A stretch of DNA of 62,165 nucleotides, filler included, from Anaerolineae bacterium (GTDB taxonomy: Bacteria > Chloroflexota > Anaerolineae > Epilineales > Epilineaceae): assembly GCA_029262755.1 (NCBI GenBank). It is 5 parts of 5 records of this genome, joined end to end, with 100 filler letters (N's around TTAATTAATTAA, not from the genome) between each part and the next. Parts side by side here need not be neighbours in the genome. Positions count along the whole stretch, not along the records: positions 19,451 to 34,317 come from JAJCYU010000268.1; 4 more parts are not named here. The stretch is one strand, 5' to 3'. The notes beneath the pieces were generated by a model, which saw only the letters and a list, made by a program, of their open reading frames with translations, searched no databases and was not told the origin of the DNA. The position numbers were made by a program, and so were the translations under genes. Below are positions 1 to 62,165 of this stretch, in pieces (the stretch's first letter is position 1; each line of letters opens with the position of its first letter).

Positions 1-785
1 ATGCCGGTGAAGGTGGCCAGCAGGCGCTGGGCCAGCTGCTCGCAGCTCATCTCGAGGCTGAAGACCACGACGTTCATGCCCTGCTCGACGGCCAGGTGCG
101 CCGCGACGGTCAGCAGCCAGCTGGTCTTGCCCATACCGGGACGGCCGGCCACTACGCACAAGTCGGCCGGCTGGAGGCCGCCGAGCAGGCGGTCCAGATC
201 GGCGAAACCGGTGGGCGTGCCCAGGCGCTCCTCGCGGTTGGCCTGGATCTCCTCGATCTTCTCGAAGTACTCGTCGAGGATGTCGCGCAGCGAACGTAGG
301 TCGGTGCGGCGGCGGTCCTTGAGGGCCTTGAAGAGCGTGGACTCGACCGAGTCGATCGTCTCGTCGATCGTGTCGGCCGAATCGTCCCACGCGATCTGGG
401 CGATCTGGCCCGAGGCCTCGATCAGGCGACGCAGCACGGCGGTGCGCTCGACGAGCCCGGCGTAGTTCTCGACGTAGCTCGCCACCGGCGTGCGCTCGAT
501 GAGTTCGGTGAGGTAGGCCGCGCCGCCGACTTCGTCGAGCTTGTTGTTGCGATCGAGCTCCGCGGTAAGCGTGACGTTGTCGATGGCCTCGCCGCGCTGG
601 AAAAGATCGCGCACGGCACCGTAGATCGTGGCATGCGAGGGCCGGAAGAAGTCTTCCGGCGCCAACAGCGACACCACCTGCGGCACGGCGGAAGGGTCGA
701 TGAGCAGAGCGCCGAGGACGGCCTGCTCGGCGTCGATGTTGCTCGGGGCGATGCGGTCCTGAGCGTGCACGAGCGAAGCCTTCAT
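1..785 (-). CDS. dnaB: Replicative DNA helicase, N-terminal part (runs off the window start)
   Basis: Manual translation from the ATG at 785: MKASLVHAQDRIAPSNIDAEQAVLGALLID...EDFFRPSH..IY...GTPTGFADLDRLLGGLQPADLCVVAGRPGMGKT...FSLEMS. These are DnaB motifs including Walker A. The ORF is absent from the track because it has no stop in the window. Confidence 0.97.
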   Translation of the reverse strand, partial: MKASLVHAQDRIAPSNIDAEQAVLGALLIDPSAVPQVVSLLAPEDFFRPSHATIYGAVRDLFQRGEAIDNVTLTAELDRNNKLDEVGGAAYLTELIERTPVASYVENYAGLVERTAVLRRLIEASGQIAQIAWDDSADTIDETIDSVESTLFKALKDRRRTDLRSLRDILDEYFEKIEEIQANREERLGTPTGFADLDRLLGGLQPADLCVVAGRPGMGKTSWLLTVAAHLAVEQGMNVVVFSLEMSCEQLAQRLLATFTG

Positions 786-854
786 GGGCGGAGAAGAGCG
801 GCGGGCGAGTGGGTTTGCGCGGTTGGACGCTACGTCGTGCTACGAACGGGGGCG

Positions 855-1451
855 CTAGTCGCTGGACTCTTCGCCCGAGCCACCCGCGGCGCCGCCGGGG
901 TCGAGGCTGTCGAAGAAATCGCGGAAGACCGAGAGATCGGATGACTCTTCCGCAGCGGCTCCGGCTTCCTTGGTCCGCTTGCGTCGCTTGGCGCGACCAC
1001 CGCCGTTCTCGTCTTCGTCCTCGTCTTCTTCGTCGCCGATCTCCTCGCCTTCGGAGGGCAACTGGCCCGCGTGCTCCATGACGTCGTCGTCGATCATGAT
1101 GGGCACGTCGACGCGTACCGCAAGCGCGATGGCGTCGCTGGAGCGAGCATCGATCTCGACGGCCTTGCCATCCGCGTCGAGGACGATCGTGGCGAAGAAG
1201 GTCTCTTCGCGCAGGCTGCTGACGACGACGCGCTCGATGGTGGCGCCGAGCTTGTCGATGGCGTTGCGGAGCAGGTCGTGCGTGAGCGGCCGCTGCACGT
1301 CGGTGTTCTGGAGGCCCATCGTGATGGCCTCCGCCTCGAAGGCGCCAATCCAAATGGCCAGATAGCGTTCGCTATCCACCTCGCGCAGGACCACCAGACG
1401 TTGCTGGTTGATCAGGCTGACCCGGATGCTCTCAACCTTGACCTCGACCAT
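855..1451 (-). CDS. Bifunctional nuclease family protein (DUF151) with acidic C-terminal tail
   Basis: Motifs LAIWIGAFEAEAI, RPLTHDL and IDARSSDAIALA. Start taken at MVEVKV. Confidence 0.92.
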   Translation of the reverse strand: MVEVKVESIRVSLINQQRLVVLREVDSERYLAIWIGAFEAEAITMGLQNTDVQRPLTHDLLRNAIDKLGATIERVVVSSLREETFFATIVLDADGKAVEIDARSSDAIALAVRVDVPIMIDDDVMEHAGQLPSEGEEIGDEEDEDEDENGGGRAKRRKRTKEAGAAAEESSDLSVFRDFFDSLDPGGAAGGSGEESSD

Positions 1452-1667
1452 GGACGGATGCTCCTGCGAGGGCACACCAAGGGAGGCGCGGCGCGAACGA
1501 ACGGCCCTGTGCGATCGCCGGCCGGTGGATGACGATTATAGTCCGCGCAACGGGGCCCTCACAAACCCCTACTTCCAGCTACGCGCGCTGGCGGTAACGT
1601 GCGGCGCGCGCTAGAATCGCCGCTCCGCCGGCGCGCCGCATCCTGCCCGCTCGACGAAAGCGACGCT

Positions 1668-2027
1668 ATGACCAGCGACCTCCTAAACGCCGTTCCCGAC
1701 TGGCTCCTCACGGCCCTGCCCCTCGCGGGCGGGCTGTGTGTTGGAAGCGTGCTGCTATTCCTGCTCAGCCTCGTATTTTGGACCGCACGCGATGTGTCCG
1801 CGCGCACCAAAGATCGCTTTGCGCGCGTGGCCGCCGTGGCCCTCGTGGCCCTGATGCCCATGGCCGGCGTGATGATCTACATGCTCCTGCGACCGCGCGA
1901 CACGATCTCCGAGCGCTACGAGCGTGACATGATCGAAGAGTTGCTCGCACGCGAGTTGTCCGCGGCCGCCCTACAACGCCGCCGCACGCCGCCGCCGACG
2001 GCGACGTCGTCCCACGACGTGGGCTAG
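1668..2027 (+). CDS. Small membrane protein with two TM segments (PLDc-N-like 'G..IY.LLRP' motif)
   Basis: Hydrophobic helices, WTARD...AGVMIYMLLRPRDT. Ends 1 nt before the dehydrogenase start. Confidence 0.7.
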   Translation: MTSDLLNAVPDWLLTALPLAGGLCVGSVLLFLLSLVFWTARDVSARTKDRFARVAAVALVALMPMAGVMIYMLLRPRDTISERYERDMIEELLARELSAAALQRRRTPPPTATSSHDVG

Positions 2028-2028
2028 C

Positions 2029-3039
2029 GTGTCGCAGACCATCACGCTCCTCCCCGGCGACGGCATTGGCCCCGAGATCACGCGCGCCACGGTCCGCGTC
2101 CTGGACGCCCTTGACCTCGGCTTGTCCTGGGAAGAAGCGCCCGCGGGCCACGGCGCCTTCGAAGCCACGGGCGATCCGCTGCCCGTCGCGACGCTAGAAG
2201 CGATCCGGCGCAACGGCGTCGCCCTCAAGGGGCCGCTGACCACGCCGGTCGGGCAGGGCTTCCGATCGGTCAACGTCCGCATCCGCAAGGAGCTGGACCT
2301 CTACGCCAACGTGCGGCCCATCCGCACCCGCGCCATCCAAGGCTTCAGCCCGCGCTTCGAGAACGTCAACCTCGTGGTGGTGCGGGAGAACACGGAAGGC
2401 CTGTACTCCGGCCTGGAGCACATGGTCGTGGAAGGCGTCGCCGAGTCGCTCAAGATCGTCACGGAAGCGGCCTCGCGCCGCATCGGCGAGTTCGCGTTTG
2501 CGCTCGCGACGCGCGAGGGTCGCCGCTCCGTCACGGCCGTGCACAAAGCCAACATCATGAAGATCTCGGACGGCCTGTTCCTGCGCTCCGTGCGCGCCGT
2601 CGCCGAGCGTTTCCCCGACATGGCCTATGACGAGGTCATCGTCGACGCCATGTGCATGCGCCTCGTGCTCCACCCGGAACGCTTCGACGTGCTGGTCATG
2701 GGCAACCTCTACGGCGACATCATGAGCGATCTCGCCGCCGGCCTGATCGGCGGCCTCGGCCTCGCCCCCTCGGGCAACCTGGGCGAGAGCACGGCCGTCT
2801 TCGAGGCCGTCCACGGCACCGCCCCCGACATCGCGGGCCAGGGCGTCGCCAACCCGACGGCGCTCATGCTCTCCGGCGTCCTGATGCTGCGCTACCTCGG
2901 CCACGACGACGCCGCCACGCGCATGGAGGCCGCCATCGACGCTGCCCTCGCCGGCGACGTCCGCACGGGCGATCTCGGCGGCACGGCCGGCACGCAGGCC
3001 TACGCCGACGCGGTGATTGCGGCGCTGGACGCGGGGTAG
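2029..3039 (+). CDS. Isocitrate/isopropylmalate dehydrogenase family protein, likely NAD-dependent isocitrate dehydrogenase
   Basis: [65 protein letters not shown]. Confidence 0.95.
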
Positions 3040-3187
3040 CGAGCGGGGCGCGGGATAGCAAGCAAGTCGCAGGCTGGCGGGGCGCGAGCGTCACGCGGCT
3101 CGCCAGGATTGAAGCGTCCGCCACCGGGACGTCCGGCCGACTCAGACCCGCATCCGACTCCGGCCGGCATCCGACACAAAACATCAA

Positions 3188-3225
3188 TACCAAGAAGCCC
3201 GGCCGATTGGCCGGGCTTCTTGGTA
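3188..3225. terminator. Perfect 17-bp hairpin between convergent genes, likely bidirectional terminator
   Basis: TACCAAGAAGCCCGGCC-GATT-GGCCGGGCTTCTTGGTA. Confidence 0.8.
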
Positions 3226-3324
3226 ATCTACGTTTGGGTGCGCATTCCGTGTGGCGCGCTCTGTCCGATTCTCGCGCTCCAACAACCCGTGATGCGAGAC
3301 GAGCCCGCGATCACGCGGAGGCGA

Positions 3325-4167
3325 TCAGCCCTCGTCGGAACCCGCGACGTCCACGCCCGCGGCCGCGGCCAGCGAGGGCAGCGTGCGCATCATGTGGTCT
3401 TCGAGGGTGGCCGTGTTCGGGTACATCCCCGAGTGATACGCGGTGACCATGCCCTGCGCGTCGATCATGAACGAGCCCGGTAGGCCCAAGACCGTCCACT
3501 CACGCTGTACGTCATAAGTGTTGTCGCCGTAGAGCACGGGGAAGGTCAGGCCGGCGCTGTTGATGTAGCGGTTGATCGTGTCGAGCATCATGCTCGGCGG
3601 CACCTTCTCGCCCGCGTCGACAGCCAAGACGGCGAAGCCCTGCTCGGCGTACTTATCGTGCATCGCCTGCAGGAAGGGCATCTCGCGCCGACAGGGCGGG
3701 CACCAGGTGGCCCAGTAGTTGATCAGGATCGGCCGGCCCAGATAGTCGCTGATGCTGACCTCTTCGCCGGTGTCCAACTGCGTCATCGTAAAGTCCGGTG
3801 CCTGCTTGCCCACCATCGGGTGGAAGCGCTCGGGCAGCGCGATCACCTGATCGTCGGGCAGCGTGTCGAGGCCCGCGGGCTCCGGCACGATCTGAATCGA
3901 GGAGCTGGGGTCCGAGAGGCTGATCTCGACCGGGGCGCCGCCCGCCGCGTTGACCACCTGCGGCGCCGGAGCGTTGCTCGTGACCGGCGTCGCTTCGACG
4001 TTCTGACCGCCGATCCAGCGACCGAGGAACCAGCCGCCACCCACGACGGCTACGGCGAGGATCGGCATGATCAGCGACTGCCAGCCGATCGTGATGACGC
4101 GCTCGTCGTCCGTCTGCGCATCGTGCTGCGTGTTGTCCATCGGCTCAAGATCTTGCTGTTCGCTCAT
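3325..4167 (-). CDS. Membrane-anchored TlpA/ResA-like thiol-disulfide reductase
   Basis: N-terminal TM helix, then APDFT...PILINYWATWCPPCRREMP and a GLP cis-Pro loop. Confidence 0.92.
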   Translation of the reverse strand: MSEQQDLEPMDNTQHDAQTDDERVITIGWQSLIMPILAVAVVGGGWFLGRWIGGQNVEATPVTSNAPAPQVVNAAGGAPVEISLSDPSSSIQIVPEPAGLDTLPDDQVIALPERFHPMVGKQAPDFTMTQLDTGEEVSISDYLGRPILINYWATWCPPCRREMPFLQAMHDKYAEQGFAVLAVDAGEKVPPSMMLDTINRYINSAGLTFPVLYGDNTYDVQREWTVLGLPGSFMIDAQGMVTAYHSGMYPNTATLEDHMMRTLPSLAAAAGVDVAGSDEG

Positions 4168-4303
4168 CGTGCCATCTCCATTGCGGTCCAGCGTGGCCCG
4201 CGTCATGAGGTATCGCGAGACCGTGGTATCGCTCGCGCAAGTGACGGGAATCGCAGCCAGTATAGCATGACGGCAGGCCCGTTTGGATGACGTTCACCCT
4301 ACG

Positions 4304-4320
4304 CTCATGCAGGCTGGCGC
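4304..4320 (+). repeat. 17-bp direct repeat, left copy (CTCATGCAGGCTGGCGC)
   Basis: Identical to 5499-5515. The two copies bracket the AbiE-type TA pair. Confidence 0.85.
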
Positions 4321-4442
4321 GGGTCGAGACACGGGGAAGCGTCTCGTCGTCGCCGAAAGGATGAATGCCTACGGCGACATGACCGACCGGGCTTTTGGGC
4401 ACAGCTTTCTCCCATGCTTCCGTTCACATGCTACGTTCCGCC

Positions 4443-4448
4443 TATAAT
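4443..4448 (+). promoter_or_regulatory. -10 box (TATAAT) of a probable leaderless transcript
   Basis: Perfect TATAAT followed by 7 nt and then the ATG at 4456, with no Shine-Dalgarno. Confidence 0.65.
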
Positions 4449-4455
4449 CGAGTAT

Positions 4456-4755
4456 ATGCACGACCTGCCTCTGTCACGGACACTTCCCGACGGTCGCCGG
4501 ATCCCTTATTTTCTCTGGGATCGCGACGTATCCGAGGAGGAACTCCGCGCCATTCTGTCCGATCCCGATCATCCGTCGTACGGCACCATGTTGGCCCTCC
4601 TACTCCGTGAAGCGAGGCCGCGTGATGTGTGGGCATTCGTATCGCCCCATGACGTGACCGCCGCATGGGATGACGTGGTCACCCGCCTCGGGCGTCGCCG
4701 AGAATTCTGGACGTGGGTGTTTGAGTCCTGGAGAGCTCGTGGCTACGTCTCATAG
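4456..4755 (+). CDS. Small putative antitoxin of an AbiE-like (type IV) TA pair
   Basis: 99 aa with PYFLWD...RREFWTW. It overlaps the downstream AbiEii-type nucleotidyltransferase. Confidence 0.7.
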   Translation: MHDLPLSRTLPDGRRIPYFLWDRDVSEEELRAILSDPDHPSYGTMLALLLREARPRDVWAFVSPHDVTAAWDDVVTRLGRRREFWTWVFESWRARGYVS

Positions 4756-5419
4756 CGCCCTCTCTCCGCTTCAATTGCACGTGCTTGAGGCACTGGGTGG
4801 TCAGCCGTCGTTCTACCTCAGCGGTGGCGCGGCGCTTGGCGGATTCTATCTCGGACATCGACGGTCTCTCGATCTCGATCTGTTCACGCCGGATCTAGAT
4901 AATGTCGAACAGATCGCTCGCCTCCTACGATCGCTCGTTTCAGAGTCTGGTTGGATCCTAACCGAACTCCAGACTGGCCCCGGCATCAGGCGATTCAGCG
5001 TCTCGCGAGGGGAGGAGCAGACGCTAGTCGATGTCGTTCATGAGCCGGTACCGCAAGAGGTTGATCTCCCGGACAAGCCAACCGCCGGAGGGATACGCTA
5101 CGACGCTCTCGACGATCTTGTCGCGAACAAGCTCGGGGCATTGCTCGGACGGGGCGACGTCAAGGATCTTGTTGATCTCTACTTCCTTGCGGAGCATGGT
5201 GTCGATGTGATCTCGTATCTGCCGGCGGCGCGTCGGAAGGATGGCGGGATGGATCCGACAACGCTTGCATGGGTGGCGCGGGATGTACCGACTACGGTCG
5301 ATGAACTGTTGCTGCTACGCCCGGTGTCCTCTGAACAACTCGAGGGTTTCCGGGACAACTTTGTAGCCAAGCTGCTCGACGCCGCTTGGCCGCCTGAAAT
5401 CGACATCGAACAGCGATAG
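4739..5419 (+). CDS. Nucleotidyltransferase, AbiEii/AbiGii toxin family
   Basis: FYLSGGAAL..FYLGHRRSLDLDLF, ANKLGAL..R..KDLVDLY. GTG start preceded by GGAG. Confidence 0.9.
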   Translation: MATSHSALSPLQLHVLEALGGQPSFYLSGGAALGGFYLGHRRSLDLDLFTPDLDNVEQIARLLRSLVSESGWILTELQTGPGIRRFSVSRGEEQTLVDVVHEPVPQEVDLPDKPTAGGIRYDALDDLVANKLGALLGRGDVKDLVDLYFLAEHGVDVISYLPAARRKDGGMDPTTLAWVARDVPTTVDELLLLRPVSSEQLEGFRDNFVAKLLDAAWPPEIDIEQR

Positions 5420-5498
5420 CCGTTTCAGCGCAACTCCGGCCCGATGTGCGTCAGTGAAAACTGGGAGGCCCGTGGCTCCGACTCGGGACTGTCGGAGA

Positions 5499-5515
5499 CT
5501 CATGCAGGCTGGCGC
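5499..5515 (+). repeat. 17-bp direct repeat, right copy, directly followed by a TATACT -10 box
   Basis: Identical to 4304-4320. TATACT lies at 5516-5521, upstream of the DsbA-like gene. Confidence 0.85.
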
Positions 5516-5585
5516 TATACTAGAGTGGTCGTCGCCCGATCGTGGCGGCTTCGGTTTTATGACCCATGCCACGTAGGAGGCGAAC

Positions 5586-6524
5586 ATGACCCGATGGATG
5601 GCGGCCGCCCTATGCGCGCTGCTGTTGGCGCCGGCCGCTCTGGCCTGCCGCAGCAACGACGATCCGGCGGCACAGGATGATCCGATTTCCGAGCAAGCGG
5701 ATGCCGGCGACGACGGCGCGGATGGCGCGGACGACGCGGCCGATGCCGGCACGGAAGCGGATGACGCCGCGGCGGATGCCGGCGCCGCGGACGGTGACGC
5801 GGAGGCCGTGGACGAGCCGACGCCCGACCCGACGATCGTTGCCTTGGCGCAGTCCTTCACGCCGCCGATCAAGGGTGATCCCGATGCGCCGGTGATGATC
5901 TACGAGTTCTCGGACTACCTCTGACCCTACTGCCGAGCGTTCGCGCTCGAAACGGCCCGTGAGGCCGAAGCAGATTGGTTCGACAGCGGCAAAGCCGCGC
6001 TCACCTACATCGACCTGCCCCTCTCCAGCCACGGCTACCCGGCCCTGCTGGGCGCCGAGGCGGCGCATTGCGCCAGCGAGCAGGACCGCTACTGGGACAT
6101 GCACGACGCGATCTTCGAGTCTTTCTCCGAGCTCAGCGACCTCGACATCGAGGACGCGGAAGGCGCGGCGGTGGCCATGATCGCCGTCGGCGAAGGCATC
6201 GGTCTCGACGTCGACGCGCTCACAGAGTGCGTGGAGTCGGAGCGCTACCGCCCGATCATCGGCGCGCTGGCGCAGCAGGCGCTCGATCAGGGCGTAAACG
6301 TCACGCCCTACCTGCTGATCACCGGTCCCGAGGACTACACCGAAGCCGTCCCCGGCTTCATGGAATACGAAGACTTCAACGAGACGCTCCAGAACCAATA
6401 CTGGCGCGCCCTCGGCACCGCGATCCCGACCGAAACGCCCCTCCCGACCTCCACGCCGGAACCCGCAGCCGCGGATGAAGGCGACGAGGACGGCGAGAGC
6501 GACGAAGGCGGCGAGGACGGCTAG
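5586..6524 (+). CDS. DsbA/thioredoxin-fold lipoprotein, probable selenoprotein (UGA = Sec at 5922-5924)
   Basis: AGGAGG SD, lipobox ALAC and an acidic linker. KGDPDAPVMIYEFSDYL-TGA-PYC continues in frame through AAHCASEQDRYWDMHDAIF...GVNVTP to the stop at 6524. Confidence 0.88.
5934..5949 (+). promoter_or_regulatory. Hairpin just 3' of the UGA, candidate bacterial SECIS
   Basis: CGAGCG-TTCG-CGCTCG starts 10 nt after the TGA. A second small hairpin, GGCC-CGTGA-GGCC, follows. Confidence 0.45.
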
Positions 6525-6581
6525 CGGCGACGTGAACGTGCGCTGCGCGTGACGTGATCGCGCGGCGCTATCGAACACGAT

Positions 6582-6607
6582 CGGGGCGTCCCTTCGGGGG
6601 CGCCCCG
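6582..6607 (+). terminator. Probable intrinsic terminator after the DsbA-like gene
   Basis: CGGGGCGTCCC-TTCG-GGGGCGCCCCG followed by GCTTGTTT. Confidence 0.65.
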
Positions 6608-6754
6608 GCTTGTTTGGGCGTGTCTTCGGTTCGGCTGCCTAAATTGGGCATGCTGCGCGAGGGAGAAAGGGGCGATGCATGCTCGAGAAGCAGGCGACCG
6701 TGGCTGTCCGCGTGGCGCGCTATCATGGCTCCAACGCATGGGAGGAAGGAACGG

Positions 6755-7288
6755 ATGACTGAAATCGTGGAACACTCGGTGCGCCTCGCAGCGCCTTCGA
6801 TATCCACCACCTTCGACACCGTAGTTGACAGCCTGCAACGGGCATGTCGAGCCGTGTACGGGGATGCGCTGGTTTCCGTGGCTGTTTTCGGCTCCGTTGG
6901 ACGCGGCGCACCGCGACCCGACTCCGACATCGATGTCCTACTGGTCGTGGACCCACTTCCCAACGGAAGGATGGCGCGGGTCCAGGGCTTCTCTGCGGTC
7001 GAAGCCAATATGGAGCCCGACGTGACGGCGGCCCGTGTAGTGGGTGTTCACACGCGGATTTCACCGGTATTCAAGACCAAAGAAGAGTGCAAACGCGGAA
7101 GTCCCCTGTTTCTCGACATGGTCGAGGACGCGAGATTGTTGGTTGATCGAGACGGATTCTTCGCGGCGGTGCTCGATCGTCTCCGGACGCGGCTCGCGGA
7201 GCTCGGCTCCCGCCGCGTTTGGCGCGGAAGTGCGTGGTATTGGGACCTCAAGCCGGACTATCAGGCCGGCGACGTCTTCGAGCTATGA
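6755..7288 (+). CDS. Minimal nucleotidyltransferase (MNT) antitoxin
   Basis: VFGSVGRG....DSDIDVLLV Pol-beta motif. ATGA overlap with the HEPN gene. Confidence 0.9.
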   Translation: MTEIVEHSVRLAAPSISTTFDTVVDSLQRACRAVYGDALVSVAVFGSVGRGAPRPDSDIDVLLVVDPLPNGRMARVQGFSAVEANMEPDVTAARVVGVHTRISPVFKTKEECKRGSPLFLDMVEDARLLVDRDGFFAAVLDRLRTRLAELGSRRVWRGSAWYWDLKPDYQAGDVFEL

Positions 7289-7716
7289 CGAACGTCACGC
7301 TGGCCCAGAGCTATCTCATCAAGGCCACGAAGAGGTTGCTCATCCTTCCCGTGTTACGCGACGCCGAGGCATGGTCGGACGTTGTGCGGGAAGCGCAGGA
7401 GATCGTCGAGCTTTCCCTTAAGGGCATCCTCCGCCATGTGGGCATAGAGCCACCGCGTTGGCATGACGTCGGCGATATCCTGCGTGAACATGAAGGGCGC
7501 TTGCCCGAAGCCGAACGTGGCCACGTGGCCCGACTCTCCAACATCTCGGCGTGGCTTCGCAAAGAGCGAGAATTCTCGTTCTACGGCGAGATCGACTTCA
7601 TTCCGACAGAGCAATACGACGCCAAGATTGCGGGTCACGCCATTGAGGACGCACGATTCACGGTCGAGGTCGCGACCCGCGTGATCCCGGCACCGAACGA
7701 AACTGACCCAGCCTAG
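7285..7716 (+). CDS. HEPN domain toxin of an MNT-HEPN TA pair
   Basis: AQEIVELSLKG, PRWHDV and an R-x4-Y motif (REFSFYG). Translationally coupled to the MNT. Confidence 0.88.
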   Translation: MTNVTLAQSYLIKATKRLLILPVLRDAEAWSDVVREAQEIVELSLKGILRHVGIEPPRWHDVGDILREHEGRLPEAERGHVARLSNISAWLRKEREFSFYGEIDFIPTEQYDAKIAGHAIEDARFTVEVATRVIPAPNETDPA

Positions 7717-7879
7717 TGTTTCGTCAAGCATGCCGATGCGGGTAGTGAGGGAGCCAATGCGCCGCGCCAGTGGTTAGATGAGACGAGGGAATCGTGGAGC
7801 TATTGCCGATGAGCAGCGGGCCGCTGGTGCGAGTGCAGTGGCTGCCGTGCCCGCAAAAGCAGGCTTGACGAAGTACTCG
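7713..7879 (+). repeat. Structured 167-nt intergenic repeat, copy 1
   Basis: Terminal inverted repeats CTAGTGTTTCGTCAAGC / GCTTGACGAAGTACTCG. The core GATGCGGGTAGTGAGGGAGCCAAT...GAGACGAGGGA...GCTATTGCCGA is shared with 52648-52814. Confidence 0.85.
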
Positions 7880-7902
7880 TTCTCGCGCGAACTACCCCGC
7901 TT

Positions 7903-10392
<2,490 letters not shown>

Positions 10393-10508
10393 CTAGGGAG
10401 CCCGGGCAGGGATGGGTTCGTGGCGGAATGCGCCCTACAGAGAGAAAATACTCCGGGCTCCACCGCCCGCCTCGTGGGTGGGTGGGCGAGTACTTAATCG
10501 GTGGGATC

Positions 10509-11279
10509 GTGAGCGTGGAGGTGGGTGTGGATCGGGAATCGTTGATGCGGTTGGTTGTTGGGGCCTTGGAGGGAGAGGAATGGGCTCGGGGGGTTTGGGA
10601 GGGGGGATCCGTGGCGTTTGGGCGGGCGGATGCGTGGTCGGATCTGGATGCGGTGGCCGTGGTGCGGAAAGGCGCGGTGGAGCAGGCCTTTGCGGCCGTG
10701 GAGGCGGCGTTGGGGGAGGTGGAGCTGGCGTATCGGTTGCCGGAGCCGACCTGGCACGGGCATGCGCAGGCCTTTTATCGGGTGGCCGCGGCGGGGCCGT
10801 TTCGGATGGTCGATCTGGTGGTCATGCAGGGTGAGCCGGATGCGCGTTTCCTGGTGCGAGAGCGGCACGGGGAGCCGGCGGTGGCCTTTGACAAGGACGG
10901 GGTGATCGTGGCGCGGCCGCTGGATTGGGCGGCGCATAGGGAAATCGTGTCGCGGCGCGTGGAGGCGATGCGCACGACGTTTCCGCTCTTTCAGCCGCTG
11001 GTGGAGAAGGAGCTGCGACGCGGGCGCGATATGGACGCGCTGAGTTTTTATCACGGGCTGTGCTTGCGGCCGCTCGTGGAATTGCTGCGCGTGCGTTATG
11101 TGCCGGAGCGGCACGACTACGGGCTGCGCTATCTCGATGAAGATCTGCCGCAGGGGGAAGCGGAGCGGGTGCGCCGGCTGGCCTTCGTCGGTGATCCGGA
11201 CGCGCTCGCGGCGTGTCATCGGGAGGCGCAGGAGGTGTTTGCGGCTACGCTCGCGGCCATCGATAGTAGGCGGGGCTGA
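10509..11279 (+). CDS. Pol-beta-type nucleotidyltransferase with C-terminal helical bundle (lincosamide/aminoglycoside NTase-like fold)
   Basis: GGSVAFGRADAWSDLD motif. The start is uncertain (GTG at 10509). Confidence 0.8.
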   Translation: MSVEVGVDRESLMRLVVGALEGEEWARGVWEGGSVAFGRADAWSDLDAVAVVRKGAVEQAFAAVEAALGEVELAYRLPEPTWHGHAQAFYRVAAAGPFRMVDLVVMQGEPDARFLVRERHGEPAVAFDKDGVIVARPLDWAAHREIVSRRVEAMRTTFPLFQPLVEKELRRGRDMDALSFYHGLCLRPLVELLRVRYVPERHDYGLRYLDEDLPQGEAERVRRLAFVGDPDALAACHREAQEVFAATLAAIDSRRG

Positions 11280-11300
11280 CCGTCACGATTGGCGACTACG

Positions 11301-11378
11301 GAGGGCCGCTGGGTTGGGCCGCGGGATGGGGCCGCAGTGGCTGCCGAACCCGTAGATTCCAGCTGGTTGGACTACTAG
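11301..11378 (+). repeat. 3' fragment of the structured repeat, copy 2
   Basis: GCAGTGGCTGCCGAACCCGTAGATTCCAGCTGGTTGGACTACTAG closely matches the 3' end of 52648-52814. Confidence 0.75.
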
Positions 11379-14071
11379 CTCCCCGAGGCTTGGATCGCGC
11401 GGTAGATCTCGTAGTTGACCAAGACGAGGCGCAGGTAGCTGCGCGTTTCGCGGAAGTCGATCGTTTCGACGAGGCGGTCGGTGTCGCCTAGGGACTCGGG
11501 CCACCAGCGGGCCGCGTTGCCGGGGCCGCCGTTGTAGGCGGCGAGGGCCGGGCCGGGTTGGCCGTCGAAACGCTGGAGCTGTTGGCCGATGTAGTAGGCG
11601 CCGAAGCGCAGCGCGACGGAGGGGCGGTAGAGATCGTCCGTGCTGTAGGGTGACGCACGGAGTTGGGAGGCGATGCCGTCGCCCGTGCCCGGCATCACTT
11701 GGGCGAGGCCGCGTGCGCCGGCGGAGGAGATCGCGGTCGGCTCGAAGCGCGATTCCTGCCGGAGGAGCGCGAGCAGGAGCGCGGTCTCGATCTCCGCCGA
11801 GCCGGCGGCGGCGCGGGTCAGATCGGGCCACGGATCCGGGTAAGCCAAACTCCACAACGCGACCGGCGCGGCGGCTTGCGCGCCGAACGGCGCCATGCGC
11901 AGCGCCGCGGTCGCGTGGCCCAGCGCGATGTCGTCGAGGCCGAGCTCGCGTGCGACCAGCGAGAGGGCGACGTTGCGCGCGGCGCGGGTTCCCGCATCCT
12001 GCCCGGAGACGGACTCCGTGCCGCGCAGGCCGCGCAACGCGTCGCGTCGGCGGCCGAGGGCAAGGTAGGCCTCCGCGCGCTGAACGTCGCGGTGGGCGAG
12101 GATATGGGGGATCGCATCGGTGACTGCGCCGGGCCCGATGATCGGGTGGATGGTGGCGAGCCATGCGCCGATCGTAGCCGCGGGATCGTCGGCGGTGGCG
12201 GGTGCATCGGGGCCGGGGCCGGGGGGCGCGGTGCTGAGACGCTGGGCGGCGCGCAGGCCGTACCAGCCGTTCGGGTCGGCCGGGACCGCCGACCGCCAAT
12301 GCGCCGTGGCTGCCGTCTCGTCGCCGGCGTCGGCGGCCAGGCGGCCGAGCCAGTAGTGACCCCGCGCGTCGGCGATCGCATCCTCGGATCGGGCGACGAG
12401 GTCTTCCCACCGGGTGATCGCCGTGTCGCGTCGTCCGCCGACATAGGCGAGCCAGCCGGCGCGGAAGCCCGCGTCGCCGGAGCGGCTCTCGCTGGGGTCA
12501 AGATCAAAGACCGCGGCCCACGCGGCGCCGCCGGCGATGTCGCCGTCGCGCTGTTCGACGAGCAGGGCCCGCCGCCATAGGGCATCGTAGGCGAAGCCGC
12601 CGGGCGCGTATGGATAGGTCGTGGCGATCGCGGCGAGGGCCTCGATTTCCTCGTCGCCGCGGCCTTCGGCGCGCAGGGCGCGGGTGCGGGCGAACGCGAT
12701 CGCCGCCTCGACGGGGGAGTCCTGGCCGGATGCAAGGAAGGTGTCGGCGCGAGCGCGTGCCGCGGCGGCGCGGCCGAGCTCGAGTTCCAGCTCGATCGCC
12801 TCCAGCGTGCGCGTGCCGATGTCCTCGTTGGCGGTTGCCGGAGGCGGGGCAGCGCTAGCGGCATCGGCGAGCGCGCGTTCGAGGATGGCGAGCGCGGCGC
12901 TGTACTCACCGTGCATGCGCAGCACCGTTGCGTGGGTGTCGGGGCCGACATCTTCGCCCAATTCGAGTAGGCGTGTCAGGGCCACACGGGCGGGGTCGCT
13001 GCGCGGAAGCTCCACGACGAGTCGGCGCCGCGCCGCCAAGGCCGCCGTCTCGTCGTCGGCGGCCAGGTGCGCCGCGACCTGGCCGGCGAGGGCTTGCGCG
13101 CGTTCGGACTCGGACGGCGCGACCGATTCGGCGCGGCGGTATGCATCCAACGCGGCGGACGTGTCCTGCGCGTCCAGCCAGGCGTTGCCCTCGCGCACGG
13201 CGGCAAGGGCTGCCGTGGAGGGCGAGGCGGCATCGGCGAAGGCGCGCTCATAGGCCGCGGCGGCTTCGGTGTATCGGTCATCCGCGGCGTGCAGCGCGCC
13301 CGCCGACAGCAGCGCGACATCCGCCATGGCCGGCCGGGCATCCGCGTAGGCCTCGTAGGCCGCGATGGCCTCGTCGGATCGTCCGGCCGCGGCGAGCGCT
13401 TCGGCGCGCAGGTAGTGCGCTTCCGGCGCGCTCTCCGCGGGTGGCGCAAGCGCGAGCGCGCTCAGCGTGGCGCTCACGTCCGCGCGCGCCCACGCGATGC
13501 GCGCGGCGGACTGCGCGGCCTGGGCGCGGAGCTCCGGTGAGCGCGCGCTGTCGGCGGCGAGGGACGCGTAGCCGCGCGCAGCCTCGCTGATGCGCGCCTC
13601 CTCCTCGAGCGCGTCGAGCTCGCGCAGCGCGGCACGATCGTCCAGGGTGAGGACGGAGGATGAGGACCAACCGGGTGGCAACGGGTTGCCGCCGGAGGAC
13701 GAGATCGACCCGTTGTCGCCCGAGATGACGGGGGAGGCGAGATACGACGAGGTTCCGGTCACGGTACTCGTGGGAGCCGAGCGAAGCGACGAGTCAGTCG
13801 TTCCAGGATCGCTGAGGGCGTCGCCGCCGGCACCGGTCTCCATCCCGGATTCGGGGTTGGATCCGAGAGATGCAGTCGCTCCATCCGGTGACAGGTCGCC
13901 CGCGCTATCGGACGACGAGACGCCGGTCGCCTCGGGATCTTCGCTCCGACCCGTGCCCGACGACGGATCGAGCACGCGCAGCGCGAACCAAAGCACGCCC
14001 GCCAGCAGGAGGACGGCGCCGAGGGCCGGCAGGAGGATCGCGCCGCGCGGCGGCGACTGCTTCAGCTCCAT
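11375..14071 (-). CDS. Membrane-anchored soluble-type lytic transglycosylase with TPR repeats
   Basis: N-terminal TM, Ser/Gly linker and TPR-like repeats. SLT motifs RQESRF, GLAQVMP, AAYNGG and ETRSY. Confidence 0.93.
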   Translation of the reverse strand: MELKQSPPRGAILLPALGAVLLLAGVLWFALRVLDPSSGTGRSEDPEATGVSSSDSAGDLSPDGATASLGSNPESGMETGAGGDALSDPGTTDSSLRSAPTSTVTGTSSYLASPVISGDNGSISSSGGNPLPPGWSSSSVLTLDDRAALRELDALEEEARISEAARGYASLAADSARSPELRAQAAQSAARIAWARADVSATLSALALAPPAESAPEAHYLRAEALAAAGRSDEAIAAYEAYADARPAMADVALLSAGALHAADDRYTEAAAAYERAFADAASPSTAALAAVREGNAWLDAQDTSAALDAYRRAESVAPSESERAQALAGQVAAHLAADDETAALAARRRLVVELPRSDPARVALTRLLELGEDVGPDTHATVLRMHGEYSAALAILERALADAASAAPPPATANEDIGTRTLEAIELELELGRAAAARARADTFLASGQDSPVEAAIAFARTRALRAEGRGDEEIEALAAIATTYPYAPGGFAYDALWRRALLVEQRDGDIAGGAAWAAVFDLDPSESRSGDAGFRAGWLAYVGGRRDTAITRWEDLVARSEDAIADARGHYWLGRLAADAGDETAATAHWRSAVPADPNGWYGLRAAQRLSTAPPGPGPDAPATADDPAATIGAWLATIHPIIGPGAVTDAIPHILAHRDVQRAEAYLALGRRRDALRGLRGTESVSGQDAGTRAARNVALSLVARELGLDDIALGHATAALRMAPFGAQAAAPVALWSLAYPDPWPDLTRAAAGSAEIETALLLALLRQESRFEPTAISSAGARGLAQVMPGTGDGIASQLRASPYSTDDLYRPSVALRFGAYYIGQQLQRFDGQPGPALAAYNGGPGNAARWWPESLGDTDRLVETIDFRETRSYLRLVLVNYEIYRAIQASGS

Positions 14072-14404
14072 GCGGCAGGGTCGAACTCAATTGCGATGCG
14101 AGGGCAGCGAATCGTGTCGCGACAAGAGCTTGCGCGCCGCGGGCGTGGTCGCAAGGACGGCTGCGAGTTCATGGGGTGCGTAGACGTTGCGTTCATAGTC
14201 TCGGAAGTATAGGGAGGGTTCCGAGCCGATGGTGCCGTCTTGCCGCCATCTCTCCCACGCTCACCCTACGGTGTGGGGGGTGGATGGGTACCGAGTTTGG
14301 ACCGGGATGGATGAGCATGAGGCACGTCGTGCCCGTGTCCTGGATCCTCGGAACCTTCTGCCCGCACCAGCCTGGCCCTTCCCGCCGCGCGCTATCATGC
14401 CCGC

Positions 14405-15415
14405 ATGACGTCCGCCCCCCGTGTTACCCCGATCCTCGCGCCCTTTGTGGCGAATGGCGGCCTGCTCTTGCTCGACGGTGGGCTAGCCACCGAGCTCGAG
14501 GCGCGCGGGCACGATCTTTCGGACGCGTTGTGGTCCGCGCGCTTGCTGCGCGACGCGCCGGCATCGGTGCGCGACGTCCATGCGGCCTACTTCGCGGCGG
14601 GCGCCGATTTGGCGATTACAGCCAGCTACCAGGCGAGCTTCGACGGCTTCGCACGCGTGGGCGTCGGGCAGGCGGAGGCCGAGGACCTGATGCGGCGCTC
14701 GGTGACGCTGGCGCGTGAGGCGGCGGCCGGTGCGGGGCGTGAAGGCGGGCGGCCGCGGCTCGTGGCGGCATCGGTCGGGCCCTACGGCGCCGCGCTCGCG
14801 GACGGCTCGGAGTATCGTGGCGATTATGGGGTCGATCGAGATGTGCTCGCGAGATTTCACCGGCGACGCTTGGAAGTTCTTGTAGAGGCCGGGCCGGACC
14901 TGCTCGCTCTCGAGACCATGCCGAATCGCGTGGAGATCGAGGTACTGCTCGAGCTGCTTGGTGAGCTGCCGGAATCGGCGCCTGCGGCGTGGCTCTCGGT
15001 CACGTGCCGCGACGGTGCGTGTTTGCGCGACGGGACCCCGATCGAGTCGATCGCGCGGCGCGTAGGGGCGTCAGGACGCGTTGTCGCATTCGGCGTCAAC
15101 TGCGTGGCGCCGGCGCACGTACGGTCGCTGCTCGAACGCGCCGCGGCCGTGACGGACCTGCCGCTGGTGGCCTACCCCAACCGGGGCGAGGAATGGGACG
15201 CGGTAGCGCGGGCTTGGATGAGCACGTCGGGCGACGATCGCGAGGAGCGGTCGGAGCGGGATGGCGCCGAGCGTGAAGGCTCGGCGCGTGACGAGTTCGT
15301 GCATCTCGCGCGCAGCTGGCATTCGGCCGGCGCTCGGCTGATTGGAGGCTGCTGTCGCACGGGGCCGGCGGATATTGCGGCGCTAGCGGAGGCATTTCGC
15401 GGCGGTGGGGAATGA
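14405..15415 (+). CDS. mmuM: Homocysteine S-methyltransferase
   Basis: LDGGLATELE, LWSA, GPYGA.LADGSEY.G.Y, GVNC, YPN.GE, IGGCC. TATCAT lies 6 nt upstream, so it may be leaderless. Confidence 0.93.
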   Translation: MTSAPRVTPILAPFVANGGLLLLDGGLATELEARGHDLSDALWSARLLRDAPASVRDVHAAYFAAGADLAITASYQASFDGFARVGVGQAEAEDLMRRSVTLAREAAAGAGREGGRPRLVAASVGPYGAALADGSEYRGDYGVDRDVLARFHRRRLEVLVEAGPDLLALETMPNRVEIEVLLELLGELPESAPAAWLSVTCRDGACLRDGTPIESIARRVGASGRVVAFGVNCVAPAHVRSLLERAAAVTDLPLVAYPNRGEEWDAVARAWMSTSGDDREERSERDGAEREGSARDEFVHLARSWHSAGARLIGGCCRTGPADIAALAEAFRGGGE

Positions 15416-15633
15416 GGCGCGGCACGTGGAGTATTGCGTTCCGGCACGGGAGGGGCGGCGCAACCGCTACGGGGTCGGTACCGGTGCGTTCGCGCTCTGA
15501 CGCTGGATCTCTGCTTCGACGGCGCCGAGGAAAGGCTGGTTGACGACCCTCCTTCCTACCAACGGGCCTCTTGCCTTGCTTCATCGACCTCACTTGCTCC
15601 CTACATCCACCCCTTCCCAGTCCCTGACCCTGA

Positions 15634-15676
15634 CGTACTCAGCCCCTGACTTCGAACTAGTCAGGGGCTGAGTGCG
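15634..15676. terminator. 18-bp hairpin between convergent genes
   Basis: CGTACTCAGCCCCTGACT-TCGAACT-AGTCAGGGGCTGAGTGCG. Confidence 0.7.
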
Positions 15677-15705
15677 AGCGATTGCGGGCGCTACCGCGCC
15701 GCTGT

Positions 15706-16140
15706 CTACCTCGTTCCACCTGCGATTGCAGGCTCCATCGCGCCAACTTGCACCGGATCCGTCGGATGCGCGACGTTCCATTTGGCAACCATCTCGGCGG
15801 CCGTCAGCCCGATGTTCTCGCGCTGCTGGATCTTGCCGGAGTAGTCGCTGAGGTCGGCGATTGCGCTGCGGAAGGTCTTGTCGAAGCGCATGACGGGCCG
15901 CACCGTGCCGTCGGCGCGCAGCTCGAGGGCGATCCGGCCGAGACCCGGTAGCTTGACCGCATATCCCTCGAGCAATGCATACACGATCTGGACGTGCAGC
16001 GCGCTCAATACGAGCCGAACGATGGGCGCGGTCACGAGCGTGCCGTTGGCCATGCGTGCGCCGAGCAAGCCGAGGCCGACCGTGCGGTAGGCGATCAGGC
16101 GCGGGCGGTAACGGGTAACGGCTTGGATGGTGGTGGCCAT
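15706..16140 (-). CDS. HU/IHF-like DNA-binding domain protein
   Basis: Helix followed by LLEGYAVKLPGLGRI, resembling the HU 'L..G..V.L.GFG.F' motif. AAGGGAG SD before the ATG. Confidence 0.6.
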   Translation of the reverse strand: MATTIQAVTRYRPRLIAYRTVGLGLLGARMANGTLVTAPIVRLVLSALHVQIVYALLEGYAVKLPGLGRIALELRADGTVRPVMRFDKTFRSAIADLSDYSGKIQQRENIGLTAAEMVAKWNVAHPTDPVQVGAMEPAIAGGTR

Positions 16141-16447
16141 GAAGGTCGCTCCCTTGCGGCTCTGGGGGGCGGTGTGAGCGGGTGTATTGCGCGAACGTGG
16201 GCTAGTAACGCGCGTCGGGGTAACGCGGTTCCCGGTGGACGTGCGCGAGCAGAACGGTCGGTCGGCGCCTGGATCCGCCATGTCGACTGCGCCGGACTAC
16301 GGCTCGGCCGGTCCATCCTCCGTCCATGCCCAGTCCGCGCCCACGTAATCGAGTATCAGCGAGTCGCGCTCGTCCGCGAGCTGCCGGACGCGTACCTGGT
16401 AACGGGTGGGTCCGCCGGGCTCGTCTTCGGTGGGATCGCCAAACCCC

Positions 16448-17479
16448 TCAGCGCCGACCGTCCGTAGATTTCCCCCCAACCGCCACCGGCTCATCCACCA
16501 CACGCACGTCCTCCGGCCCGCGCAACACGATCTGCGGCACGCCGCGGAAGCGCTCGATGGTGCCCTGCACGACGATGCAGCGATCGCGGAAGTGCAGGGC
16601 CGGGTGCGCCGGGTAGAGCTCGTAATCGCTGGGGAAGATCGCCACGTAGAAGTGGCCCTGGTAGGGCTCGTGGCTGTTGAGGAACGTGACCTTGCCCGTG
16701 TCCTTCGTGCCGACGACCTTGAACTCGACCGCCTGAAACGTGTCGAGGAAGTCCGCGGCGGAGGCTGCCGGAATCGCGCCGGGGATGCGAGCGCCGCAGG
16801 GGGGCGGGGTCGTATCCGTCGTGGGGGTCTCGACGCCGGCTGGCTCCGGTTGGGAGGGGGCGTCATTCTCCCGCGCTTCCCGCCCGGGTCGAAGGGCTAG
16901 CGCGGCGCGAACAGCGGTCGCCACGGGTGCCGTGCCTGTATGAGCGGCGGCGCTGTCGTTGGACGTCGCCTGCGCGCTGCGAACGGGCGAGGCTGCCAGC
17001 GGTGGCGGGGCCGGTTCTTGGCGCATAGCCCAGGATCGCGCGAAGATGGCGAGCAGCGCGACGAGCACGATCCACGACGAGGGGCGCGACAGGAGCGCTT
17101 TGGTACGGTATCCACGGGTCCCGTCGTCTGCAGCGCGCCCGTTGCTCGCGGCGAACCAGTGCGCCCACGTGGTCGGCGGACCGGGGTCTGCTTCTAGCTC
17201 GTTGTCCGACAACTTCACCACGCCTTCCGGGCGCGCGGGCTCGGTCTCCGGCAGGCGCCCTCGACGTGCCAACGCCGCGGCCGCGGCGGCACGAAACGCG
17301 TCCGATCCGATGCCCTCGGCAATCAGGTCGCGCAGGTAGGGGGCGTCCACCACCGCTACCCAGTCCACGCTCCGCCCGGCGTAGGGGCCGATGTCGAGCA
17401 TGGGAACGGATCGCGCCGTGGCGCGCGTAGCGCGTGCGGCTCGCTCGGTCGGGGGTGCATCTTCGGATCGCAAGGACAT
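16448..17479 (-). CDS. Single-pass membrane protein with a small N-terminal domain and a C-terminal OB-fold
   Basis: N-terminal IGPYAG..V..V...DAPYL (DUF3820/ExoX-C-like), central TM, and C-terminal FLN...F...IF...V.GTI..F.G.PQI. Confidence 0.6.
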   Translation of the reverse strand: MSLRSEDAPPTERAARATRATARSVPMLDIGPYAGRSVDWVAVVDAPYLRDLIAEGIGSDAFRAAAAAALARRGRLPETEPARPEGVVKLSDNELEADPGPPTTWAHWFAASNGRAADDGTRGYRTKALLSRPSSWIVLVALLAIFARSWAMRQEPAPPPLAASPVRSAQATSNDSAAAHTGTAPVATAVRAALALRPGREARENDAPSQPEPAGVETPTTDTTPPPCGARIPGAIPAASAADFLDTFQAVEFKVVGTKDTGKVTFLNSHEPYQGHFYVAIFPSDYELYPAHPALHFRDRCIVVQGTIERFRGVPQIVLRGPEDVRVVDEPVAVGGKSTDGRR

Positions 17480-17576
17480 AGCCACAGCTTGAGGCACCTT
17501 GGCCGGTTAGCGCACGGGGGTTCGCGCCAAGATTGCGCCGTGATTGCGACCCGTACACTAGACCAGCCACAGTCGG

Positions 17577-18251
17577 CTAAGCGCGCACCCTGCGCTCGGC
17601 TCGATGCCCAGTCGACTCGGGCCGCACCGTGCACCCACCCTGCACGGGCTCGGCCGACGTCTGTTCCGACAGCGAACCTGGCTCGGGCGCACCCAGCAAG
17701 CACGACGTCGGATCCACGCTCACGAAAGTACCGGGCGGGATCGCGACCGCGTCGCCGTCCGGCGACGTCTGATCGAGGAGCTTGCCCTCGGCGTCGCGGA
17801 CGAACAGCGTGTGGCGGTCCATCGAACGCGTGGCCGGGCCTTGCAAGAGGGTGCCGTCGCGCTCGAACCGCGAGCCGCAGGCCGGACAGAGGAAGATGTT
17901 GTTGCTCGCATTCCAATTCAGGAAGACGCCCCGGCGTGGGCAGACGAGGTGGAGCATCCGCGCACCGTCGTCGCCGGCTACGAATGCCATTCTCATTCCA
18001 GGCACGATGTAGGGCGGGTCACCGGGGCCCGGTAGCGACGCTGCGCCGCCCAGATCGACGATCTCATCGATGGCGTCGCGGCCGCCACCGTTGAGCGGCC
18101 GGCCGAGCGCCCCCAGGATGTTCGCGGACTGCGAGCCGAGCACGACCACCGCGCCGAGCCACGCCACGGAGAGCACCTCCCTGCGACTTATTGCTCGCGG
18201 AAACGTCGAAGCTGCGTCCACGTCCTTCTCGCCGTTCTCTTGGTCGTTCAT
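17577..18251 (-). CDS. Tat-anchored Rieske-fold protein with atypical ligand set
   Basis: SRREVL plus TM. The boxes read CPRRG...FLCPACGSRF..DG....GPATR. Confidence 0.75.
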   Translation of the reverse strand: MNDQENGEKDVDAASTFPRAISRREVLSVAWLGAVVVLGSQSANILGALGRPLNGGGRDAIDEIVDLGGAASLPGPGDPPYIVPGMRMAFVAGDDGARMLHLVCPRRGVFLNWNASNNIFLCPACGSRFERDGTLLQGPATRSMDRHTLFVRDAEGKLLDQTSPDGDAVAIPPGTFVSVDPTSCLLGAPEPGSLSEQTSAEPVQGGCTVRPESTGHRAERRVRA

Positions 18252-18641
18252 CGGTGACCCTCCTCGATGCTGCATCACCGGACGGAGCAAGGTGCTCGCG
18301 CGGTCGTGCCGGCCCGTACGCGCTCGAGATCGATGCCGCGCACGATGGATCGCGGGCCGCGACCGGCGTCCGGTAGGCGCGGAGCGGCGTAGGTTCAGGA
18401 TCCGCGATCGAGGTCGCAGGTCGGTCGGGTTTCCGTAGAAGCGCGGGCGATAAATCGTCACGTGAATCGAGGCGCGATCCGGCCTTCCTGGTGCTCGCGG
18501 TGGAGCCCACCGTGTCATCATCAGCGCCTCATTCGTCTTGATCGGCGCGAGCACGGCGAGCGGTCGCAACGAGCGGCACCGCCGCGGTCCACGATCGTCT
18601 CGCCATCCGACCAGTCAGCGCCGTCCTGGAGACTCCTCCGA

Positions 18642-19350
18642 ATGCCACCGATCGAACATCATCGCAACGATACTCGCGCCGGCGTGCCGGTCGCGTGGCG
18701 GCAGGCGCATAGTAAGCGAACCGCGCTCTTCGCCGCCGTCGCGACGGTCGCCGCCCTCGGCTTGGCGATTGGCCGGGGCGACCTCGAGCGCGACGATGCA
18801 CGGTCGGTCCGGGCCGACGCGCGACCAGCCTCGGCCAACGTCCGACCTCAGCAAGCGACCGGTACCGCGACGACCGTCGCATCCAGTGAGACGCCCACCC
18901 TGACGCCCTCCGCGACTCCGACCGTGCCCACGCTCACGCCGACGCAGACCCCGACCCTGCCGGCCTGGACGCCGAACGGGGCGTGGCGGCCGGTGCACGC
19001 GCCCGGCCGGGAGCCGTTGTGGACGCGGAATGTGCCGCGCTTGAATGCAGTGCACGGCCTGACGGACGAGCAAGGGGAGTCGACGGTGTGGGCCGTGGGC
19101 GACGATTGCGCGGTGGTGCGCTACACGGACGGCACCTGGGCGATCGACGCCGAGGCGGCCGCCTTGTGCAACGGCTCGCGTGCCTTCGATCTGCGAGACG
19201 TGTTCGTGCGCGAGGCGGACGAGGTTTGGGTCGTCGGGGCGTACACCGGTGGCTCGGGGCTCGAGTCCGTGCGCTGTGTGGAAGGCACGCCGGAGAGCAG
19301 GGAGGATGCTGATGTCGACGAGGGCTGCGGCATGGTGATGCATCGTCGGG
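18642..19350 (+). CDS. Secreted protein with Pro/Thr linker and beta-propeller-like repeats (partial, cut by gap)
   Basis: Hydrophobic N-terminal segment, TPT repeats, and repeats such as VWAVGD...YTDGTW and VWVVG. Confidence 0.65.
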
Positions 19351-19450
19351 NNNNNNNNNNNNNNNNNNNNNNNNNNNNNNNNNNNNNNNNNNNNTTAATT
19401 AATTAANNNNNNNNNNNNNNNNNNNNNNNNNNNNNNNNNNNNNNNNNNNN
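19351..19450. other. Artificial contig-joining spacer
   Basis: N44-TTAATTAATTAA-N44, which places stops in all six frames. Confidence 0.98.
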
Positions 19451-19540
19451 CGCCAGCGCCGTGGTGCTGGCGGCGTCGTCACCGCGCGAAAGATCGTAAA
19501 TCGCGCGCAGATAGTCTTCCATCGCCGGGGTTCGGTTCAC
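19451..19540 (-). CDS. DtxR/MntR-family metal-dependent repressor, N-terminus only (cut by gap)
   Basis: Manual translation VNRTPAMEDYLRAIYDLSRGDDAASTTALA carries the 'EDYL..IY.L' DtxR HTH signature. GGAGGG SD. Confidence 0.85.
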
Positions 19541-19625
19541 GGTCCCTCCACGGCCATTCTAGCGAGCGAAGCGCAATAATCCAATGCAGGCTAAATTGAA
19601 TTCGTTCCAATCACAACTCAAGTTG

Positions 19626-19637
19626 TAGGCTAGCCTA
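19626..19637. promoter_or_regulatory. DtxR/MntR-type operator palindrome
   Basis: Perfect palindrome TAGGCTAGCCTA in an AT-rich divergent promoter region, resembling TTAGG..CCTAA boxes of DtxR-family repressors. Confidence 0.7.
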
Positions 19638-19696
19638 AAACCATGTACACTCCGCCGAGCATGCCGAAGACTCCGTGCGCTAACGAGGTGGTCCCC

Positions 19697-21640
19697 ATGG
19701 TTCCAATCCATCCACGGTTCCGCATTCAGAGCGGTAGCCGCTCGGCGCGCGCCACGTCCCGGGTTGGTGTTGCCGTGCTGCTCGCTCTCGTGCTCACGTT
19801 GCTGACCCCGCGTCCGGGCAGCGCGCACATCGTGAAGGAGACCCCGTGGCATCCGGTGCCCGCGGCCTATCTGCGCGGGCTCTTTCTTGCCAACCTCGGC
19901 CCGGCCATCCGCTGGGATCGCATCGACGACGAGTGGTCGCAGCCGGCGGAGGGCGAGGGCTACGATGGGCTCTCGCCGCTCGACATGCTCGAGGAAGCCG
20001 ATGTCGACGCCGAGCCGATTCGCGCGGCGATTCGCGACGAAGATCGTCAAGCACTCTACGCCGCGTCGACCGCGGCCGTGTCGCGCTATGCACGCCACTT
20101 TCTCGCGGAGGCCACAGCCAAGCTTGATCGCCCGGGTGCTGCCAACGCGGATGTTCAGCGCGCAAGGCAGATCACGCGCGCCTTCGAGGATCCCTTCATC
20201 GCCGCCGTCGATCCGCGCGCCGCGCAGGACCTCGGTCGTGCATGGCTCACGCTGTCCAACAGTGTCGGGCATAGCGGCGTCATGGGCATCGGCCGCCTCG
20301 ACGCTCGGCCCGAGCCGTTCGCGCAGGCCAAGGGCACGGTCGAGACCTATCTGCGCTCCAACTACGAGGTCTCCGCATTCGAGACACGTCGTCTCCTTGC
20401 CCCCCTTCCCGAGCGCAGCCCCACCCGCGATCTGGAAGCGGAAGCGCCGTTCTGGCTGCCGCCGGGCACCAAGTTCAACGACCAGGACCCGCTGCCGCTG
20501 CTCGTGCTCAACTTCGAGTCCCGTGGCATCCACGAGGCCGACCTGCCGTTGATCGCTTACGGGGACATGCTCTTCGACTCCCCCCAGATCTTTGGCGATC
20601 CCGGCAAGAGCCTCGGTATCACGTGCTCGAAGTGCCACAACCGCAGCGATATCAACCGGGATCTGTTCATTCCCGGTGTCAGCCATAAGCCCGGCTCGAT
20701 CGACGTAGACGGCGCGTTCTTCAACTCCGCATTCAACGACATCCGCGACGACCCGATTGACATTCCGTCTCTGCGCGGGCTGCGCTTCACCGGTCCGTAC
20801 GGCCGTGACGGCCGCTTTGCGTCCCTGCGCGAGTTCACACGAAACGTGATCGTCAACGAGTTCGGCGGCGAAGAGCCGACACCCTTCATGCTCGATGCGC
20901 TGGTGTCCTACATGCTCGAGTTCGACTGGTTGGAGAACTCGATGCTGGAACCCGACGGCCGCCTGAACGATGCCGCGCCGAAGGCGGCGCTGCGGGGCGA
21001 GGTCCTCTTCAACACCCCCTTCGAGGGGATGGGCGATCGGGCCTGCAGCACCTGCCATATCCCCAGCGCCAACTTCCTGGACCGGCTCCCGCACGACATC
21101 GGCTCGGCCGAACGGTCGAGCCCCCTTGCGCGCGATAGCTTCTTCGACACGCCGACCCTGATCAACGTCGCGCAGACGGCGCCCTACTTCCACGATGGAT
21201 CCTTGGACACCCTGGCCGACGTGGTGACCTGGTTCGACGAGCAATTCGCGCTGGAGCTCACCCAGGCCCAACGCGCCGATCTCACGGCGTACCTCGAGAC
21301 CATCGGCGCCGCGGACACGCCGTGGGAGATCTTCGACGACGAGAACACACGCTTCGCGCTGGATTGGTCGGAGCTGAGCACCTTCCTGACCACGCTGGAT
21401 GTGCTCATCGAGGAGCGCGATCAATTCCATGCGCTGCTGCTGCTCGACACCGTCGCGCCGGACCTGCGTCTCGACGCGAGCGGTGCCACGGATGCCACCG
21501 TCCTGCCGCGCGTCTTTGAGATCGCCGATGCGCTCGACGGCATCCGTGCTCGGATCGAGGCGGAGGAATGGGTGGTCGCCGAGGAACAGAACGAACGATA
21601 CCAAGAGCTCGCCGAGACCTACGGCGAGAGCTTCCGCTAG
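19697..21640 (+). CDS. Exported di-heme cytochrome c peroxidase/MauG-family protein with extra helical N- and C-terminal domains
   Basis: Signal peptide, CSKCH (20624-20638) and CSTCH (21044-21058), IPSLRG...PY..DGR and TPTLIN...APYFHDGS. Confidence 0.88.
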   Translation: MVPIHPRFRIQSGSRSARATSRVGVAVLLALVLTLLTPRPGSAHIVKETPWHPVPAAYLRGLFLANLGPAIRWDRIDDEWSQPAEGEGYDGLSPLDMLEEADVDAEPIRAAIRDEDRQALYAASTAAVSRYARHFLAEATAKLDRPGAANADVQRARQITRAFEDPFIAAVDPRAAQDLGRAWLTLSNSVGHSGVMGIGRLDARPEPFAQAKGTVETYLRSNYEVSAFETRRLLAPLPERSPTRDLEAEAPFWLPPGTKFNDQDPLPLLVLNFESRGIHEADLPLIAYGDMLFDSPQIFGDPGKSLGITCSKCHNRSDINRDLFIPGVSHKPGSIDVDGAFFNSAFNDIRDDPIDIPSLRGLRFTGPYGRDGRFASLREFTRNVIVNEFGGEEPTPFMLDALVSYMLEFDWLENSMLEPDGRLNDAAPKAALRGEVLFNTPFEGMGDRACSTCHIPSANFLDRLPHDIGSAERSSPLARDSFFDTPTLINVAQTAPYFHDGSLDTLADVVTWFDEQFALELTQAQRADLTAYLETIGAADTPWEIFDDENTRFALDWSELSTFLTTLDVLIEERDQFHALLLLDTVAPDLRLDASGATDATVLPRVFEIADALDGIRARIEAEEWVVAEEQNERYQELAETYGESFR

Positions 21641-21660
21641 TCGCGGACGAGGAGAGCACG

Positions 21661-22791
21661 ATGAACCTGCAGCGCACGTCGATCCACAGCCGGAGGAGGG
21701 TCCGCGCGGCCGGCGCGATCCCGCGTCGCGCGAGGCCGGGCGGGGCGCAGTTCCTCGGCTTCGTGCTGCTATTGGTCCTCGCCTTCGGCGCGGCCGCCTG
21801 CACGGATGCGGGCGGGGATCCGGATTCGCCGGCCGCGCCGGGCGAATCTGCCGGCGACGAGCGTGGGGAGGAAGGGAGCGGCGTGTACGGCGATGGCTCG
21901 GACGGCCAACAGAACGCGTCGGACGCTGACGCTGCCGATCCAGCCGACGCCGATCCATCCGCCGCAGACCCGAACCTCCCCGTCTTCGATCCCGACGCCG
22001 ATCCGCTCGTGCTCGCGTTCATCCCGCAAGAGAACCCCGAGAAGCTGATCGGCGACGTATCGGCCATCACCGCCTACTTGGAAGAGCAGCTCGGGCGGCC
22101 GGTGAAGGGCTACGTCACGCAAGATCACGCGGCGGCGGTCGAAGCGCTTCGCAACGACGAGGCCGACATCTCCTTCATGGGCGCGTTGCCCTATGTCTTG
22201 GCTCACGATCAGGTCGGCGCGCAGGTCATCTTGTCCGAGGTCTACCGGGGCAAGCCCGAGTACACGAGCCGCATCTTCGTGCGCTCCGACAGCGGGATCG
22301 ACACCCTCGCCGACCTCCGCGGCAAGAGCGTCGCTTTCGCCGATCCCATCTCGGAGTCCGGGTACCTCTATCCGTTGGACAGCCTCGTGACCGCCGGGCT
22401 GATGACGCGCGGCGAAGATCCGCAAGACTTCTTCGAGACCGTCTACTTCGCGGGCGGCTACCAGCAGTCGATCGAAGCCGTGCTCAACGGCTACGTGGAC
22501 GCCGCAGGCGCCAGCCAGTTCGCCGACCTGCTCATCCCGGCCGGCCGCCTCGACGAGATCAAGTGGATCGCGGAATCCGAGCCGATCCCGTCGCACGCGG
22601 TGATCGTCCGGGCGGGGTTGGACGACGATCTCGTGGCCGCCTTCACCGCGGCAATGCTCCAGCTCAACGAGCCGGACCGGCAGTACCTGCTCAAGTACGT
22701 CTATGGCCCCGACGGCTTCGTCGAGGCCACGCACGCCGATTACGAGGGCGTTGAGGAGACCGCGCGCGCGTACGGGCTCATCGACGGGTGA
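21661..22791 (+). CDS. PhnD/PtxB-fold ABC substrate-binding lipoprotein with altered ligand pocket
   Basis: Lipobox AAAC, AFIPQEN, LRGKSVAFADPISESGYLYP, FAGGYQQS, SEPIP. Confidence 0.88.
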   Translation: MNLQRTSIHSRRRVRAAGAIPRRARPGGAQFLGFVLLLVLAFGAAACTDAGGDPDSPAAPGESAGDERGEEGSGVYGDGSDGQQNASDADAADPADADPSAADPNLPVFDPDADPLVLAFIPQENPEKLIGDVSAITAYLEEQLGRPVKGYVTQDHAAAVEALRNDEADISFMGALPYVLAHDQVGAQVILSEVYRGKPEYTSRIFVRSDSGIDTLADLRGKSVAFADPISESGYLYPLDSLVTAGLMTRGEDPQDFFETVYFAGGYQQSIEAVLNGYVDAAGASQFADLLIPAGRLDEIKWIAESEPIPSHAVIVRAGLDDDLVAAFTAAMLQLNEPDRQYLLKYVYGPDGFVEATHADYEGVEETARAYGLIDG

Positions 22792-23600
22792 GCGCAGCGC
22801 CGGCCGTCGTGCTCGACGGTCTGCAGGTTCGCTACGGCCCAGAGCGGCCTTGGGTGCTCGATCTCGACCACCTGACGATCCGCGCCGGCGAGCGCGTCGC
22901 GTTGATCGGGCCGAGCGGCTCCGGCAAGACGACGCTGCTGCGCGTGCTCAACGGCTACGTGCTGCCGGAACACGGCCATATGGCCATCCTCGGCCGCGTC
23001 ATCGACCCCAAGCGGCCGCGCGAGACCTGGCCGCAGGAAGAGCGCCTACGCGTGGGCTTCGTCTTCCAGGACTTCGCGCTGGTCGAGCGCGCGACGGTGT
23101 TTCAGAACGTCCTATGGGGCCGGCTCGGGCGTGTGCGCGCGCTGCCCAGCCTGCTCGGGATCTTTCCGCGCGCCGATAAGTTCGCCGCGATGCGCGCCAT
23201 CCTCGAGGTCGACCTACGCGACCAGGCGGCGCAGCGCGTCGACACGTTGAGCGGCGGTCAGCAGCAGCGCGTGGGCATAGCGCGCGTCTTGGCGCAAGAG
23301 GCCGAGGTCCTGCTGGCCGACGAGCCGGTGAGCAACCTCGATCCCGTGCTCGCCGAGGAGACCCTGGCGCTGCTGGCCACCTTGAGCCGCGCCCACGGCG
23401 CGACCCTCGTGATGAGCCTGCACCAGCCCGCCTTGGCCGCGCGCTACGCGGACCGGGTGATCGGCCTGCGCTCGGGAGCCATCGTGCACGATGGTCCTTC
23501 GGGCGCGCTCGACGAAGCCGCGGTACGCCGCATCTATCGACCCGATTCAAGCGCCACAAAGGCCGGTGAGTCCGCCGTGAAGGAAATGGTGGATGGCTGA
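22788..23600 (+). CDS. PhnC-like ABC ATPase
   Basis: GPSGSGKTT, LSGGQQQRV, LLADEPV.NLDP, SLHQ. Confidence 0.92.
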   Translation: MSAAPAVVLDGLQVRYGPERPWVLDLDHLTIRAGERVALIGPSGSGKTTLLRVLNGYVLPEHGHMAILGRVIDPKRPRETWPQEERLRVGFVFQDFALVERATVFQNVLWGRLGRVRALPSLLGIFPRADKFAAMRAILEVDLRDQAAQRVDTLSGGQQQRVGIARVLAQEAEVLLADEPVSNLDPVLAEETLALLATLSRAHGATLVMSLHQPALAARYADRVIGLRSGAIVHDGPSGALDEAAVRRIYRPDSSATKAGESAVKEMVDG

Positions 23601-24393
23601 TCGACGCGAGCTGGGATTGGCATATCCACGCCCGACGCTCCAAGAGAGCGTGGCGCGCGCCTCCGGTGTCGTGCTCCTGGTCGTGCTTGCAGCATGGGCG
23701 CTGCGCGGCGCCGACGTGCAGCTCGACAAGCTGCAGACGGGTCTACCACGGCTGGGTGCATTCCTCGGCCGGCTGTTCCCCCCGGACATCGACGCCGCCA
23801 CGACCGTCTTCGGCGCGACGGTCGAGACGCTGCAGATCGCGGTCGCCGGCACGCTGTTGAGCATCGCTGCATCCGTGCTGCTCGGGATCTTGGCCGCGAC
23901 CAACCTCACGCCGGTCTGGGTGCACCAGCCCGTGAAGTGGCTGCTCGGCGCGCTGCGCGGCATTCCGCTGATCCTGCTGGCCCTGATGTTCGTCACGATC
24001 GTCGGCCTGGGCCCCTTCCCCGGCGTTCTGGCGATCGCGTTCCACTCCACGGGCATGCTGGGCAAGTTCTACGCGGAGGCCATGGAGGGCGCTCGCCGCG
24101 GCCCCCTCGAAGCGCTCGACAGCGCAGGCGCCTCGTGGTGGCAGCGCATTCGCTTCGGCATCCTGCCGCAGGTCGCGCCGGACCTGGCGCGCGATACGCT
24201 CTTCCGCTTCGAGCTGAACTTCCGCGACTCGCTCGTGCTCGGCCTCGTTGGCGCGGGCGGTATCGGCTTCTACATCCAGCTGTACGCGCGCGGCTTCCAA
24301 TACGCGAAGGTGGCCACGCTGACGATCGTGGTGCTGATCGTCGTGATCGCCGTGGAACAGCTGAGCGTCGCGGTGCGCGCCCGCTTGCGCTAA
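23593..24393 (+). CDS. PhnE/PtxC-like ABC permease
   Basis: LFPPD, ETLQIA..GT, VGLGPFPGVLA, GKFYAE, RFELNFR...LGLVGAGGIG. Confidence 0.92.
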   Translation: MADRRELGLAYPRPTLQESVARASGVVLLVVLAAWALRGADVQLDKLQTGLPRLGAFLGRLFPPDIDAATTVFGATVETLQIAVAGTLLSIAASVLLGILAATNLTPVWVHQPVKWLLGALRGIPLILLALMFVTIVGLGPFPGVLAIAFHSTGMLGKFYAEAMEGARRGPLEALDSAGASWWQRIRFGILPQVAPDLARDTLFRFELNFRDSLVLGLVGAGGIGFYIQLYARGFQYAKVATLTIVVLIVVIAVEQLSVAVRARLR

Positions 24394-24438
24394 GGGCGCG
24401 TCAAGCAACAAGCGGCACCCGAGTTACATCCGCACCGA

Positions 24439-26253
24439 CTACGCGGGATTCGTGCCGCGTAGCAACTCCTCTTGCGCCATGGCCGCCAAGTCCTGGAGCA
24501 GCTTCAGGTCGTCCGGGCTGAGCACGCGCGGGCGGTAGTCGATCACGCAGAAGCTGCCGACCGCTTCACCGGTAGCGGCGGACAGCGGCACGCCGGCGTA
24601 GAAGCGGATTCCGGGCGGTGCGGCCACGAGCGGGTTGTCCGCGAAACGGTCGTCGAGCAAGGTGTCGGGCACCACCAGCGGACGGTTGTCGAGGATGGCG
24701 TGGGCGCAGAACGCGACGTCGCGTGGGGTGTCCGCGGCATCCAGACCGCACACCGACTTGAAGTGCTGTCGGTCTCGGTCGATGAGCGTCAAGGCCGAGA
24801 CGGGCACTTGGAGGAGCCGTTGTGCGAGCTGTGTGAGGCGGTCGAAACGTGCATCCGACTCCGAGTCGAGCACGTCGAGGTCGACTAGGGCCTGCAAGCG
24901 GGCTTGCTCGTTGCTGGGAATCGCCGCGGCCGCCCATCTCCCGCCCGTGCGTAGTACGCCGGCGGCAATCCGAGCGCGCGCGTAGGCCGCGGTGAATGGC
25001 TTCTCCATCACGTCCGTCGCGCCGGCCTTCGTAGCGGCCGTGCGACCCTCTGTGTCACCGCCCGCCAAGGCGAGCAGGATTGCGCGATCCGCGGCCGACC
25101 CGCCCTCCGCGCCGCGGAGGCGGCGGCACAGTTCGAAGGCGGCGGACTCCTGCAAATCGTTGTCCAACAAGACCATCGCTGGTTGGTGGAATTCTACGAC
25201 CCGCATTGCGCTCTCTGGATCGTCCGCGGTGAGCAGGTTAAAGCCGTTGGCGAGCACCGCGTCGCCCAACGTCCGCGCCGTGTCGGGGTCGGGCGAGACC
25301 ACGAGCACTTGGTGCTGGATGATCGCGGAGCGCAGGGCGAGTTCGGTCGCCGCGGCGGATTCGCGATGCGGCACGGGATCGAGGCGGGCGAGCTCTATCG
25401 TGCGCCCCTCCGCGGCGGCGAAAACATCTAACGTCGATCCACCTGCCGCGGCGCGCCGTCGGGCCTCCTGCTCTAGGCCTTCGAGCTCAGCATCGGTTCG
25501 CCACGGGTCGTGATGGAAGAGGGCCAACCGCCGAACCTTGGCTCGCAGCGCAAGGTCAACCCCATACTCCATCGTGCTGTGTCCCCAGCCCATCCTCTGC
25601 GGATATTCCTCCGCGGTGTACTGCGCGTCGTGGATCAGCAGATCGACGTCTTCGACGAACTTGGCATGCGCGAGATCCTCACCCGTCAGGCGACCGCGGA
25701 TGCCGTCGGCGTACTGCCGTTCGTGGGGCTCGTGGTCGGTGGCGTAGACCACCGTGACGCCGTCCACCTCGAAGCGATAGCCCACCGTCAGCGCGGGATG
25801 GTTGAGGAAACGGGTCGTGACCCGAATGTCGTCGATCTCGAAGGTGCCCTCGACCAGCTCGTGATAGCTACGGTCGGCGCCGATTCCCGTGAGCGATATC
25901 GGGAAGTAGGGCTCGCGCAGCTGGCCGGTCAGCGTGTCCTTGAGCGATTCGCCCAGGCCCCGCGGCCCGTAGATGTCCCACCGCGCGTCGGGCAGATAGA
26001 GGGGCTGGAAGAAGGGGAAGCCCTGCACGTGATCCCAATGCGTGTGGGTGAAGAGCATGTGCCCCCGCAGCGCGTCCGTGCCGGTGGCGGCCAGCTCGCG
26101 GCCCAAGCCGTGCGCGCCGGTGCCGCAGTCCAGCACCAGCAGGGTGCCGGCCGCGGATCGCAGCGTCACGCAGGAGGTATTGCCCCCATAGCGCAGCGTC
26201 GACGCTCCCGGTTGCGGGATAGAGCCGCGGGTTCCCCAGAATTTCAGGTGCAT
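24439..26253 (-). CDS. MBL-fold metallohydrolase fused to REC and GAF domains
   Basis: FWGTRGS, YGGNTSC, THTHWDH, GWGHS, FHHDP. REC region (VLLD...KPF). GAF region (FCAHAI, RFADNPLV, IRFYAG). Confidence 0.9.
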   Translation of the reverse strand: MHLKFWGTRGSIPQPGASTLRYGGNTSCVTLRSAAGTLLVLDCGTGAHGLGRELAATGTDALRGHMLFTHTHWDHVQGFPFFQPLYLPDARWDIYGPRGLGESLKDTLTGQLREPYFPISLTGIGADRSYHELVEGTFEIDDIRVTTRFLNHPALTVGYRFEVDGVTVVYATDHEPHERQYADGIRGRLTGEDLAHAKFVEDVDLLIHDAQYTAEEYPQRMGWGHSTMEYGVDLALRAKVRRLALFHHDPWRTDAELEGLEQEARRRAAAGGSTLDVFAAAEGRTIELARLDPVPHRESAAATELALRSAIIQHQVLVVSPDPDTARTLGDAVLANGFNLLTADDPESAMRVVEFHQPAMVLLDNDLQESAAFELCRRLRGAEGGSAADRAILLALAGGDTEGRTAATKAGATDVMEKPFTAAYARARIAAGVLRTGGRWAAAAIPSNEQARLQALVDLDVLDSESDARFDRLTQLAQRLLQVPVSALTLIDRDRQHFKSVCGLDAADTPRDVAFCAHAILDNRPLVVPDTLLDDRFADNPLVAAPPGIRFYAGVPLSAATGEAVGSFCVIDYRPRVLSPDDLKLLQDLAAMAQEELLRGTNPA

Positions 26254-26485
26254 GGCGTTGCTCCGGCTTGCCCGTGTCGGAACGATGTCGAAGCCGATGG
26301 CCACGTCGGCAGGCACTGCCAGCATATCGCCTAGCGCGAGGAAGGCAACACGAGCAATCGGTGTGCGCAGCTCGCTCGCCCGCCGGACGCGGTTGACGCA
26401 GCATCCGATTGCGGACACGATCGCGCCGGCTCGGAGCGCTGCGTCCGGGCGCCCGGGTCGAGAACATTAGCGAGGAGGAGCGACC

Positions 26486-26812
26486 ATGGCGGATGGAAAA
26501 ACGACAGGAATCGACACACCTGGCCGCCATTCTACGGATTTCCCACGAGGGTCCGTTGCCACCCGGTCCGCCGCCGTCTGGGGCGGCGTGATGGGTGCGG
26601 TGCTCCTATTGATGCGCAAGGCGATCGCGGTGCCCGTGCTGCTCGTCTCGTTGATCGCCATGATCATCACAGCGACTTCCCACGGCGGGTTGTCCGACGC
26701 TGTGGTGGTCATTGGCATGGTTGCCCTCGTGTTCAGCGCGCTGAACTGCGCAACTTCGCCTGGCGCCTACCTCTACGCCAAACGGATGCGCGATCAAGGC
26801 GTCCTCGTCTAG
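26486..26812 (+). CDS. Small membrane protein (start uncertain, possibly a fragment)
   Basis: Hydrophobic segments, C-terminal YAKRMRDQGVL, and GAGGAG SD. Confidence 0.45.
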   Translation: MADGKTTGIDTPGRHSTDFPRGSVATRSAAVWGGVMGAVLLLMRKAIAVPVLLVSLIAMIITATSHGGLSDAVVVIGMVALVFSALNCATSPGAYLYAKRMRDQGVLV

Positions 26813-27607
26813 GTGGGGCGTCTGCCGGTGGCGGTCCCGGAGCCGATCCCCGCGCTGCGGGCGGAGTTCGCCGCGCAACCTTCCGATGAGAAGCGGGCCT
26901 TGGATCTGGCACGCGCGCTCGGCGCCGCGGGCTGCGGCCACGAAGCCGGCGTGCATCTGCGTCCGCGTCGTGCTGCCTGGCGGGACGCGAGCTGGGCGTC
27001 GGACGCGAAGGCTTGGCTTGCGGCCACGACGTGGTGGAACAGCAATTGGCGCGAGGTCGCGCTTGCGCGGCAGTCGGGTCGCTACGCAGAAGCACGGTCG
27101 ATGGTCGGCGATCGCGCGTCTGCGCTGTGGGACTTTCCACCATTGCTTGCGCACCTCGAAGCGATTGCCCGTGCGGACGGTGACTGGGCGGAGGTCGCGC
27201 ACCTGGACGCCCGTATCGTGTACCTGTGCGAGCGCGGCGTACCGAAAATCCCCACGGCGGCGTTCGACTACCTCGCGCGCGTGGGCTTGCTTGAGGCGCG
27301 GGCAGAGCAGGGTCAGCCGGAGGAAGCGCTGACCGAGCTGGAGGCGCTGAACCACCATCCGGGCAACCAGCATCATTACCAGATGCGCCTCGCCGAATTG
27401 ACCGTGCTCGCCGACAAGCAGGAGCGGGCCATGCGCCGCGTGGCGGAGGCGCTGATCACGGCGGGCAAACGTACAGGCTACTCGAAGACCCTCCGCGAGA
27501 CGTGGGTTGAGCATTCGCCGCGCCTCGAGCCGCTGCGTGCACGCCCTGACTGGCCGATCTTGGTCGCCGAGCCCAAAGAGTGGCTGGCGGAGCATGGCGC
27601 ACCGTGA
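26813..27607 (+). CDS. Hypothetical TPR-like helical protein
   Basis: Ala/Leu/Glu/Arg-rich helical pattern. GTGA overlap with the M23 gene. Confidence 0.6.
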   Translation: MGRLPVAVPEPIPALRAEFAAQPSDEKRALDLARALGAAGCGHEAGVHLRPRRAAWRDASWASDAKAWLAATTWWNSNWREVALARQSGRYAEARSMVGDRASALWDFPPLLAHLEAIARADGDWAEVAHLDARIVYLCERGVPKIPTAAFDYLARVGLLEARAEQGQPEEALTELEALNHHPGNQHHYQMRLAELTVLADKQERAMRRVAEALITAGKRTGYSKTLRETWVEHSPRLEPLRARPDWPILVAEPKEWLAEHGAP

Positions 27608-28401
27608 TCCGACGTGATGCGCCCCGCCGCCCCACCCTCGTGCGCCCCGCGCTCGCGCGCACGGCCCTCGCGCTGGCGGCCGTCGTCGTGCTCCTGCTGG
27701 CCGCCGTCCGCTTCGGCGCCGTCGACGCGCCGCCGATCGGCATCGGCCCCGGCCGCGACCCGGCGGCGGTCGCGCGTTTGCGCAGCTGGATCGACGACCC
27801 GGCCGCGTACCTCGCGTGGCGGCTCGATGCCGGCACCCGCTGCGGCGAAGCGCCGATGCTGCTGCCGACCTCCGGCATGGTCGGCTACGGGCGGGGCGAC
27901 AGGGTCCGGCCCGGTCCCCTTCACTCCGGACTCGACATCTTCAGCCCCGACGGCCTCCTCGGCGTGACCCCAATCGTCGCCGCGTACGATGGCTTCCTGA
28001 CGCGCGAGGCGGATTGGAAGAGCACCGTGATCATTCGGCACCCCGATTTCCCCTCGGAACTCGGGCTGGTGGACACGGGTGACACGATCTGGACCTACTA
28101 CACCCACATGGCTTCCGTGGACGGCGAGACGGTCTACATCGAGCCGGACTTTCCGCCCGGCACCTATGAGCAGCCGATAGCCGCCGGCACGCTCCTCGGC
28201 TACCAGGGTCGCTGGTCGGGCGACCCCGGCGCACCGACGGGGCTGCACCTGCACTTTTCGATCGTGCGCTCGACGCAGACTGCGGCGGACGGGGTGCCCG
28301 GCTTCCTGGACGAGACGCAGATCGAGCACACCTACGACCCGCTGCCCTTCCTGGGACTCACGCCGGACGCGGCAGGCGTGCCGGTGTGTAGGGAGCCGTA
28401 G
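27604..28401 (+). CDS. M23-family metallopeptidase, membrane-anchored
   Basis: N-terminal TM, HSGLD, YYTHM, HLHF. Confidence 0.88.
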   Translation: MIRRDAPRRPTLVRPALARTALALAAVVVLLLAAVRFGAVDAPPIGIGPGRDPAAVARLRSWIDDPAAYLAWRLDAGTRCGEAPMLLPTSGMVGYGRGDRVRPGPLHSGLDIFSPDGLLGVTPIVAAYDGFLTREADWKSTVIIRHPDFPSELGLVDTGDTIWTYYTHMASVDGETVYIEPDFPPGTYEQPIAAGTLLGYQGRWSGDPGAPTGLHLHFSIVRSTQTAADGVPGFLDETQIEHTYDPLPFLGLTPDAAGVPVCREP

Positions 28402-28680
28402 TAAGGCTTTTCGCCCGATTCGGTCGTGCACGCACCGCTATCGCGGTCGCGAGTCAAGGGACCGCGGGGCACGCCTGGCATCCACGATGCTCCGGTGCCC
28501 GAGCCCGAGCCCGAGCCCGCATCGCGGACGCGGACGTCGAAGTGGACGTGGACTTCTGCGACATGCTCGCAACGGAGGTGGGGCAAGACGGCCGCGTGCA
28601 ACGGGGCGAACCCAGGCTTGCTTGGCCTGGGCTCGCTCTTTCGTATCGCTTGGGAACGCGACCTGCCTGGCCGCGCTCGC

Positions 28681-29562
28681 TCAGTCTCCGCGGTAAAGCA
28701 ACGGCAGCAGCAGGACGTGTCGCGGGGGTGCTACCGTGCTCGCCGGACGCGTCGGCGTCGCTTCGACGGGCGGCGCGGTGGTAGGCGCCGTGGTCGGCGC
28801 GCTCGTCGGCACCGTGGTCGCGTCGGCGGTGGCGGTGGGTGGCGACGTCGTTGGCGGCGGGAGGTACGGCCGCTCGTTGTGATAGCAGGCCGGTGGATCG
28901 TCCAAGTAGCGTTCCAGGGACGCGGCAAGGTCGCCGAAGTCGAGCAGCTCGCCCCGCCGGCGTCCCGGCGCGGTGCCATCGGACGACCAGGCCCAGTCGT
29001 GCTGTTCGAGCACGGTGCCGTCGCAGTCGATCAGGTAGCCGGCGTTGGGCCGACCGCCGCCATACGTGCTCCGGATGGCCTCGTCACTGTGCGTATCATG
29101 CTCGATGAAGTCGATCATCATCGGGATCACGAGATCCGGTTCGGGATCGTATTTCATCCAACGCCCACGCTGTGCACGCTCCGGCATCGTCTTGGTGACG
29201 GTCACCGGATGATCCCAGCACTCCGTGCCGGGGTGCGCCTCTTTGCCGTAAACCCAGATGAAGTTGATGCGGTCGCTGAAGGTCCGATACGTTTCTTCCA
29301 AACCTTGGAAGTTATTGTGCGAAGGCGGTCAGGTCGCCGAACCGGTCACGAGAACCAACGGGCGATCCGCGATCATGTCCGCCATCTCGATCTCCCGCTC
29401 AAACTCGTCGATGCTCTGGTAGAGCACGGCTTTGTCGCCGACCAGCAGTTTGGTCGGGCGCTGGCGCTGCGCCTCGGCGGGTCGATGTCCCGCCAGGGTT
29501 ACGAGGGCGGCGCTGCTTAGGATCAGCGCCGCGCCCGCCAGAATTCGTCGATTGCGTGCCAT
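28681..29562 (-). CDS. Secreted iodothyronine-deiodinase-like selenoprotein (UGA = Sec at 29329-29331)
   Basis: AAGGAG SD and signal peptide ending AEA. RPLVLVTGSAT-TGA-PPS continues in frame to FIWVYGKEAHP. Pro/Thr linker and C-terminal VLLLPLLYR. Confidence 0.88.
29295..29311 (-). promoter_or_regulatory. Candidate bacterial SECIS element
   Basis: mRNA CUUCCAA-GGU-UUGGAAG. The GGU apical loop lies about 24 nt after the UGA. Confidence 0.65.
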
Positions 29563-29761
29563 GTTGCGCTCCTTGGTGGCGATGGTATGTAGGGAGACGG
29601 GTGCGTGCCCTCCCCCTGGAGCAACGCTGCAGCAGGCCGAAGCGTTTGATGGTCCGTGAATCACCCCTGACGAACGATCTACCTGCCTTCCGACAATTCC
29701 TATACAGTGCGGTCGCTACAGTGCGGTCGGCTGAATTCCTCCCACGCGCACAGGAAATCGG

Positions 29762-31111
29762 ATGGCGGACTACTACACCGGCAGCCAGGCGGTCGAGCAC
29801 TACAACCACACCCTGGAGACGGCCGGAAAGTTGCGCGCTTCGTATCGGACGCTAGACGGGCGGGTCGCGCAGGCAATCACTCGGGTCGAGAACCATATGG
29901 CCGACGCCCGCCAGGCACTCGGCGCGGCCTACTTCCCCGTCTTGTCGCCGGAGGCGATCGCGGACCTCGAAAGGCTTACCGGCTTCAAGGGGTTCAGCCG
30001 GCGTGATCCCATCGCTGCCATGGCGCACGAGCGTCACGTGCTGGAGCGCGCTGTCGAGACCGTGCTGGCGGACGATCGCTACCAGCGGCGCGAGGACCTG
30101 ATCGGGCCGGAGGGGGAGCTAACCAGGGACTTGGCGCGAATCAAGCAACGGCTGGATCCGTTCGAGGCGGAAGTTCAGCGCTTCGAGGGGCTCGACACCT
30201 TCCTCGAATTGGTGTCCACCGCGTACGACACACCCGAGTTCCGCGTTCGTTGGTGGGATCGGGACTATTGGCGGCTGTGGGCCGCGGGTGATCGGGTCTG
30301 CGAAGAGCTCGGGCTGGACGATTTCGGCGACGACGTGCTTCCCCGATATCACGCCGCGTTGGCCGATCGTGATCCCGTGATGGAGGAATATCTGCAGGCC
30401 AAATCGATCGCAGACGAGATTCGAGGGTTGGTGGAAACCCACGATCGCTCGACGGCACGATTGCAGCACCTGGAGGCCTCCTATCTGGAAGAGAGCCAGC
30501 AGGCGCTGGCCGAGTTCTTCGAGCACGCCGATTTGACCCTGCTCTCCGACTGGCTGGATGACGACGCGGCAGCGCAAGATGGCGCGCAGGACGACGCATC
30601 ACGCCGGCGCGCGATTCAGATGGCGCTGCGTCGCGTAGCCGGTCTCCGCGCAAAGTCGGGCTTCCTGAACGATCTCGCGGCGGTGTCGATCCGGCCCATG
30701 ATCGCCTCGTTGGACGATCGTGCGAACAAGTACCGTCGCAAGATCACCAAGTACGGCCGGCCAAAGTATCGGGGGCGGTCCGTAACCGAGCGCGAGCTGG
30801 ATCGAGCCTTTCTCGCGAAGAGGAGTAAGTACACCCACCGCAGAAACAAGCTGAGCGAGCTCATCGAGCGGCTGGACCAATACGAGGACTACGAGAACTT
30901 CATGCTCAGCGATCCACCGGAGCTGTGGTGGCGCGAAATGACCCGCACACGCCCGCCCACGCAGATGCGCGAGCTGCGGGCCTGGTATGACCGGCATCCG
31001 GACGCCCGTCCCACGGCGGCCGACGATCCTTGGGAGCGCGTCGACGAAGACGCCGCTGCCGTCGCGGAAGCGGCGGCGGCCGTTGACCACGATGTGGACT
31101 TCCTGTCATGA
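29762..31111 (+). CDS. Hypothetical helical/coiled-coil protein, first gene of a GT/radical SAM operon
   Basis: 449-aa ORF with normal codon pattern. ATGA overlap with the next gene. Confidence 0.8.
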   Translation: MADYYTGSQAVEHYNHTLETAGKLRASYRTLDGRVAQAITRVENHMADARQALGAAYFPVLSPEAIADLERLTGFKGFSRRDPIAAMAHERHVLERAVETVLADDRYQRREDLIGPEGELTRDLARIKQRLDPFEAEVQRFEGLDTFLELVSTAYDTPEFRVRWWDRDYWRLWAAGDRVCEELGLDDFGDDVLPRYHAALADRDPVMEEYLQAKSIADEIRGLVETHDRSTARLQHLEASYLEESQQALAEFFEHADLTLLSDWLDDDAAAQDGAQDDASRRRAIQMALRRVAGLRAKSGFLNDLAAVSIRPMIASLDDRANKYRRKITKYGRPKYRGRSVTERELDRAFLAKRSKYTHRRNKLSELIERLDQYEDYENFMLSDPPELWWREMTRTRPPTQMRELRAWYDRHPDARPTAADDPWERVDEDAAAVAEAAAAVDHDVDFLS

Positions 31112-32793
31112 AAACCGTGCGCATTGTTTCCTACGCCATCAACGGTCGCGGCATGGGCCACTTGGTGCGACAGCTGGCCATCCTGCGTTGGGTGCGCCGC
31201 ATCCTGGCACTGCTCGATGTTCCCTGCGAAGCATGGGTGCTCACATCCTCCGAGGCGGACACGCTCGCACGGCGCGAAGGGGTGCCGGCGTTGAAGATGC
31301 CGTCGAAGGCCATGGTACGCGACGCGGGACTCGAGCCGGCGCGCTACCTGGCCATCGCCCGCCCTTGGGTGCTCAACGCCATCGCGGGGCTGCAACCGGA
31401 CATCTTGATCGTGGACACCTTTCCCGGCGGTAGCTTCGGCGAGCTTGTCGCGGCCCTGGAGCTTGCGCCGCGGCGGGTGCTCGTTGCGCGCGCCGTGCGC
31501 GACAACGTCGCCGCGGACGACGCATACCGCGCGCTCCTGCCGATGTACGACCTGGTCCTGCGGCCCGACGACGATGGCTGCGGGCCGATCCTGATTCGCG
31601 AACGCGACGAGCTGTTGCCGCGCCAAGAAGCACGCCGAGCCCTCGGCATACCGGATGACCGCCGCGCCGTCTATGTCTCACTCGGCGGAGGCGGCGATCT
31701 GGACGCATCCGGCCTCTTGCCGGACATGGTCACCCGGCTGGCCGGCGGTGGCCGGCACGTGGTCGTGGGGGCGGGTCCGCTGTACAGCGGGCGAGAAGTC
31801 CGTGGTCCCGATATCACGTGGCTCGACCGCTACGTGCCGTCCGAGTTGTTGCCCGGCATCGATGCAGCCGTCTCCGCCGCGGGCTACAACTCCTTCCACG
31901 AGCTGATGCATGCCGGCATCCCCACGGTCTTTCTGCCGCAGCCGCGGCTGTCGGACGATCAGGCGGCACGGGCTGCCAGGGCCGAGGCGGCGGGAGCAGG
32001 CTGCATTGCACGCAGCATCGACGAAGTCGCGCAGTTGCTCGAATCACCGGGCGATCCCGCTGCCGCCCGCGCGCTCGTACCCGGCGGGGGCGCGAAGGCC
32101 GCCGCGCTCGCCGTGCTCGCGGGCGTCGTTCCGACGGACGATCTCGCGCTGGCCGACCGGGCGTTTACACCGGAACTCGTGCGGCTCGTCCAAGGCCTGC
32201 CCGCGGCGGGGCGCGAAGGCAGCGGCAACGAAGAAGCTCGCTGGCGGCAGACCTTCGCCCTCCTGCGCCTGTGCGGCGATGCGCCTCGCCGGGGCGCACG
32301 ACGTCGCGCGTTGCTGGCGGAGCTTGCCGCGCAGGGCGCCCCGCTTCCGGATCGACTGAGCGCGGAGATGGGCGAAGGCCCGGAAACCGCGACCGGCCGC
32401 CTCCAGCGCATCACGACGCTCTGCGAGCAGGTGGGCGCACCGCTCGACACGTCGATCGCCCTCTTGCACGCGCTGCGGCGCAAGTTCCCTTTGGACGATT
32501 CCGACGCGTTGATCCGCGCCGCGGAACGCCTGTGGCCGGTCTGGGCGCGATTCGACGACTGGATGGGAGCGGTCTCGCTCCTGCGCGCCGTCCCGCGGCA
32601 ACGCACGCTTGAGGTGGTGGACTTCGCCGAGGGCGTGGAGCGATGGCTGGAGAACGAGGAGGACTTGTTTGAAGCGTTGCGCGCGTTCGCGCGCTCGGAA
32701 GGCGACGGCCAGCGCCCGGTAGGGGAAGTCTTGGGGATGTTGCGCGGCAACCGCGTCGTCAAAGCGACGACCGCCAAGGAGCGGACACGATGA
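31108..32793 (+). CDS. GT-B glycosyltransferase (GT28/PseG-like) with C-terminal helical extension
   Basis: NGRGMGHLVR, VSLGGGG, SAAGYNSFHE, DDQAARA. Confidence 0.82.
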   Translation: MKTVRIVSYAINGRGMGHLVRQLAILRWVRRILALLDVPCEAWVLTSSEADTLARREGVPALKMPSKAMVRDAGLEPARYLAIARPWVLNAIAGLQPDILIVDTFPGGSFGELVAALELAPRRVLVARAVRDNVAADDAYRALLPMYDLVLRPDDDGCGPILIRERDELLPRQEARRALGIPDDRRAVYVSLGGGGDLDASGLLPDMVTRLAGGGRHVVVGAGPLYSGREVRGPDITWLDRYVPSELLPGIDAAVSAAGYNSFHELMHAGIPTVFLPQPRLSDDQAARAARAEAAGAGCIARSIDEVAQLLESPGDPAAARALVPGGGAKAAALAVLAGVVPTDDLALADRAFTPELVRLVQGLPAAGREGSGNEEARWRQTFALLRLCGDAPRRGARRRALLAELAAQGAPLPDRLSAEMGEGPETATGRLQRITTLCEQVGAPLDTSIALLHALRRKFPLDDSDALIRAAERLWPVWARFDDWMGAVSLLRAVPRQRTLEVVDFAEGVERWLENEEDLFEALRAFARSEGDGQRPVGEVLGMLRGNRVVKATTAKERTR

Positions 32794-34118
32794 CCATCGA
32801 CGTCCCGCTGTCCTCGCTGCTGGCGCCGCGTCCGCGACAGAACGCGATCGCGTCGATGCCGATGTCCGCGCTTCGGCGCAACGTGATCGAGGGTCTACGG
32901 GCCGGCCGCCCGCAGATCGGCCCGCAGACAGTGCACATCGACGTCACCAATGCTTGCAACGCAGCGTGCACCACCTGCTGGGATCACTCGCCGCTCTTGA
33001 ACGTCCCGCGCTCCGGCGCGTGGAAGGGTCAGCGAATGCCGCGGCCCGTGTTTCAGGGAATCGTGGATGACCTGGTCGCGATGGGTTCGGTGCGTCACCT
33101 GATCGTGTCCGGCATGGGCGAACCGCTCGTGCATCCCGAAATCTACGCCATGCTCGCATCCGCCAAAGCGGCGGGTTGGGAGTTGACCGTGATGACCAAC
33201 CTGGTGGCGGCGGACATGGATCGTCTGGTGGATAGCGGCGTCGACCGGCTGCTCGTGGGCGTACAAGGCGTGACCCCTGCCACACACGCCGCTTTTCACC
33301 CCGGCTGGAGCGAACGCGAGTTCTTCCGCCTGTGTAACCATCTTCGCCGCGCATCGCGTGCGGGCATCGCCACACGGCACGTGCAGGTGATCAACCGTGA
33401 TCTGGCGCCGGAAGTGCCGGCCATGGTTCGCTTCGGACATCGCTTCGGCGCGGATCGGGTGAACTTCAAGCTGGCGAGCCTCAGTGCGGGCACGGAGGCC
33501 TGCATGATCACGCCCCAGCAGCGGGCTTGGCTGCTCGACGAGGGCGTGCCGGCCGCTCGCGCGCTGGCCGATGAGCTCGGCGTGACCACGACGCTCGACC
33601 TCTTCGAACGCCAGCTCCTTGCCGGCCTCGACGGCGACACGCCCGAAACGACGACCCCGATTGCCGACGTGGGCTGTTTTATGGGCTATGCCTATACACG
33701 AATCACCGTCCAAGGCGAGGTCCTCTACTGCTGCAACACCAACGTACAGGTGGGTACGTTGGCCGATGGCCCCGTCTCCCAACTGTGGTACGGCGAACGC
33801 TGGCAGGCCCTTCGCGACCGGCTCCGTGCCGGTAACTACCTGCCCGGCTGCGAACGCTGCGGCAAGTTCGAGCAAAACGTGAAGTGGAGCGCGCGCCTCC
33901 GCGAGGCAGAGGGCGCCGCGCGATGGCGTGCTGCGACCGGGCACGCGGATGTGGGGCGCGACGAGAACGAGCATGGCGCGACCGGGCTCGATCTCGCCGA
34001 GCGCACCGCACCGGGTCATGGCGTCGGGGACGACGCGGTCCATACGTTCAATACGAACGACGCAATCGACGCAATTGACGCGATCGACGCGATCGATGCG
34101 TGGGAAGCGGACGAATGA
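32790..34118 (+). CDS. Radical SAM protein with SPASM/twitch domain
   Basis: CNAACTTC, SGMGEPL, and C-terminal C.MGY....GEVLYCC...CERC. Confidence 0.92.
   Translation: MTIDVPLSSLLAPRPRQNAIASMPMSALRRNVIEGLRAGRPQIGPQTVHIDVTNACNAACTTCWDHSPLLNVPRSGAWKGQRMPRPVFQGIVDDLVAMGSVRHLIVSGMGEPLVHPEIYAMLASAKAAGWELTVMTNLVAADMDRLVDSGVDRLLVGVQGVTPATHAAFHPGWSEREFFRLCNHLRRASRAGIATRHVQVINRDLAPEVPAMVRFGHRFGADRVNFKLASLSAGTEACMITPQQRAWLLDEGVPAARALADELGVTTTLDLFERQLLAGLDGDTPETTTPIADVGCFMGYAYTRITVQGEVLYCCNTNVQVGTLADGPVSQLWYGERWQALRDRLRAGNYLPGCERCGKFEQNVKWSARLREAEGAARWRAATGHADVGRDENEHGATGLDLAERTAPGHGVGDDAVHTFNTNDAIDAIDAIDAIDAWEADE
34059..34100 (+). repeat. 9-bp tandem repeat (about 4.5 copies) encoding DAI repeats
   Basis: GACGCAATC GACGCAATT GACGCGATC GACGCGATC GATGCG. 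Confidence 0.85.
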
Positions 34119-34317
34119 TGCGCCCTACCGCCGAATGGCAGGTTGCGGGTGCTTGCAACTACGACTGCAGCTACTGCATCCAATCGCGGCGATATCGGCG
34201 CGGCCGACCGGATGCCGCGCAGGTCGAGCGCGCGCTCGTCTTCTTTGCCGGACTGCCCGGACGATGGGAGATCAAGTGCAGCGGCGGCGAGGCCTTCGCG
34301 CATCGGCTCTTCGTCGA
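34115..34317 (+). CDS. Second radical SAM protein, N-terminal part (cut by gap)
   Basis: CNYDCSYC and SGGE. ATGA overlap with the upstream gene. Confidence 0.88.
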
Positions 34318-34417
34318 NNNNNNNNNNNNNNNNNNNNNNNNNNNNNNNNNNNNNNNNNNNNTTAATTAATTAANNNNNNNNNNNNNNNNNNNNNNNNNNN
34401 NNNNNNNNNNNNNNNNN
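34318..34417. other. Artificial contig-joining spacer
   Basis: N run containing TTAATTAATTAA. Confidence 0.98.
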
Positions 34418-35542
34418 ATCGAGATCTTCCATCGAGGCCGCGTAGGACAGACGTAGGAACCCGTCACCACCGGGACCGAAGCCCGTGCCGGGCAACAACG
34501 CGACCCCGGCTTTGTCGAGCAGTGTCTCCGCCAGATCCTGCGACGACCGACCCGTAGCCGTGATGTTCGGGAAGGCATAGAAGGCCCCAGCCGGCAACGT
34601 GCAGCGGATGCCGGGTAGTCGGTTTAGCCCGTCAACCAGGTGGTCGCGCCGCGTGCGAAAGGTAGCCACCATCGCATCGACCGAGTCCTGCGGCCCGCAC
34701 AGCGCGGCGCGACCCGCCACCTGCGCGGCTGCGTTGGCGCAGCTGGTGACGTTGATCTGTTGGCGCGTGAAGCCCTCCACGAAGGATTCGGGCATCACGC
34801 CCCAGCCAAGCCGCCAGCCGGTCATCGCGTAGGTCTTGGAAAACCCGTCGAGGACAACGGTTCGGGAACGCATGCCGGGCTCGGCTGCGATGGAATGATG
34901 GGTTTCCCCGAACAGGATCCGCCCGTAGATCTCGTCGGAGAGTACGGTCACGTTCGGGTAGTCGCGCAGCACGTCTGCGACGGCGCGCAGCTCGTCCCGC
35001 GACCACACGCCGCCGGTTGGATTGGAAGGCGAGCATAAGACGAGCAGTCTCGTGCGGGGGCTGAGAGCCTCAGAGAGCGCCGTGAGATCAAGGCCGAAGC
35101 CGTTCTCCTCGCGTAGCGGCAAAGGGCGTACAACGCCGCCGGCAAAGCGCACGACCGAGGCATAGACGGGGAAACTGGGGTCCGGGATGATCGCTTCGTC
35201 CCCAGGACCGATCACCGCCATGACCGTGTAGAAGATGATCGGTTTGCCGCCCGGGGTGACGACCACTTCCGAAGGCCGCACGTCCATGCCGAGCCGCTCA
35301 CCGACATGCTCCGCGATCGTCTCGCGTAGCGGCATCCAACCGGCCGCGGGCGTGTACCGCGTATGGCCGTCGCGCAGCGCCTTGGCGCACGCATCGACGA
35401 CGTGCGCCGGCGTCGGCATGTCCGGTTGGCCGACCTCGAGGTGCACGATGCGCCTTCCGGACGCCTCCATCGCCTTGGCTCGGGCCAACGTGGCGAACGA
35501 AGCCGCGCTTGCCAAGTTGTTCATTCGATCCGCAAACATCAT
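34418..35542 (-). CDS. PLP-dependent class I/II (aspartate) aminotransferase, 3' end cut by gap
   Basis: GQPD..TP, SPSNPTG, SDEIY, GFSKTYAMTGWRLG, GAFY. Confidence 0.95.
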
Positions 35543-35718
35543 CACGATGCAGGACTCCGCGCAGGGTGGGTGCACGACGGGGGGAAAAGTTCGGCCGCCC
35601 GGACGATCTGAAACGGTTCATCGCACCCCGGCCAATCCTAGCGCAGGGTCGTGCACCCCGCTATGCCTACCGGGCATAGAAATGCTGGGGAAGGCGTGTC
35701 TCTACCACCAGCCTGGTT

Positions 35719-37623
35719 CTACTCTTCTTCGTCCGCCGGTGACGCCTCATCCGCGCGGCCCGCGATGACGTCCGGCGCCGCCGGATCGACCGTGAGCGTG
35801 CTGCCATGCTCGAAGCGCACCATGCCCTGGCCGCCCCCCTTGAGCCGTCGCACGTGCCGCACGTCCGTCACGGCTACGTCCACGCCGCGACCATCACGGG
35901 AGGCGGAGAACCATGCCGCCAACGCGGCGGCTTCCAGCAGCGTGCGTTCGGGAACCGGCCTGCCCGCCGCCTTGACCACGACATGCGCACCGGGCACACC
36001 CCGTGCGTGCAGCCATGGGTCGCCGCGGGCCGCACGTTCGAAGGTCACGCGTTCATTTTGTCTGCTGTTGCGGCCGACCAAGATGGTGAGACCGTCGCTG
36101 GAAGACAGGGCCAGCGGTTCACGCGGCGCCTTGGCCCGCGGTCCCCGCTTCTTGGGCGGGCGCGGAAGCCACCCCGAGTCCACGACCAGATCACGCACCG
36201 CATCGATCTCGGTGCGTGAGTCCGCGTGGACGAGGTCGTTTTCCCACTGCGCCAACGTAGCCAGCGCGGCTTCCGTGCGGGCCAGGCGGACCGGAACGCG
36301 GCGTGCGGCGCGCGAACGCCTTTGATAGCGGTCGTAGTAGGACTGCGCATTCTCGACCGGGCCCTTGGACGGATCCAACACGATGCGCAGTTCTTCGCCC
36401 TCCATGTCAGGCACCACCACGGATTGCGCGCCCGGCTCGACCTGCCACTGATAGGCGAGGATCAGATCTCCCTTGTCACGCAGGGTTTGTAGAGCGCGTT
36501 CGTCCACGCCCTCCAGCTGGCGTCGCATCGAGTTGCGCCGCCGCTCCATGCGCGATCGCGCCTGCTTGATCTCGCGGCGTACCGCGTCGCGCGCCGCCGT
36601 GTATCCGTCCCCGTCCCCGTCGGCCATACGCCGCGCACCGTCATAGGCCGTCAGCGCCTCGATAACGCCGGCATGGTGCTCCAGACGTGCGTTCTCGGCC
36701 GCGAGGTGCTCGATCCGATACGGCGCCCACGCAACAGCTTTCTCGCCTTCTGCGGCGTAGGCCACACAAGGCCAAAGGCCGGTGATGTCCTCCTTCGGAT
36801 CGGGCGTAGCCGTGGCTTCGCGGGAGGCTGCTACATCCGCAGGGTGCTCGCCTCGCGCTGCGTCCCCCGAAGGGGTCGCCAACGGACGCTCTTCGAGGGT
36901 CATCCCGATCAGTTCGTGAAGCGCCGCCACGACACGCGGTCCGTCCGCGGACGCGCCGGCCGCCGTAGGGATATGCTGCGCCCCAAGCCCCGCGCGGTGA
37001 CAGACTTCGCGTGCGAGCAAGGGGCCGATCCCGCGCACCTCGCCGAGCAGGGCCCGCCAGGTCGTTTTCTCCTGGGCCGCCGCGTCGGTCAGGGCGGCGC
37101 TCATCGTTGCGGCATCCAGGGACGACCACGATGCCTTCTCCGGCGCAGGGGGAGCGGCGTAGGGTTTGCCCGGCAAGAGCACACGGGCGCGAGTCATCTC
37201 GGCGGTTACGGGTCGCGCAACCGCAAGGATCCGATCCTTCTCGTCCACGAGCAGAAGGTTGGCCATCCGACCGGTCAGCTCCGCGATCAGGCGCAATCGG
37301 GATGCTGCCTCGAAGGTGACGATCAGGATCCGCTCGTCCGGCGGCGTGGTGACGTCCGTCATGCGCGCGCCGACGAGTAGGCCACGGAGGGCTTGCGCTA
37401 GCGGCGGCATTCCTCCCGCACCGCGACGTACCCGATCGCTGCTGAGCAAAACGCCTTCGCGGGCCGGTTCTGCCGTGAGGGTGAGATAGTGGCGGCGACC
37501 GGAGTAGAGCTCAAGCGTCACGCTCAAGCGATCGCCGGCGAGCACATGTTGGACGCGTGCCCCCGCCAGCCGCTGCGTCAGTTCACGCGCCAAGACGCGT
37601 GCAGCCGCAGCGTCAAGAATCAT
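35719..37623 (-). CDS. rqcH: NFACT-family ribosome quality control protein (RqcH/FbpA)
   Basis: DERI, ELTGRMANL.L, RGIGP, ENAQSYY, GRNSRQNE, WLHARGVPGAHVV. Confidence 0.9.
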   Translation of the reverse strand: MILDAAAARVLARELTQRLAGARVQHVLAGDRLSVTLELYSGRRHYLTLTAEPAREGVLLSSDRVRRGAGGMPPLAQALRGLLVGARMTDVTTPPDERILIVTFEAASRLRLIAELTGRMANLLLVDEKDRILAVARPVTAEMTRARVLLPGKPYAAPPAPEKASWSSLDAATMSAALTDAAAQEKTTWRALLGEVRGIGPLLAREVCHRAGLGAQHIPTAAGASADGPRVVAALHELIGMTLEERPLATPSGDAARGEHPADVAASREATATPDPKEDITGLWPCVAYAAEGEKAVAWAPYRIEHLAAENARLEHHAGVIEALTAYDGARRMADGDGDGYTAARDAVRREIKQARSRMERRRNSMRRQLEGVDERALQTLRDKGDLILAYQWQVEPGAQSVVVPDMEGEELRIVLDPSKGPVENAQSYYDRYQRRSRAARRVPVRLARTEAALATLAQWENDLVHADSRTEIDAVRDLVVDSGWLPRPPKKRGPRAKAPREPLALSSSDGLTILVGRNSRQNERVTFERAARGDPWLHARGVPGAHVVVKAAGRPVPERTLLEAAALAAWFSASRDGRGVDVAVTDVRHVRRLKGGGQGMVRFEHGSTLTVDPAAPDVIAGRADEASPADEEE

Positions 37624-37665
37624 GGCGCCGCGGCCGCGGTATTCGCGATAGCGATGGAGAAGCGA

Positions 37666-37860
37666 CTATGCCTTGTGAATGCTGGTCACGCGTCCATAGA
37701 TGCGGCCGTAGAGTTCCATCGCCTTATCTTCGATCTGCTCCGGATCGATAATGCGGGAGAACTCGTCCCAAACCTTGTCCAAGAGGAAGATGGAAACAGC
37801 TTGGGCCATGACGTCCGGGTTGTCCGTGTTGGGCAGCTCGAGCTTCTCTTCTTTGACCAT
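37666..37860 (-). CDS. Small hypothetical protein (64 aa)
   Basis: AAAGGG SD, protein-like composition, directly upstream of rqcH. Confidence 0.65.
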   Translation of the reverse strand: MVKEEKLELPNTDNPDVMAQAVSIFLLDKVWDEFSRIIDPEQIEDKAMELYGRIYGRVTSIHKA

Positions 37861-38000
37861 GAGGCATCCCTTTCGGTGGCGCGGTGACCGCAAATGATTG
37901 CACGGTGATTATAGCATGGCGGCGTCGACGGGCATTCGCATTTTGGGCCGGGACTCTGCTGGCGGCACAGTACGTGGGAAGGTAGAATGCCGCGCGTGAT

Positions 38001-40223
38001 GTGGACAGGAGCGATCATGACCGAGCAAAGATCATAGCCGCGCTCGAAGGTCGGCCGCTGCACGAGGCCTTGGCCTTGTTGCAGCGTCTGCAAGCCGGCG
38101 GCGGCGTACGTGAGCTCGTGGCGCTCTCGATCCGGGTCGATGACTGGTTCCCGCTCGACCAGCCGCTCGACATCCCGCGCTCGACGAAAGATGCATTCGG
38201 CGTAACCCACGGATGGCTCCTCCCGTGGCCGGCCGCGCAAGATCAGGAGACCACGCGGTGGCTGGTCAGCGACGCCCGCATGTTGGTCGTGCCTCGCTTG
38301 AATCCCTCGTCGTCCGCGCAATTGATCGAGTTGGCGGACCTGGAAGAGGAGGCGGCGCCGCTCGCGGCCGCGCTCCGTCGGTCCTTACTCGATCGCTATC
38401 TGGACACGTTGAGTCTCGCAAGCCAAACGGACCTTCTGCTTCAACGCTGCGTGGCCGAGGTACTGACCCTCGCCCGGTCCAGCGATGCGGCCACCCGCGA
38501 GCACCTCTTGAGCGCGCTGCGCGCCACGATGGCGGAGCAGCGAGCGACGTGGGGGCCGGTCGCGGTCCATCTCCGCTCCGGTTTCGAGACGGCCCTGGCG
38601 GAACGAAAGCAGAAGCTGGTCCAGCTGGGCGTGGGTGCGTTGATCGAGCTCGCAACGAAGGGTCCCTTCCCGCCGCCCGCGGCGGGAGACCCTTCGCGGA
38701 TTCTCGAGGTGCTGTTTCGGATGCCACGCGCCGAGATTTTGGCTGAGACGCTGCGCGAGGTCCGCACCCTCCCGGATTCCACATTCGCACGACTTGAATC
38801 GATCATCGCTCCCCATGCGCGCGATGCCCTGACGCATGAGGACGCAACGGTACGACGCGAGGCCGGTGAGGTCGAGCTGCGCCTGGCCGCCCTGGCTCCC
38901 GGCGCGGCCGAGGAGCCTGTCCCTGTGGCGCATGACGCAGGGGGCACGGCGGGCGGCGCAGCCGACGAACTGCAGAGCATCCTTGCGGACCTGAGTTCGG
39001 AGGCTGCGTACCGTCGGGCCCGTGCACTGCGCAACATCGGGGATCGGGCCATCATGATGCCGCCGCTGCTTCCGCGATTGCTGGACGCTCTCGATGATCC
39101 GGACGACGAGGTGCGCCGCGCCGCGCTGCGCGCGGTTCGCCCGCTGATGGCTGCGGAATCGGACGCCGTGCGCGAGCGAACCGTCACGGCGATGGTCCGG
39201 TCACGGGATGCCCAGGCGGTGCGGGCCGGACTCTCCGCATTGGGCGATCCGCCCTTCGCGGTAAAAGCATCGCTGGCGGAAGCCCTGATGTTCGAAGCGC
39301 TCGAAGGGCCCAAGGACGCTCGCGAACAGGCCGCGCTGCGCGTTGCGGGCTTGCAGGCCGACCGCGATCCTACAAACGCCGCGAGCGGCTACGGCCGTCT
39401 GCTGCGGCATCCGGACCCCGTCGTCCGCATCGTGGCGCTACGCTCCCTCGCACGCGACGCCGTAGGACGTCTGCGTCTGCGCGACGCGTTGACCCACGAT
39501 CTGATGGCCCGCCTCGAAGACCCGGAGCCTGAACTGCGCGCATCGTCGCTGCGCACCCTGGCCGCGCTTGCGCATCCGGGGGCGAGGGATATCGCGGTCC
39601 GCCAGGCTGCCGATCCCGATCCCATCGTGCGCCAGGCGGCCATGGAGGTCGTCGAGCAGATCGGCGACGAGCAGCTGCGCGAGCGAGCGGCCGTGGTGGC
39701 CAACGACGTGGGCGCATTGTTCGAGTTGGCGCATGGCGGCGACGGTGACGCCCGAATGCGCTGGGCGCGCGCGTTGTCGAATCTAGCCGAGGGCGAATTG
39801 CCCGACCTGGCAAAGCTGTTGGTGAACTTGCTCAAATCGGTTCCCGCCGGGACGAATGAACCCTTCCTGCGCTTCGCGCTGGAGGAAATCGACCGCAGGA
39901 TTCTCGACTCTGCGCACCTGGCCCCCGGCGGCCTCCCCGGCATCTGTCGGCGCCTCGTCGAAGCGCCCCATCCCCGGCCCGAGCACGCCGCGCGCCTGGC
40001 CGCGGCGGGCGCCGCGGATGACGCGCAGCTCTTCGATCTCTTGTGGACGATGGCAACCGTGGGACAGGGCGCGGCGGCGGAGGCGGCGCGACGCGGTTTG
40101 GTCAGCCTGCGTGGCCGGCGCATCGCGGAGCCGGTGCAGCAAGCAGCCAAGGCTGCCTGGCGGGGCGCAGACGGCTCGCAGCGCGACGCCTTGCGCACCT
40201 TGTTCGGCCGGCGCGCCCGCTAG
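38001..40223 (+). CDS. HEAT-repeat protein
   Basis: Repeated L.D.D..VR..A..AL motifs. TAGAAT -10 at 37983-37988. Confidence 0.85.
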   Translation: MDRSDHDRAKIIAALEGRPLHEALALLQRLQAGGGVRELVALSIRVDDWFPLDQPLDIPRSTKDAFGVTHGWLLPWPAAQDQETTRWLVSDARMLVVPRLNPSSSAQLIELADLEEEAAPLAAALRRSLLDRYLDTLSLASQTDLLLQRCVAEVLTLARSSDAATREHLLSALRATMAEQRATWGPVAVHLRSGFETALAERKQKLVQLGVGALIELATKGPFPPPAAGDPSRILEVLFRMPRAEILAETLREVRTLPDSTFARLESIIAPHARDALTHEDATVRREAGEVELRLAALAPGAAEEPVPVAHDAGGTAGGAADELQSILADLSSEAAYRRARALRNIGDRAIMMPPLLPRLLDALDDPDDEVRRAALRAVRPLMAAESDAVRERTVTAMVRSRDAQAVRAGLSALGDPPFAVKASLAEALMFEALEGPKDAREQAALRVAGLQADRDPTNAASGYGRLLRHPDPVVRIVALRSLARDAVGRLRLRDALTHDLMARLEDPEPELRASSLRTLAALAHPGARDIAVRQAADPDPIVRQAAMEVVEQIGDEQLRERAAVVANDVGALFELAHGGDGDARMRWARALSNLAEGELPDLAKLLVNLLKSVPAGTNEPFLRFALEEIDRRILDSAHLAPGGLPGICRRLVEAPHPRPEHAARLAAAGAADDAQLFDLLWTMATVGQGAAAEAARRGLVSLRGRRIAEPVQQAAKAAWRGADGSQRDALRTLFGRRAR

Positions 40224-40246
40224 GGGCCGTCCGCCCCGACCACGTC

Positions 40247-40696
40247 ATGCGAGCCCTTGTTCAGCGGGTCTCTCGCGCTTCCGTCGAGGTCGCTGGTTCC
40301 ACGATCGGCGCGATCGACGCCGGCTTGCTCGTCCTCCTCGGCGTGCGGCGGGGCGATCGCTATGCCGAAGCGGAATGGCTTGCCAACAAGGTCGTGAACC
40401 TCCGCATCTTCGCCGGCGACGACGGGCACTTCGATCGGGGGCTGGCCGACGTCGGCGGGGCCGTTCTTGTGGTCAGCCAGTTCACGCTATACGGCGACGC
40501 CCGGAAGGGCAGACGTCCCAATTTCGGTCTGGCGGCTGCACCCGATGAAGCCGAGGCGCTCTACGATCATTTCGTGGCGCACGTGGCTGAGGCGGGCTTT
40601 CACGTCGCGACGGGCAAGTTTGGCGCACAGATGGAGGTCGCGCTGGTCAACGACGGGCCCGTCACCATCATGCTGGAACGCGAAGCGTCGGGCTGA
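40247..40696 (+). CDS. dtd: D-aminoacyl-tRNA deacylase
   Basis: MRALVQRV, SQFTL, KGRRP.F, G.FGA.M.V.L.NDGPVT. Confidence 0.97.
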   Translation: MRALVQRVSRASVEVAGSTIGAIDAGLLVLLGVRRGDRYAEAEWLANKVVNLRIFAGDDGHFDRGLADVGGAVLVVSQFTLYGDARKGRRPNFGLAAAPDEAEALYDHFVAHVAEAGFHVATGKFGAQMEVALVNDGPVTIMLEREASG

Positions 40697-40826
40697 GCCC
40701 CGGATACGGGCGTAGGCGGGTGGCCAGGTCCCATACGGGCGCGTTGGAATCAAGACCGGCGACGGCTACTCGCCCGGCGCGGCTGCAAGTGCCGACGAAT
40801 TGCTACCAGTGGTGCGGGAAGACCTC

Positions 40827-43688
40827 CTAGCGGCCCACGGCGCCGTGCGGCAGCCACAGCACACCGGGCCGCGATCGTGCGTCGATGCTGCGGCGCAGCT
40901 GTCCGCCACCGGGTAGGAGCACGCTCAGCTCCAGCGTCGCCCGCAGCACCGGATTCAACAAGGGGGCCGCGAGGACGAAGGTGCCGGCAAGATCACTCTC
41001 CCCTTCGGAGCGGACGATCTCAGCCTCGACTTCATCTCCGGCGAGCGACATCGTATGGATGGCGCGCACGACGTGTTGCGGCGCCGTCGCACCCGCGAGA
41101 TCGCCTGCACCGTTGTTCGGCCACGCGGCGATGTGCGTGATCGGGACGACGAGCGTGCGGCGTGCGTGGGTGACGACCAAGGTGGCGCCCGGCTCGGCTG
41201 CGACGTCCTTGCCGCGCGCGTCGCGCATCCGAATGTCGAAGCGAGCCAGCCCGTCGGCGAGCGCCTCGCCCCTTGCCACGGCCGGGCCGATCATCGAGGC
41301 GGTGGACATCGGCTCCGAAGGCAGGGGCACGGATACCGGCGCGAACGCGTGCAGGCTTGCGACGATCCGTGTACCCGGTTCGGCGACACCGGTCACTCGG
41401 CCGCTGCCGGGCCATGCGCGCACGTCCTCCATGACGCCCGTCGCAAAGAGCCTGTGCCCGCCGGGACGCGGATGGTACACGTCGGCGATGAGGCCGGGCG
41501 TCACGAGGTCCCACTGGCTGGCCGCGAGCTCGTAGTCGAACACGCCGTTGTCGTCGGCTCCGACACGTGCCTCCAGCGGGATGGGGCCGCCGTCGTCATG
41601 ACGGAAGGTGATCTCCACGGGCTCCTGGGGCGGCGACGCGCCCACTACGTCCGCGCCGCTGAGATCGATGTGGGCCGCGAACTTCACGAGGCCAAGCGTG
41701 ACCGCGGCCTCCTGGTCCGGATAAACCCGCAGCTCGTCGCCTTCCGTCGGGCGGAGCATCGATGCGCCTACATCTCCCTGTGCGCCGGTCGCGGCGCCGT
41801 CCACGGAAACCCAAACCGCGTCGCAGCTCTCGCGCACCACGCGGCAGAAACCACGGGCGATCACCCGGCCGTTTCGTTCGAGCCAGGTCTCGCCGCTCAG
41901 GTCGGGCCACCCTTCGAGCCGCACGCGGTCACCGTCGCTCTGCGCACTCACGCGAAACACCGGGAAGTTCAGCTCGGCGGGCAGCCCGGCCGGCGGCCAG
42001 ACACGCACCCGTACACGCCGGCCCGGCACGAGATCGACCCGACCGTCGAGCTCGACCATCCACGTACCATCGGAGCCGACGATCCGTTGCTCGACGGCGC
42101 CGACGTCACCGTCGCGCGGATCGACGATCACCGTGACCACACTGTGCGGCGCGGCCTCACCGCGCACCCGGTTGCGGCTCGCACGCGCCCGGGCGCGCAC
42201 CGGCGGCGCCGGAACCTCGATCGCGTGCCCGGCGAGCGTTAGGCCGAGGCGCGAATCGGTGTCCAGTGGCACCGGATTGCCTTCCGGATCCCAAAGGTCA
42301 AGCCGGAACTCGCCATCGGGCCCAACATAGCCATCGACGGGAGCGATCGGGGCCGACGCAGGGTTCTCATCCCCCAGCGGCTCCACCAGGCGTAGCGACA
42401 CGTGGTCCCCTGCCGTCCCGCGGCCGGCGAAGGCCGCATCGCGCGCGTCGAGCACGCCGAAGCTGCGCGGGCGTGCGGTGATGGACCATGTCGCGTCCGG
42501 CCGGTCCACCGTCACGGCCGTGTCTACCGCGAGCCGTCCGAAGTCGCGGAACGACGCGCGCCACGGCTCGCCCGGCTCTGCGTCGACGAGCACGTCCCGG
42601 CCCAGCGCACGCACGCGCAGCCGTGCGGCCGCGCGAACCGTGCCCGTCACTTCTTGCGTTTGGATATCGACGCCGACGCTCGTGGCCTCGATCTCGACCA
42701 TAGACGGCGCGTCGCCGGACTCTGATCCGGCGATGGCGCGGTCAAAGGCATCCAGCGGCGGTCGGATCACCGTGAGACGGTCTCCGGGACGTACCGGGGA
42801 AGGCCGGCCTTGGGCGTCGCGCAGCAGGAGGGCCGTGCGCTCCCCGCCTCCGCGCCACACGACGGCCTCGCCGCGCCCGATCGCCGGACCGTGCAAGGCC
42901 TCCGACGGCCGCTGCTCTACGATCACCGCGATGCCCGCGCGCTCCACGAGCTCGACCACGGACGATCCGACGCGCACGTCGGTGCGCGACCACGCCCAGC
43001 CTGCCTGATGCACGACGCCGTCCTCCTGGTACAACGCGGTTCCGGTCATGCCGGGGCCCGGCACGAGACGTCCGCCTAGGGTTACGGACCAGCGGCCGTC
43101 TTCGTCGGCCGTTGTACTACCACCTCCGAAGCCACCCACGGTGTCCGCGCCCGTCACGTTGACGCGGCGGCCGGCCGGCGCGGTGCCGCGGACGGTCCCG
43201 TCCTGTTCAATTCGCGCGCTGATCCGCCCCGCTGTCCAGGTGGTTGCCGAATCGGGCGCTTCCGCCTCCTCGCGTTCCGGGTGGACCGTCAGCATCCGCA
43301 CCGCGTCACCCTCGCGAATCGGTACGGGGGCGCGCGGGCCGGCGCCGGTGGTGCGAAACGAGAGCGAAACATCGCCCGCGGGACCCGCCACCTGCCGATC
43401 GCGGGCGATGCGTTCGTCGTTGCGCCACAATTCGGCCTCGATCATCGCGGAGGGCCCGTCCAACTCCCCTCCGCGCTCTTCACCGCCCGTGAAGCGGGCA
43501 TAGGCCTGGTACCCACCGATCACGATCGTCACGTTCTCGAACGCCGCTGCGGCGGTTGGCTGGCCGGCGGCCGGCGCAGCGCTCGAAAGTACGTGCGCGG
43601 CTACCAGCAGGAAGGCGCACCCGTGCACGACTCGGAGGGCGAAGCGGGCGCGTGTGGTTGGCGTCGGCGCAGACGTTGACGATGGCAT
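40827..43688 (-). CDS. Large secreted beta-rich protein with Ig-like repeats
   Basis: Signal peptide ending AAG, repeated V.G.A.PG..V.V...AD.DG.W/F units, C-terminal VLWLP. Confidence 0.75.
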   Translation of the reverse strand: MPSSTSAPTPTTRARFALRVVHGCAFLLVAAHVLSSAAPAAGQPTAAAAFENVTIVIGGYQAYARFTGGEERGGELDGPSAMIEAELWRNDERIARDRQVAGPAGDVSLSFRTTGAGPRAPVPIREGDAVRMLTVHPEREEAEAPDSATTWTAGRISARIEQDGTVRGTAPAGRRVNVTGADTVGGFGGGSTTADEDGRWSVTLGGRLVPGPGMTGTALYQEDGVVHQAGWAWSRTDVRVGSSVVELVERAGIAVIVEQRPSEALHGPAIGRGEAVVWRGGGERTALLLRDAQGRPSPVRPGDRLTVIRPPLDAFDRAIAGSESGDAPSMVEIEATSVGVDIQTQEVTGTVRAAARLRVRALGRDVLVDAEPGEPWRASFRDFGRLAVDTAVTVDRPDATWSITARPRSFGVLDARDAAFAGRGTAGDHVSLRLVEPLGDENPASAPIAPVDGYVGPDGEFRLDLWDPEGNPVPLDTDSRLGLTLAGHAIEVPAPPVRARARASRNRVRGEAAPHSVVTVIVDPRDGDVGAVEQRIVGSDGTWMVELDGRVDLVPGRRVRVRVWPPAGLPAELNFPVFRVSAQSDGDRVRLEGWPDLSGETWLERNGRVIARGFCRVVRESCDAVWVSVDGAATGAQGDVGASMLRPTEGDELRVYPDQEAAVTLGLVKFAAHIDLSGADVVGASPPQEPVEITFRHDDGGPIPLEARVGADDNGVFDYELAASQWDLVTPGLIADVYHPRPGGHRLFATGVMEDVRAWPGSGRVTGVAEPGTRIVASLHAFAPVSVPLPSEPMSTASMIGPAVARGEALADGLARFDIRMRDARGKDVAAEPGATLVVTHARRTLVVPITHIAAWPNNGAGDLAGATAPQHVVRAIHTMSLAGDEVEAEIVRSEGESDLAGTFVLAAPLLNPVLRATLELSVLLPGGGQLRRSIDARSRPGVLWLPHGAVGR

Positions 43689-43912
43689 CGGCGGTGCCTG
43701 CCTTCGGTGGGTACGGTTCGAGAAACGAGGGTTCGTAGGGGGTCGATCGCTGCGCTTCGACCTCACGATAGATGGTGTTGCCTGCGAATCCTGGCCGCTG
43801 GTCGCGGCCCTATGGTATGCTCGTCCGCCCTGTCGGTGGGCGTGAAGCATGCTCCAACCGGCGGGCCGTCTTGGGCGCCGGATCGCGCCCCTTCGGCAGC
43901 GCGGAGCTATCG

Positions 43913-44224
43913 ATGCAGCTGTGGAAGCTGCTCATGTCCTGGAACATCATTCAGGGCAAGGAGCAGGAGTACATCAAGTTCAACGCCAAGAAATTCGTCC
44001 CGCGGATGATGGAGTTCGGGCTGCAGCCGCTCGAATCGTGGTTCACCATCTACGGGGCGGGTCCTCAGGTTTCCGTCGGCTGGGTCAGCGGCGACGTCGA
44101 GGTCATTCGCCGCGCCGTGCGCACGGAGAAATGGTCGGACTTGCGCGGTGATCTGGACGACTACGTGAAGGACTTCCACTTCAAGATCGTACCCGTGACG
44201 GGACGCAGCGGCTACCAGATGTAG
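43913..44224 (+). CDS. Small hypothetical protein, possibly dimeric alpha/beta barrel-like
   Basis: GGAG SD and WNII.GKEQEY..F...FVP...WFTIYG. Confidence 0.75.
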   Translation: MQLWKLLMSWNIIQGKEQEYIKFNAKKFVPRMMEFGLQPLESWFTIYGAGPQVSVGWVSGDVEVIRRAVRTEKWSDLRGDLDDYVKDFHFKIVPVTGRSGYQM

Positions 44225-44251
44225 CGCCGATTACGGCGCGCCCACGCTGGA

Positions 44252-44722
44252 TCAGTCGTTCTTCTTGCCGCCGCTGTTACCGGAGCCGCTGCCGCTACCG
44301 CTGCCACCGCTTGAGCTTGAGCTCGCGGCGGCAGCGCTTCCTGAGCCCGAACCTGACCCGGACCCAGACCCCGAGTCTCCGGACGATGACCCGTTCGAAC
44401 CCTTGTCGCCGGATGAACCTGCGGACCCGTCGGTCTTGCCGCCGTCCGAGCCGGAGCTGCTTTCCCCATCTCCCCCTCCGCCCGACGCGTCCGAGGCCCC
44501 GTTCGACGACGAAGCGGAGCCGCTACCGCGCCCGCGGCCGCCTTTCTTCGCGTCCTTGATGTACCAGCCCGAGCCCTTGAATACGATGCCCGGCGCCGAG
44601 ATCAGCCGCTTGCACGAAGCCTTGCCGCACTCGGGACAGATCGAGACCGGCTCATCGTGGAAGGACTGCAATCGGTCGAAGACGTGCTCGCACGCTTCGC
44701 AACGGTACTCGTAGATGGGCAT
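44252..44722 (-). CDS. FmdB-family zinc-ribbon protein with Gly/Ser-rich tail
   Basis: MPIYEYRCEAC...CPECG...FKGSGWY. Confidence 0.93.
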   Translation of the reverse strand: MPIYEYRCEACEHVFDRLQSFHDEPVSICPECGKASCKRLISAPGIVFKGSGWYIKDAKKGGRGRGSGSASSSNGASDASGGGGDGESSSGSDGGKTDGSAGSSGDKGSNGSSSGDSGSGSGSGSGSGSAAAASSSSSGGSGSGSGSGNSGGKKND

Positions 44723-44982
44723 GGCGGACCTCTGGCTTCTGCGGGTTCGTGCGTGGCGGAGGGACTCTTGGCTCGTTCCGGCTACGCGGACGGCGGTCCA
44801 GTATAGCGGTGGCAAGGCGGGGACCGGTAGAAGGAGGCCGGTGTGCTGTGCGGCACCTTCGATCTCCATCCCGCGGCACCGCCGACAAGGCGAGACGAGA
44901 TGGCTTGGCGTCGACAAGAAAGGGAGGATGGCCTGGCCGATGCGGATTGCCGGCAGGCTATGGGCGGGCGCGCCGATGCTCC

Positions 44983-46407
44983 CTAGTACGCGCCGACGCC
45001 CATCAACACGGTTGGAACGGTGCGCAGCAGAATCTTCATGTCGAGGAACAGCGTCCAGTTCTCGGCATAGAACAGATCGAGCAGGACCATCTCGTCGAAG
45101 GTCAGCTCGCTGCGTCCGCTCACCTGCCACAGGCCGGTCATGCCGGGCGCGACGTCCAGGCGGCGGCGGTGCCAGTCCAGGTATTCGTCCACTTCGCCAG
45201 GCATGGGCGGCCGCGGGCCCACGAGGCTCATGTCACCGCGTATGACGTTCCACAGCTGCGGAAGCTCGTCCAGGCTGAGCCTACGCAGGACGCGCCCGAC
45301 ACGCGTCACGCGCGGATCACGTCGCATCTTGAACAAGGGGCCCGTTGCTTCGTTGCGTCCCGCGAGCTTCCGCCGGATCGCGTCGGCTTCTACGTGCATG
45401 GAGCGAAACTTCAACAGCGTGAACAGCCTGCCGTTGCGCCCCACTCGCTGCTGACGGTACAACACAGGGCCCCGCGCATCCACCAGAATCGCCACGGCGA
45501 TGACCGCCAAAAACGGCGCGCTGAGTGCAAGGAGCAGGCCGGCAAGCGCAACATCCATCGCTCGCTTGGCACGTAGGCGCCAGCCCCGAATGACCGGCGC
45601 GCGCACCGCGATGAGCGGGATGCCGTTCAGCGACTCGCCGTCCACACGGTTCAAGCTCAGCTGGAAGAGATCGGGGACGATGCGCACCCGCACATCGTGC
45701 GTTTCGCAGGTATCCACCAGGCCGACGATCGTCTCGCGAGCGGTCCACGGCAAGGTCACGATGACCAGGTCCGCGCGACCGCTTGCCAGCAACGTCGGCA
45801 GCGTGTCCGTCCCGCCGAGGGGCTCGAAGCGACCGATCGCCTTCGCGCGCTTCTCGATATCGTCATCCAAGAAGCCGATCACCCGATAGCCGAGCTCCGG
45901 CTGCGCCATGATGTTGCGCATGATGGCGCGCCCGCCTTCGCCCGCCCCCACGATCACGGTGCGCAGGACGCCGTGGCCCCGGCGGCGCCGTTGCCTTCGC
46001 CACTCTTCGTCGGCGGCGCGAATGGCGCCGACGAACACCGTGGTGATCACGGCGGCGTAGGGCAGCATCAGGCGCGACTGCGCGGAGGGCCGCACACCGT
46101 ACAAAATCACGGTCAACAGCGCGACGCCGACGATCGTGTTCGTCGCGATGCCGTAGAGTCTTTCGAGCCCTGCGACCCTGCGGCGCGTGTACAAGCCTTC
46201 CACGGAGTAAAGCAGCACGAGGATCAGGGCGAGCGCGATGCCCCACGGTGCGTAGTCCCGCCACTCAATTCGGGCGGAGATCTCCGGGCCAAGCAAGGCT
46301 ACGTAGCGCAGCCACCATGCTGCAAAGAAAGCAATATTGACGGCCGCGAAATCCGCGGCCACCAGCATTAGACGGCGCGTGCCGCCGCGCGGCTCAGGCG
46401 CCGCCAT
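44983..46407 (-). CDS. Polyprenyl-phosphate sugar phosphotransferase (WcaJ/WbaP-like priming GT)
   Basis: TM domain, IVGAG, KRAMD, KFRSM, DPRVT, SLDELPQL.NV..GDMSLVGPRP, PG.TGLWQ. The start may be 46443. Confidence 0.95.
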   Translation of the reverse strand: MAAPEPRGGTRRLMLVAADFAAVNIAFFAAWWLRYVALLGPEISARIEWRDYAPWGIALALILVLLYSVEGLYTRRRVAGLERLYGIATNTIVGVALLTVILYGVRPSAQSRLMLPYAAVITTVFVGAIRAADEEWRRQRRRRGHGVLRTVIVGAGEGGRAIMRNIMAQPELGYRVIGFLDDDIEKRAKAIGRFEPLGGTDTLPTLLASGRADLVIVTLPWTARETIVGLVDTCETHDVRVRIVPDLFQLSLNRVDGESLNGIPLIAVRAPVIRGWRLRAKRAMDVALAGLLLALSAPFLAVIAVAILVDARGPVLYRQQRVGRNGRLFTLLKFRSMHVEADAIRRKLAGRNEATGPLFKMRRDPRVTRVGRVLRRLSLDELPQLWNVIRGDMSLVGPRPPMPGEVDEYLDWHRRRLDVAPGMTGLWQVSGRSELTFDEMVLLDLFYAENWTLFLDMKILLRTVPTVLMGVGAY

Positions 46408-47815
46408 CGCGTCTCTCGTCTTGCGACCGTTCTGCGCGTGCATCGCGACGATTCCCCCGCCCCGCAGCGCCACGCTGCGAGCCCGTTCCGCCGCGCCGCG
46501 ATTGCCGAGGCGATCCGGCTGATACCGGCTCGCGGTGTGCCGTGACGTCCGGCATGGTCGTGTTTGAGTCGGCGCTCGTATCAATCGTTTCCGGCAACGT
46601 GCGCAAACGGCAGGTTACGCCGTTCAGCGCCGCCACGGCCGTTCCTTTGCACGCTTCGGCCGCAAGCACGGCCTGCCAAACGGCCTCGGTCTCGCGTGCC
46701 GCGCGCGTCCAGCTGAAGCGCGCGGCCTGTGCCAGACCTGCCGCGCGCAACCCTTCACGCCGCGGAGCGTCGCCTAGCAATGCCCCCAGTGCCGCCGACC
46801 AGGCGCGCACATCTTCGGCGGGAACGAGCACTCCGGCGTCCCCGACGACCTCGGGCAAGCTGCTTACGTCGCTCGCCACAACCGGCGTACCGCAGGCCAT
46901 GGCCTCCAACGCCGGCAGGCCGAAGCCTTCATACAACGAGGGGAATGCGAGCACTTCGGCCGCGTTGTAAAGCCGCGGCATATCTTCGTCCGGCACGAAG
47001 CCGGTGACGTGGACCGCGTCGCCGATACCCATCGCCTCCGCGCGCGCCGCGATATCCGTATCACCCCAACCGGCGCCGCCGGCCACCACGAGGGCCGGCG
47101 TTTCCGCGCCGCTCGTGTCCGCCCGCATCGCGGCGTAGGCGCGTAGCAGCGTATCCAGGTTCTTGCGCGGCTGCAGCGTCCCGACGCTGAGCACGAATCG
47201 CTTGGGCAAGTCGCGTTCTGCGCGCCACGCCTCCACCGCTGCCCGATCGAGCGGCCGGAAGCTCGCATCGAGGCCGTTGTGCACCACGTGCACGCGCGCC
47301 GGATCCACGCCGAGCAGCGCGATCAGCTCGCGCCGCGTGAAGTCGCTGACGGCCACGAGAGCCGCGGCGCGGCGCGCCGCATGCCGCGTCGCCGCGCGCA
47401 GGTACATGCCCTGGCGCTTGGGAAACGTATCGGGCAGGCGGAAAAAGGAGAGATCGTGCACGGTCACCACGGCGGGGACCGGACAAGCCGCCGGCATCGC
47501 ATAGGCCGCGGAGTGGAGCAACTGCGCGCCGCTCCGCCGAAGCACCCGGGGCAGACCCGCTTGCTCCCACGCGATCCGCCCGACGCGTTTGCGCGCCCAC
47601 GGCGGTGCCACGGCGAGCGCCATGCGCGCGGGGACAAGGCTGCGCGCGCGGGCATCCGCGACGGCGGCTGTAATCTCGCTACCCTGGGATTCGTCCAGCG
47701 CCTGCAGGAGTGCGGTGATGTACCGATGGATACCCGCAGCCCGGAAGTCTCCGGACGGCGAGAGCAGCAGTGCGTTGAACCCGATCCGTGGGGTTGGGGG
47801 GGAGGAGTCGGGCAT
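46394..47815 (-). CDS. GT4-family glycosyltransferase
   Basis: GIHRY, TVHDL, VGTLQPRKN, FPSLYEGFGLPALEAMACG. Confidence 0.95.
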   Translation of the reverse strand: MPDSSPPTPRIGFNALLLSPSGDFRAAGIHRYITALLQALDESQGSEITAAVADARARSLVPARMALAVAPPWARKRVGRIAWEQAGLPRVLRRSGAQLLHSAAYAMPAACPVPAVVTVHDLSFFRLPDTFPKRQGMYLRAATRHAARRAAALVAVSDFTRRELIALLGVDPARVHVVHNGLDASFRPLDRAAVEAWRAERDLPKRFVLSVGTLQPRKNLDTLLRAYAAMRADTSGAETPALVVAGGAGWGDTDIAARAEAMGIGDAVHVTGFVPDEDMPRLYNAAEVLAFPSLYEGFGLPALEAMACGTPVVASDVSSLPEVVGDAGVLVPAEDVRAWSAALGALLGDAPRREGLRAAGLAQAARFSWTRAARETEAVWQAVLAAEACKGTAVAALNGVTCRLRTLPETIDTSADSNTTMPDVTAHREPVSAGSPRQSRRGGTGSQRGAAGRGNRRDARAERSQDERRDGGA

Positions 47816-47985
47816 ATGCGGCCCAGGATGATATGCAGAGGGGTACGTTAATGCAAATATAACCGGGGTGGGGTGGGGATGTCAAGGGGGCTCCGGAGCC
47901 CCACCGGCCCGCCCGGAACCCCCCCCCCCCCCCCCCAACGCCTGCCCCCCCCGGTGGTTGACCAAACGTGTGGGGTGGGCCGGGG

Positions 47986-48085
47986 NNNNNNNNNNNNNNN
48001 NNNNNNNNNNNNNNNNNNNNNNNNNNNNNTTAATTAATTAANNNNNNNNNNNNNNNNNNNNNNNNNNNNNNNNNNNNNNNNNNNN
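47986..48085. other. Artificial contig-joining spacer
   Basis: N run containing TTAATTAATTAA. Confidence 0.98.
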
Positions 48086-49267
48086 AACGTGCACCGCGAC
48101 CCCGAGCGCAAGACCGGCCGGCGGCATGGCCACGTTCATCCATCCCATTCGTCCCCACGCCGACTCCGCGCTCAAAGCGAGGGCGCCCGCCCACGAAGCG
48201 GGTTGCACCGCGGCCAATCCGGCCCGAGCAGACACAGCCTGCGCATAGAGTTCCGTACCCGAAGGGGCAACGAGCAGCAGGAGCAATAATCCGGTCGCCA
48301 TGCCGATCCAGGATGCCGCGGCCAGCGCAAGGATCCATGCCTTCGGCGCTGCGAACCGTCGTTCACGGGTTCGTATGCGTGTGACCGTCAAGGAAAGTAC
48401 GGGCGCGGCAATCGAGACGGCCACCGCGGGCCCGATTGCGTTGAGCTTCGACCAGATTGCGGCCACGCCGCCGAACGCGAGCAAGAAGAGCGTCCCGTGA
48501 TTCGACGACAAGGCGGCGCGCGGAGTACCGTCCGGTCTCCGGCGCGCCGCGTGTGCGCTCCTCCGTGGCGGACGGGGCACAGTCCGAACGAGCGCAAGGC
48601 TGAGCAACGCGCCGACCGTCGTCGCGGCTACGTCGTTGCTCAGGGAGTGGGAGATAAACAGCCACTGCGGCCACGCCGCCATACACAATGCGGCTGCCGC
48701 TGCCACGGCGGCGGCATCCCGTCGGGTTCCGCGAGCCAGTAGCCCCAAGCGCGCGCCGATACTCCACACGAACGCGAGCGCCAGCACGCCCCACTGCGCG
48801 GACAGCGTCCGCAGCAAACGAAGTGGCCCGGCCAACGCTTCGTCCGGCGGATGAAGGAACACGGACGTCGCAAAGGGATACCGCGGATTGGCTTCGGCCC
48901 GTGGTAGGGGCGAAGCGTTCAGCACGCGCATCCACAACGCAATTCCGAGGTAATATCCGGGCGGATGATGGGCTTCGTAGGTCTCTTCGAGGGTCGGCAA
49001 CCGCCCGGCCGCGAGCACCGAGGCGTACTCCGCATGCCACGTTTCATCCGGCGCCTCCCACGGCGGCACGGATGAGACGAAGCCCGATCCCAAGAGCAAG
49101 TACAGCATCACGGCAAGCACAAAGCCGCCGCGCACTCCGATGAACGATTTCAGTGGGCCCTCCTGCCCCAAAGCGAAGTCGCGCCCGCTCGTGCTGGTCG
49201 ATACGAGGGCGGGCGCGGAATATCCATTGAAGTTCGAGACACTCGCTTCCGCAAGGTGTACGCGCAC
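48086..49267 (-). CDS. Multi-pass GT-C-like membrane protein (DUF2142-like), start uncertain, 3' end cut by gap
   Basis: PPWEAPDE.WH, HHPPGYY, SND, KLN and multiple TM helices. Confidence 0.7.
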
Positions 49268-49544
49268 GGCAGGGCATCGTCACCGACCCGGACTGACCTG
49301 CCTTGCGACGGGTTTCGCTGCGAGTCATCGCGGTGTGGCTCAGCGGCCCACTGCTGCAGGCGCGGCAGAGGCGCGGTCGTGATTGGCCGTTCCGTTTCCG
49401 AAGGTCCACACGGCAGGGCGATGCTAGGAGGGCCTCCCGACCCGGTCAAGGCTACAAGCCGTGCCCCGCGTTGTTGCGTCGCCGTTGCAAGGACTCCATC
49501 GGGTTCCCTTGCGCCCCTACGAGGCCCTGAGCATAATCGCCGCC

Positions 49545-50228
49545 ATGCCCGAAGCCACTGGGAGCGATGATGCGGACGTCCTTCGCGTACGGGAAGCCAT
49601 CGTGCGCGTCGGGCGCTTGATGTTCGATCGTGGTCTGACCGATGCCGCCGGCGGAAACATCAGCGCTCGCATTGACGGTTCCAGGGAAACGGAAGCCGCC
49701 ACGGTCTCTTGGTGGTGCATGAGCCCGCGCTACGCCGCCCATCGGTGGCACTGGCGTCTGCCGATCGAGGAAGTACTTGTTCTGGATGAGAAGGGGTCGC
49801 GGATCAGGGGCGAAGGGGAACCCTCGCGCGACGTGAACGTTCATCGCGCCATCTATGACGCCGTGCCGGCGGCAGGCGCGATCGTTCACGCGCATGCACC
49901 GATGTGCCTGGTCTTTGCGGCGGCAGGACGCTCGATGGAGCCGGTCCTTGCGGCAGCCCGCGAGCTCGGGACCGTGCCGATTGTAGACGGCGTGGACGAG
50001 GCGCGGGAGGTTGCGGCCTCTCTCGCCGGCCGGAATGCCGATGTCGCCGCATTTGCAGCCGCGACACTTGTGGCGGGTCACGGGATCATTGTTGCCGGGC
50101 GTGACCTACATCATGCCTACGATGCCCTCGAGCGACTGGAGGCCAACGCCCGATGCGTGTTGATGGCGCCCCTCCTTGCATCCACCTCGTTGAACGACGC
50201 CGCCGCTCAGCCCGTTTGGGCACCGTGA
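49545..50228 (+). CDS. Class II aldolase/adducin family protein
   Basis: GGNISAR, PSRD...H..IY, HAH, GHG. CATAAT lies 7 nt before the ATG. Confidence 0.9.
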   Translation: MPEATGSDDADVLRVREAIVRVGRLMFDRGLTDAAGGNISARIDGSRETEAATVSWWCMSPRYAAHRWHWRLPIEEVLVLDEKGSRIRGEGEPSRDVNVHRAIYDAVPAAGAIVHAHAPMCLVFAAAGRSMEPVLAAARELGTVPIVDGVDEAREVAASLAGRNADVAAFAAATLVAGHGIIVAGRDLHHAYDALERLEANARCVLMAPLLASTSLNDAAAQPVWAP

Positions 50229-50342
50229 ACGCCGGTTGGACATGATCATCGCGTCGTCCGTGATCCCCGAATTAAATACTCACGCCCGTTCGCAGCAGAT
50301 CGAGGCATCCGCGTAGTTCCTAGGGCGCGTGCGATACCAAGA

Positions 50343-50474
50343 TGACCAAACAATGGGTGCCGAAGCGCCGCTCCAGGGCTCCGATGAGACGAGGTAATAG
50401 CAGAGTTGTTACTGAGGAACAGCAGGGCGCTGGTGCGGATGCAGCGGTACCCGTACCCGTACCCGACTTGGTCA
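50343..50474 (+). repeat. Diverged copy of the structured repeat, copy 3, upstream of the peptide-binding protein gene
   Basis: GCGCCGCTCCAG...GATGAGACGAGGTAATAGC-AGA-GTTGTTACTGAGGAACAGC...GCTGGTGCGGATGCAGCGG aligns with the core of the copies at 7713 and 52648. Closed by TGACCAA/TTGGTCA. Confidence 0.7.
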
Positions 50475-50600
50475 GGTTATTGTTGGACGCGCCCTCAACC
50501 GCGGCGCATGTGCGCCGCTACGACTTCGGCTTGCCGTCGCGCCGGATTCGCACCGTCTTTTCTTCCCTCGCGACGGCAAGCCGACCCATAGGAGAGAAAC

Positions 50601-52625
50601 GTGAACGTTTCGTGGACACGCATCGTGCTGTGTTTGGCGCTACTCGCCGGCACGGTGGGCCTCACGGCCTGTCGCAGCCAACAACCGGCGGCCGATCAGC
50701 CCGTCGGAGACGCCGCCGGCGGTGAGAACGACGACGAGCCGGAGGCACCACCCGAGGAGCCGGAAGCGCCTCCAGAGGCCATGGTCGATACGGAGACGCT
50801 CGTCGCCGCGAATATCGGCGAGCCTGAGACCTTGGATCCGGCTTGGACCTACGAGACGACGGGCTCGGGCCTCCAGCAGAACATGTACGATCCGATGATC
50901 TATTTCGATCGCGAGAATCCGGACGCGTTCGTTCCACAGCTGGCCACGGAGTGGAGCCTTTCGGACGACGGCACGACCCACACGTTCCAGATTCGCGACG
51001 GCGTGACCTTCCATGCGGGCGGCACGCTGGAGCCGCACGACATCGCGTACTCCATTCAGCGGGGCCTCCTGCAGGACCGCGTTGACGGCCCGCAGTGGCT
51101 GCTGCTCGAGCCGATTCTCGGCGCGAGCTCCGTGGAAAGCTTTGCCTTCGAGGAGGCCGGCGTCAACACGGACGTAGGCGAGGACGAAGCCTCGCCCACG
51201 TTGGCCGACGTTTCCAATGATGTCCTCGTTGCCGTTTGCGACGAGATTCAAGTGGCGGTAACGGCCGACGACGAAGCCGGCACCGTGACGATCGAGACGT
51301 TGCAGCCGACGCCATGGCTGCTCCAGTTGCTTGCGCAGACCTGGGGCTCGGCCTTGGATATGGAGTGGATGGTCGAGCAGGGTGATTGGGACGGCGCCTG
51401 CGCCGACGCAGACGGCACCGCGACGTGGATGGAATGGCATGCTCCGGAAGCGCAGGAGACGGTGTTGTTCGATCAGGCCAACGGTACCGGTCCGTACCGT
51501 CTGGAGTCGTGGAAGAAGGGCGAGTCGGTGACCATGGTCGCGAACGACGACTACTGGCGCACCGAGCCGGTGTGGGACGGCGGCCCATCGGGTCCGCCGG
51601 CGATCAAGCGCATCGTCACGCAGAAGGTAGATGAGTGGGGGAATCGCCTCGCGAAGCTGCAAGCGGGCGAGGCCGACATCGTCGACGTGCCCCGTGGGCA
51701 GATCGATCAGGTCGAGGGCATGATCCACACTCAATTCGAGGGCGGGGATGAAAGCGCGCCATCGACCGAGATGAACCCGGATGGTTCCCTGAAGTTGTTC
51801 ATCGGCTACCCCTTGGTGTCGATGACCGCCGCCATGTTCAACTTCGACGTCAATGTCGATAGCGAGTTTATTGGTACGGGTGAGCTCGGCGAGGGCATCC
51901 CGCCTGACTTCTTCAGCGATCTCGACGTCCGGAAGGCCTTCAACTACTGCTTCGACTGGGACACCTTCATCACGGATGCATTGAAGGGCGAGGGTGTGCA
52001 GCCGCGCGGGCCGATCATTGCCGGTTTGCAGGGATACGATGCGGATTCTCCCATCTACACCTACGACCTCGAGCTCTGCGGCCAGTTCCTTGATTCGGCG
52101 TGGGGCGGCGCCGTCGCTGAGCAGGGCTTCGCGATGACCTTGGCCTACAACGAGGGCAACGAGACCCGCCAGACGGCGGCCGAAATCCTCGCAGACAACC
52201 TCGCGACGGTGGATGCGCGCTATCGAATTCAGGTTCAGGAGCTGGAGTGGCCGACCTTCCTCGAAGCGCGAAGGGCTCAGACGCTCCCGATTTCGGTCAG
52301 CGGTTGGCTCGAGGACTACCACGATGCCAGCAACTGGGTCCATCCCTTCATGCATAGCGCGGGCGCATATGCTCGTGCACAGAGCTTCCCTTCGGACACG
52401 CAGACACAGATCGACGAATTGATCGATCAGGCGGTCCTGGAAACCGACGAGGCCATTCGCAGCGATCTCTATGCGCAGCTCCAGCAGCTTGCCTACGACG
52501 AGGCGCTCGACATCTTCCTTGTGCAGGCAACCGGCCGCTTCTATTCCAACAAGTCGGTCAACGGCTGGTTCTTCAACCCGCTGCGCTCCGGCACCTGGTA
52601 CTACGCGCTCAACAAGGACGGCTAG
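50601..52625 (+). CDS. Peptide/nickel ABC transporter substrate-binding lipoprotein (family 5)
   Basis: Lipobox LTAC, PETLDPA, PQLATEW, F.IRDGVTFH, NGTGPY, GW..DY.D. Confidence 0.95.
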   Translation: MNVSWTRIVLCLALLAGTVGLTACRSQQPAADQPVGDAAGGENDDEPEAPPEEPEAPPEAMVDTETLVAANIGEPETLDPAWTYETTGSGLQQNMYDPMIYFDRENPDAFVPQLATEWSLSDDGTTHTFQIRDGVTFHAGGTLEPHDIAYSIQRGLLQDRVDGPQWLLLEPILGASSVESFAFEEAGVNTDVGEDEASPTLADVSNDVLVAVCDEIQVAVTADDEAGTVTIETLQPTPWLLQLLAQTWGSALDMEWMVEQGDWDGACADADGTATWMEWHAPEAQETVLFDQANGTGPYRLESWKKGESVTMVANDDYWRTEPVWDGGPSGPPAIKRIVTQKVDEWGNRLAKLQAGEADIVDVPRGQIDQVEGMIHTQFEGGDESAPSTEMNPDGSLKLFIGYPLVSMTAAMFNFDVNVDSEFIGTGELGEGIPPDFFSDLDVRKAFNYCFDWDTFITDALKGEGVQPRGPIIAGLQGYDADSPIYTYDLELCGQFLDSAWGGAVAEQGFAMTLAYNEGNETRQTAAEILADNLATVDARYRIQVQELEWPTFLEARRAQTLPISVSGWLEDYHDASNWVHPFMHSAGAYARAQSFPSDTQTQIDELIDQAVLETDEAIRSDLYAQLQQLAYDEALDIFLVQATGRFYSNKSVNGWFFNPLRSGTWYYALNKDG

Positions 52626-52647
52626 CGCCGCCGTGTTAGGCCGCGTC

Positions 52648-52814
52648 CAAGCAGTGCAACCAGCTTGAAGATGCGGGTAGTGAGGGAGCCAATTCGCCGC
52701 GCCGGTGGTTCGCAGAGACGAGGGAGTAGCAGCGCTATTGCCGACGAGCGGCGGGCCGCCGGCGCGGCTGCAGTGGCACCCGATCCCGTAGATTCAGGCA
52801 GGTTGGACTACTAG
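52648..52814 (+). repeat. Structured 167-nt intergenic repeat, copy 4
   Basis: Same length and core as 7713-7879. Terminal pairing CAAGCAGTGCAACC / GGTTGGACTACTAG. Confidence 0.85.
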
Positions 52815-52849
52815 TCCATGTGTTGGACTAGGGAAACCGCATAAGGCGC

Positions 52850-52882
52850 GAACGGCGCCGCCGCGGCACGGCGGCGCCGTTC
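52850..52882 (+). terminator. Perfect 14-bp GC hairpin between the SBP and permease genes (attenuator or mRNA stabiliser)
   Basis: GAACGGCGCCGCCG-CGGCA-CGGCGGCGCCGTTC. Confidence 0.6.
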
Positions 52883-53018
52883 CGTTACTTGGGGATCGAC
52901 CCTGCAACGATTGAGGGGCTGAGCAAGGCCCTCTCGGCGCGCAATCGTTCCGTGACTGCACCGGCACCGACGGCCTGTTGCCGAGGCCTTACTTCCTACC
53001 CTTCGGGGGAGTGTGATC

Positions 53019-54053
53019 ATGACCGCATATATCGTGCGCCGGCTGCTGATCATGCCGTTTATTCTCTTCGGCGTGACGTTGCTGATCTTCGGCATGCTCA
53101 CCCAACTCTCCGCAACACAGCGAGCCGCCCTATACGTGGCGGACGTACCAAAGAAGGGCGCGGACATGCAGCGGGTCATCGACCAATACGGTCTGGACGA
53201 CCCGATCCCGCAGCAGTACGTTCGCTGGATACGCAACGTGGCGCGCGGAGATCTGGGCTTTTCGAAGACAGGCAAGGAGCCTGTAGCGACGCTGATTTGG
53301 CGATTGCTGCCTGCGTCGTTGGAACTCGCGATCTGGAGCGCGCTGCCGATTCTGCTGATCGGCATCCGCCTCGGAATATTGAGCGCCCGGCAACACAACC
53401 GCTTGCCCGATCACGTGATGCGCGTGTTCTCGATCATCGGCACGAGCACACCCAGCTTCGTTGCCGGCCTCCTGCTGTTGATGGTCTTCTCCGCACGTCT
53501 GGGTATCTTGCCCACCGGCGAACGGCTCGTGCCCAACAACCAAGGAATTGTCGACGACGCATCGCAGTGGATCTCCGTGACCCGCATGTACACCTTTGAC
53601 GCGCTGATCAACGGACGGCTGGACATCTTTTGGGACGCGCTCAAACACTTGATATTGCCCATCATTACACTGAGTTATGTCAATTGGGCGATTCTTCTGC
53701 GCGTCATGCGCTCGAGCATGCTCGAGACGATGAACCAGGACTATGTGCGTACCGCTCGCGCGAAGGGCCTCGACTTCAACACCGTCGTCCAGAAGCACGC
53801 GCGCCCCAACGCGCTGCTACCGATCATCACCCTCGGTGGTGGGCTGATGATCGGACTCATGAACGGTGTGGCGATCACGGAAACCGTTTTCAACTACCCC
53901 GGGCTGGGCAAGCGCTTCGTTTCCGCTGCAAGCAATTTGGACATCGTGACGGTCCTTGGCTTCACGCTCTTCAACGGCGTGGTGCTGATCATCGGCAACC
54001 TGATCATCGATATGTTGTACGCGACGGTTGACCCGCGCGTGAGGTTGAATTGA
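53019..54053 (+). CDS. Peptide ABC transporter permease (OppB/DppB-like)
   Basis: YIVRRLL, GLDDP...QY, GDLG.S, DYVRTARAKGL, ETVFNYPGLG, DPRVR. Confidence 0.95.
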   Translation: MTAYIVRRLLIMPFILFGVTLLIFGMLTQLSATQRAALYVADVPKKGADMQRVIDQYGLDDPIPQQYVRWIRNVARGDLGFSKTGKEPVATLIWRLLPASLELAIWSALPILLIGIRLGILSARQHNRLPDHVMRVFSIIGTSTPSFVAGLLLLMVFSARLGILPTGERLVPNNQGIVDDASQWISVTRMYTFDALINGRLDIFWDALKHLILPIITLSYVNWAILLRVMRSSMLETMNQDYVRTARAKGLDFNTVVQKHARPNALLPIITLGGGLMIGLMNGVAITETVFNYPGLGKRFVSAASNLDIVTVLGFTLFNGVVLIIGNLIIDMLYATVDPRVRLN

Positions 54054-54111
54054 TGCTCAGCCAAACGCCCTGCGCTCCTGCACATTCCCGATTGCGCTCC
54101 GGAGAGTCCCG

Positions 54112-54647
54112 ATGAACGAAGTTGATGGCGATCAAACTCTCGGAAGGCACGAGACGCCGGGCTCTGAAGACGGTCCCGCGATACATCCGTCCTTTGTGAT
54201 CGAAGCGGAGCCGTTGGTCGAGGGCATCGATCGACGCAGCATCGGCTACGTATTGAAGCGCTTGATGTCCAACACGTCGTCGGTCATCGGCACCGTCCTG
54301 TTGGTCTTTTTCGCGGTCGTTGCGTTTGCCGCACCACTGCTTGCGCCGTGCCCTGAGGACTCGCGCGATGGTCGACGTTGTCGAGAGAACGTGTACCAGG
54401 TGCCGCGCTTCGGATACACCTCAGAGCCCCAACCACCCAGCGCAGAGCACCGCTTCGGCACGACCACGGACCAATATGACATCTACTACGGTGTGATCTG
54501 GGGCACCCGGACAGCGTTCAAAGTGGGCATTATCATCGTCTCCATCGCGCTGCTGATCGGACTGACGATCGGTTCGATCTCCGCCTACTATGGTGGATGG
54601 GTCGATGAGATACTCATGCGGTTCGTCGAGGTGTTTCAGGCCTTCCC
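54112..54647 (+). CDS. Peptide ABC transporter permease (OppC/DppC-like), cut by gap
   Basis: PPSAEHRFGT, IWGTRT, YYGGWVDEILMR. Confidence 0.92.
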
Positions 54648-54747
54648 NNNNNNNNNNNNNNNNNNNNNNNNNNNNNNNNNNNNNNNNNNNNTTAATTAAT
54701 TAANNNNNNNNNNNNNNNNNNNNNNNNNNNNNNNNNNNNNNNNNNNN
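54648..54747. other. Artificial contig-joining spacer
   Basis: N run containing TTAATTAATTAA. Confidence 0.98.
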
Positions 54748-54921
54748 CGGCGGGCGGGGGGGGGGGCGCGGCGGGTTGAGAAGCTTGCCATCCTGATTGT
54801 CGCCGCTCGTGCTGCGTGGCTGGTAGCGTCCCTACTTCAAGCTTCGTCATGAATTGGGCATCGCTTGGGCCGGTGGTAGCAGGCGTGATCGGCCGACCGA
54901 AGTTCATCTACGAACTCTGCC

Positions 54922-55602
54922 TCATCCCCGCACCCGCCACGCCACGATCCCCAACCCGGCCACCAACCCCAGCGCCGTGCCCAAAATCTCCTGTCCTGCG
55001 AAGAAGCCTGCGCTGAAGCCCGTTGCGATCGTCGAGCCGAACCACCAGGCGACGCCAATGCGCGGGCCGCGCCAGCGATCGAGGGTGGTCGCGTCCTCCG
55101 CACTCGTCGCCCGGCGCTCGGCACGACGCAGGGCGGTCAGAAATCCGATCAGCAGCGCCGGCTTGAGCAGGTTGGCAAAGTTCTGGATCGTGTTGCCGGG
55201 AGCCAGGTTGCCGGACGCGATGATGTCGAACAGGTGCACGAGCGTCGCGCCGAGGCTAACGACGGTCACGGCGGCGACGGTCGCCTCACGGAACCCGTCA
55301 CGGCGCACCACGGCGCCGATGCCGAGCACGCCCAGCGCCAGGTTGGCGAAGCCCATCTCGAGCTGGAAGGGACTTCCCGTCGGCCAACCGATCGCCTCCG
55401 CAACCAAGTCGGACATGAAGACGTGCCCGATCCAATTTGACACGCCGGAGATACCGACGCCGAGGCTGAAGAGGTAGAGCAACATGATCTCCCAGCGGCG
55501 CACGGCCGAGTCGACGCTCTTGTCGAGCCGGACATGGAGCGCGCCGGCGAGCAGCGGCGCGATCAGGTACGTGACGATGCGCAAGACGTAGGTGACGGAC
55601 AC
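54922..55602 (-). CDS. Membrane protein (DUF6790-like)
   Basis: GH.F....A.AIGW..GSPFQ.E.GFANL, H...GN.APGN. GTG start with GAGGAGG SD. Confidence 0.75.
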   Translation of the reverse strand: MSVTYVLRIVTYLIAPLLAGALHVRLDKSVDSAVRRWEIMLLYLFSLGVGISGVSNWIGHVFMSDLVAEAIGWPTGSPFQLEMGFANLALGVLGIGAVVRRDGFREATVAAVTVVSLGATLVHLFDIIASGNLAPGNTIQNFANLLKPALLIGFLTALRRAERRATSAEDATTLDRWRGPRIGVAWWFGSTIATGFSAGFFAGQEILGTALGLVAGLGIVAWRVRG

Positions 55603-55910
55603 GACGGGCCTCCTCGGGGCGGCGGTTGTCGATGGCTTCGGCCGGGGGCGACGATATCGCTCAGCCCTTGTCTTGCGACTCCGGCCGGTCTCCAGATCGT
55701 CGCGCAGCGAAACCATCGCGCAGCGCTTCCAGCGCCACGCGCCACGCACCGCGCATCTTGCCGCGCGCGGCGGCGCCCGGCAACGGCTGTGCGTGAGCCG
55801 TCCGATCACGCGATCGGCCCCGCGCTACGACCCTCCTCCCCCCTGGACGATATCCGAATCCCGGCTACGCTTGCGGTACCCGCCACGCGCCTCCCACCAG
55901 GATGCTCGCC

Positions 55911-57365
55911 ATGTCCTCGACCCCCACCTCCAACACTCCGCGCTCAGGACCCCAACCGGCCCGCAATGCGCCCTGTCCGTGTGGCAGCGGGCGCAAGTAC
56001 AAGCAGTGCTGCGGGCGGAACGGTGGGCTCTCCGACGAGGAGGCGCTCGCCGAGCGCCGCGGCAGACAGCTGTTGCAAACGTGCAGGGAGGCGCAGCAAG
56101 CAGTCTTTCGGGAGACGAAGAAGATTGTGGATCGCGATACCTTTATCGCGGCGAACGAAGCCTGGTTCGGTGCGGCGGGTATCGAGTACACCGACCCCGT
56201 CAGCGTGCCGATCCAGGAGCTCTTCCTGGAGTGGCTCGTGCACCAATACGAGCTAGACGGGCCGGCGGACGGGGACGGGCCGCGAACGGTTGTCGCCCAC
56301 TACCTCGCGCGACGGCGGCCCGTGCCCGCGCGGCGACGCTACCTCGAGGCCTCATTGCGCGAGCCCTTGAGCTACTGGGAGGTGGAGGAGGTTGGGCCCG
56401 GGCCGTGGGTGCGATTGTCCGACCGGTTCTTGCCGCGCAGCGTGAGGGTGTACGACCGTTCGATCAGCCAGAGCGTGCACGAGGGCGCCGTGCTCTTCGG
56501 GTACTTCGTCGAGGACGGCGACATCGCTGTGATCGCCGTGGTGGCGGAGATGCCGATTGTTGGAAGGCACCTGGCGTTGGTCGACGAGCTTGCCGAGCGT
56601 ATCGAAGGCCAGGTCGAGACGCCCGAGGACCTGTTCCGTTTGTGGCCTGATCTCCTGGCCACGTACGGACAATATCTGCAGGCGATGGAGGCGCCCGCCA
56701 TGCCGCGAATCTACACCCCGGACGGCGATCCATTGGAGATTACGACGCTCCGCTACACGGTGGTGGGCGGAGACGGCGGCGTCCTCGCCGAGACGCTTCG
56801 AGATGCTGCGGACTTCGCGGTGGATGACCAGCGCGCAGCAGAGAGTGACGCGGACGAGGAGGTGCACGCCGTGTGGTTCGGCGTGGGCGGTCGTGAGGAG
56901 TCCGGCACCTCGCTACATGGATCCCTGCACTTCGACGACGAGCATCTCGTCGCGGAGCTCATGAGCGCCAAGCGAGCCGTGGCGCTGCGTGAGCGGCTGA
57001 TGGAGCTGTTTGGCGAGCGGCTGCGCTTCGTATCCTCGCAGTCGAAGGGCATCGAAGAAGCCCTGTTCGATGACGCGTCTCGTCAACCGAAGCCGCCACC
57101 CGCCGCGGGCCTGGAGTTAGACCCCGACAACCTGCCCGCCGAGATCCTTGATGTCATGCGCCAGCGCTTCCTAGCGTGGGCGGACGAGAACGTCCCTGCG
57201 CTCGGCGGCCTCACCCCGCGCGAGGCCATGGAGTCGGAGGTTGGCCGGGTGCGGGTGGCGGAGCTGGTGGACGATTGGGAGCGCATGGGCCGCGGCCAAG
57301 CCCCGATGCCCGGAGCGGATTTCGCTGCGCTGCGCGCGGAGCTGGGGTTGGACGAGGAAGGCTGA
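55911..57365 (+). CDS. SEC-C motif protein with C-terminal MbcA/ParS-like segment
   Basis: RNAPCPCGSGRKYKQCC and WADENVPALGGLTPRE. Confidence 0.85.
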   Translation: MSSTPTSNTPRSGPQPARNAPCPCGSGRKYKQCCGRNGGLSDEEALAERRGRQLLQTCREAQQAVFRETKKIVDRDTFIAANEAWFGAAGIEYTDPVSVPIQELFLEWLVHQYELDGPADGDGPRTVVAHYLARRRPVPARRRYLEASLREPLSYWEVEEVGPGPWVRLSDRFLPRSVRVYDRSISQSVHEGAVLFGYFVEDGDIAVIAVVAEMPIVGRHLALVDELAERIEGQVETPEDLFRLWPDLLATYGQYLQAMEAPAMPRIYTPDGDPLEITTLRYTVVGGDGGVLAETLRDAADFAVDDQRAAESDADEEVHAVWFGVGGREESGTSLHGSLHFDDEHLVAELMSAKRAVALRERLMELFGERLRFVSSQSKGIEEALFDDASRQPKPPPAAGLELDPDNLPAEILDVMRQRFLAWADENVPALGGLTPREAMESEVGRVRVAELVDDWERMGRGQAPMPGADFAALRAELGLDEEG

Positions 57366-57559
57366 GCGGTGGCTGGAAAGGCGCCGCGACGCAAGGCGCG
57401 CAAGGCGGCGTCGCCGCCGCTGGTCCCGCGTCCGGACTGCCGGTGTGCTCGGCGAGCGCTATCGGTCGAGAGTCGCGGAAGGAGGTTGTAGCAGCGAGGC
57501 CGCGCCGGCACCTCCGTCAATCTGGTCGACAAGAGCCGAACGACCGTGCCATGCGACGC

Positions 57560-59710
57560 CTATCGTGCGCGCTTCGCCCTTCCGGCTCGCAGGTCGCCCG
57601 CGAACCACACCCCCACCACGCCCCATCCCGCCACCGCCAGCGCCACGCCCAACCACGGCGTCCACGGCCGGTAGCGCAGCGTGATGGACTGCGGCGCTTG
57701 CCCGGGCGCGACGTCGACGCGGATCCACGAGCCCTCGTCGGCGCGCACGGTGGTCGGGGTGCCGTCGACGGTGGCGCGCCAGCCAGGGGCGTAGTGCTCG
57801 CGCACGACCACGTGGCCGCCGGCCGTACTGCCGGCGGGGCAGGCGATGTCCACGTTGCCGCCGACGCCCGTGCCCGCGCACGGGGACAGCGAATCGCCCG
57901 CGACCAGGTTGGCGTAGCGCAGGCGATCGGGGCCGCGGAAGAGGCGCATATTGCCCACCGTGCCGACGAGCTCGTTCACGCCGTCGTAGGGCGGGTCGTC
58001 CGTGCGGGATAGGGCGAGATAGGGCGTGGGGTCGGGGTGGTCGCGCCAGTACCAGGGCTTGAGGTCGGAAACGAGCTTGTAGCCGCGCTCCATGGCCGGT
58101 TCGATGTAGACGTGCTCGCCGAAGGGCGGCATCACCCACGTGTGGTCCGGCGTTTCGAGGACGGCAAGCTCGGCGCCCACCTGCGGCGGCAGCGTGTCGA
58201 CGGCGAGCCAGCCACCGGTTGTGCGGGCAACGCCGAAGAGCGACCATGCGAGCACGGGCGCCAGGAGCCAGCGCGCGTCGAGCCGGAAGCGCAGCACGTC
58301 GCCCTCGTCGCGGCGGAGGGAATAGGTGGCCACGTGCGTGAGGCGGTGCAACACGCCGTCCACCCCGATCGCAGCCAGGCCGAGCAGGGGTGCCACGGAC
58401 AAGCCCGCGATCAAGGCCGGGTTGCGGACCGACGCGAACGCGCGGTCCAGGCCGGCCAACGGCGAGAGCGCGATGCCCCAGCGCAGCGGCGCGGCGCTCG
58501 CGATCCACAATGCGCCAACAGCGAGCGCGGCCAAGAGCCAGGCGGCGCGACGTCGGTCCGAGGCCGCCGGTGACGCGCCGTTGCGTAGTGCGTCGTCACC
58601 TGGCGCGTCGTCACCTGGCGCGTCGTCACCTGACGCGCCGTCACGTAGCGCGTCGTCACGTAGCGGCGCATCGCGCACTCGGTCTTCCTGCTCGCTGTCC
58701 CCCATTGCCGCATCGTCACGCGCTGCTTCGGCCCTCGCCAGACCTACGCCAGCCAAGAGCACCGCGATCCAGCCGACGTAGTTGTTGTACAAGGCCATGA
58801 TGGCGGCGCCGCCGAGCGTCTTGGCGTCGTAGAACGCGGGGTCGTCGATGAGCCAGTGGAAGGGCAGATAGCGCAGCGCTTGGCTCGTGCTGAAGACGAG
58901 GTCTTCCTCCTTGCCGAAGGCGCCGAGGAAGGGCAGCAGCGGAACCCATAAGGGCGCGGCGAGCAGGGCTGCCAGACCGGCGGCGAGCCCGAGCTCGCGC
59001 GCTGCCCGCAGCCGCCGGCCGCGCGCCGCGAAGAGCGGTGCCAGCGGCAGCAATGCGAGCAGGCCGATCTGCAGGTAGCCCTGCCCGGCAACGGCCGCCA
59101 GACCGATGGTCACGCCGAGGGCCACGATCCAACGGCGCCCGCCCCGTGCCACGAGCCCGACCAGCGGCGCCACGACAAGCGCGCAGGCCGCACCGGAGAG
59201 CACCAGGTTGACCCAGCCGGCCTCCATGCGCGTGGCCAGGTTGCCGGCCACGATCGCCATCGCGCCGGACCACAGCCGCGCGGTCCGGCCGGCGCCCAGC
59301 ACGCGTGCCAGCCACCACTGCGCCACCCCCGCCATGGCCAGCGCCCCGACGAGCGTGAGCTTGAGCCCGGCCTGCACGCCGAACAGCAGGCTGGCGATGG
59401 CCGGCATCGGATGCAGCACGCCGGCGTGTAGTTCCAGCAGCGCCGGCAAGCCGCCGCGCACGTTGCCGTTCCACAACGCGCACACACCGCATTCGAGAGC
59501 GCGCCGCCACAGGTGATAGGGCTGAATGGCCGACGGGTACTCAAGACCACGCGGCTGGACGCTCGGATCTAGGGTCAGGTATGCGCGGCCGAAGACGAGC
59601 GCGACGACGAACAAGGCGAGCACTTCGGCCAGCGGTAGCGCCCACGCAGGCGCGGACGACCACACTCGCGGTCCACGCCGGCGGCGGGCTCGTTCGGTGT
59701 CGGACGGCAT
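57560..59710 (-). CDS. YfhO-like multi-pass membrane protein (GT-C-like)
   Basis: LWN....GG.P, many TM helices, YVG, and C-terminal E.YAPGWRATVDG...L.Y.P plus TM. Confidence 0.75.
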   Translation of the reverse strand: MPSDTERARRRRGPRVWSSAPAWALPLAEVLALFVVALVFGRAYLTLDPSVQPRGLEYPSAIQPYHLWRRALECGVCALWNGNVRGGLPALLELHAGVLHPMPAIASLLFGVQAGLKLTLVGALAMAGVAQWWLARVLGAGRTARLWSGAMAIVAGNLATRMEAGWVNLVLSGAACALVVAPLVGLVARGGRRWIVALGVTIGLAAVAGQGYLQIGLLALLPLAPLFAARGRRLRAARELGLAAGLAALLAAPLWVPLLPFLGAFGKEEDLVFSTSQALRYLPFHWLIDDPAFYDAKTLGGAAIMALYNNYVGWIAVLLAGVGLARAEAARDDAAMGDSEQEDRVRDAPLRDDALRDGASGDDAPGDDAPGDDALRNGASPAASDRRRAAWLLAALAVGALWIASAAPLRWGIALSPLAGLDRAFASVRNPALIAGLSVAPLLGLAAIGVDGVLHRLTHVATYSLRRDEGDVLRFRLDARWLLAPVLAWSLFGVARTTGGWLAVDTLPPQVGAELAVLETPDHTWVMPPFGEHVYIEPAMERGYKLVSDLKPWYWRDHPDPTPYLALSRTDDPPYDGVNELVGTVGNMRLFRGPDRLRYANLVAGDSLSPCAGTGVGGNVDIACPAGSTAGGHVVVREHYAPGWRATVDGTPTTVRADEGSWIRVDVAPGQAPQSITLRYRPWTPWLGVALAVAGWGVVGVWFAGDLRAGRAKRAR
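58571..58666 (-). repeat. 15-bp tandem repeat (about 6 degenerate copies) encoding DDAPG/DDALR
   Basis: GCGTCGTCACCTGGC-type units in tandem. Confidence 0.8.
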
Positions 59711-59962
59711 GGCGAAGGTCACCTCGATGCAAGGATGGTGGTCGGCCGAGCGCCTAGCGCCCGGGCCCGAACAAGCAGGGGCCAACCCGCGGGCGGAACA
59801 GGTTAACTCAGCCTCGGCCTATCGTCATATGCATCGCGGTCGTGCACCGAGTCGCGCGGCGGGCAGTGCTCCCCGTGAAGAGGAGGTCGCGTACGTTTCG
59901 ACGCGATCAACCGGTGGATTCGACGTAGGGGTACCGGCCCCAATGAATCGTTACCGTCGGCC

Positions 59963-60820
59963 CTACCGGGACCGGCGCAGCAAGCCTCGCTCGATCATCA
60001 GCGCCGTCGGCCCCACCAGGAAGAGCGCGTAATAGGGCGCGTGAACCTGGCCGCCCAGGCGCAGGAAGTGCTCGACGAGCGCCACCAGCACGACCACGAG
60101 CATCCGGCCGTTGCGGCTGCGCACCGTCGTGACCGGATCGGTGATCATGAAGAGGACGAAGAGTTGGTACATCGGCCCGGTCAACGGCGAGAGCTCGGCG
60201 ACGAAGGCGTGTCCGGTCATCATGCTGCGCACGCCGGCGAGCACCACGAAAGAGACGACGTAGGTCAGCGAGACGTGCAGGCGCTTGAGCCGACCGATCA
60301 CGAAGAAGCCGATGGCCCAGATGGGGATCATCGCCCACAGAGCGTTGCCCCACTGTACGCCGAGGCTGGCGGCGGATTGCGGTGCCAGGAAGAGCGTGGT
60401 GGCCACGCCGAAGTTCGAGGGGTTGAAGAGGTGGCGGCCGCGGAAACGAATTGCGTACTTGGAAGTGATCGAGCTGAGGCTGGTCAGGGCGTAAGGCCAG
60501 AAGAAGGGCGAGCGGATGAGGATGCCCACGCTGATGCCGGTGATGTAGGAGCTCACAGCGTTCGGCCAGCGGCCAAGAAGCACGCGCGAGAGGATCAGCT
60601 CGGCCGCAACGGCGCAGCCGATGGCCAAGCCGGTTTGCCACGGGCTCTCGAGGATGCCCATCGTGGCGTGGCCGCCCAGCAGGATGAGCGTAACCAGGGC
60701 GGGGACCAAGGCGCGCGCGTCGAGGCGGGGCCGACGGGTCACTGTAGCGGTGGGCGCTGCGGTGGCGGACGATGTGGAGGCGGACGATGTGGAGGCGACC
60801 GGGACGGTGGCTTCGCTCAC
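59963..60820 (-). CDS. RnfD/NqrB-like (UnbU-like) membrane protein
   Basis: SKY......HLFNPSNFG and LF..FMITDP.T. GTGA overlap with the upstream gene. Confidence 0.82.
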   Translation of the reverse strand: MSEATVPVASTSSASTSSATAAPTATVTRRPRLDARALVPALVTLILLGGHATMGILESPWQTGLAIGCAVAAELILSRVLLGRWPNAVSSYITGISVGILIRSPFFWPYALTSLSSITSKYAIRFRGRHLFNPSNFGVATTLFLAPQSAASLGVQWGNALWAMIPIWAIGFFVIGRLKRLHVSLTYVVSFVVLAGVRSMMTGHAFVAELSPLTGPMYQLFVLFMITDPVTTVRSRNGRMLVVVLVALVEHFLRLGGQVHAPYYALFLVGPTALMIERGLLRRSR

Positions 60821-62165
60821 GGGGTCTCCCCCGACGCGGACTCCGCGGATGTGCCGGGTGCGGCTTCCGGTTCCACGAGCTCGTGGTAGCGTCCCAGTTC
60901 GGGCCGCTCCAGGACCCGGCGAACACCGGAGGGCCAGCGGATCTCGGCGCGCTCGACCGTCTCCGCTTCGCCGAGGCCGAAGTGCACGCGTCGATCGTTC
61001 TGGCTGCTGTAGCCTTCGCCGCCCGCCACGGCTTGGACCTGCTGGCGGCCCTGCCAGTGGAGGTGCACCTCGGCGCCGAGGGCGCTTGTGTTGGGCGCCG
61101 CGCCGCGCAGCGTGAAGCCGATCCAGGCACGGTCCGGCGCGACCTCGCCGCGGTAGATGCGCAGCGGACCGTTGTGGTGGGCGACCACAGCGTCCAGCGT
61201 TCCGCGATTCCACAAATCGCCAAGGGCCACAGCGCGGCCGTCCGCGGTGTCCGTGATCCCGACGGAGGCGGCGACTTCTCGGAACTGGGCCAGCCCGTCG
61301 TTGAGCCATACGTGCTTGGGCTCATGCCCGGAGAGGTTGCGGCCCTCGAGGGGCGGCCAGTTGCGGGCGTCGGCGATGACACGCTTGTTGCCGATGGCGA
61401 TCTTGCTCATGTCGTACCAGTAGCTGCGCTCGGGGTCGGCAGAGATGTAGCCGTTGGTCTGAAACAGATCGAGGTCCCCGTCGTTGTCGAGGTCGCCGAA
61501 CTGCGCGCCGAAGGCCCAGCCACCCAAGCTGACGCCCGCGCCCTCGGCCATATTCGAGTACTTCGCCAGCCCGTCGCCCGTGCCGGCGTCACGAAGTGGA
61601 ACCCACAGGTCGTTGCCTTGCACCAGCTGTCCGGCAGCGCTGATGTTGGTCACGAAGAGGGCACGCCGCCCGTCGTTGAAGACGTCGCCCAGGGCCATGT
61701 TCATGCCGCTCTTGGGTCGCTGCGCGATGCCGGCCGCCCGCCCCACCTCGCGGAAGCGCCGGCCTTCCTCGTTGAGCCAATACTCCGAGAGCCCGTAGTC
61801 GTTGGCCACGACCAGGTCGGGATATCCGGTGCCCCGGAGGTCGGCCGCCGCGGCGGCCAGGGTCCAGCGAGAGCCGGTCATGCCCACCTTGGCGCTGACG
61901 TCCTCGAAGCGAGCGTCGCCGACATTGCGCAGCAGGTAGTTGCGGCCGCCGTTCTCGGCGTACTCGTAGCTTTCGGGCATTACGTGGGTGGTCTCGAGGT
62001 GCCACAGGTCGAGCTCCTCGCTCTGGTAGCCACCGAGGAAGAGGTCGACGCGGCCGTCGCGATCGTAGTCCAGCCAAACCGCGGTGCCGGCGTTCATCCA
62101 CGCCGGCAAGCCCGATTGCGCGGTGACGTTCTCGAAGCGCTCGCCGCGGCGGTTGAGCCAGAGCT
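60817..62165 (-). CDS. CRTAC1-family protein (FG-GAP/VCBS repeats plus ASPIC-UnbV domain), 5' end outside the window
   Basis: DYDRDGRVDL and DLDNDGDLDL repeats, GYSSQN..RVHFGLG...IRWPSG. Confidence 0.92.
   Translation of the reverse strand, partial: LWLNRRGERFENVTAQSGLPAWMNAGTAVWLDYDRDGRVDLFLGGYQSEELDLWHLETTHVMPESYEYAENGGRNYLLRNVGDARFEDVSAKVGMTGSRWTLAAAAADLRGTGYPDLVVANDYGLSEYWLNEEGRRFREVGRAAGIAQRPKSGMNMALGDVFNDGRRALFVTNISAAGQLVQGNDLWVPLRDAGTGDGLAKYSNMAEGAGVSLGGWAFGAQFGDLDNDGDLDLFQTNGYISADPERSYWYDMSKIAIGNKRVIADARNWPPLEGRNLSGHEPKHVWLNDGLAQFREVAASVGITDTADGRAVALGDLWNRGTLDAVVAHHNGPLRIYRGEVAPDRAWIGFTLRGAAPNTSALGAEVHLHWQGRQQVQAVAGGEGYSSQNDRRVHFGLGEAETVERAEIRWPSGVRRVLERPELGRYHELVEPEAAPGTSAESASGETP

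Follow-up and report, generated by a model that had tools for sequence, protein, structure and literature searches.

Solute-binding proteins (SBPs) of the PtxB, PhnD, HtxB, AioX and ArrX type, together with their PhnC-like ATPase and PhnE-like permease partners, are the closest described relatives of the transport system examined here, whose SBP has the same fold (TM-score 0.78–0.84, Z 25–28.6, 22–30% identity). Next in fold after this family comes transferrin, whose Fe(III) site, which also takes Mn(III), is built from Asp, two Tyr and His together with a carbonate bound at the N-terminus of a helix. FbpABC and FutABC offer a functional parallel—a class II SBP hands a naked trivalent metal, bound by Tyr, His and carboxylate, to a type I ABC importer—but FbpA falls in another SBP cluster, works without a heme partner and is controlled by Fur. 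EfeUOB, Fet3/Ftr1 and FtrABCD place an extracytoplasmic heme or copper oxidoreductase beside a carrier for the oxidised metal; unlike the present locus, where a di-heme CCP/MauG-like protein with a putative redox role accompanies an ABC transporter, EfeUOB uses a DyP peroxidase (EfeB) and an Ftr1-type permease (EfeU), and the two share no homology. The two CxxCH motifs and the PYxHDG motif of that di-heme protein also occur in bCCP, MauG, MbnH and the hydrazine synthase gamma subunit. MntH, MntABC/SitABCD, MntX and MnoP are under MntR or Mur regulators, as our locus appears to be, but their transporter and SBP families are unrelated to those discussed here. The portion of a 2022 review that treats Mn importers names NRAMP, PsaA-type ABC, ZIP, porin and T6SS routes and no PhnD-type system (PMC9334652), and another review, in its passage on origins, has transferrin and phytotransferrin arise among phosphonate-binding periplasmic proteins (PMC7676907).

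The locus lies in a window of 62,165 nucleotides, the whole stretch of DNA that was analysed; a search of the assembly's contigs placed window positions 1–19350 on contig C267 and the cassette on contig C268. ORF and profile searches identified, at 19697–24393, a heme-protein gene followed by tightly coupled PhnD-, PhnC- and PhnE-like genes, and the heme protein, SBP, ATPase and permease are encoded in one operon. The features are as follows:

19351–19450, no strand: contig junction, an N-run with the TTAATTAATTAA linker; the DNA leftward is not physically adjacent
19451–19525, minus strand: 5' fragment of a DtxR/MntR-family regulator gene (about 24 codons, MEDYLRAIYDL...), divergent from the operon
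19622–19641, no strand: candidate operator, with the core palindrome TAGGCTAGCCTA at 19626–19637, about 60 nt upstream of the likely heme-gene start codon
19697–21640, plus strand: exported di-heme protein of the CCP/MauG superfamily, 647 aa; alternative ATG at 19643
21661–22791, plus strand: PhnD-fold SBP lipoprotein (PF12974) with a long low-complexity linker
Within the SBP, numbered from codon 21961: pocket residues D55-H56, Y101, S131-E132-S133, Y167 and H212
22788–23600, plus strand: PhnC-like ABC ATPase gene (TIGR02315, PF00005), its start overlapping the SBP stop by 4 nt
23593–24393, plus strand: PhnE-like ABC permease gene (TIGR01097), overlapping the ATPase gene by 8 nt; final gene of the operon

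The preliminary description of an exported di-heme protein tightly coupled to PhnD-, PhnC- and PhnE-like genes was borne out by the two CxxCH motifs, the PF03150 and PF12974 matches and the two gene overlaps; a GAGGTG Shine–Dalgarno sequence favours the heme-gene ATG at 19697 over that at 19643. Its statement that no C–P lyase or ptxD gene follows also held, as the gene beyond the permease runs convergent and encodes an MBL-receiver-GAF product, profile searches revealed no phn, ptx or htx genes on the cassette's contig, and PhnJ was not found in the 84%-complete genome. Read as a whole, that description was partly confirmed—operon, codons and palindrome were right; the regulator gene is only a fragment in the window, and the Glu of an E-Y motif is not conserved. 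The best overall explanation, which we favour by a slight balance of probability, is a self-contained, horizontally mobile metal-uptake cassette that would operate by the steps proposed below.

Cassettes of this kind were found at 80 loci in at least nine higher taxa, and these locus counts are not independent because about 50 of the 80 belong to Rhodobacterales. The PhnC and PhnE genes lie 3' of the SBP gene wherever DNA is present, gene order is fixed across phyla, and in 71 of the 73 loci with enough upstream DNA the SBP gene is immediately preceded by a heme gene (product of at least 560 aa), contig ends cutting the upstream heme gene at the other seven. A DtxR/MntR ORF adjoins the cassette in 51 of 80 loci, spread over at least five separate lineages; that the remaining 29 have none adjacent counts against the metal reading. 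SESG-type PhnD homologues, as had been anticipated, co-occur with the di-heme gene and with DtxR/MntR regulators or Fur/Mur-like boxes.

The SBP belongs to PF12974 (E 4.7e-63) and scores above the cut-off of the broad subfamily model TIGR01098 but below that of the PhnD equivalog TIGR03431 (166.5 bits against 261.1); a putative selenate SBP model gave a sub-threshold match. The PhnC-like protein falls below the TIGR02315 equivalog cut-off (241.1 bits against 266.1) and the PhnE-like protein exceeds that of TIGR01097 (267.9 bits against 216.7). With PhnE above and PhnC and PhnD moderately below their NCBIfam equivalog cut-offs, the system resembles an ordinary phosphonate-type transporter core, which counts against a metal reading. 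The ligands given for Te_PtxB in the relevant part of its structural report are Y55, Y100, S130, T131, S132 and H160, with Y208 as cap (PMC5700983). Alignment sets QDH (22120–22128), SES (22351–22359) and GGY (22453–22461) of the SBP, codon coordinates that had all been assigned correctly, against TDY, STS and GSH of PtxB; the seven Te_PtxB residues become H, Y, S, E, S, Y and H in turn, and D22 becomes Q. Of the six residues that bind the oxyanion, four have been replaced, as has the cap; the changes from PtxB include Y55→H, T131→E, H160→Y and Y208→H, and the replaced residues do occupy positions that contact phosphite in PtxB, as proposed. The SBP clade is sharply conserved (58–79% identity across many phyla): across the 80 loci, D55 was found in 80, H56 in 78, Y101 in 79, and S-E-S-G, Y167 and H212 in 80 each, making the Glu in the anion cradle invariant. 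The Glu of the E-Y motif, formerly listed as a ligand, proved specific to the window (0 of 80 loci). The replaced phosphite-contact positions, together with the co-occurrence of heme gene, regulator and box, make metal-responsive control and a predicted non-oxyanion pocket well supported.

An importer that still carries an oxyanion (a reduced P, As or Se species or another anion), with an incidental linkage to the metal regulator, would accord with the PF12974, PhnE-equivalog and TIGR01098 scores, with the selenate-model match, and with the arsenite/arsenate binders AioX and ArrX already known in PF12974. We nevertheless consider it very improbable, given the replaced ligands and cap, the cradle Glu at 80 of 80 loci, the failure to find phn/ptx catabolic genes on the contig or PhnJ in the genome, and a regulator linkage that recurs across lineages. 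The cassette differs from PtxB/PhnD systems in having no phosphorus-catabolism genes, in lying under MntR/DtxR or Fur/Mur-like sites and in its seemingly obligatory di-heme partner.

The predicted SBP structure (pLDDT 92) matches closed PtxB with a TM-score of 0.80–0.84, and a fold search against 48,161 representative chains ranked eight members of the PhnD family first (Z 25–28.6). The best match outside that family was diferric human transferrin (3V83_A; Z 21.4, rmsd 3.8, 255 aligned residues, 17% identity), followed by saxiphilin (Z 20.1), while profile matches to transferrins were not significant (E 0.02 and 0.057). FbpA, initially taken for comparison, was absent from the 50 best matches of this search, and no FbpA-family Pfam matches were found on the SBP; transferrin is the closer structural parallel. 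By topological reasoning and what is generally known of transferrin, the near-invariant (79–80 of 80) Asp55, Tyr101, Tyr167 and His212, with the helix-N-terminal Glu, would resemble the ligand set of transferrin and the phytotransferrin ISIP2a. The cassette SBP is unlike these proteins in being bacterial and single-lobed, in serving an ABC importer, in probably replacing the carbonate site by a protein carboxylate, and in a regulation that points to Mn rather than Fe.

As for that regulation, the divergent DtxR/MntR-type repressor reported earlier is indeed divergently oriented and a member of the family, but it is incomplete in the window, where the fragment alone scores below the PF01325 cut-off (E 6e-5, 23.6 bits against 26). 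The remainder lies outside the window on contig C269 of the same assembly, whose end overlaps the start of the cassette contig by 18–19 exact nt; the reading frame carries on from ...STTALA into ERLGV..., and the C269 portion matches PF02742 with 106.6 bits (cut-off 27). The best PDB matches of the regulator were 5ZR4 and 8PVT, a Mn sensor from D. radiodurans (1e-39), those to IdeR/DtxR being weaker (1e-16 to 1e-23). It carries Asp at the DtxR Met10 position and His at the Cys102 position; this His is Glu in the Mn sensors compared, which counts against a Mn reading. Among adjacent regulators, Asp occupies the Met10 position in 50 of 50 examined, four long sequences from other phyla combine Asp at the Met10 position with Glu at the Cys102 position, and 46 alphaproteobacterial ones have Asp and Glu at MntR positions D8 and E11. 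Asp/Glu in place of Met10/Cys102 is what we take to be the mark of Mn sensing, Met presumably marking the Fe-type DtxR/IdeR. The alphaproteobacterial regulator aligned in full has E. coli MntR as its best match (2H09, 7.6e-39) and retains D8, E11, H77, E99, E102 and H103 of B. subtilis MntR. Judged by these residues, the repressor beside the cassette is probably a Mn sensor; the earlier proposal of metal-responsive regulation stands, with regulators of the Mn rather than the Fe type.

The palindrome TAGGCTAGCCTA was located ahead of the operon, as described. Taken alone it is unenriched genome-wide (3 sites per strand at no more than one mismatch, against 12 for a control pattern), and its significance comes from recurrence of the same box at other loci rather than from enrichment. 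Among the examined loci with an adjacent regulator, 44 of 50 have a TTAG-N6-CTAA box ahead of the heme gene, as do 6 of 19 without one, against a background expectation of 0.005 per region; the variant nearest to the window's box is TTAGGCTAGACTAA, at locus L011. The box core, TAGC-N4-GCTA, agrees with the enterobacterial MntR consensus quoted in PMC1698941, and a predicted DtxR/MntR-type repressor site is present just upstream of the operon. In Pseudogemmobacter bohemicus, an exact Fur/Mur-type 16-mer, TGCAAATCATTCGCAA, has two copies in 5.6 Mb, one before mntH and one before the cassette, and none of the three sites with two mismatches lies beside metal genes; in Bosea sp. LC85, mntH is the cassette's divergent neighbour. 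In four of five alphaproteobacterial genomes the cassette alone carries the MntR-type box, so that the effector cannot be cross-checked through the regulon.

On chemical grounds alone, iron is as good a candidate as Mn(III), because Tyr/Tyr/His/Asp is the classic Fe(III) site. Ferric-iron uptake—a transferrin-like site binding Fe(III) either by itself or along with carbonate or phosphate, an EfeB-style ferroxidase and regulators sensing Fe(II) or both metals—would suit the ligand set, the transferrin-like fold and the classic Fur-box-like sequence in Geminicoccaceae loci, and DR2539, which ranks among the nearest relatives of known structure for the window's regulator, is called a dual Mn/Fe repressor in the title of PMC3327659. 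Against iron stand the Asp in place of Met at the position that marks Fe-type DtxR/IdeR, the Glu or His at the Cys102 position, the six MntR ligands retained in Alphaproteobacteria, and the links to mntH in P. bohemicus, where one box is common only to that gene and the cassette, and in Bosea. The window's genome also has, elsewhere, a second DtxR-like gene beside an FbpA-like Fe(III)-type SBP gene, which leaves the cassette's regulator free for another metal. We judge iron unlikely and manganese, by a modest preference, the main substrate; that the cassette is a metal-cation importer under a Mn-type regulator we consider likely. An undescribed kind of metal uptake is probable because the pocket is swapped to transferrin-style ligands and control is of the Mn-repressor type. 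What survives of the original idea, a phosphonate-type ABC system repurposed for Fe or Mn, is the non-oxyanion pocket and the metal-responsive control; the FbpA analogy gives way to transferrin.

The heme protein consists of a signal-like N-terminal segment, a helical domain (about residues 50–225), a di-heme core (about 250–545) and a C-terminal four-helix bundle (553–647). Its CSKCH and CSTCH motifs are invariant in 22 of 22 aligned sequences, and PF03150 matches with 39.8 bits (cut-off 25.6) across residues 453–528 only. Profile matches to di-heme relatives range from 6e-15 to 1e-8, MbnH (6E1C, 2.8e-13) and MauG being among the best; among NCBIfam models those for MbnH and MauG-like proteins rank first, all sub-threshold, Foldseek matches to bCCPs are weak, and the predicted structure is of low quality, with an overall pLDDT of 74 that drops below 50 in places within the core. 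Unlike bCCP, MauG and MbnH, the protein is always encoded beside ABC importer genes and is about twice the length typical of two-domain members (about 300–390 aa), the additional 300 residues forming conserved helical domains at both ends. The axial ligand of the second heme is Met in bCCP and Tyr in MauG and MbnH; in our alignment both this Met in S. oneidensis CcpA and this Tyr in MbnH 6E1C fall opposite a near-invariant Phe. Loci L020 and L052 keep the transporter with only a remnant of the heme gene, which counts against a heme partnership.

These features bear on two other roles for the heme protein. MbnH generates the kynurenine that serves as a ligand in the copper protein MbnP, and a MauG/MbnH-type maturase might likewise oxidise, for example, Tyr or Trp of the SBP to make or tune its metal site, leaving the metal itself alone; the profile and NCBIfam rankings and the strict pairing of heme and SBP genes agree with this, but the MbnH and MauG matches are all weak, there is no known modification site, the axial Tyr position aligns to Phe and two loci have no intact heme gene, and we consider it distinctly unlikely. 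Equally improbable, in our estimate, is a mere periplasmic peroxidase co-expressed because Mn-starved cells are peroxide-sensitive, the ABC system importing Mn(II) or another cation without a redox step. Membership of the bCCP superfamily, the two CxxCH motifs and the two loci that retain the transporter would fit such a peroxidase, whereas the extra helical domains, the Phe at the axial Met position and the fixed gene order would not, and a pair of Tyr ligands is uncommon for Mn(II).

According to the metal-uptake mechanism that we prefer, low cytoplasmic Mn(II) would take the repressor off its operator and allow expression of the operon; the PhnD-fold SBP, no longer a phosphorus-oxyanion binder, would hold a hard metal cation by its Asp/His pair, two tyrosines, the further His and the Glu occupying the helix-N-terminal anion cradle; and the PhnC/PhnE-like ABC transporter would bring the bound metal in. 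More speculatively, the substrate would be manganese, caught as Mn(III) after the exported di-heme enzyme, beside the SBP, had oxidised Mn(II) with peroxide or another oxidant, a role modelled on that of EfeB for iron in EfeUOB. We know of no Mn(II)-oxidising di-heme CCP, and action of the heme protein on the metal's redox state is possible, though somewhat against the odds. Rather doubtful, and offered tentatively, is the fullest version, oxidative Mn uptake via a prokaryotic transferrin, in which di-heme oxidation to Mn(III), capture by a single-lobe SBP whose Glu stands in for the synergistic carbonate, and ABC import would make this SBP clade the closest living bacterial relative of the transferrin/phytotransferrin ancestor, with the ligand set already present.

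If true, the metal-uptake reading would extend the few known classes of bacterial Mn (or Fe) importers by another, bring EfeUOB-like redox-gated selectivity to an ABC importer and, should the oxidative-Mn version hold, provide the first Mn(III)-specific importer. It would supply a tractable bacterial protein between phosphonate-binding proteins and transferrins, with a bearing on the origin of the transferrin metal site. Thousands of genes now labelled 'phosphonate ABC transporter' would carry a wrong annotation, and phosphonate/phosphite use would consequently be overestimated in metagenomes. Literature searches retrieved no description of such a cassette, which is widespread in marine Rhodobacterales and in Acidobacteriota, Chloroflexota and Thermodesulfobacteriota from soil and sediment.

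The four-gene cassette examined here probably encodes a metal-cation importer under manganese-type control, a reading that draws on the conservation of its genes and of the regulatory sequences beside them. The cassette lies at the start of its own contig, assembly contig C268 (14.9 kb, window positions 19451-34317), and includes a di-heme CCP/MauG-like gene, followed by genes for a PhnD-like binding protein, a PhnC-like ATPase and a PhnE-like permease. At least five contigs are concatenated in the window, and neighbours across the junctions are not physical neighbours.

Cassette, adjoining gene and contig junctions (window positions)
19351-19450, no strand: contig junction, an N-run with a TTAATTAATTAA linker; the cassette begins directly after it
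19697-21640, + strand: di-heme protein of 647 amino acids; ATG at 19697 with a GAGGTG Shine-Dalgarno sequence
21661-22791, + strand: PhnD-like binding protein; starts 21 nt past the heme-gene stop
22788-23600, + strand: PhnC-like ATPase; overlaps the binding-protein gene by 4 nt
23593-24393, + strand: PhnE-like permease; overlaps the ATPase gene by 8 nt
24439-26418, - strand: protein of 659 amino acids with MBL-fold hydrolase, response-regulator receiver and GAF regions; convergent, and not kept beside the cassette elsewhere
34318-34417, 47986-48085 and 54648-54747, no strand: further N-run junctions with TTAATTAATTAA linkers

An alternative upstream ATG of the heme gene, at 19643, has no Shine-Dalgarno sequence, and a sigma-70 promoter scan of window positions 19451-24600 found none. 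The preliminary description had noted that no C-P lyase, ptxD or phosphatase gene follows the operon; nothing similar to any of the three occurs on contig C268, and PhnJ was not found in the organism's own genome, which is 84% complete. Further along the same contig, positions 29762-34115 (+ strand) hold two large ORFs (449 and 561 amino acids) without Pfam matches and then a radical SAM/SPASM protein—a group that may form a peptide-maturation cluster.

Searching 5.8 billion proteins with the binding protein returned 1429 relatives, and the best 120 of these are all 66-100% identical to the window protein, the few source names among them being Anaerolineae, Acidobacteriota, Deltaproteobacteria, Methylomirabilis, Dadabacteria and Thermodesulfobacteria. 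Identity to PtxB, HtxB, ArrX, AioX and PhnD is 19-30% in structural alignments; judged by these comparisons, the family is a distinct, highly conserved clade. In Te_PtxB, the passages of the source that treat the binding site (PMC5700983) name Y55, Y100, S130, T131, S132 and H160 as phosphite ligands, with Y208 capping the phosphite and D22 bracing Y208. These eight residues (Y55, Y100, S130, T131, S132, H160, Y208 and D22) align to H56, Y101, S131, E132, S133, Y167, H212 and Q23, respectively, of the window protein (numbered from codon 21961). Across the 80 genomic loci that we recovered, D55, the S-E-S-G motif, Y167 and H212 are each present at 80/80, Y101 at 79/80 and H56 at 78/80. The preliminary description had located the Q-D-H, S-E-S and G-G-Y codons exactly; the Glu of its fourth motif, E-Y, which precedes Y101 in the window and had been proposed as a ligand, is kept at 0/80 loci and falls outside the conserved site. 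The predicted structure (pLDDT 92) superposes on closed PtxB with a TM score of 0.80-0.84, so that the replaced residues, by homology, would line one small cavity. A residual oxyanion function is an unlikely alternative.

A Foldseek-independent structure search with the binding-protein model covered 48,161 chains, with the 50 best listed. Eight PhnD-family representatives came first (Z 25-28.6) and were followed by diferric human transferrin (Z 21.4, rmsd 3.8, 255 residues aligned, 17% identity) and saxiphilin (Z 20.1). These two rank above every other binding-protein family, and the order given by Foldseek was identical. A review (PMC7676907) places the origin of transferrin and phytotransferrin among phosphonate-binding periplasmic proteins. 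The ligands that transferrin offers to Fe(III), and in plasma to Mn(III) as well, are one Asp, two Tyr and one His, along with a carbonate at the N-terminus of a helix. In the model, the invariant residues of the binding protein are predicted to sit on the same kinds of elements as the transferrin ligands: Asp55 in lobe 1, Tyr167 in lobe 2, and Tyr101 and His212 each on a hinge strand, with Glu132 in the first turn of helix 132-144. Profile matches to transferrins were not significant, a 45-residue segment searched for a transferrin alignment returned PtxB as its sole match, and the residue-by-residue equivalence is putative, read from topology; we therefore treat the likeness as a well-motivated lead and not as a result. 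As an analogy, transferrin is nevertheless a better fit than FbpA, to which the preliminary description had compared the ligand set and which does not appear among the 50 structural matches listed. A site of this kind is also compatible with Fe(III) uptake, a less likely alternative role for the cassette; the regulatory evidence points to manganese.

The preliminary description had placed a DtxR/MntR-type repressor gene divergent from the operon. The identity of that gene stands, with only about 24 codons (MEDYLRAIYDL...) inside the window—a fragment that falls below the Pfam cut-off alone. A genome search located the rest outside the window, at the end of contig C269, whose final 18-19 nt are identical to the first nucleotides of C268; because of this overlap, and because the reading frame runs across the join, the gene is taken to be real and complete in the organism. 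Selectivity for Fe or Mn in the DtxR family is set at two positions, DtxR Met10 and Cys102, which are Asp and His in the window's regulator. Its closest solved relatives are 5ZR4, which we take to be M. tuberculosis MntR, and 8PVT (both E ~1e-39), compared with E values of only 1e-16 to 1e-23 for IdeR and DtxR. The latter structure, 8PVT, is that of DR2539, identified in a preprint as a Deinococcus Mn sensor. On another contig, the same genome has a further DtxR-family regulator gene (locus L085, G000:C63, 1216-1908, - strand), whose product has unusual residues at its metal site; it is divergent from a gene for an FbpA-like (SBP_bac_6/8) binding protein (2118-3206, + strand), and this locus probably encodes the ferric-ion ABC system of the organism.

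The preliminary description had proposed to check whether S-E-S-G-type PhnD homologues occur together with the di-heme protein and DtxR/Fur boxes; such associations, also with DtxR-type regulators, recur widely. A heme protein of at least 560 amino acids is encoded directly upstream of the binding-protein gene at 71 of the 80 loci, the region being cut by contig ends at a further 7, and a DtxR/MntR-family ORF adjoins the heme gene at 51. The regulators of Alphaproteobacteria are short, divergent MntR-type genes; those of Dadabacteria, Thermodesulfobacteriota and Trueperaceae are long and co-directional. Asp occupies the DtxR Met10 position in 50/50 regulators examined, and Glu the Cys102 position in 4/4 long ones. 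One alphaproteobacterial regulator, taken as representative, has E. coli MntR as a match (7.6e-39), and none of the six B. subtilis MntR metal ligands is replaced in it.

A TTAG-N6-CTAA palindrome (chance expectation 0.005 per region) stands just 5' of the heme gene at 44/50 loci with an adjacent regulator and at 6/19 without one, and loci lacking a regulator carry other boxes. Its core agrees with the MntR consensus as quoted in the text of Rodionov et al. (PMC1698941). The palindrome TAGGCTAGCCTA reported between the window's regulator and operon is indeed present, at 19626-19637; the box there, GTAGGCTAGCCTAA, differs from the pattern by one mismatch, and the box at locus L011 is TTAGGCTAGACTAA. 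A second exact copy of TAGGCTAGCCTA in the same genome (locus L086, G000:C167, 432-443), about 90 nt 5' of an NADP-malic-enzyme-like ORF (start 534), was rejected as an operator and is probably a chance occurrence, since its flanks are unlike those of the window's operator and the pattern is not enriched in the genome. Two loci without the regulator are linked to mntH. The 5.6 Mb of Pseudogemmobacter bohemicus hold exactly two copies of the 16-mer TGCAAATCATTCGCAA, one 5' of mntH and one 5' of the cassette; none of its three two-mismatch sites lies beside metal genes. Bosea sp. LC85 has mntH as the divergent neighbour of the cassette, with a related box ahead of a second mntH. The MntR-type box is unique to the cassette in 4/5 Rhodobacterales genomes, so that the regulator would be local there and its effector is read from sequence only. 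Taken on these terms, the regulation of the cassette points to manganese, which we favour slightly as the likeliest substrate. Labrenzia sp. R4_2 (locus L028) carries another MntR-type box, TTAGACTTGTCTAA, at 10207-10220, which is 5 kb downstream of the cassette and between genes for a BTLCP cysteine proteinase and a DedA/VTT membrane protein; a 400-nt leader near it had no Rfam match to a Mn riboswitch.

The loci come from genomes titled Caldilineaceae, Anaerolineae, Acidobacteriota, Dadabacteria, Thermodesulfobacteriota, Spirochaetia, Trueperaceae, Hyphomicrobiales, Geminicoccaceae, Porticoccus and Granulosicoccus, and from many Rhodobacterales, related members of which account for about 50 of the 80. 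The PhnC- and PhnE-like genes follow the binding-protein gene wherever DNA is present, and lie upstream instead at locus L014. One apparent fusion of the heme protein's C-terminal part with the binding protein (P0121, 557 amino acids) was rejected as a frameshift or gene-calling merge of adjacent genes through out-of-frame stretches. Outside the four genes nothing is conserved across the loci, with one exception: an outer-membrane beta-barrel (PF13557, or DUF5777) adjoins the cassette in MAGs of Acidobacteriota, Thermodesulfobacteriota and others (L023:4050-4925, L014:7890-8714, L006:7677-8015, and a weak PF13557 match at L013:3654-4481), and may be the channel by which the same substrate crosses the outer membrane. 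Neighbours in Rhodobacterales and Hyphomicrobiales (L024, L033, L038, L044, L053 and others) include lnt, lspA, DsbB-/DsbA-like, SCO1/SenC and mer genes, and the cassette is plasmid-borne once, in Hoeflea sp. Naph1; amid such genes, the cassette with mntR looks like a mobile metal-homeostasis island. Within its own lineage the cassette was found in 1/35 genomes of the order and 1/401 sampled genomes of the phylum, both being the window's own genome. This rarity, together with ~70% identity across phyla, points to horizontal spread; for the window's genome in particular, a mis-binned contig may account for the cassette instead.

The heme protein keeps both CxxCH motifs and PYxHDG in 22/22 aligned sequences. 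Its profile matches are modest—the hydrazine synthase gamma subunit (6e-15) and MbnH (3e-13), then bCCPs and MauG. The axial ligand of the second heme is Met in bCCP and Tyr in MbnH, and that position aligns to a near-invariant Phe. A MauG/MbnH-like maturase role is one of the less likely readings, the kinship favouring it and the Phe setting the protein apart from MbnH. A bystander peroxidase is another: two Rhodobacterales loci (L020 3087-3527, L052 6462-6854) retain only a C-terminal remnant of the heme gene, its last ~125-145 codons, upstream of an intact SBP-PhnC-PhnE set. The model is confident for an N-terminal helical domain (~50-225) and a C-terminal four-helix bundle and poor for the heme core. 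The N-terminal domain scored at most 0.77 in an ESM Atlas search; the wide structure search, in which rows covered residues 263-647 only, matched the bundle to PsbQ-like and b562-like bundles at Z ~12, a value usual among helical bundles from which no function can be drawn. Neither domain gave a functional clue, and with the modest matches and poor core model this makes the heme protein's role the weakest part of any explanation. Since a trivalent ion would fit the transferrin-like site with its Tyr residues, oxidation by the heme protein and subsequent capture of Mn(III) form an attractive reading, which we regard as possible and rather doubtful.

Full-text literature searches found no description of the cassette, a result on which McQuaid 2018 and the supplementary tables of Rodionov et al. 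(Mur/MntR sites, perhaps with those of this operon) may bear, and the importers listed in the relevant sections of a 2022 review of Mn import (PMC9334652) include no PhnD-type system. For Mesorhizobium sp. BNC1, the main text of Rodionov et al. (PMC1698941) describes as 'enigmatic' an mntR that has its sole site upstream of the gene itself; a divergent cassette of the present kind, if BNC1 has one, would account for that site.

Follow-up and report, generated by a model that had tools for sequence, protein, structure and literature searches.

The locus at 28684-29562 on the minus strand of the window, i.e. the whole 62,165-nucleotide stretch of Anaerolineae bacterium DNA (GCA_029262755.1) analysed here, is confirmed by sequence comparison to be a real, unannotated gene for a predicted exported selenoenzyme that represents a secreted variant within the known deiodinase-like family of bacteria. 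It very probably represents one intact gene, the product of which would be an exported selenoprotein with an iodothyronine-deiodinase/peroxiredoxin-like thioredoxin fold. Bacterial deiodinase-like selenoproteins and their Cys homologues were already known in 2005, as the available text of Zhang, Fomenko and Gladyshev (PMC1088965) states, so the initial annotation over-rated the novelty of the protein as such; the surface-tethered branch of these proteins is not previously described. As annotation splits the gene and its relatives into fragments, the whole exported selenoprotein branch is invisible in databases.

Gene organization

A single frame of 293 codons runs through 28684-29562 on the minus strand, with the TGA at 29329-29331 as its sole internal interruption. 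The ORFs 29329-29664 and 28681-29301 (both minus) lie in this same frame and are split by one TGA, as the initial annotation described them, and all the peptide strings it quoted are found in the read-through product. The putative signal peptide, the Pro/Thr stalk and the C-terminal tail that it listed are also evident on inspection of the sequence. The features of the locus are as follows.

28684-29562, minus strand: complete selenoprotein coding sequence of 293 codons, with the putative Sec at codon 78, the start ATG at 29562 and its own stop TGA at 28681-28683
29569-29574, minus strand: Shine-Dalgarno-like AAGGAG, 6 nt 5' of the ATG, by sequence inspection
29470-29562, minus strand: predicted signal peptide, residues 1-31, by sequence inspection
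29329-29331, minus strand: in-frame UGA for the probable Sec, residue 78, in GSAT-U-PPS, from TGA or Cys in the same column of homologues
29295-29311, minus strand: SECIS-type hairpin with a 7-bp stem (CUUCCAA/UUGGAAG) and the loop GGU, from its conservation; the spacer is 17 nt (29312-29328)
28879-29451, minus strand: predicted thioredoxin-fold, deiodinase-like catalytic domain, approximately residues 38-228, from the structural model, profile and Foldseek
28720-28878, minus strand: Pro/Thr/Ala-rich linker ('stalk'), residues 229-281, from sequence, with a pLDDT of about 50 and without secondary structure
28684-28719, minus strand: C-terminal tail HVLLLPLLYRGD, residues 282-293, a candidate tag for sorting or anchoring, from sequence and its recurrence in the genome

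Conservation of the in-frame TGA

Homologues, about 370 in all, were collected by an exhaustive search after a word-based search proved insufficient, the latter returning only the gene's own fragment and one fragment of 82% identity. The critical column carries TGA in all 10 subfamily loci, which come from Myxococcota/Deltaproteobacteria, Fibrobacterota and Planctomycetota assemblies and share 42-50% identity with the window protein. TGA also occupies this column in eight weaker homologues obtained from a search of 60 related genomes; these belong to another subfamily, with 30-45% identity. No close orthologue in the 60 related genomes and no paralogue in the same genome was found with the window protein as query. 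One match in G028 (L033, E 8.5e-4, no TGA) was dropped, as it involves only the low-complexity, Pro/Thr-rich region.

Cys-containing homologues aligned at the UGA, for which the initial annotation had proposed a search, were found in the database (P0007, P0025, P0026, P0031 and P0032). Among the best 15 database matches, 12 start 3' of the TGA, one stops exactly before it and two span it, with Cys at the column in P0007 and Glu in P0005. The homologue P0015 has the same start Met and ends at residue 77. The window gene itself is present in the protein collection as the 206-residue fragment P0002, and its homologues are likewise stored as fragments; the expectation that standard annotation would miss the gene is thus borne out, gene callers having split the locus. 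The conservation of the in-frame TGA in these sequences is far beyond chance.

A contig from a different study, about 95% identical, covers 28906-29400 and has no listed change in 29258-29400, with 23 of its 25 differences listed; it thus displays no listed TGC or TGT at this codon, and a change there is not strictly excluded only by virtue of the two unlisted differences. Third codon positions of the frame account for 20 of the 23 listed changes, and, upstream of the TGA in other contigs of the same run, for 10 of 16. Among the runs X1-X4, long near-identical pieces come from X1-X3 only. Run X2 gives one 246-nt piece that falls short of the TGA, and run X4 gives only 32-37-nt pieces from low-complexity and conserved parts, both runs being uninformative. 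The runs containing parts of the stretch are labelled as biofilm, marine or sediment metagenomes, and no RNA run is listed among them.

SECIS hairpin and selenocysteine machinery

A stem-loop with G in a small apical loop is located just 3' of the UGA. This hairpin, CUUCCAA-GGU-UUGGAAG at 29295-29311, has its stem 17 nt and its loop 24 nt downstream of the UGA, the latter in agreement with the distance of about 24 nt first given for the GGU hairpin. It is conserved in register in all 11 subfamily sequences (the window and the 10 loci), which substantiates the SECIS candidate. Six stem pairs are invariant (11/11), while the closing pair is G-C in seven sequences, has changed in a compensatory manner to A-U in the window and does not form in three. 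Paired cells amount to 96.1% as compared to 31-57% when the partner is slid, and G and U are present in all the loops (11/11). Folding energy is not significant against shuffled sequences, either for 42 nt (z −0.92, 31 of 200 shuffles as good) or for 76 nt (z 0.11), and comparative conservation was therefore relied on.

The in-register conservation of the hairpin is far beyond chance, and a part of it could be due to the conserved peptide NFQ-x-LE. The codon GAA is kept in 11/11, and the first G of the following codon is invariant while the residue there is E, A, D or G. A position just downstream of the UGA and an apical loop with a G are likewise features of the SECIS elements of bacterial deiodinase-like selenoproteins, as far as the available text of PMC1088965 describes them; the same text places eukaryotic SECIS elements in the 3' UTR. 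A promoter scan gave no sigma-70-type site, and its only 'terminator' matches are a weak intragenic stem and the SECIS palindrome as read from the opposite strand.

The Sec machinery named in the initial annotation is complete in the genome: selD (368 bits, with its own Sec in SSCAGUASK), selA (508 bits), a full-length selB (344 bits) and tRNA-SeC (selC, anticodon tca), each above its curated cut-off. With these elements seen, the hairpin 17 nt downstream of UGA-78 would be expected to recruit SelB with Sec-tRNA(Sec), and the ribosome would then insert selenocysteine at UGA-78 instead of stopping. A genuine stop at this TGA, whether in a pseudogene, between two small genes or through an assembly or sequencing error of TGC/TGT, would agree with the splitting of the locus and its homologues into fragments such as the 206-residue P0002 and with the ordinary hairpin energy, but it is extremely improbable and effectively refuted by the comparative data, as TGA holds the exact column in 18 homologues of several phyla with both halves kept in one frame, the differences in the independent contig data favour third positions both before and after the TGA, the genome has a complete Sec machinery, and the downstream fragment by itself would, according to the structural model, lack the active-site strand and helix.

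Family, fold and active site

The read-through protein matches the Pfam profile PF00837 T4_deiodinase, against which the initial annotation had suggested searching it, with 33.1 bits (E 4.6e-8), above the gathering cut-off of 27 bits. The match is partial, residues 63-116 on profile positions 99-151 of 237, and spans the active-site strand, helix 1 and the EAHP strand (KEAHP, residues 107-111). The best NCBIfam match, NF038285 deiodinase_rel, covers the catalytic core, with 53.5 bits as compared to a cut-off of 250. Subfamily members score 46-62 bits against the same model, and the other Sec subfamily of the related genomes (FGS[YF]TUPPF) 168-222 bits. Judged by these scores, the window protein belongs to a separate, uncurated branch, the subfamily signature of which is ERAQRxxWMK.DPEPD, IDCDG and PPACY.

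The available text of two reviews lists a 'Deiodinase-like protein, PF00837, UxxC' (PMC9312934, PMC13188914). The window protein resembles these bacterial selenoproteins, as far as described there and in PMC1088965, in its T4_deiodinase membership, UGA-encoded Sec, Cys homologues and presumed redox function. It differs from them in the motif, which is U-P-P-S here and U-Q-P-S/G/A in the subfamily rather than UxxC. Its further distinguishing features are a predicted signal peptide, an additional insertion, two Cys that are invariant (IDCDG, PPxCY), and a stalk carrying an anchor or tail at the C-terminus. A Cys180-Cys226 disulfide is presumed.

In the AlphaFold model, pLDDT is mostly 84-96 for residues 41-190 and 211-230, and it falls to 66 at residues 111-120 and to 56-64 at residues 191-210. 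The family profile finds mouse Dio3 (4tr3, E 3.1e-27) and Dio2 (9h48, E 6.7e-20) as the closest solved structures, followed by ResA (1e-9). Foldseek matches of the model comprise ResA, Dio2, Dio3 and peroxiredoxins, with 4nmu on top (E 4e-9). The ResA/TlpA-type oxidoreductases (4nmu, 1st9) share an extracytoplasmic thioredoxin fold with the window protein; however, ResA has a CxxC pair whereas the window protein has a single Sec with Ser at +3, and in sequence it is much less similar to ResA than to deiodinases.

With Dio3 and Dio2 the protein shares the thioredoxin/peroxiredoxin-like fold and the position of Sec where helix 1 begins, and the G-S-x-T-U-P and E-A-H-P blocks align. The deiodinase active-site network consists of Ser, Thr, Sec, Tyr, Glu and two His, and Arg275 of Dio3 acts as a clamp on the substrate carboxylate (PMC11592359). 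Ser75, Thr77, Sec78, Tyr105, Glu108 and His110 of the window protein align with network residues of Dio3/Dio2, whereas the second relay His is replaced by Thr. The Dio3 'ER' before the β strand, which holds the Arg275 clamp, is 'ys' in the family consensus and A-G in the window protein, and the loop after EAHP also differs. Moreover, Dio3 and Dio2 are membrane-anchored dimers acting on thyroid hormones, whereas the window protein is predicted to be exported and has a C-terminal stalk.

Predicted export, stalk and C-terminal tail

The N-terminus displays the charged start MARNRR, a 19-residue hydrophobic core and HRPAEA before Q32 (A-E-A, by eye), and the N-termini of the homologues are comparably signal-peptide-like. 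Residues 1-31 are outside the folded core of the AlphaFold model, with a pLDDT of about 50. The signal peptide would send the protein across the membrane, and the stalk of about 50 Pro/Thr-rich residues, together with the hydrophobic-Pro-hydrophobic-Arg tail, may serve to retain or process it at the surface of the cell. Export of bacterial deiodinase-like proteins is not mentioned in the available text of PMC1088965, PMC9312934 and PMC13188914; 'signal peptide' and 'secreted' have no occurrence in that of PMC9312934, and 'signal peptide' has none in that of PMC13188914.

The tail is of the type hydrophobic-hydrophobic-Pro-hydrophobic-x-x-Arg, and it is too short to span a membrane. Its core occurs in the last 13 residues of 71 of 472 Pro/Thr-linker ORFs of this genome as compared to 490 of 25,239 other ORFs, an enrichment of about 7-fold, and in 7 of 301 at an internal control position; 99 ORFs of the genome have a stricter form of the pattern. 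The tail thus appears to belong to a class that closes dozens of Pro/Thr-stalked proteins in the genome. Close homologues terminate in SILLPWGMRE and RLLLPWLQR. At the place of the tail, MYXO-CTERM models score above cut-off on the orthologues L040 and P0014, and a dockerin domain is present on the orthologue L042.

The tail resembles the YLP-box motif (NF050076 sort_motif_YLP and NF053834 ultrashort_CTERM), a short hydrophobic-x-L-P-x-x-x-R/K tag at the extreme C-terminus that follows Pro/Thr linkers in many exported proteins. It differs in that LLLPLLYR is scored by neither model, in the genome-wide search (E up to 10) or in hmmscan of the tail, while both models match other tails of the genome, e.g. 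C304 and C253. These models cannot decide the question of the tail because they are only 10-11 positions long and also match in 10-11 of 14 unrelated control genomes. Of the surface-sorting tail originally proposed, the recurrence of the motif across the genome and the known sorting domains of orthologues at its place give support, while a match to the curated motif models was not obtained.

The protein might instead not be tethered, being held by an uncleaved N-terminal anchor or freely released, with the tail as a linker remnant without a sorting role. Besides the miss by the two NCBIfam models and their matches in unrelated control genomes, this would fit the Leu of the tail where most tails of the genome have Tyr, Trp, Ile or His, the lack of a known processing enzyme, and a literature search that found no paper on a YLP-type motif in Chloroflexota sorting. 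However, LLPW-x-x-R is retained at the extreme C-terminus of close homologues despite their divergent linkers, the motif is enriched at the C-termini of Pro/Thr-linker ORFs, and orthologues of other phyla carry MYXO-CTERM or dockerin at the equivalent place, which makes an untethered protein somewhat unlikely. The occurrence of MYXO-CTERM, dockerin or a short Leu-Pro tail at the same position also provides independent comparative support for the YLP-type tail as a localisation signal.

Putative chemistry and function

In the surface-tethered protein, helix 1 of the thioredoxin fold would have Sec78 at its N-terminus, with Ser75, Thr77, Tyr105, Glu108 and His110 as neighbours, which match five of the six proton-relay residues described for deiodinases. 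The most likely target of the selenolate is an electrophilic atom, namely the oxygen of a peroxide, the sulfur of a disulfide or a halogen, and the oxidised selenium would then be reduced by a thiol. A peroxide or thiol-redox role, which has about an even chance, is rated above reductive dehalogenation of halogenated aromatics.

Extracellular reductive dehalogenation of iodo- or bromo-aromatics, with Sec abstracting the halogen as in animal deiodinases, is consistent with Dio3 and Dio2 being the nearest solved relatives by profile, far ahead of ResA, with the Ser, Thr, Sec, Tyr, Glu and His of the deiodinase network (PMC11592359), and with the biofilm, marine or sediment labels of the runs. 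A deiodinase-type substrate is weakened, however, because neither the second relay His nor the Arg275 clamp of Dio3 is conserved; a general redox role is argued in the available text of the 2005 paper (PMC1088965), no halogen-related gene was found among the neighbours in the window or in the 10 loci, and no redox partner is common to the loci. The dehalogenase activity is thus speculative and, on the whole, unlikely.

A wider proposal, the likelihood of which is lower still, would make these proteins the first recognised family of surface-displayed selenoenzymes, with phylum-specific anchors (YLP-type here, MYXO-CTERM in Myxococcota and dockerin in Planctomycetota), performing extracellular deiodinase-type chemistry, namely the reductive removal, in marine biofilms and sediments, of I or Br from natural halogenated phenolics. 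If surface display and dehalogenation were both true, they would constitute a cofactor-free, corrinoid-independent microbial route of dehalogenation, and surface display through interchangeable anchors would be orthology-based evidence for the YLP-type tail as a true surface-sorting signal.

Since 2005, bacterial deiodinase-like proteins have lacked a known substrate. A branch that is secreted and surface-tethered would narrow the search to extracellular electrophiles such as peroxides, halogenated organics and disulfides, and its compact single-domain proteins are suited to assays. The gene lies immediately upstream of selA in two assemblies and beside a divergent GAF/sigma-54 activator in four; both arrangements provide handles for regulation studies.

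Reading frame and features of the gene

The minus-strand ORFs 29329-29664 and 28681-29301 share a common frame, and the initial annotation had taken them for one gene split by a single TGA. This is borne out by the frame itself, which extends over 293 codons from the ATG at 29562 to the stop TGA at 28681-28683 (-), with the TGA at 29329-29331 (-) as its sole internal stop. The window joins several contigs, of which C268 carries the gene; the assembly is 84% complete with a contamination of 0.72%. Its features, as read from the sequence and its translation, are:

6-nt spacing before the ATG at 29562, minus strand: AAGGAG
29295-29311, minus strand: SECIS candidate, 17 nt past the UGA, stem CUUCCAA/UUGGAAG, loop GGU
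N-terminus: charged MARNRR, a 19-residue hydrophobic stretch, then HRPAEA
Middle: folded part, after HRPAEA and before the Pro/Thr/Ala-rich stretch
Pro/Thr/Ala-rich stretch: about 50 residues, between the folded part and the tail
C-terminal tail: HVLLLPLLYRGD

A GC-rich inverted repeat (CCCAGGC-N7-GCCUGGG, 28611-28631 (-)), followed by UUCG, lies about 50 nt past the stop codon; it may be a weak terminator, unreported by the terminator scan.

Probable selenocysteine codon at the internal TGA

Three independent lines (machinery, homologues and population data) indicate that the internal TGA is a selenocysteine codon. Profile searches of the genome revealed the complete Sec machinery, each component above its curated threshold: selD (368 bits), selA (508 bits), selB (344 bits over positions 1-579 of 581) and a tRNA-Sec (70.3 bits), which ARAGORN also called as tRNA-SeC with the anticodon tca. 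The SelD of this genome (C109:4931-5866) is itself a selenoprotein, in which an in-frame TGA gives the N-terminal loop SSCAGUASK its U.

When 185,579 species genomes were scanned with a degenerate pattern for homologous loci, 45 candidate stretches emerged, 10 of which were confirmed. These loci, from assemblies of Myxococcales/Deltaproteobacteria, Fibrobacterota, Phycisphaerae and Planctomycetota, are 42-50% identical, and all 10 carry TGA at exactly the Sec column, within the motif [GS]S[ACV][ST]-U-QP[SGA]Y and with both halves in-frame. Among 60 related genomes, nine matched the query; eight matches display 30-45% identity, one in-frame TGA each and the motif FGS[YFA][TS]-U-P, while the ninth was dropped, as it covers the low-complexity linker only.

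An exhaustive protein search of 1.84 billion cluster representatives recorded 374 matches at E <= 1e-3 and 30 at E <= 1e-10. Among the best 15 of the 374, twelve start at query residue 88 or later, residue 88 being the first start codon past the TGA, one stops exactly at residue 77, and two span the Sec column, with Cys (P0007) or Glu (P0005). Cys also occupies this column in the more distant full-length homologues P0025, P0026, P0031 and P0032, so that Cys homologues aligned at the UGA do exist. P0005 (262 aa) is a full-length subfamily member with Cys two residues before its Glu (GSCSEPTS); its active site may have been re-wired naturally, or the protein may be inactive.

Population data were taken from sequencing runs, of which the best match, X1, possibly represents the source sample and does not count as independent. 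Another study provides a contig of about 95% identity that spans 28906-29400 with 25 differences, 23 of them listed. None of the 23 falls within 29258-29400, where TGA, active site and hairpin are all located, and 20 of them take third codon positions of the selenoprotein frame; as two of the 25 are unlisted, this line is supportive, not absolute. For the part upstream of the TGA, 16 differences are listed on further contigs (records 6-8) of the run that yielded this contig; ten take third positions, and the other six fall within 29420-29558, five of them in codons of the predicted signal peptide.

SECIS candidate hairpin

The 7-bp stem and GGU loop initially proposed as a SECIS element were recovered, and comparative alignment places the hairpin in the same register in all 11 subfamily sequences. 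Six pairs of the stem never vary. As closing pair, seven sequences have G-C and the window gene has A-U, by two synonymous changes (CAG/CUG to CAA/UUG); in the other three this pair is open and the loop grows to 5 nt. Stem cells are paired in 96.1% of cases, and sliding the 3' arm by 1-3 columns lowers this to 31-57%. Every loop contains G then U. The Glu codon of the hairpin region is GAA in 11/11 sequences, and the following codon begins with G in 11/11 although the residue is E, A, D or G, which indicates a constraint at the nucleotide rather than the protein level. Folding energy is without distinction (-7.3 kcal/mol, a value that 31 of 200 shuffles equal or better; z 0.11 for 76 nt); the comparative support for a SECIS element is much stronger than the thermodynamic support.

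In the published description, a bacterial SECIS element follows the UGA and has a G in its small apical loop (PMC1088965); the window hairpin agrees with this in position and loop. The other Sec subfamily, found in related genomes, has a different hairpin, about 10 nt past its UGA, whose loop reads, for example, GGC or GUC.

Protein family, fold and active site

Profile searches used the protein with Cys placed at the TGA. Against Pfam T4_deiodinase it reaches 33.1 bits (cut-off 27; residues 63-116), in support of the suspected deiodinase relationship; for the NCBIfam 'deiodinase family protein' model NF038285 the score is 53.5 bits, below the cut-off of 250. An AlphaFold model from a 26-row alignment has a mean pLDDT of 74.7; ten-residue blocks are mostly at 84-96 over 41-190 and 211-230, drop to 66 in 111-120 and to 56-64 in 191-210, and stand at about 50 in the predicted signal peptide, stalk and tail. 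Sec78 immediately precedes helix 79-95, the place of the catalytic residue in a classical thioredoxin fold. Among solved structures, the family profile matched mouse Dio3 (4tr3) at E 3.1e-27 across almost all of the domain, mouse Dio2 (9h48, E 6.7e-20) and ResA (4nmu, E 1e-9); Foldseek matched the model to ResA, Dio2, Dio3 and peroxiredoxins/BCP.

HMM alignment places the G-S-x-T-[U]-P-P and Y-x-x-E-A-H-P blocks of deiodinases upon the selenoprotein. The Dio2 structure paper describes a proton relay of Ser, Thr, Tyr, Glu and two His, and Arg275 of Dio3 as a substrate clamp (PMC11592359). Relative to that description, Ser75, Thr77, Tyr105, Glu108 and His110 are present, whereas a Thr stands opposite the second His and the clamp Arg is not conserved. 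This pattern suggests that the catalytic core is retained and the hormone-binding features are not. Features invariant or nearly so in the subfamily are ERAQR..WMK.DP.PD, IDCDG and PP.CY; the two Cys therein are suspected to form a putative disulfide, as expected in an exported protein. A dehalogenase function is possible, but among the redox options it ranks as the less likely.

Bacterial homologues of deiodinases, with Sec or with Cys and with bacterial SECIS elements, have been known since a 2005 report on the Sargasso Sea, which proposed a general redox role (PMC1088965), and two reviews enter the family as 'Deiodinase-like protein, PF00837, UxxC' (PMC9312934, PMC13188914), so the kind is already known. 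The window branch differs from that UxxC entry in its U-x-x-S/G/A, predicted export and putative lineage-specific surface anchors. In the literature searched and in the consulted parts of these three sources, this branch is undescribed, though some of their sequences may belong to it.

A second Sec deiodinase-like subfamily (FGS[YF]TUPPF...EAH.xDGW; loci L026-L032 in related genomes G003, G005, G006, G007, G012, G013 and G019) reaches 168-222 bits on NF038285; the window branch falls far under the cut-off of 250. The second subfamily is mostly cytoplasmic-looking, and it is absent from the window's own genome when searched with the selenoprotein query. Selenoprotein genes usually go unannotated; the same holds for the present one, a solid case that adds a new, presumably secreted variant to a known family.

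Predicted export and C-terminal tail

The proposed export is supported by the N-terminus and by signal-peptide-like starts in members from other phyla. C-termini vary by lineage. Myxococcota-type members have an acidic linker, then G-C..hydrophobic..RRR; MYXO-CTERM models score 19.4 on locus L040 (TIGR03382, cut-off 15.85) and 21.7 on protein P0014 (TIGR03901, cut-off 20), with L034 and P0016 below cut-off. Both Planctomycetota-type members are extended: in L042 a large additional domain closes with a dockerin confirmed by Pfam, and the comparable extension of L043 is without a Pfam match. The nearest relatives, P0003 (78%) and P0006 (66%), have Pro/Thr linkers and end in SILLPWGMRE and RLLLPWLQR.

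In a census of all 25,711 stop-to-stop frames in the genome that reach 100 codons or more, a hydrophobic-hydrophobic-Pro-hydrophobic core was found within the last 13 residues of 71/472 Pro/Thr-linker frames vs 490/25,239 others, and of 7/301 at an internal control position; as the genome is GC-rich, many of the 472 are artefacts read in the wrong frame, and the 71/472 understates the real proportion. A stricter pattern gave 99 frames, most of them long, 59 with a signal-peptide-like N-terminus by a crude rule; IYLPLARHD, IVLPWLLR, LALPWLAR and IFLPRVLRE are typical tails. About 70-100 long ORFs have a Pro/Thr/Ala-rich linker, then hydrophobic-[Y/W/L/I/H/F]-[L/I/V]-P-x-x-x-[R/K] at the extreme C-terminus, many with signal-peptide-like N-termini. 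Examples on contigs of this genome are:

C304:12845-16063, plus strand: tail-bearing ORF
C166:9222-11609, minus strand: tail-bearing ORF
C73:21622-23724, plus strand: tail-bearing ORF
C262:4266-7001, plus strand: tail-bearing ORF

NCBIfam NF050076 and NF053834 match some of these tails (e.g. on C304 and C253), a partial capture by models that also give matches in 10-11 of 14 control genomes, and give no score on the Leu-rich tail of the window gene. The literature search found no paper on the motif. The recurrent element looks like a lineage-wide sorting tag, and our reading of the selenoprotein tail is that of a divergent member. That orthologues carry MYXO-CTERM or dockerin interchangeably at this place argues for a localisation signal, in keeping with the surface-sorting tail first suggested; the orthologues thereby offer a side-light on an uncharacterised sorting tag.

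Gene neighbourhood

The window neighbours give no functional clue to the selenoprotein. The features concerned, there and in the homologous loci, are:

27580-28401, plus strand: M23-peptidase-like gene, convergent to the selenoprotein gene
29762-34118, plus strand: three overlapping divergent genes (unknown 449-residue; GT28-like; radical-SAM/SPASM)
L036:661-2322, minus strand: GAF / sigma-54 activator gene
L037:692-2323, minus strand: GAF / sigma-54 activator gene
L038:2-1786, minus strand: GAF / sigma-54 activator gene
L040:3-896, minus strand: GAF / sigma-54 activator gene

The divergent trio encodes a 449-residue protein without Pfam match, a 561-residue, weakly GT28/EryCIII-like glycosyltransferase and the radical-SAM/SPASM protein; it is apparently translationally coupled and may be a peptide- or sugar-modification cassette. 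An unusual 659-residue ORF at 24439-26418 (-) fuses a metallo-beta-lactamase fold, a response-regulator receiver and a GAF domain.

The GAF / sigma-54 activator gene is divergent and upstream of the selenoprotein gene in 4/10 loci, which suggests sigma-54-dependent, signal-controlled expression in those lineages. In two of the 10 loci, both deltaproteobacterial, selA directly follows the selenoprotein gene (L035:3038-3604, L036:3557-5215).
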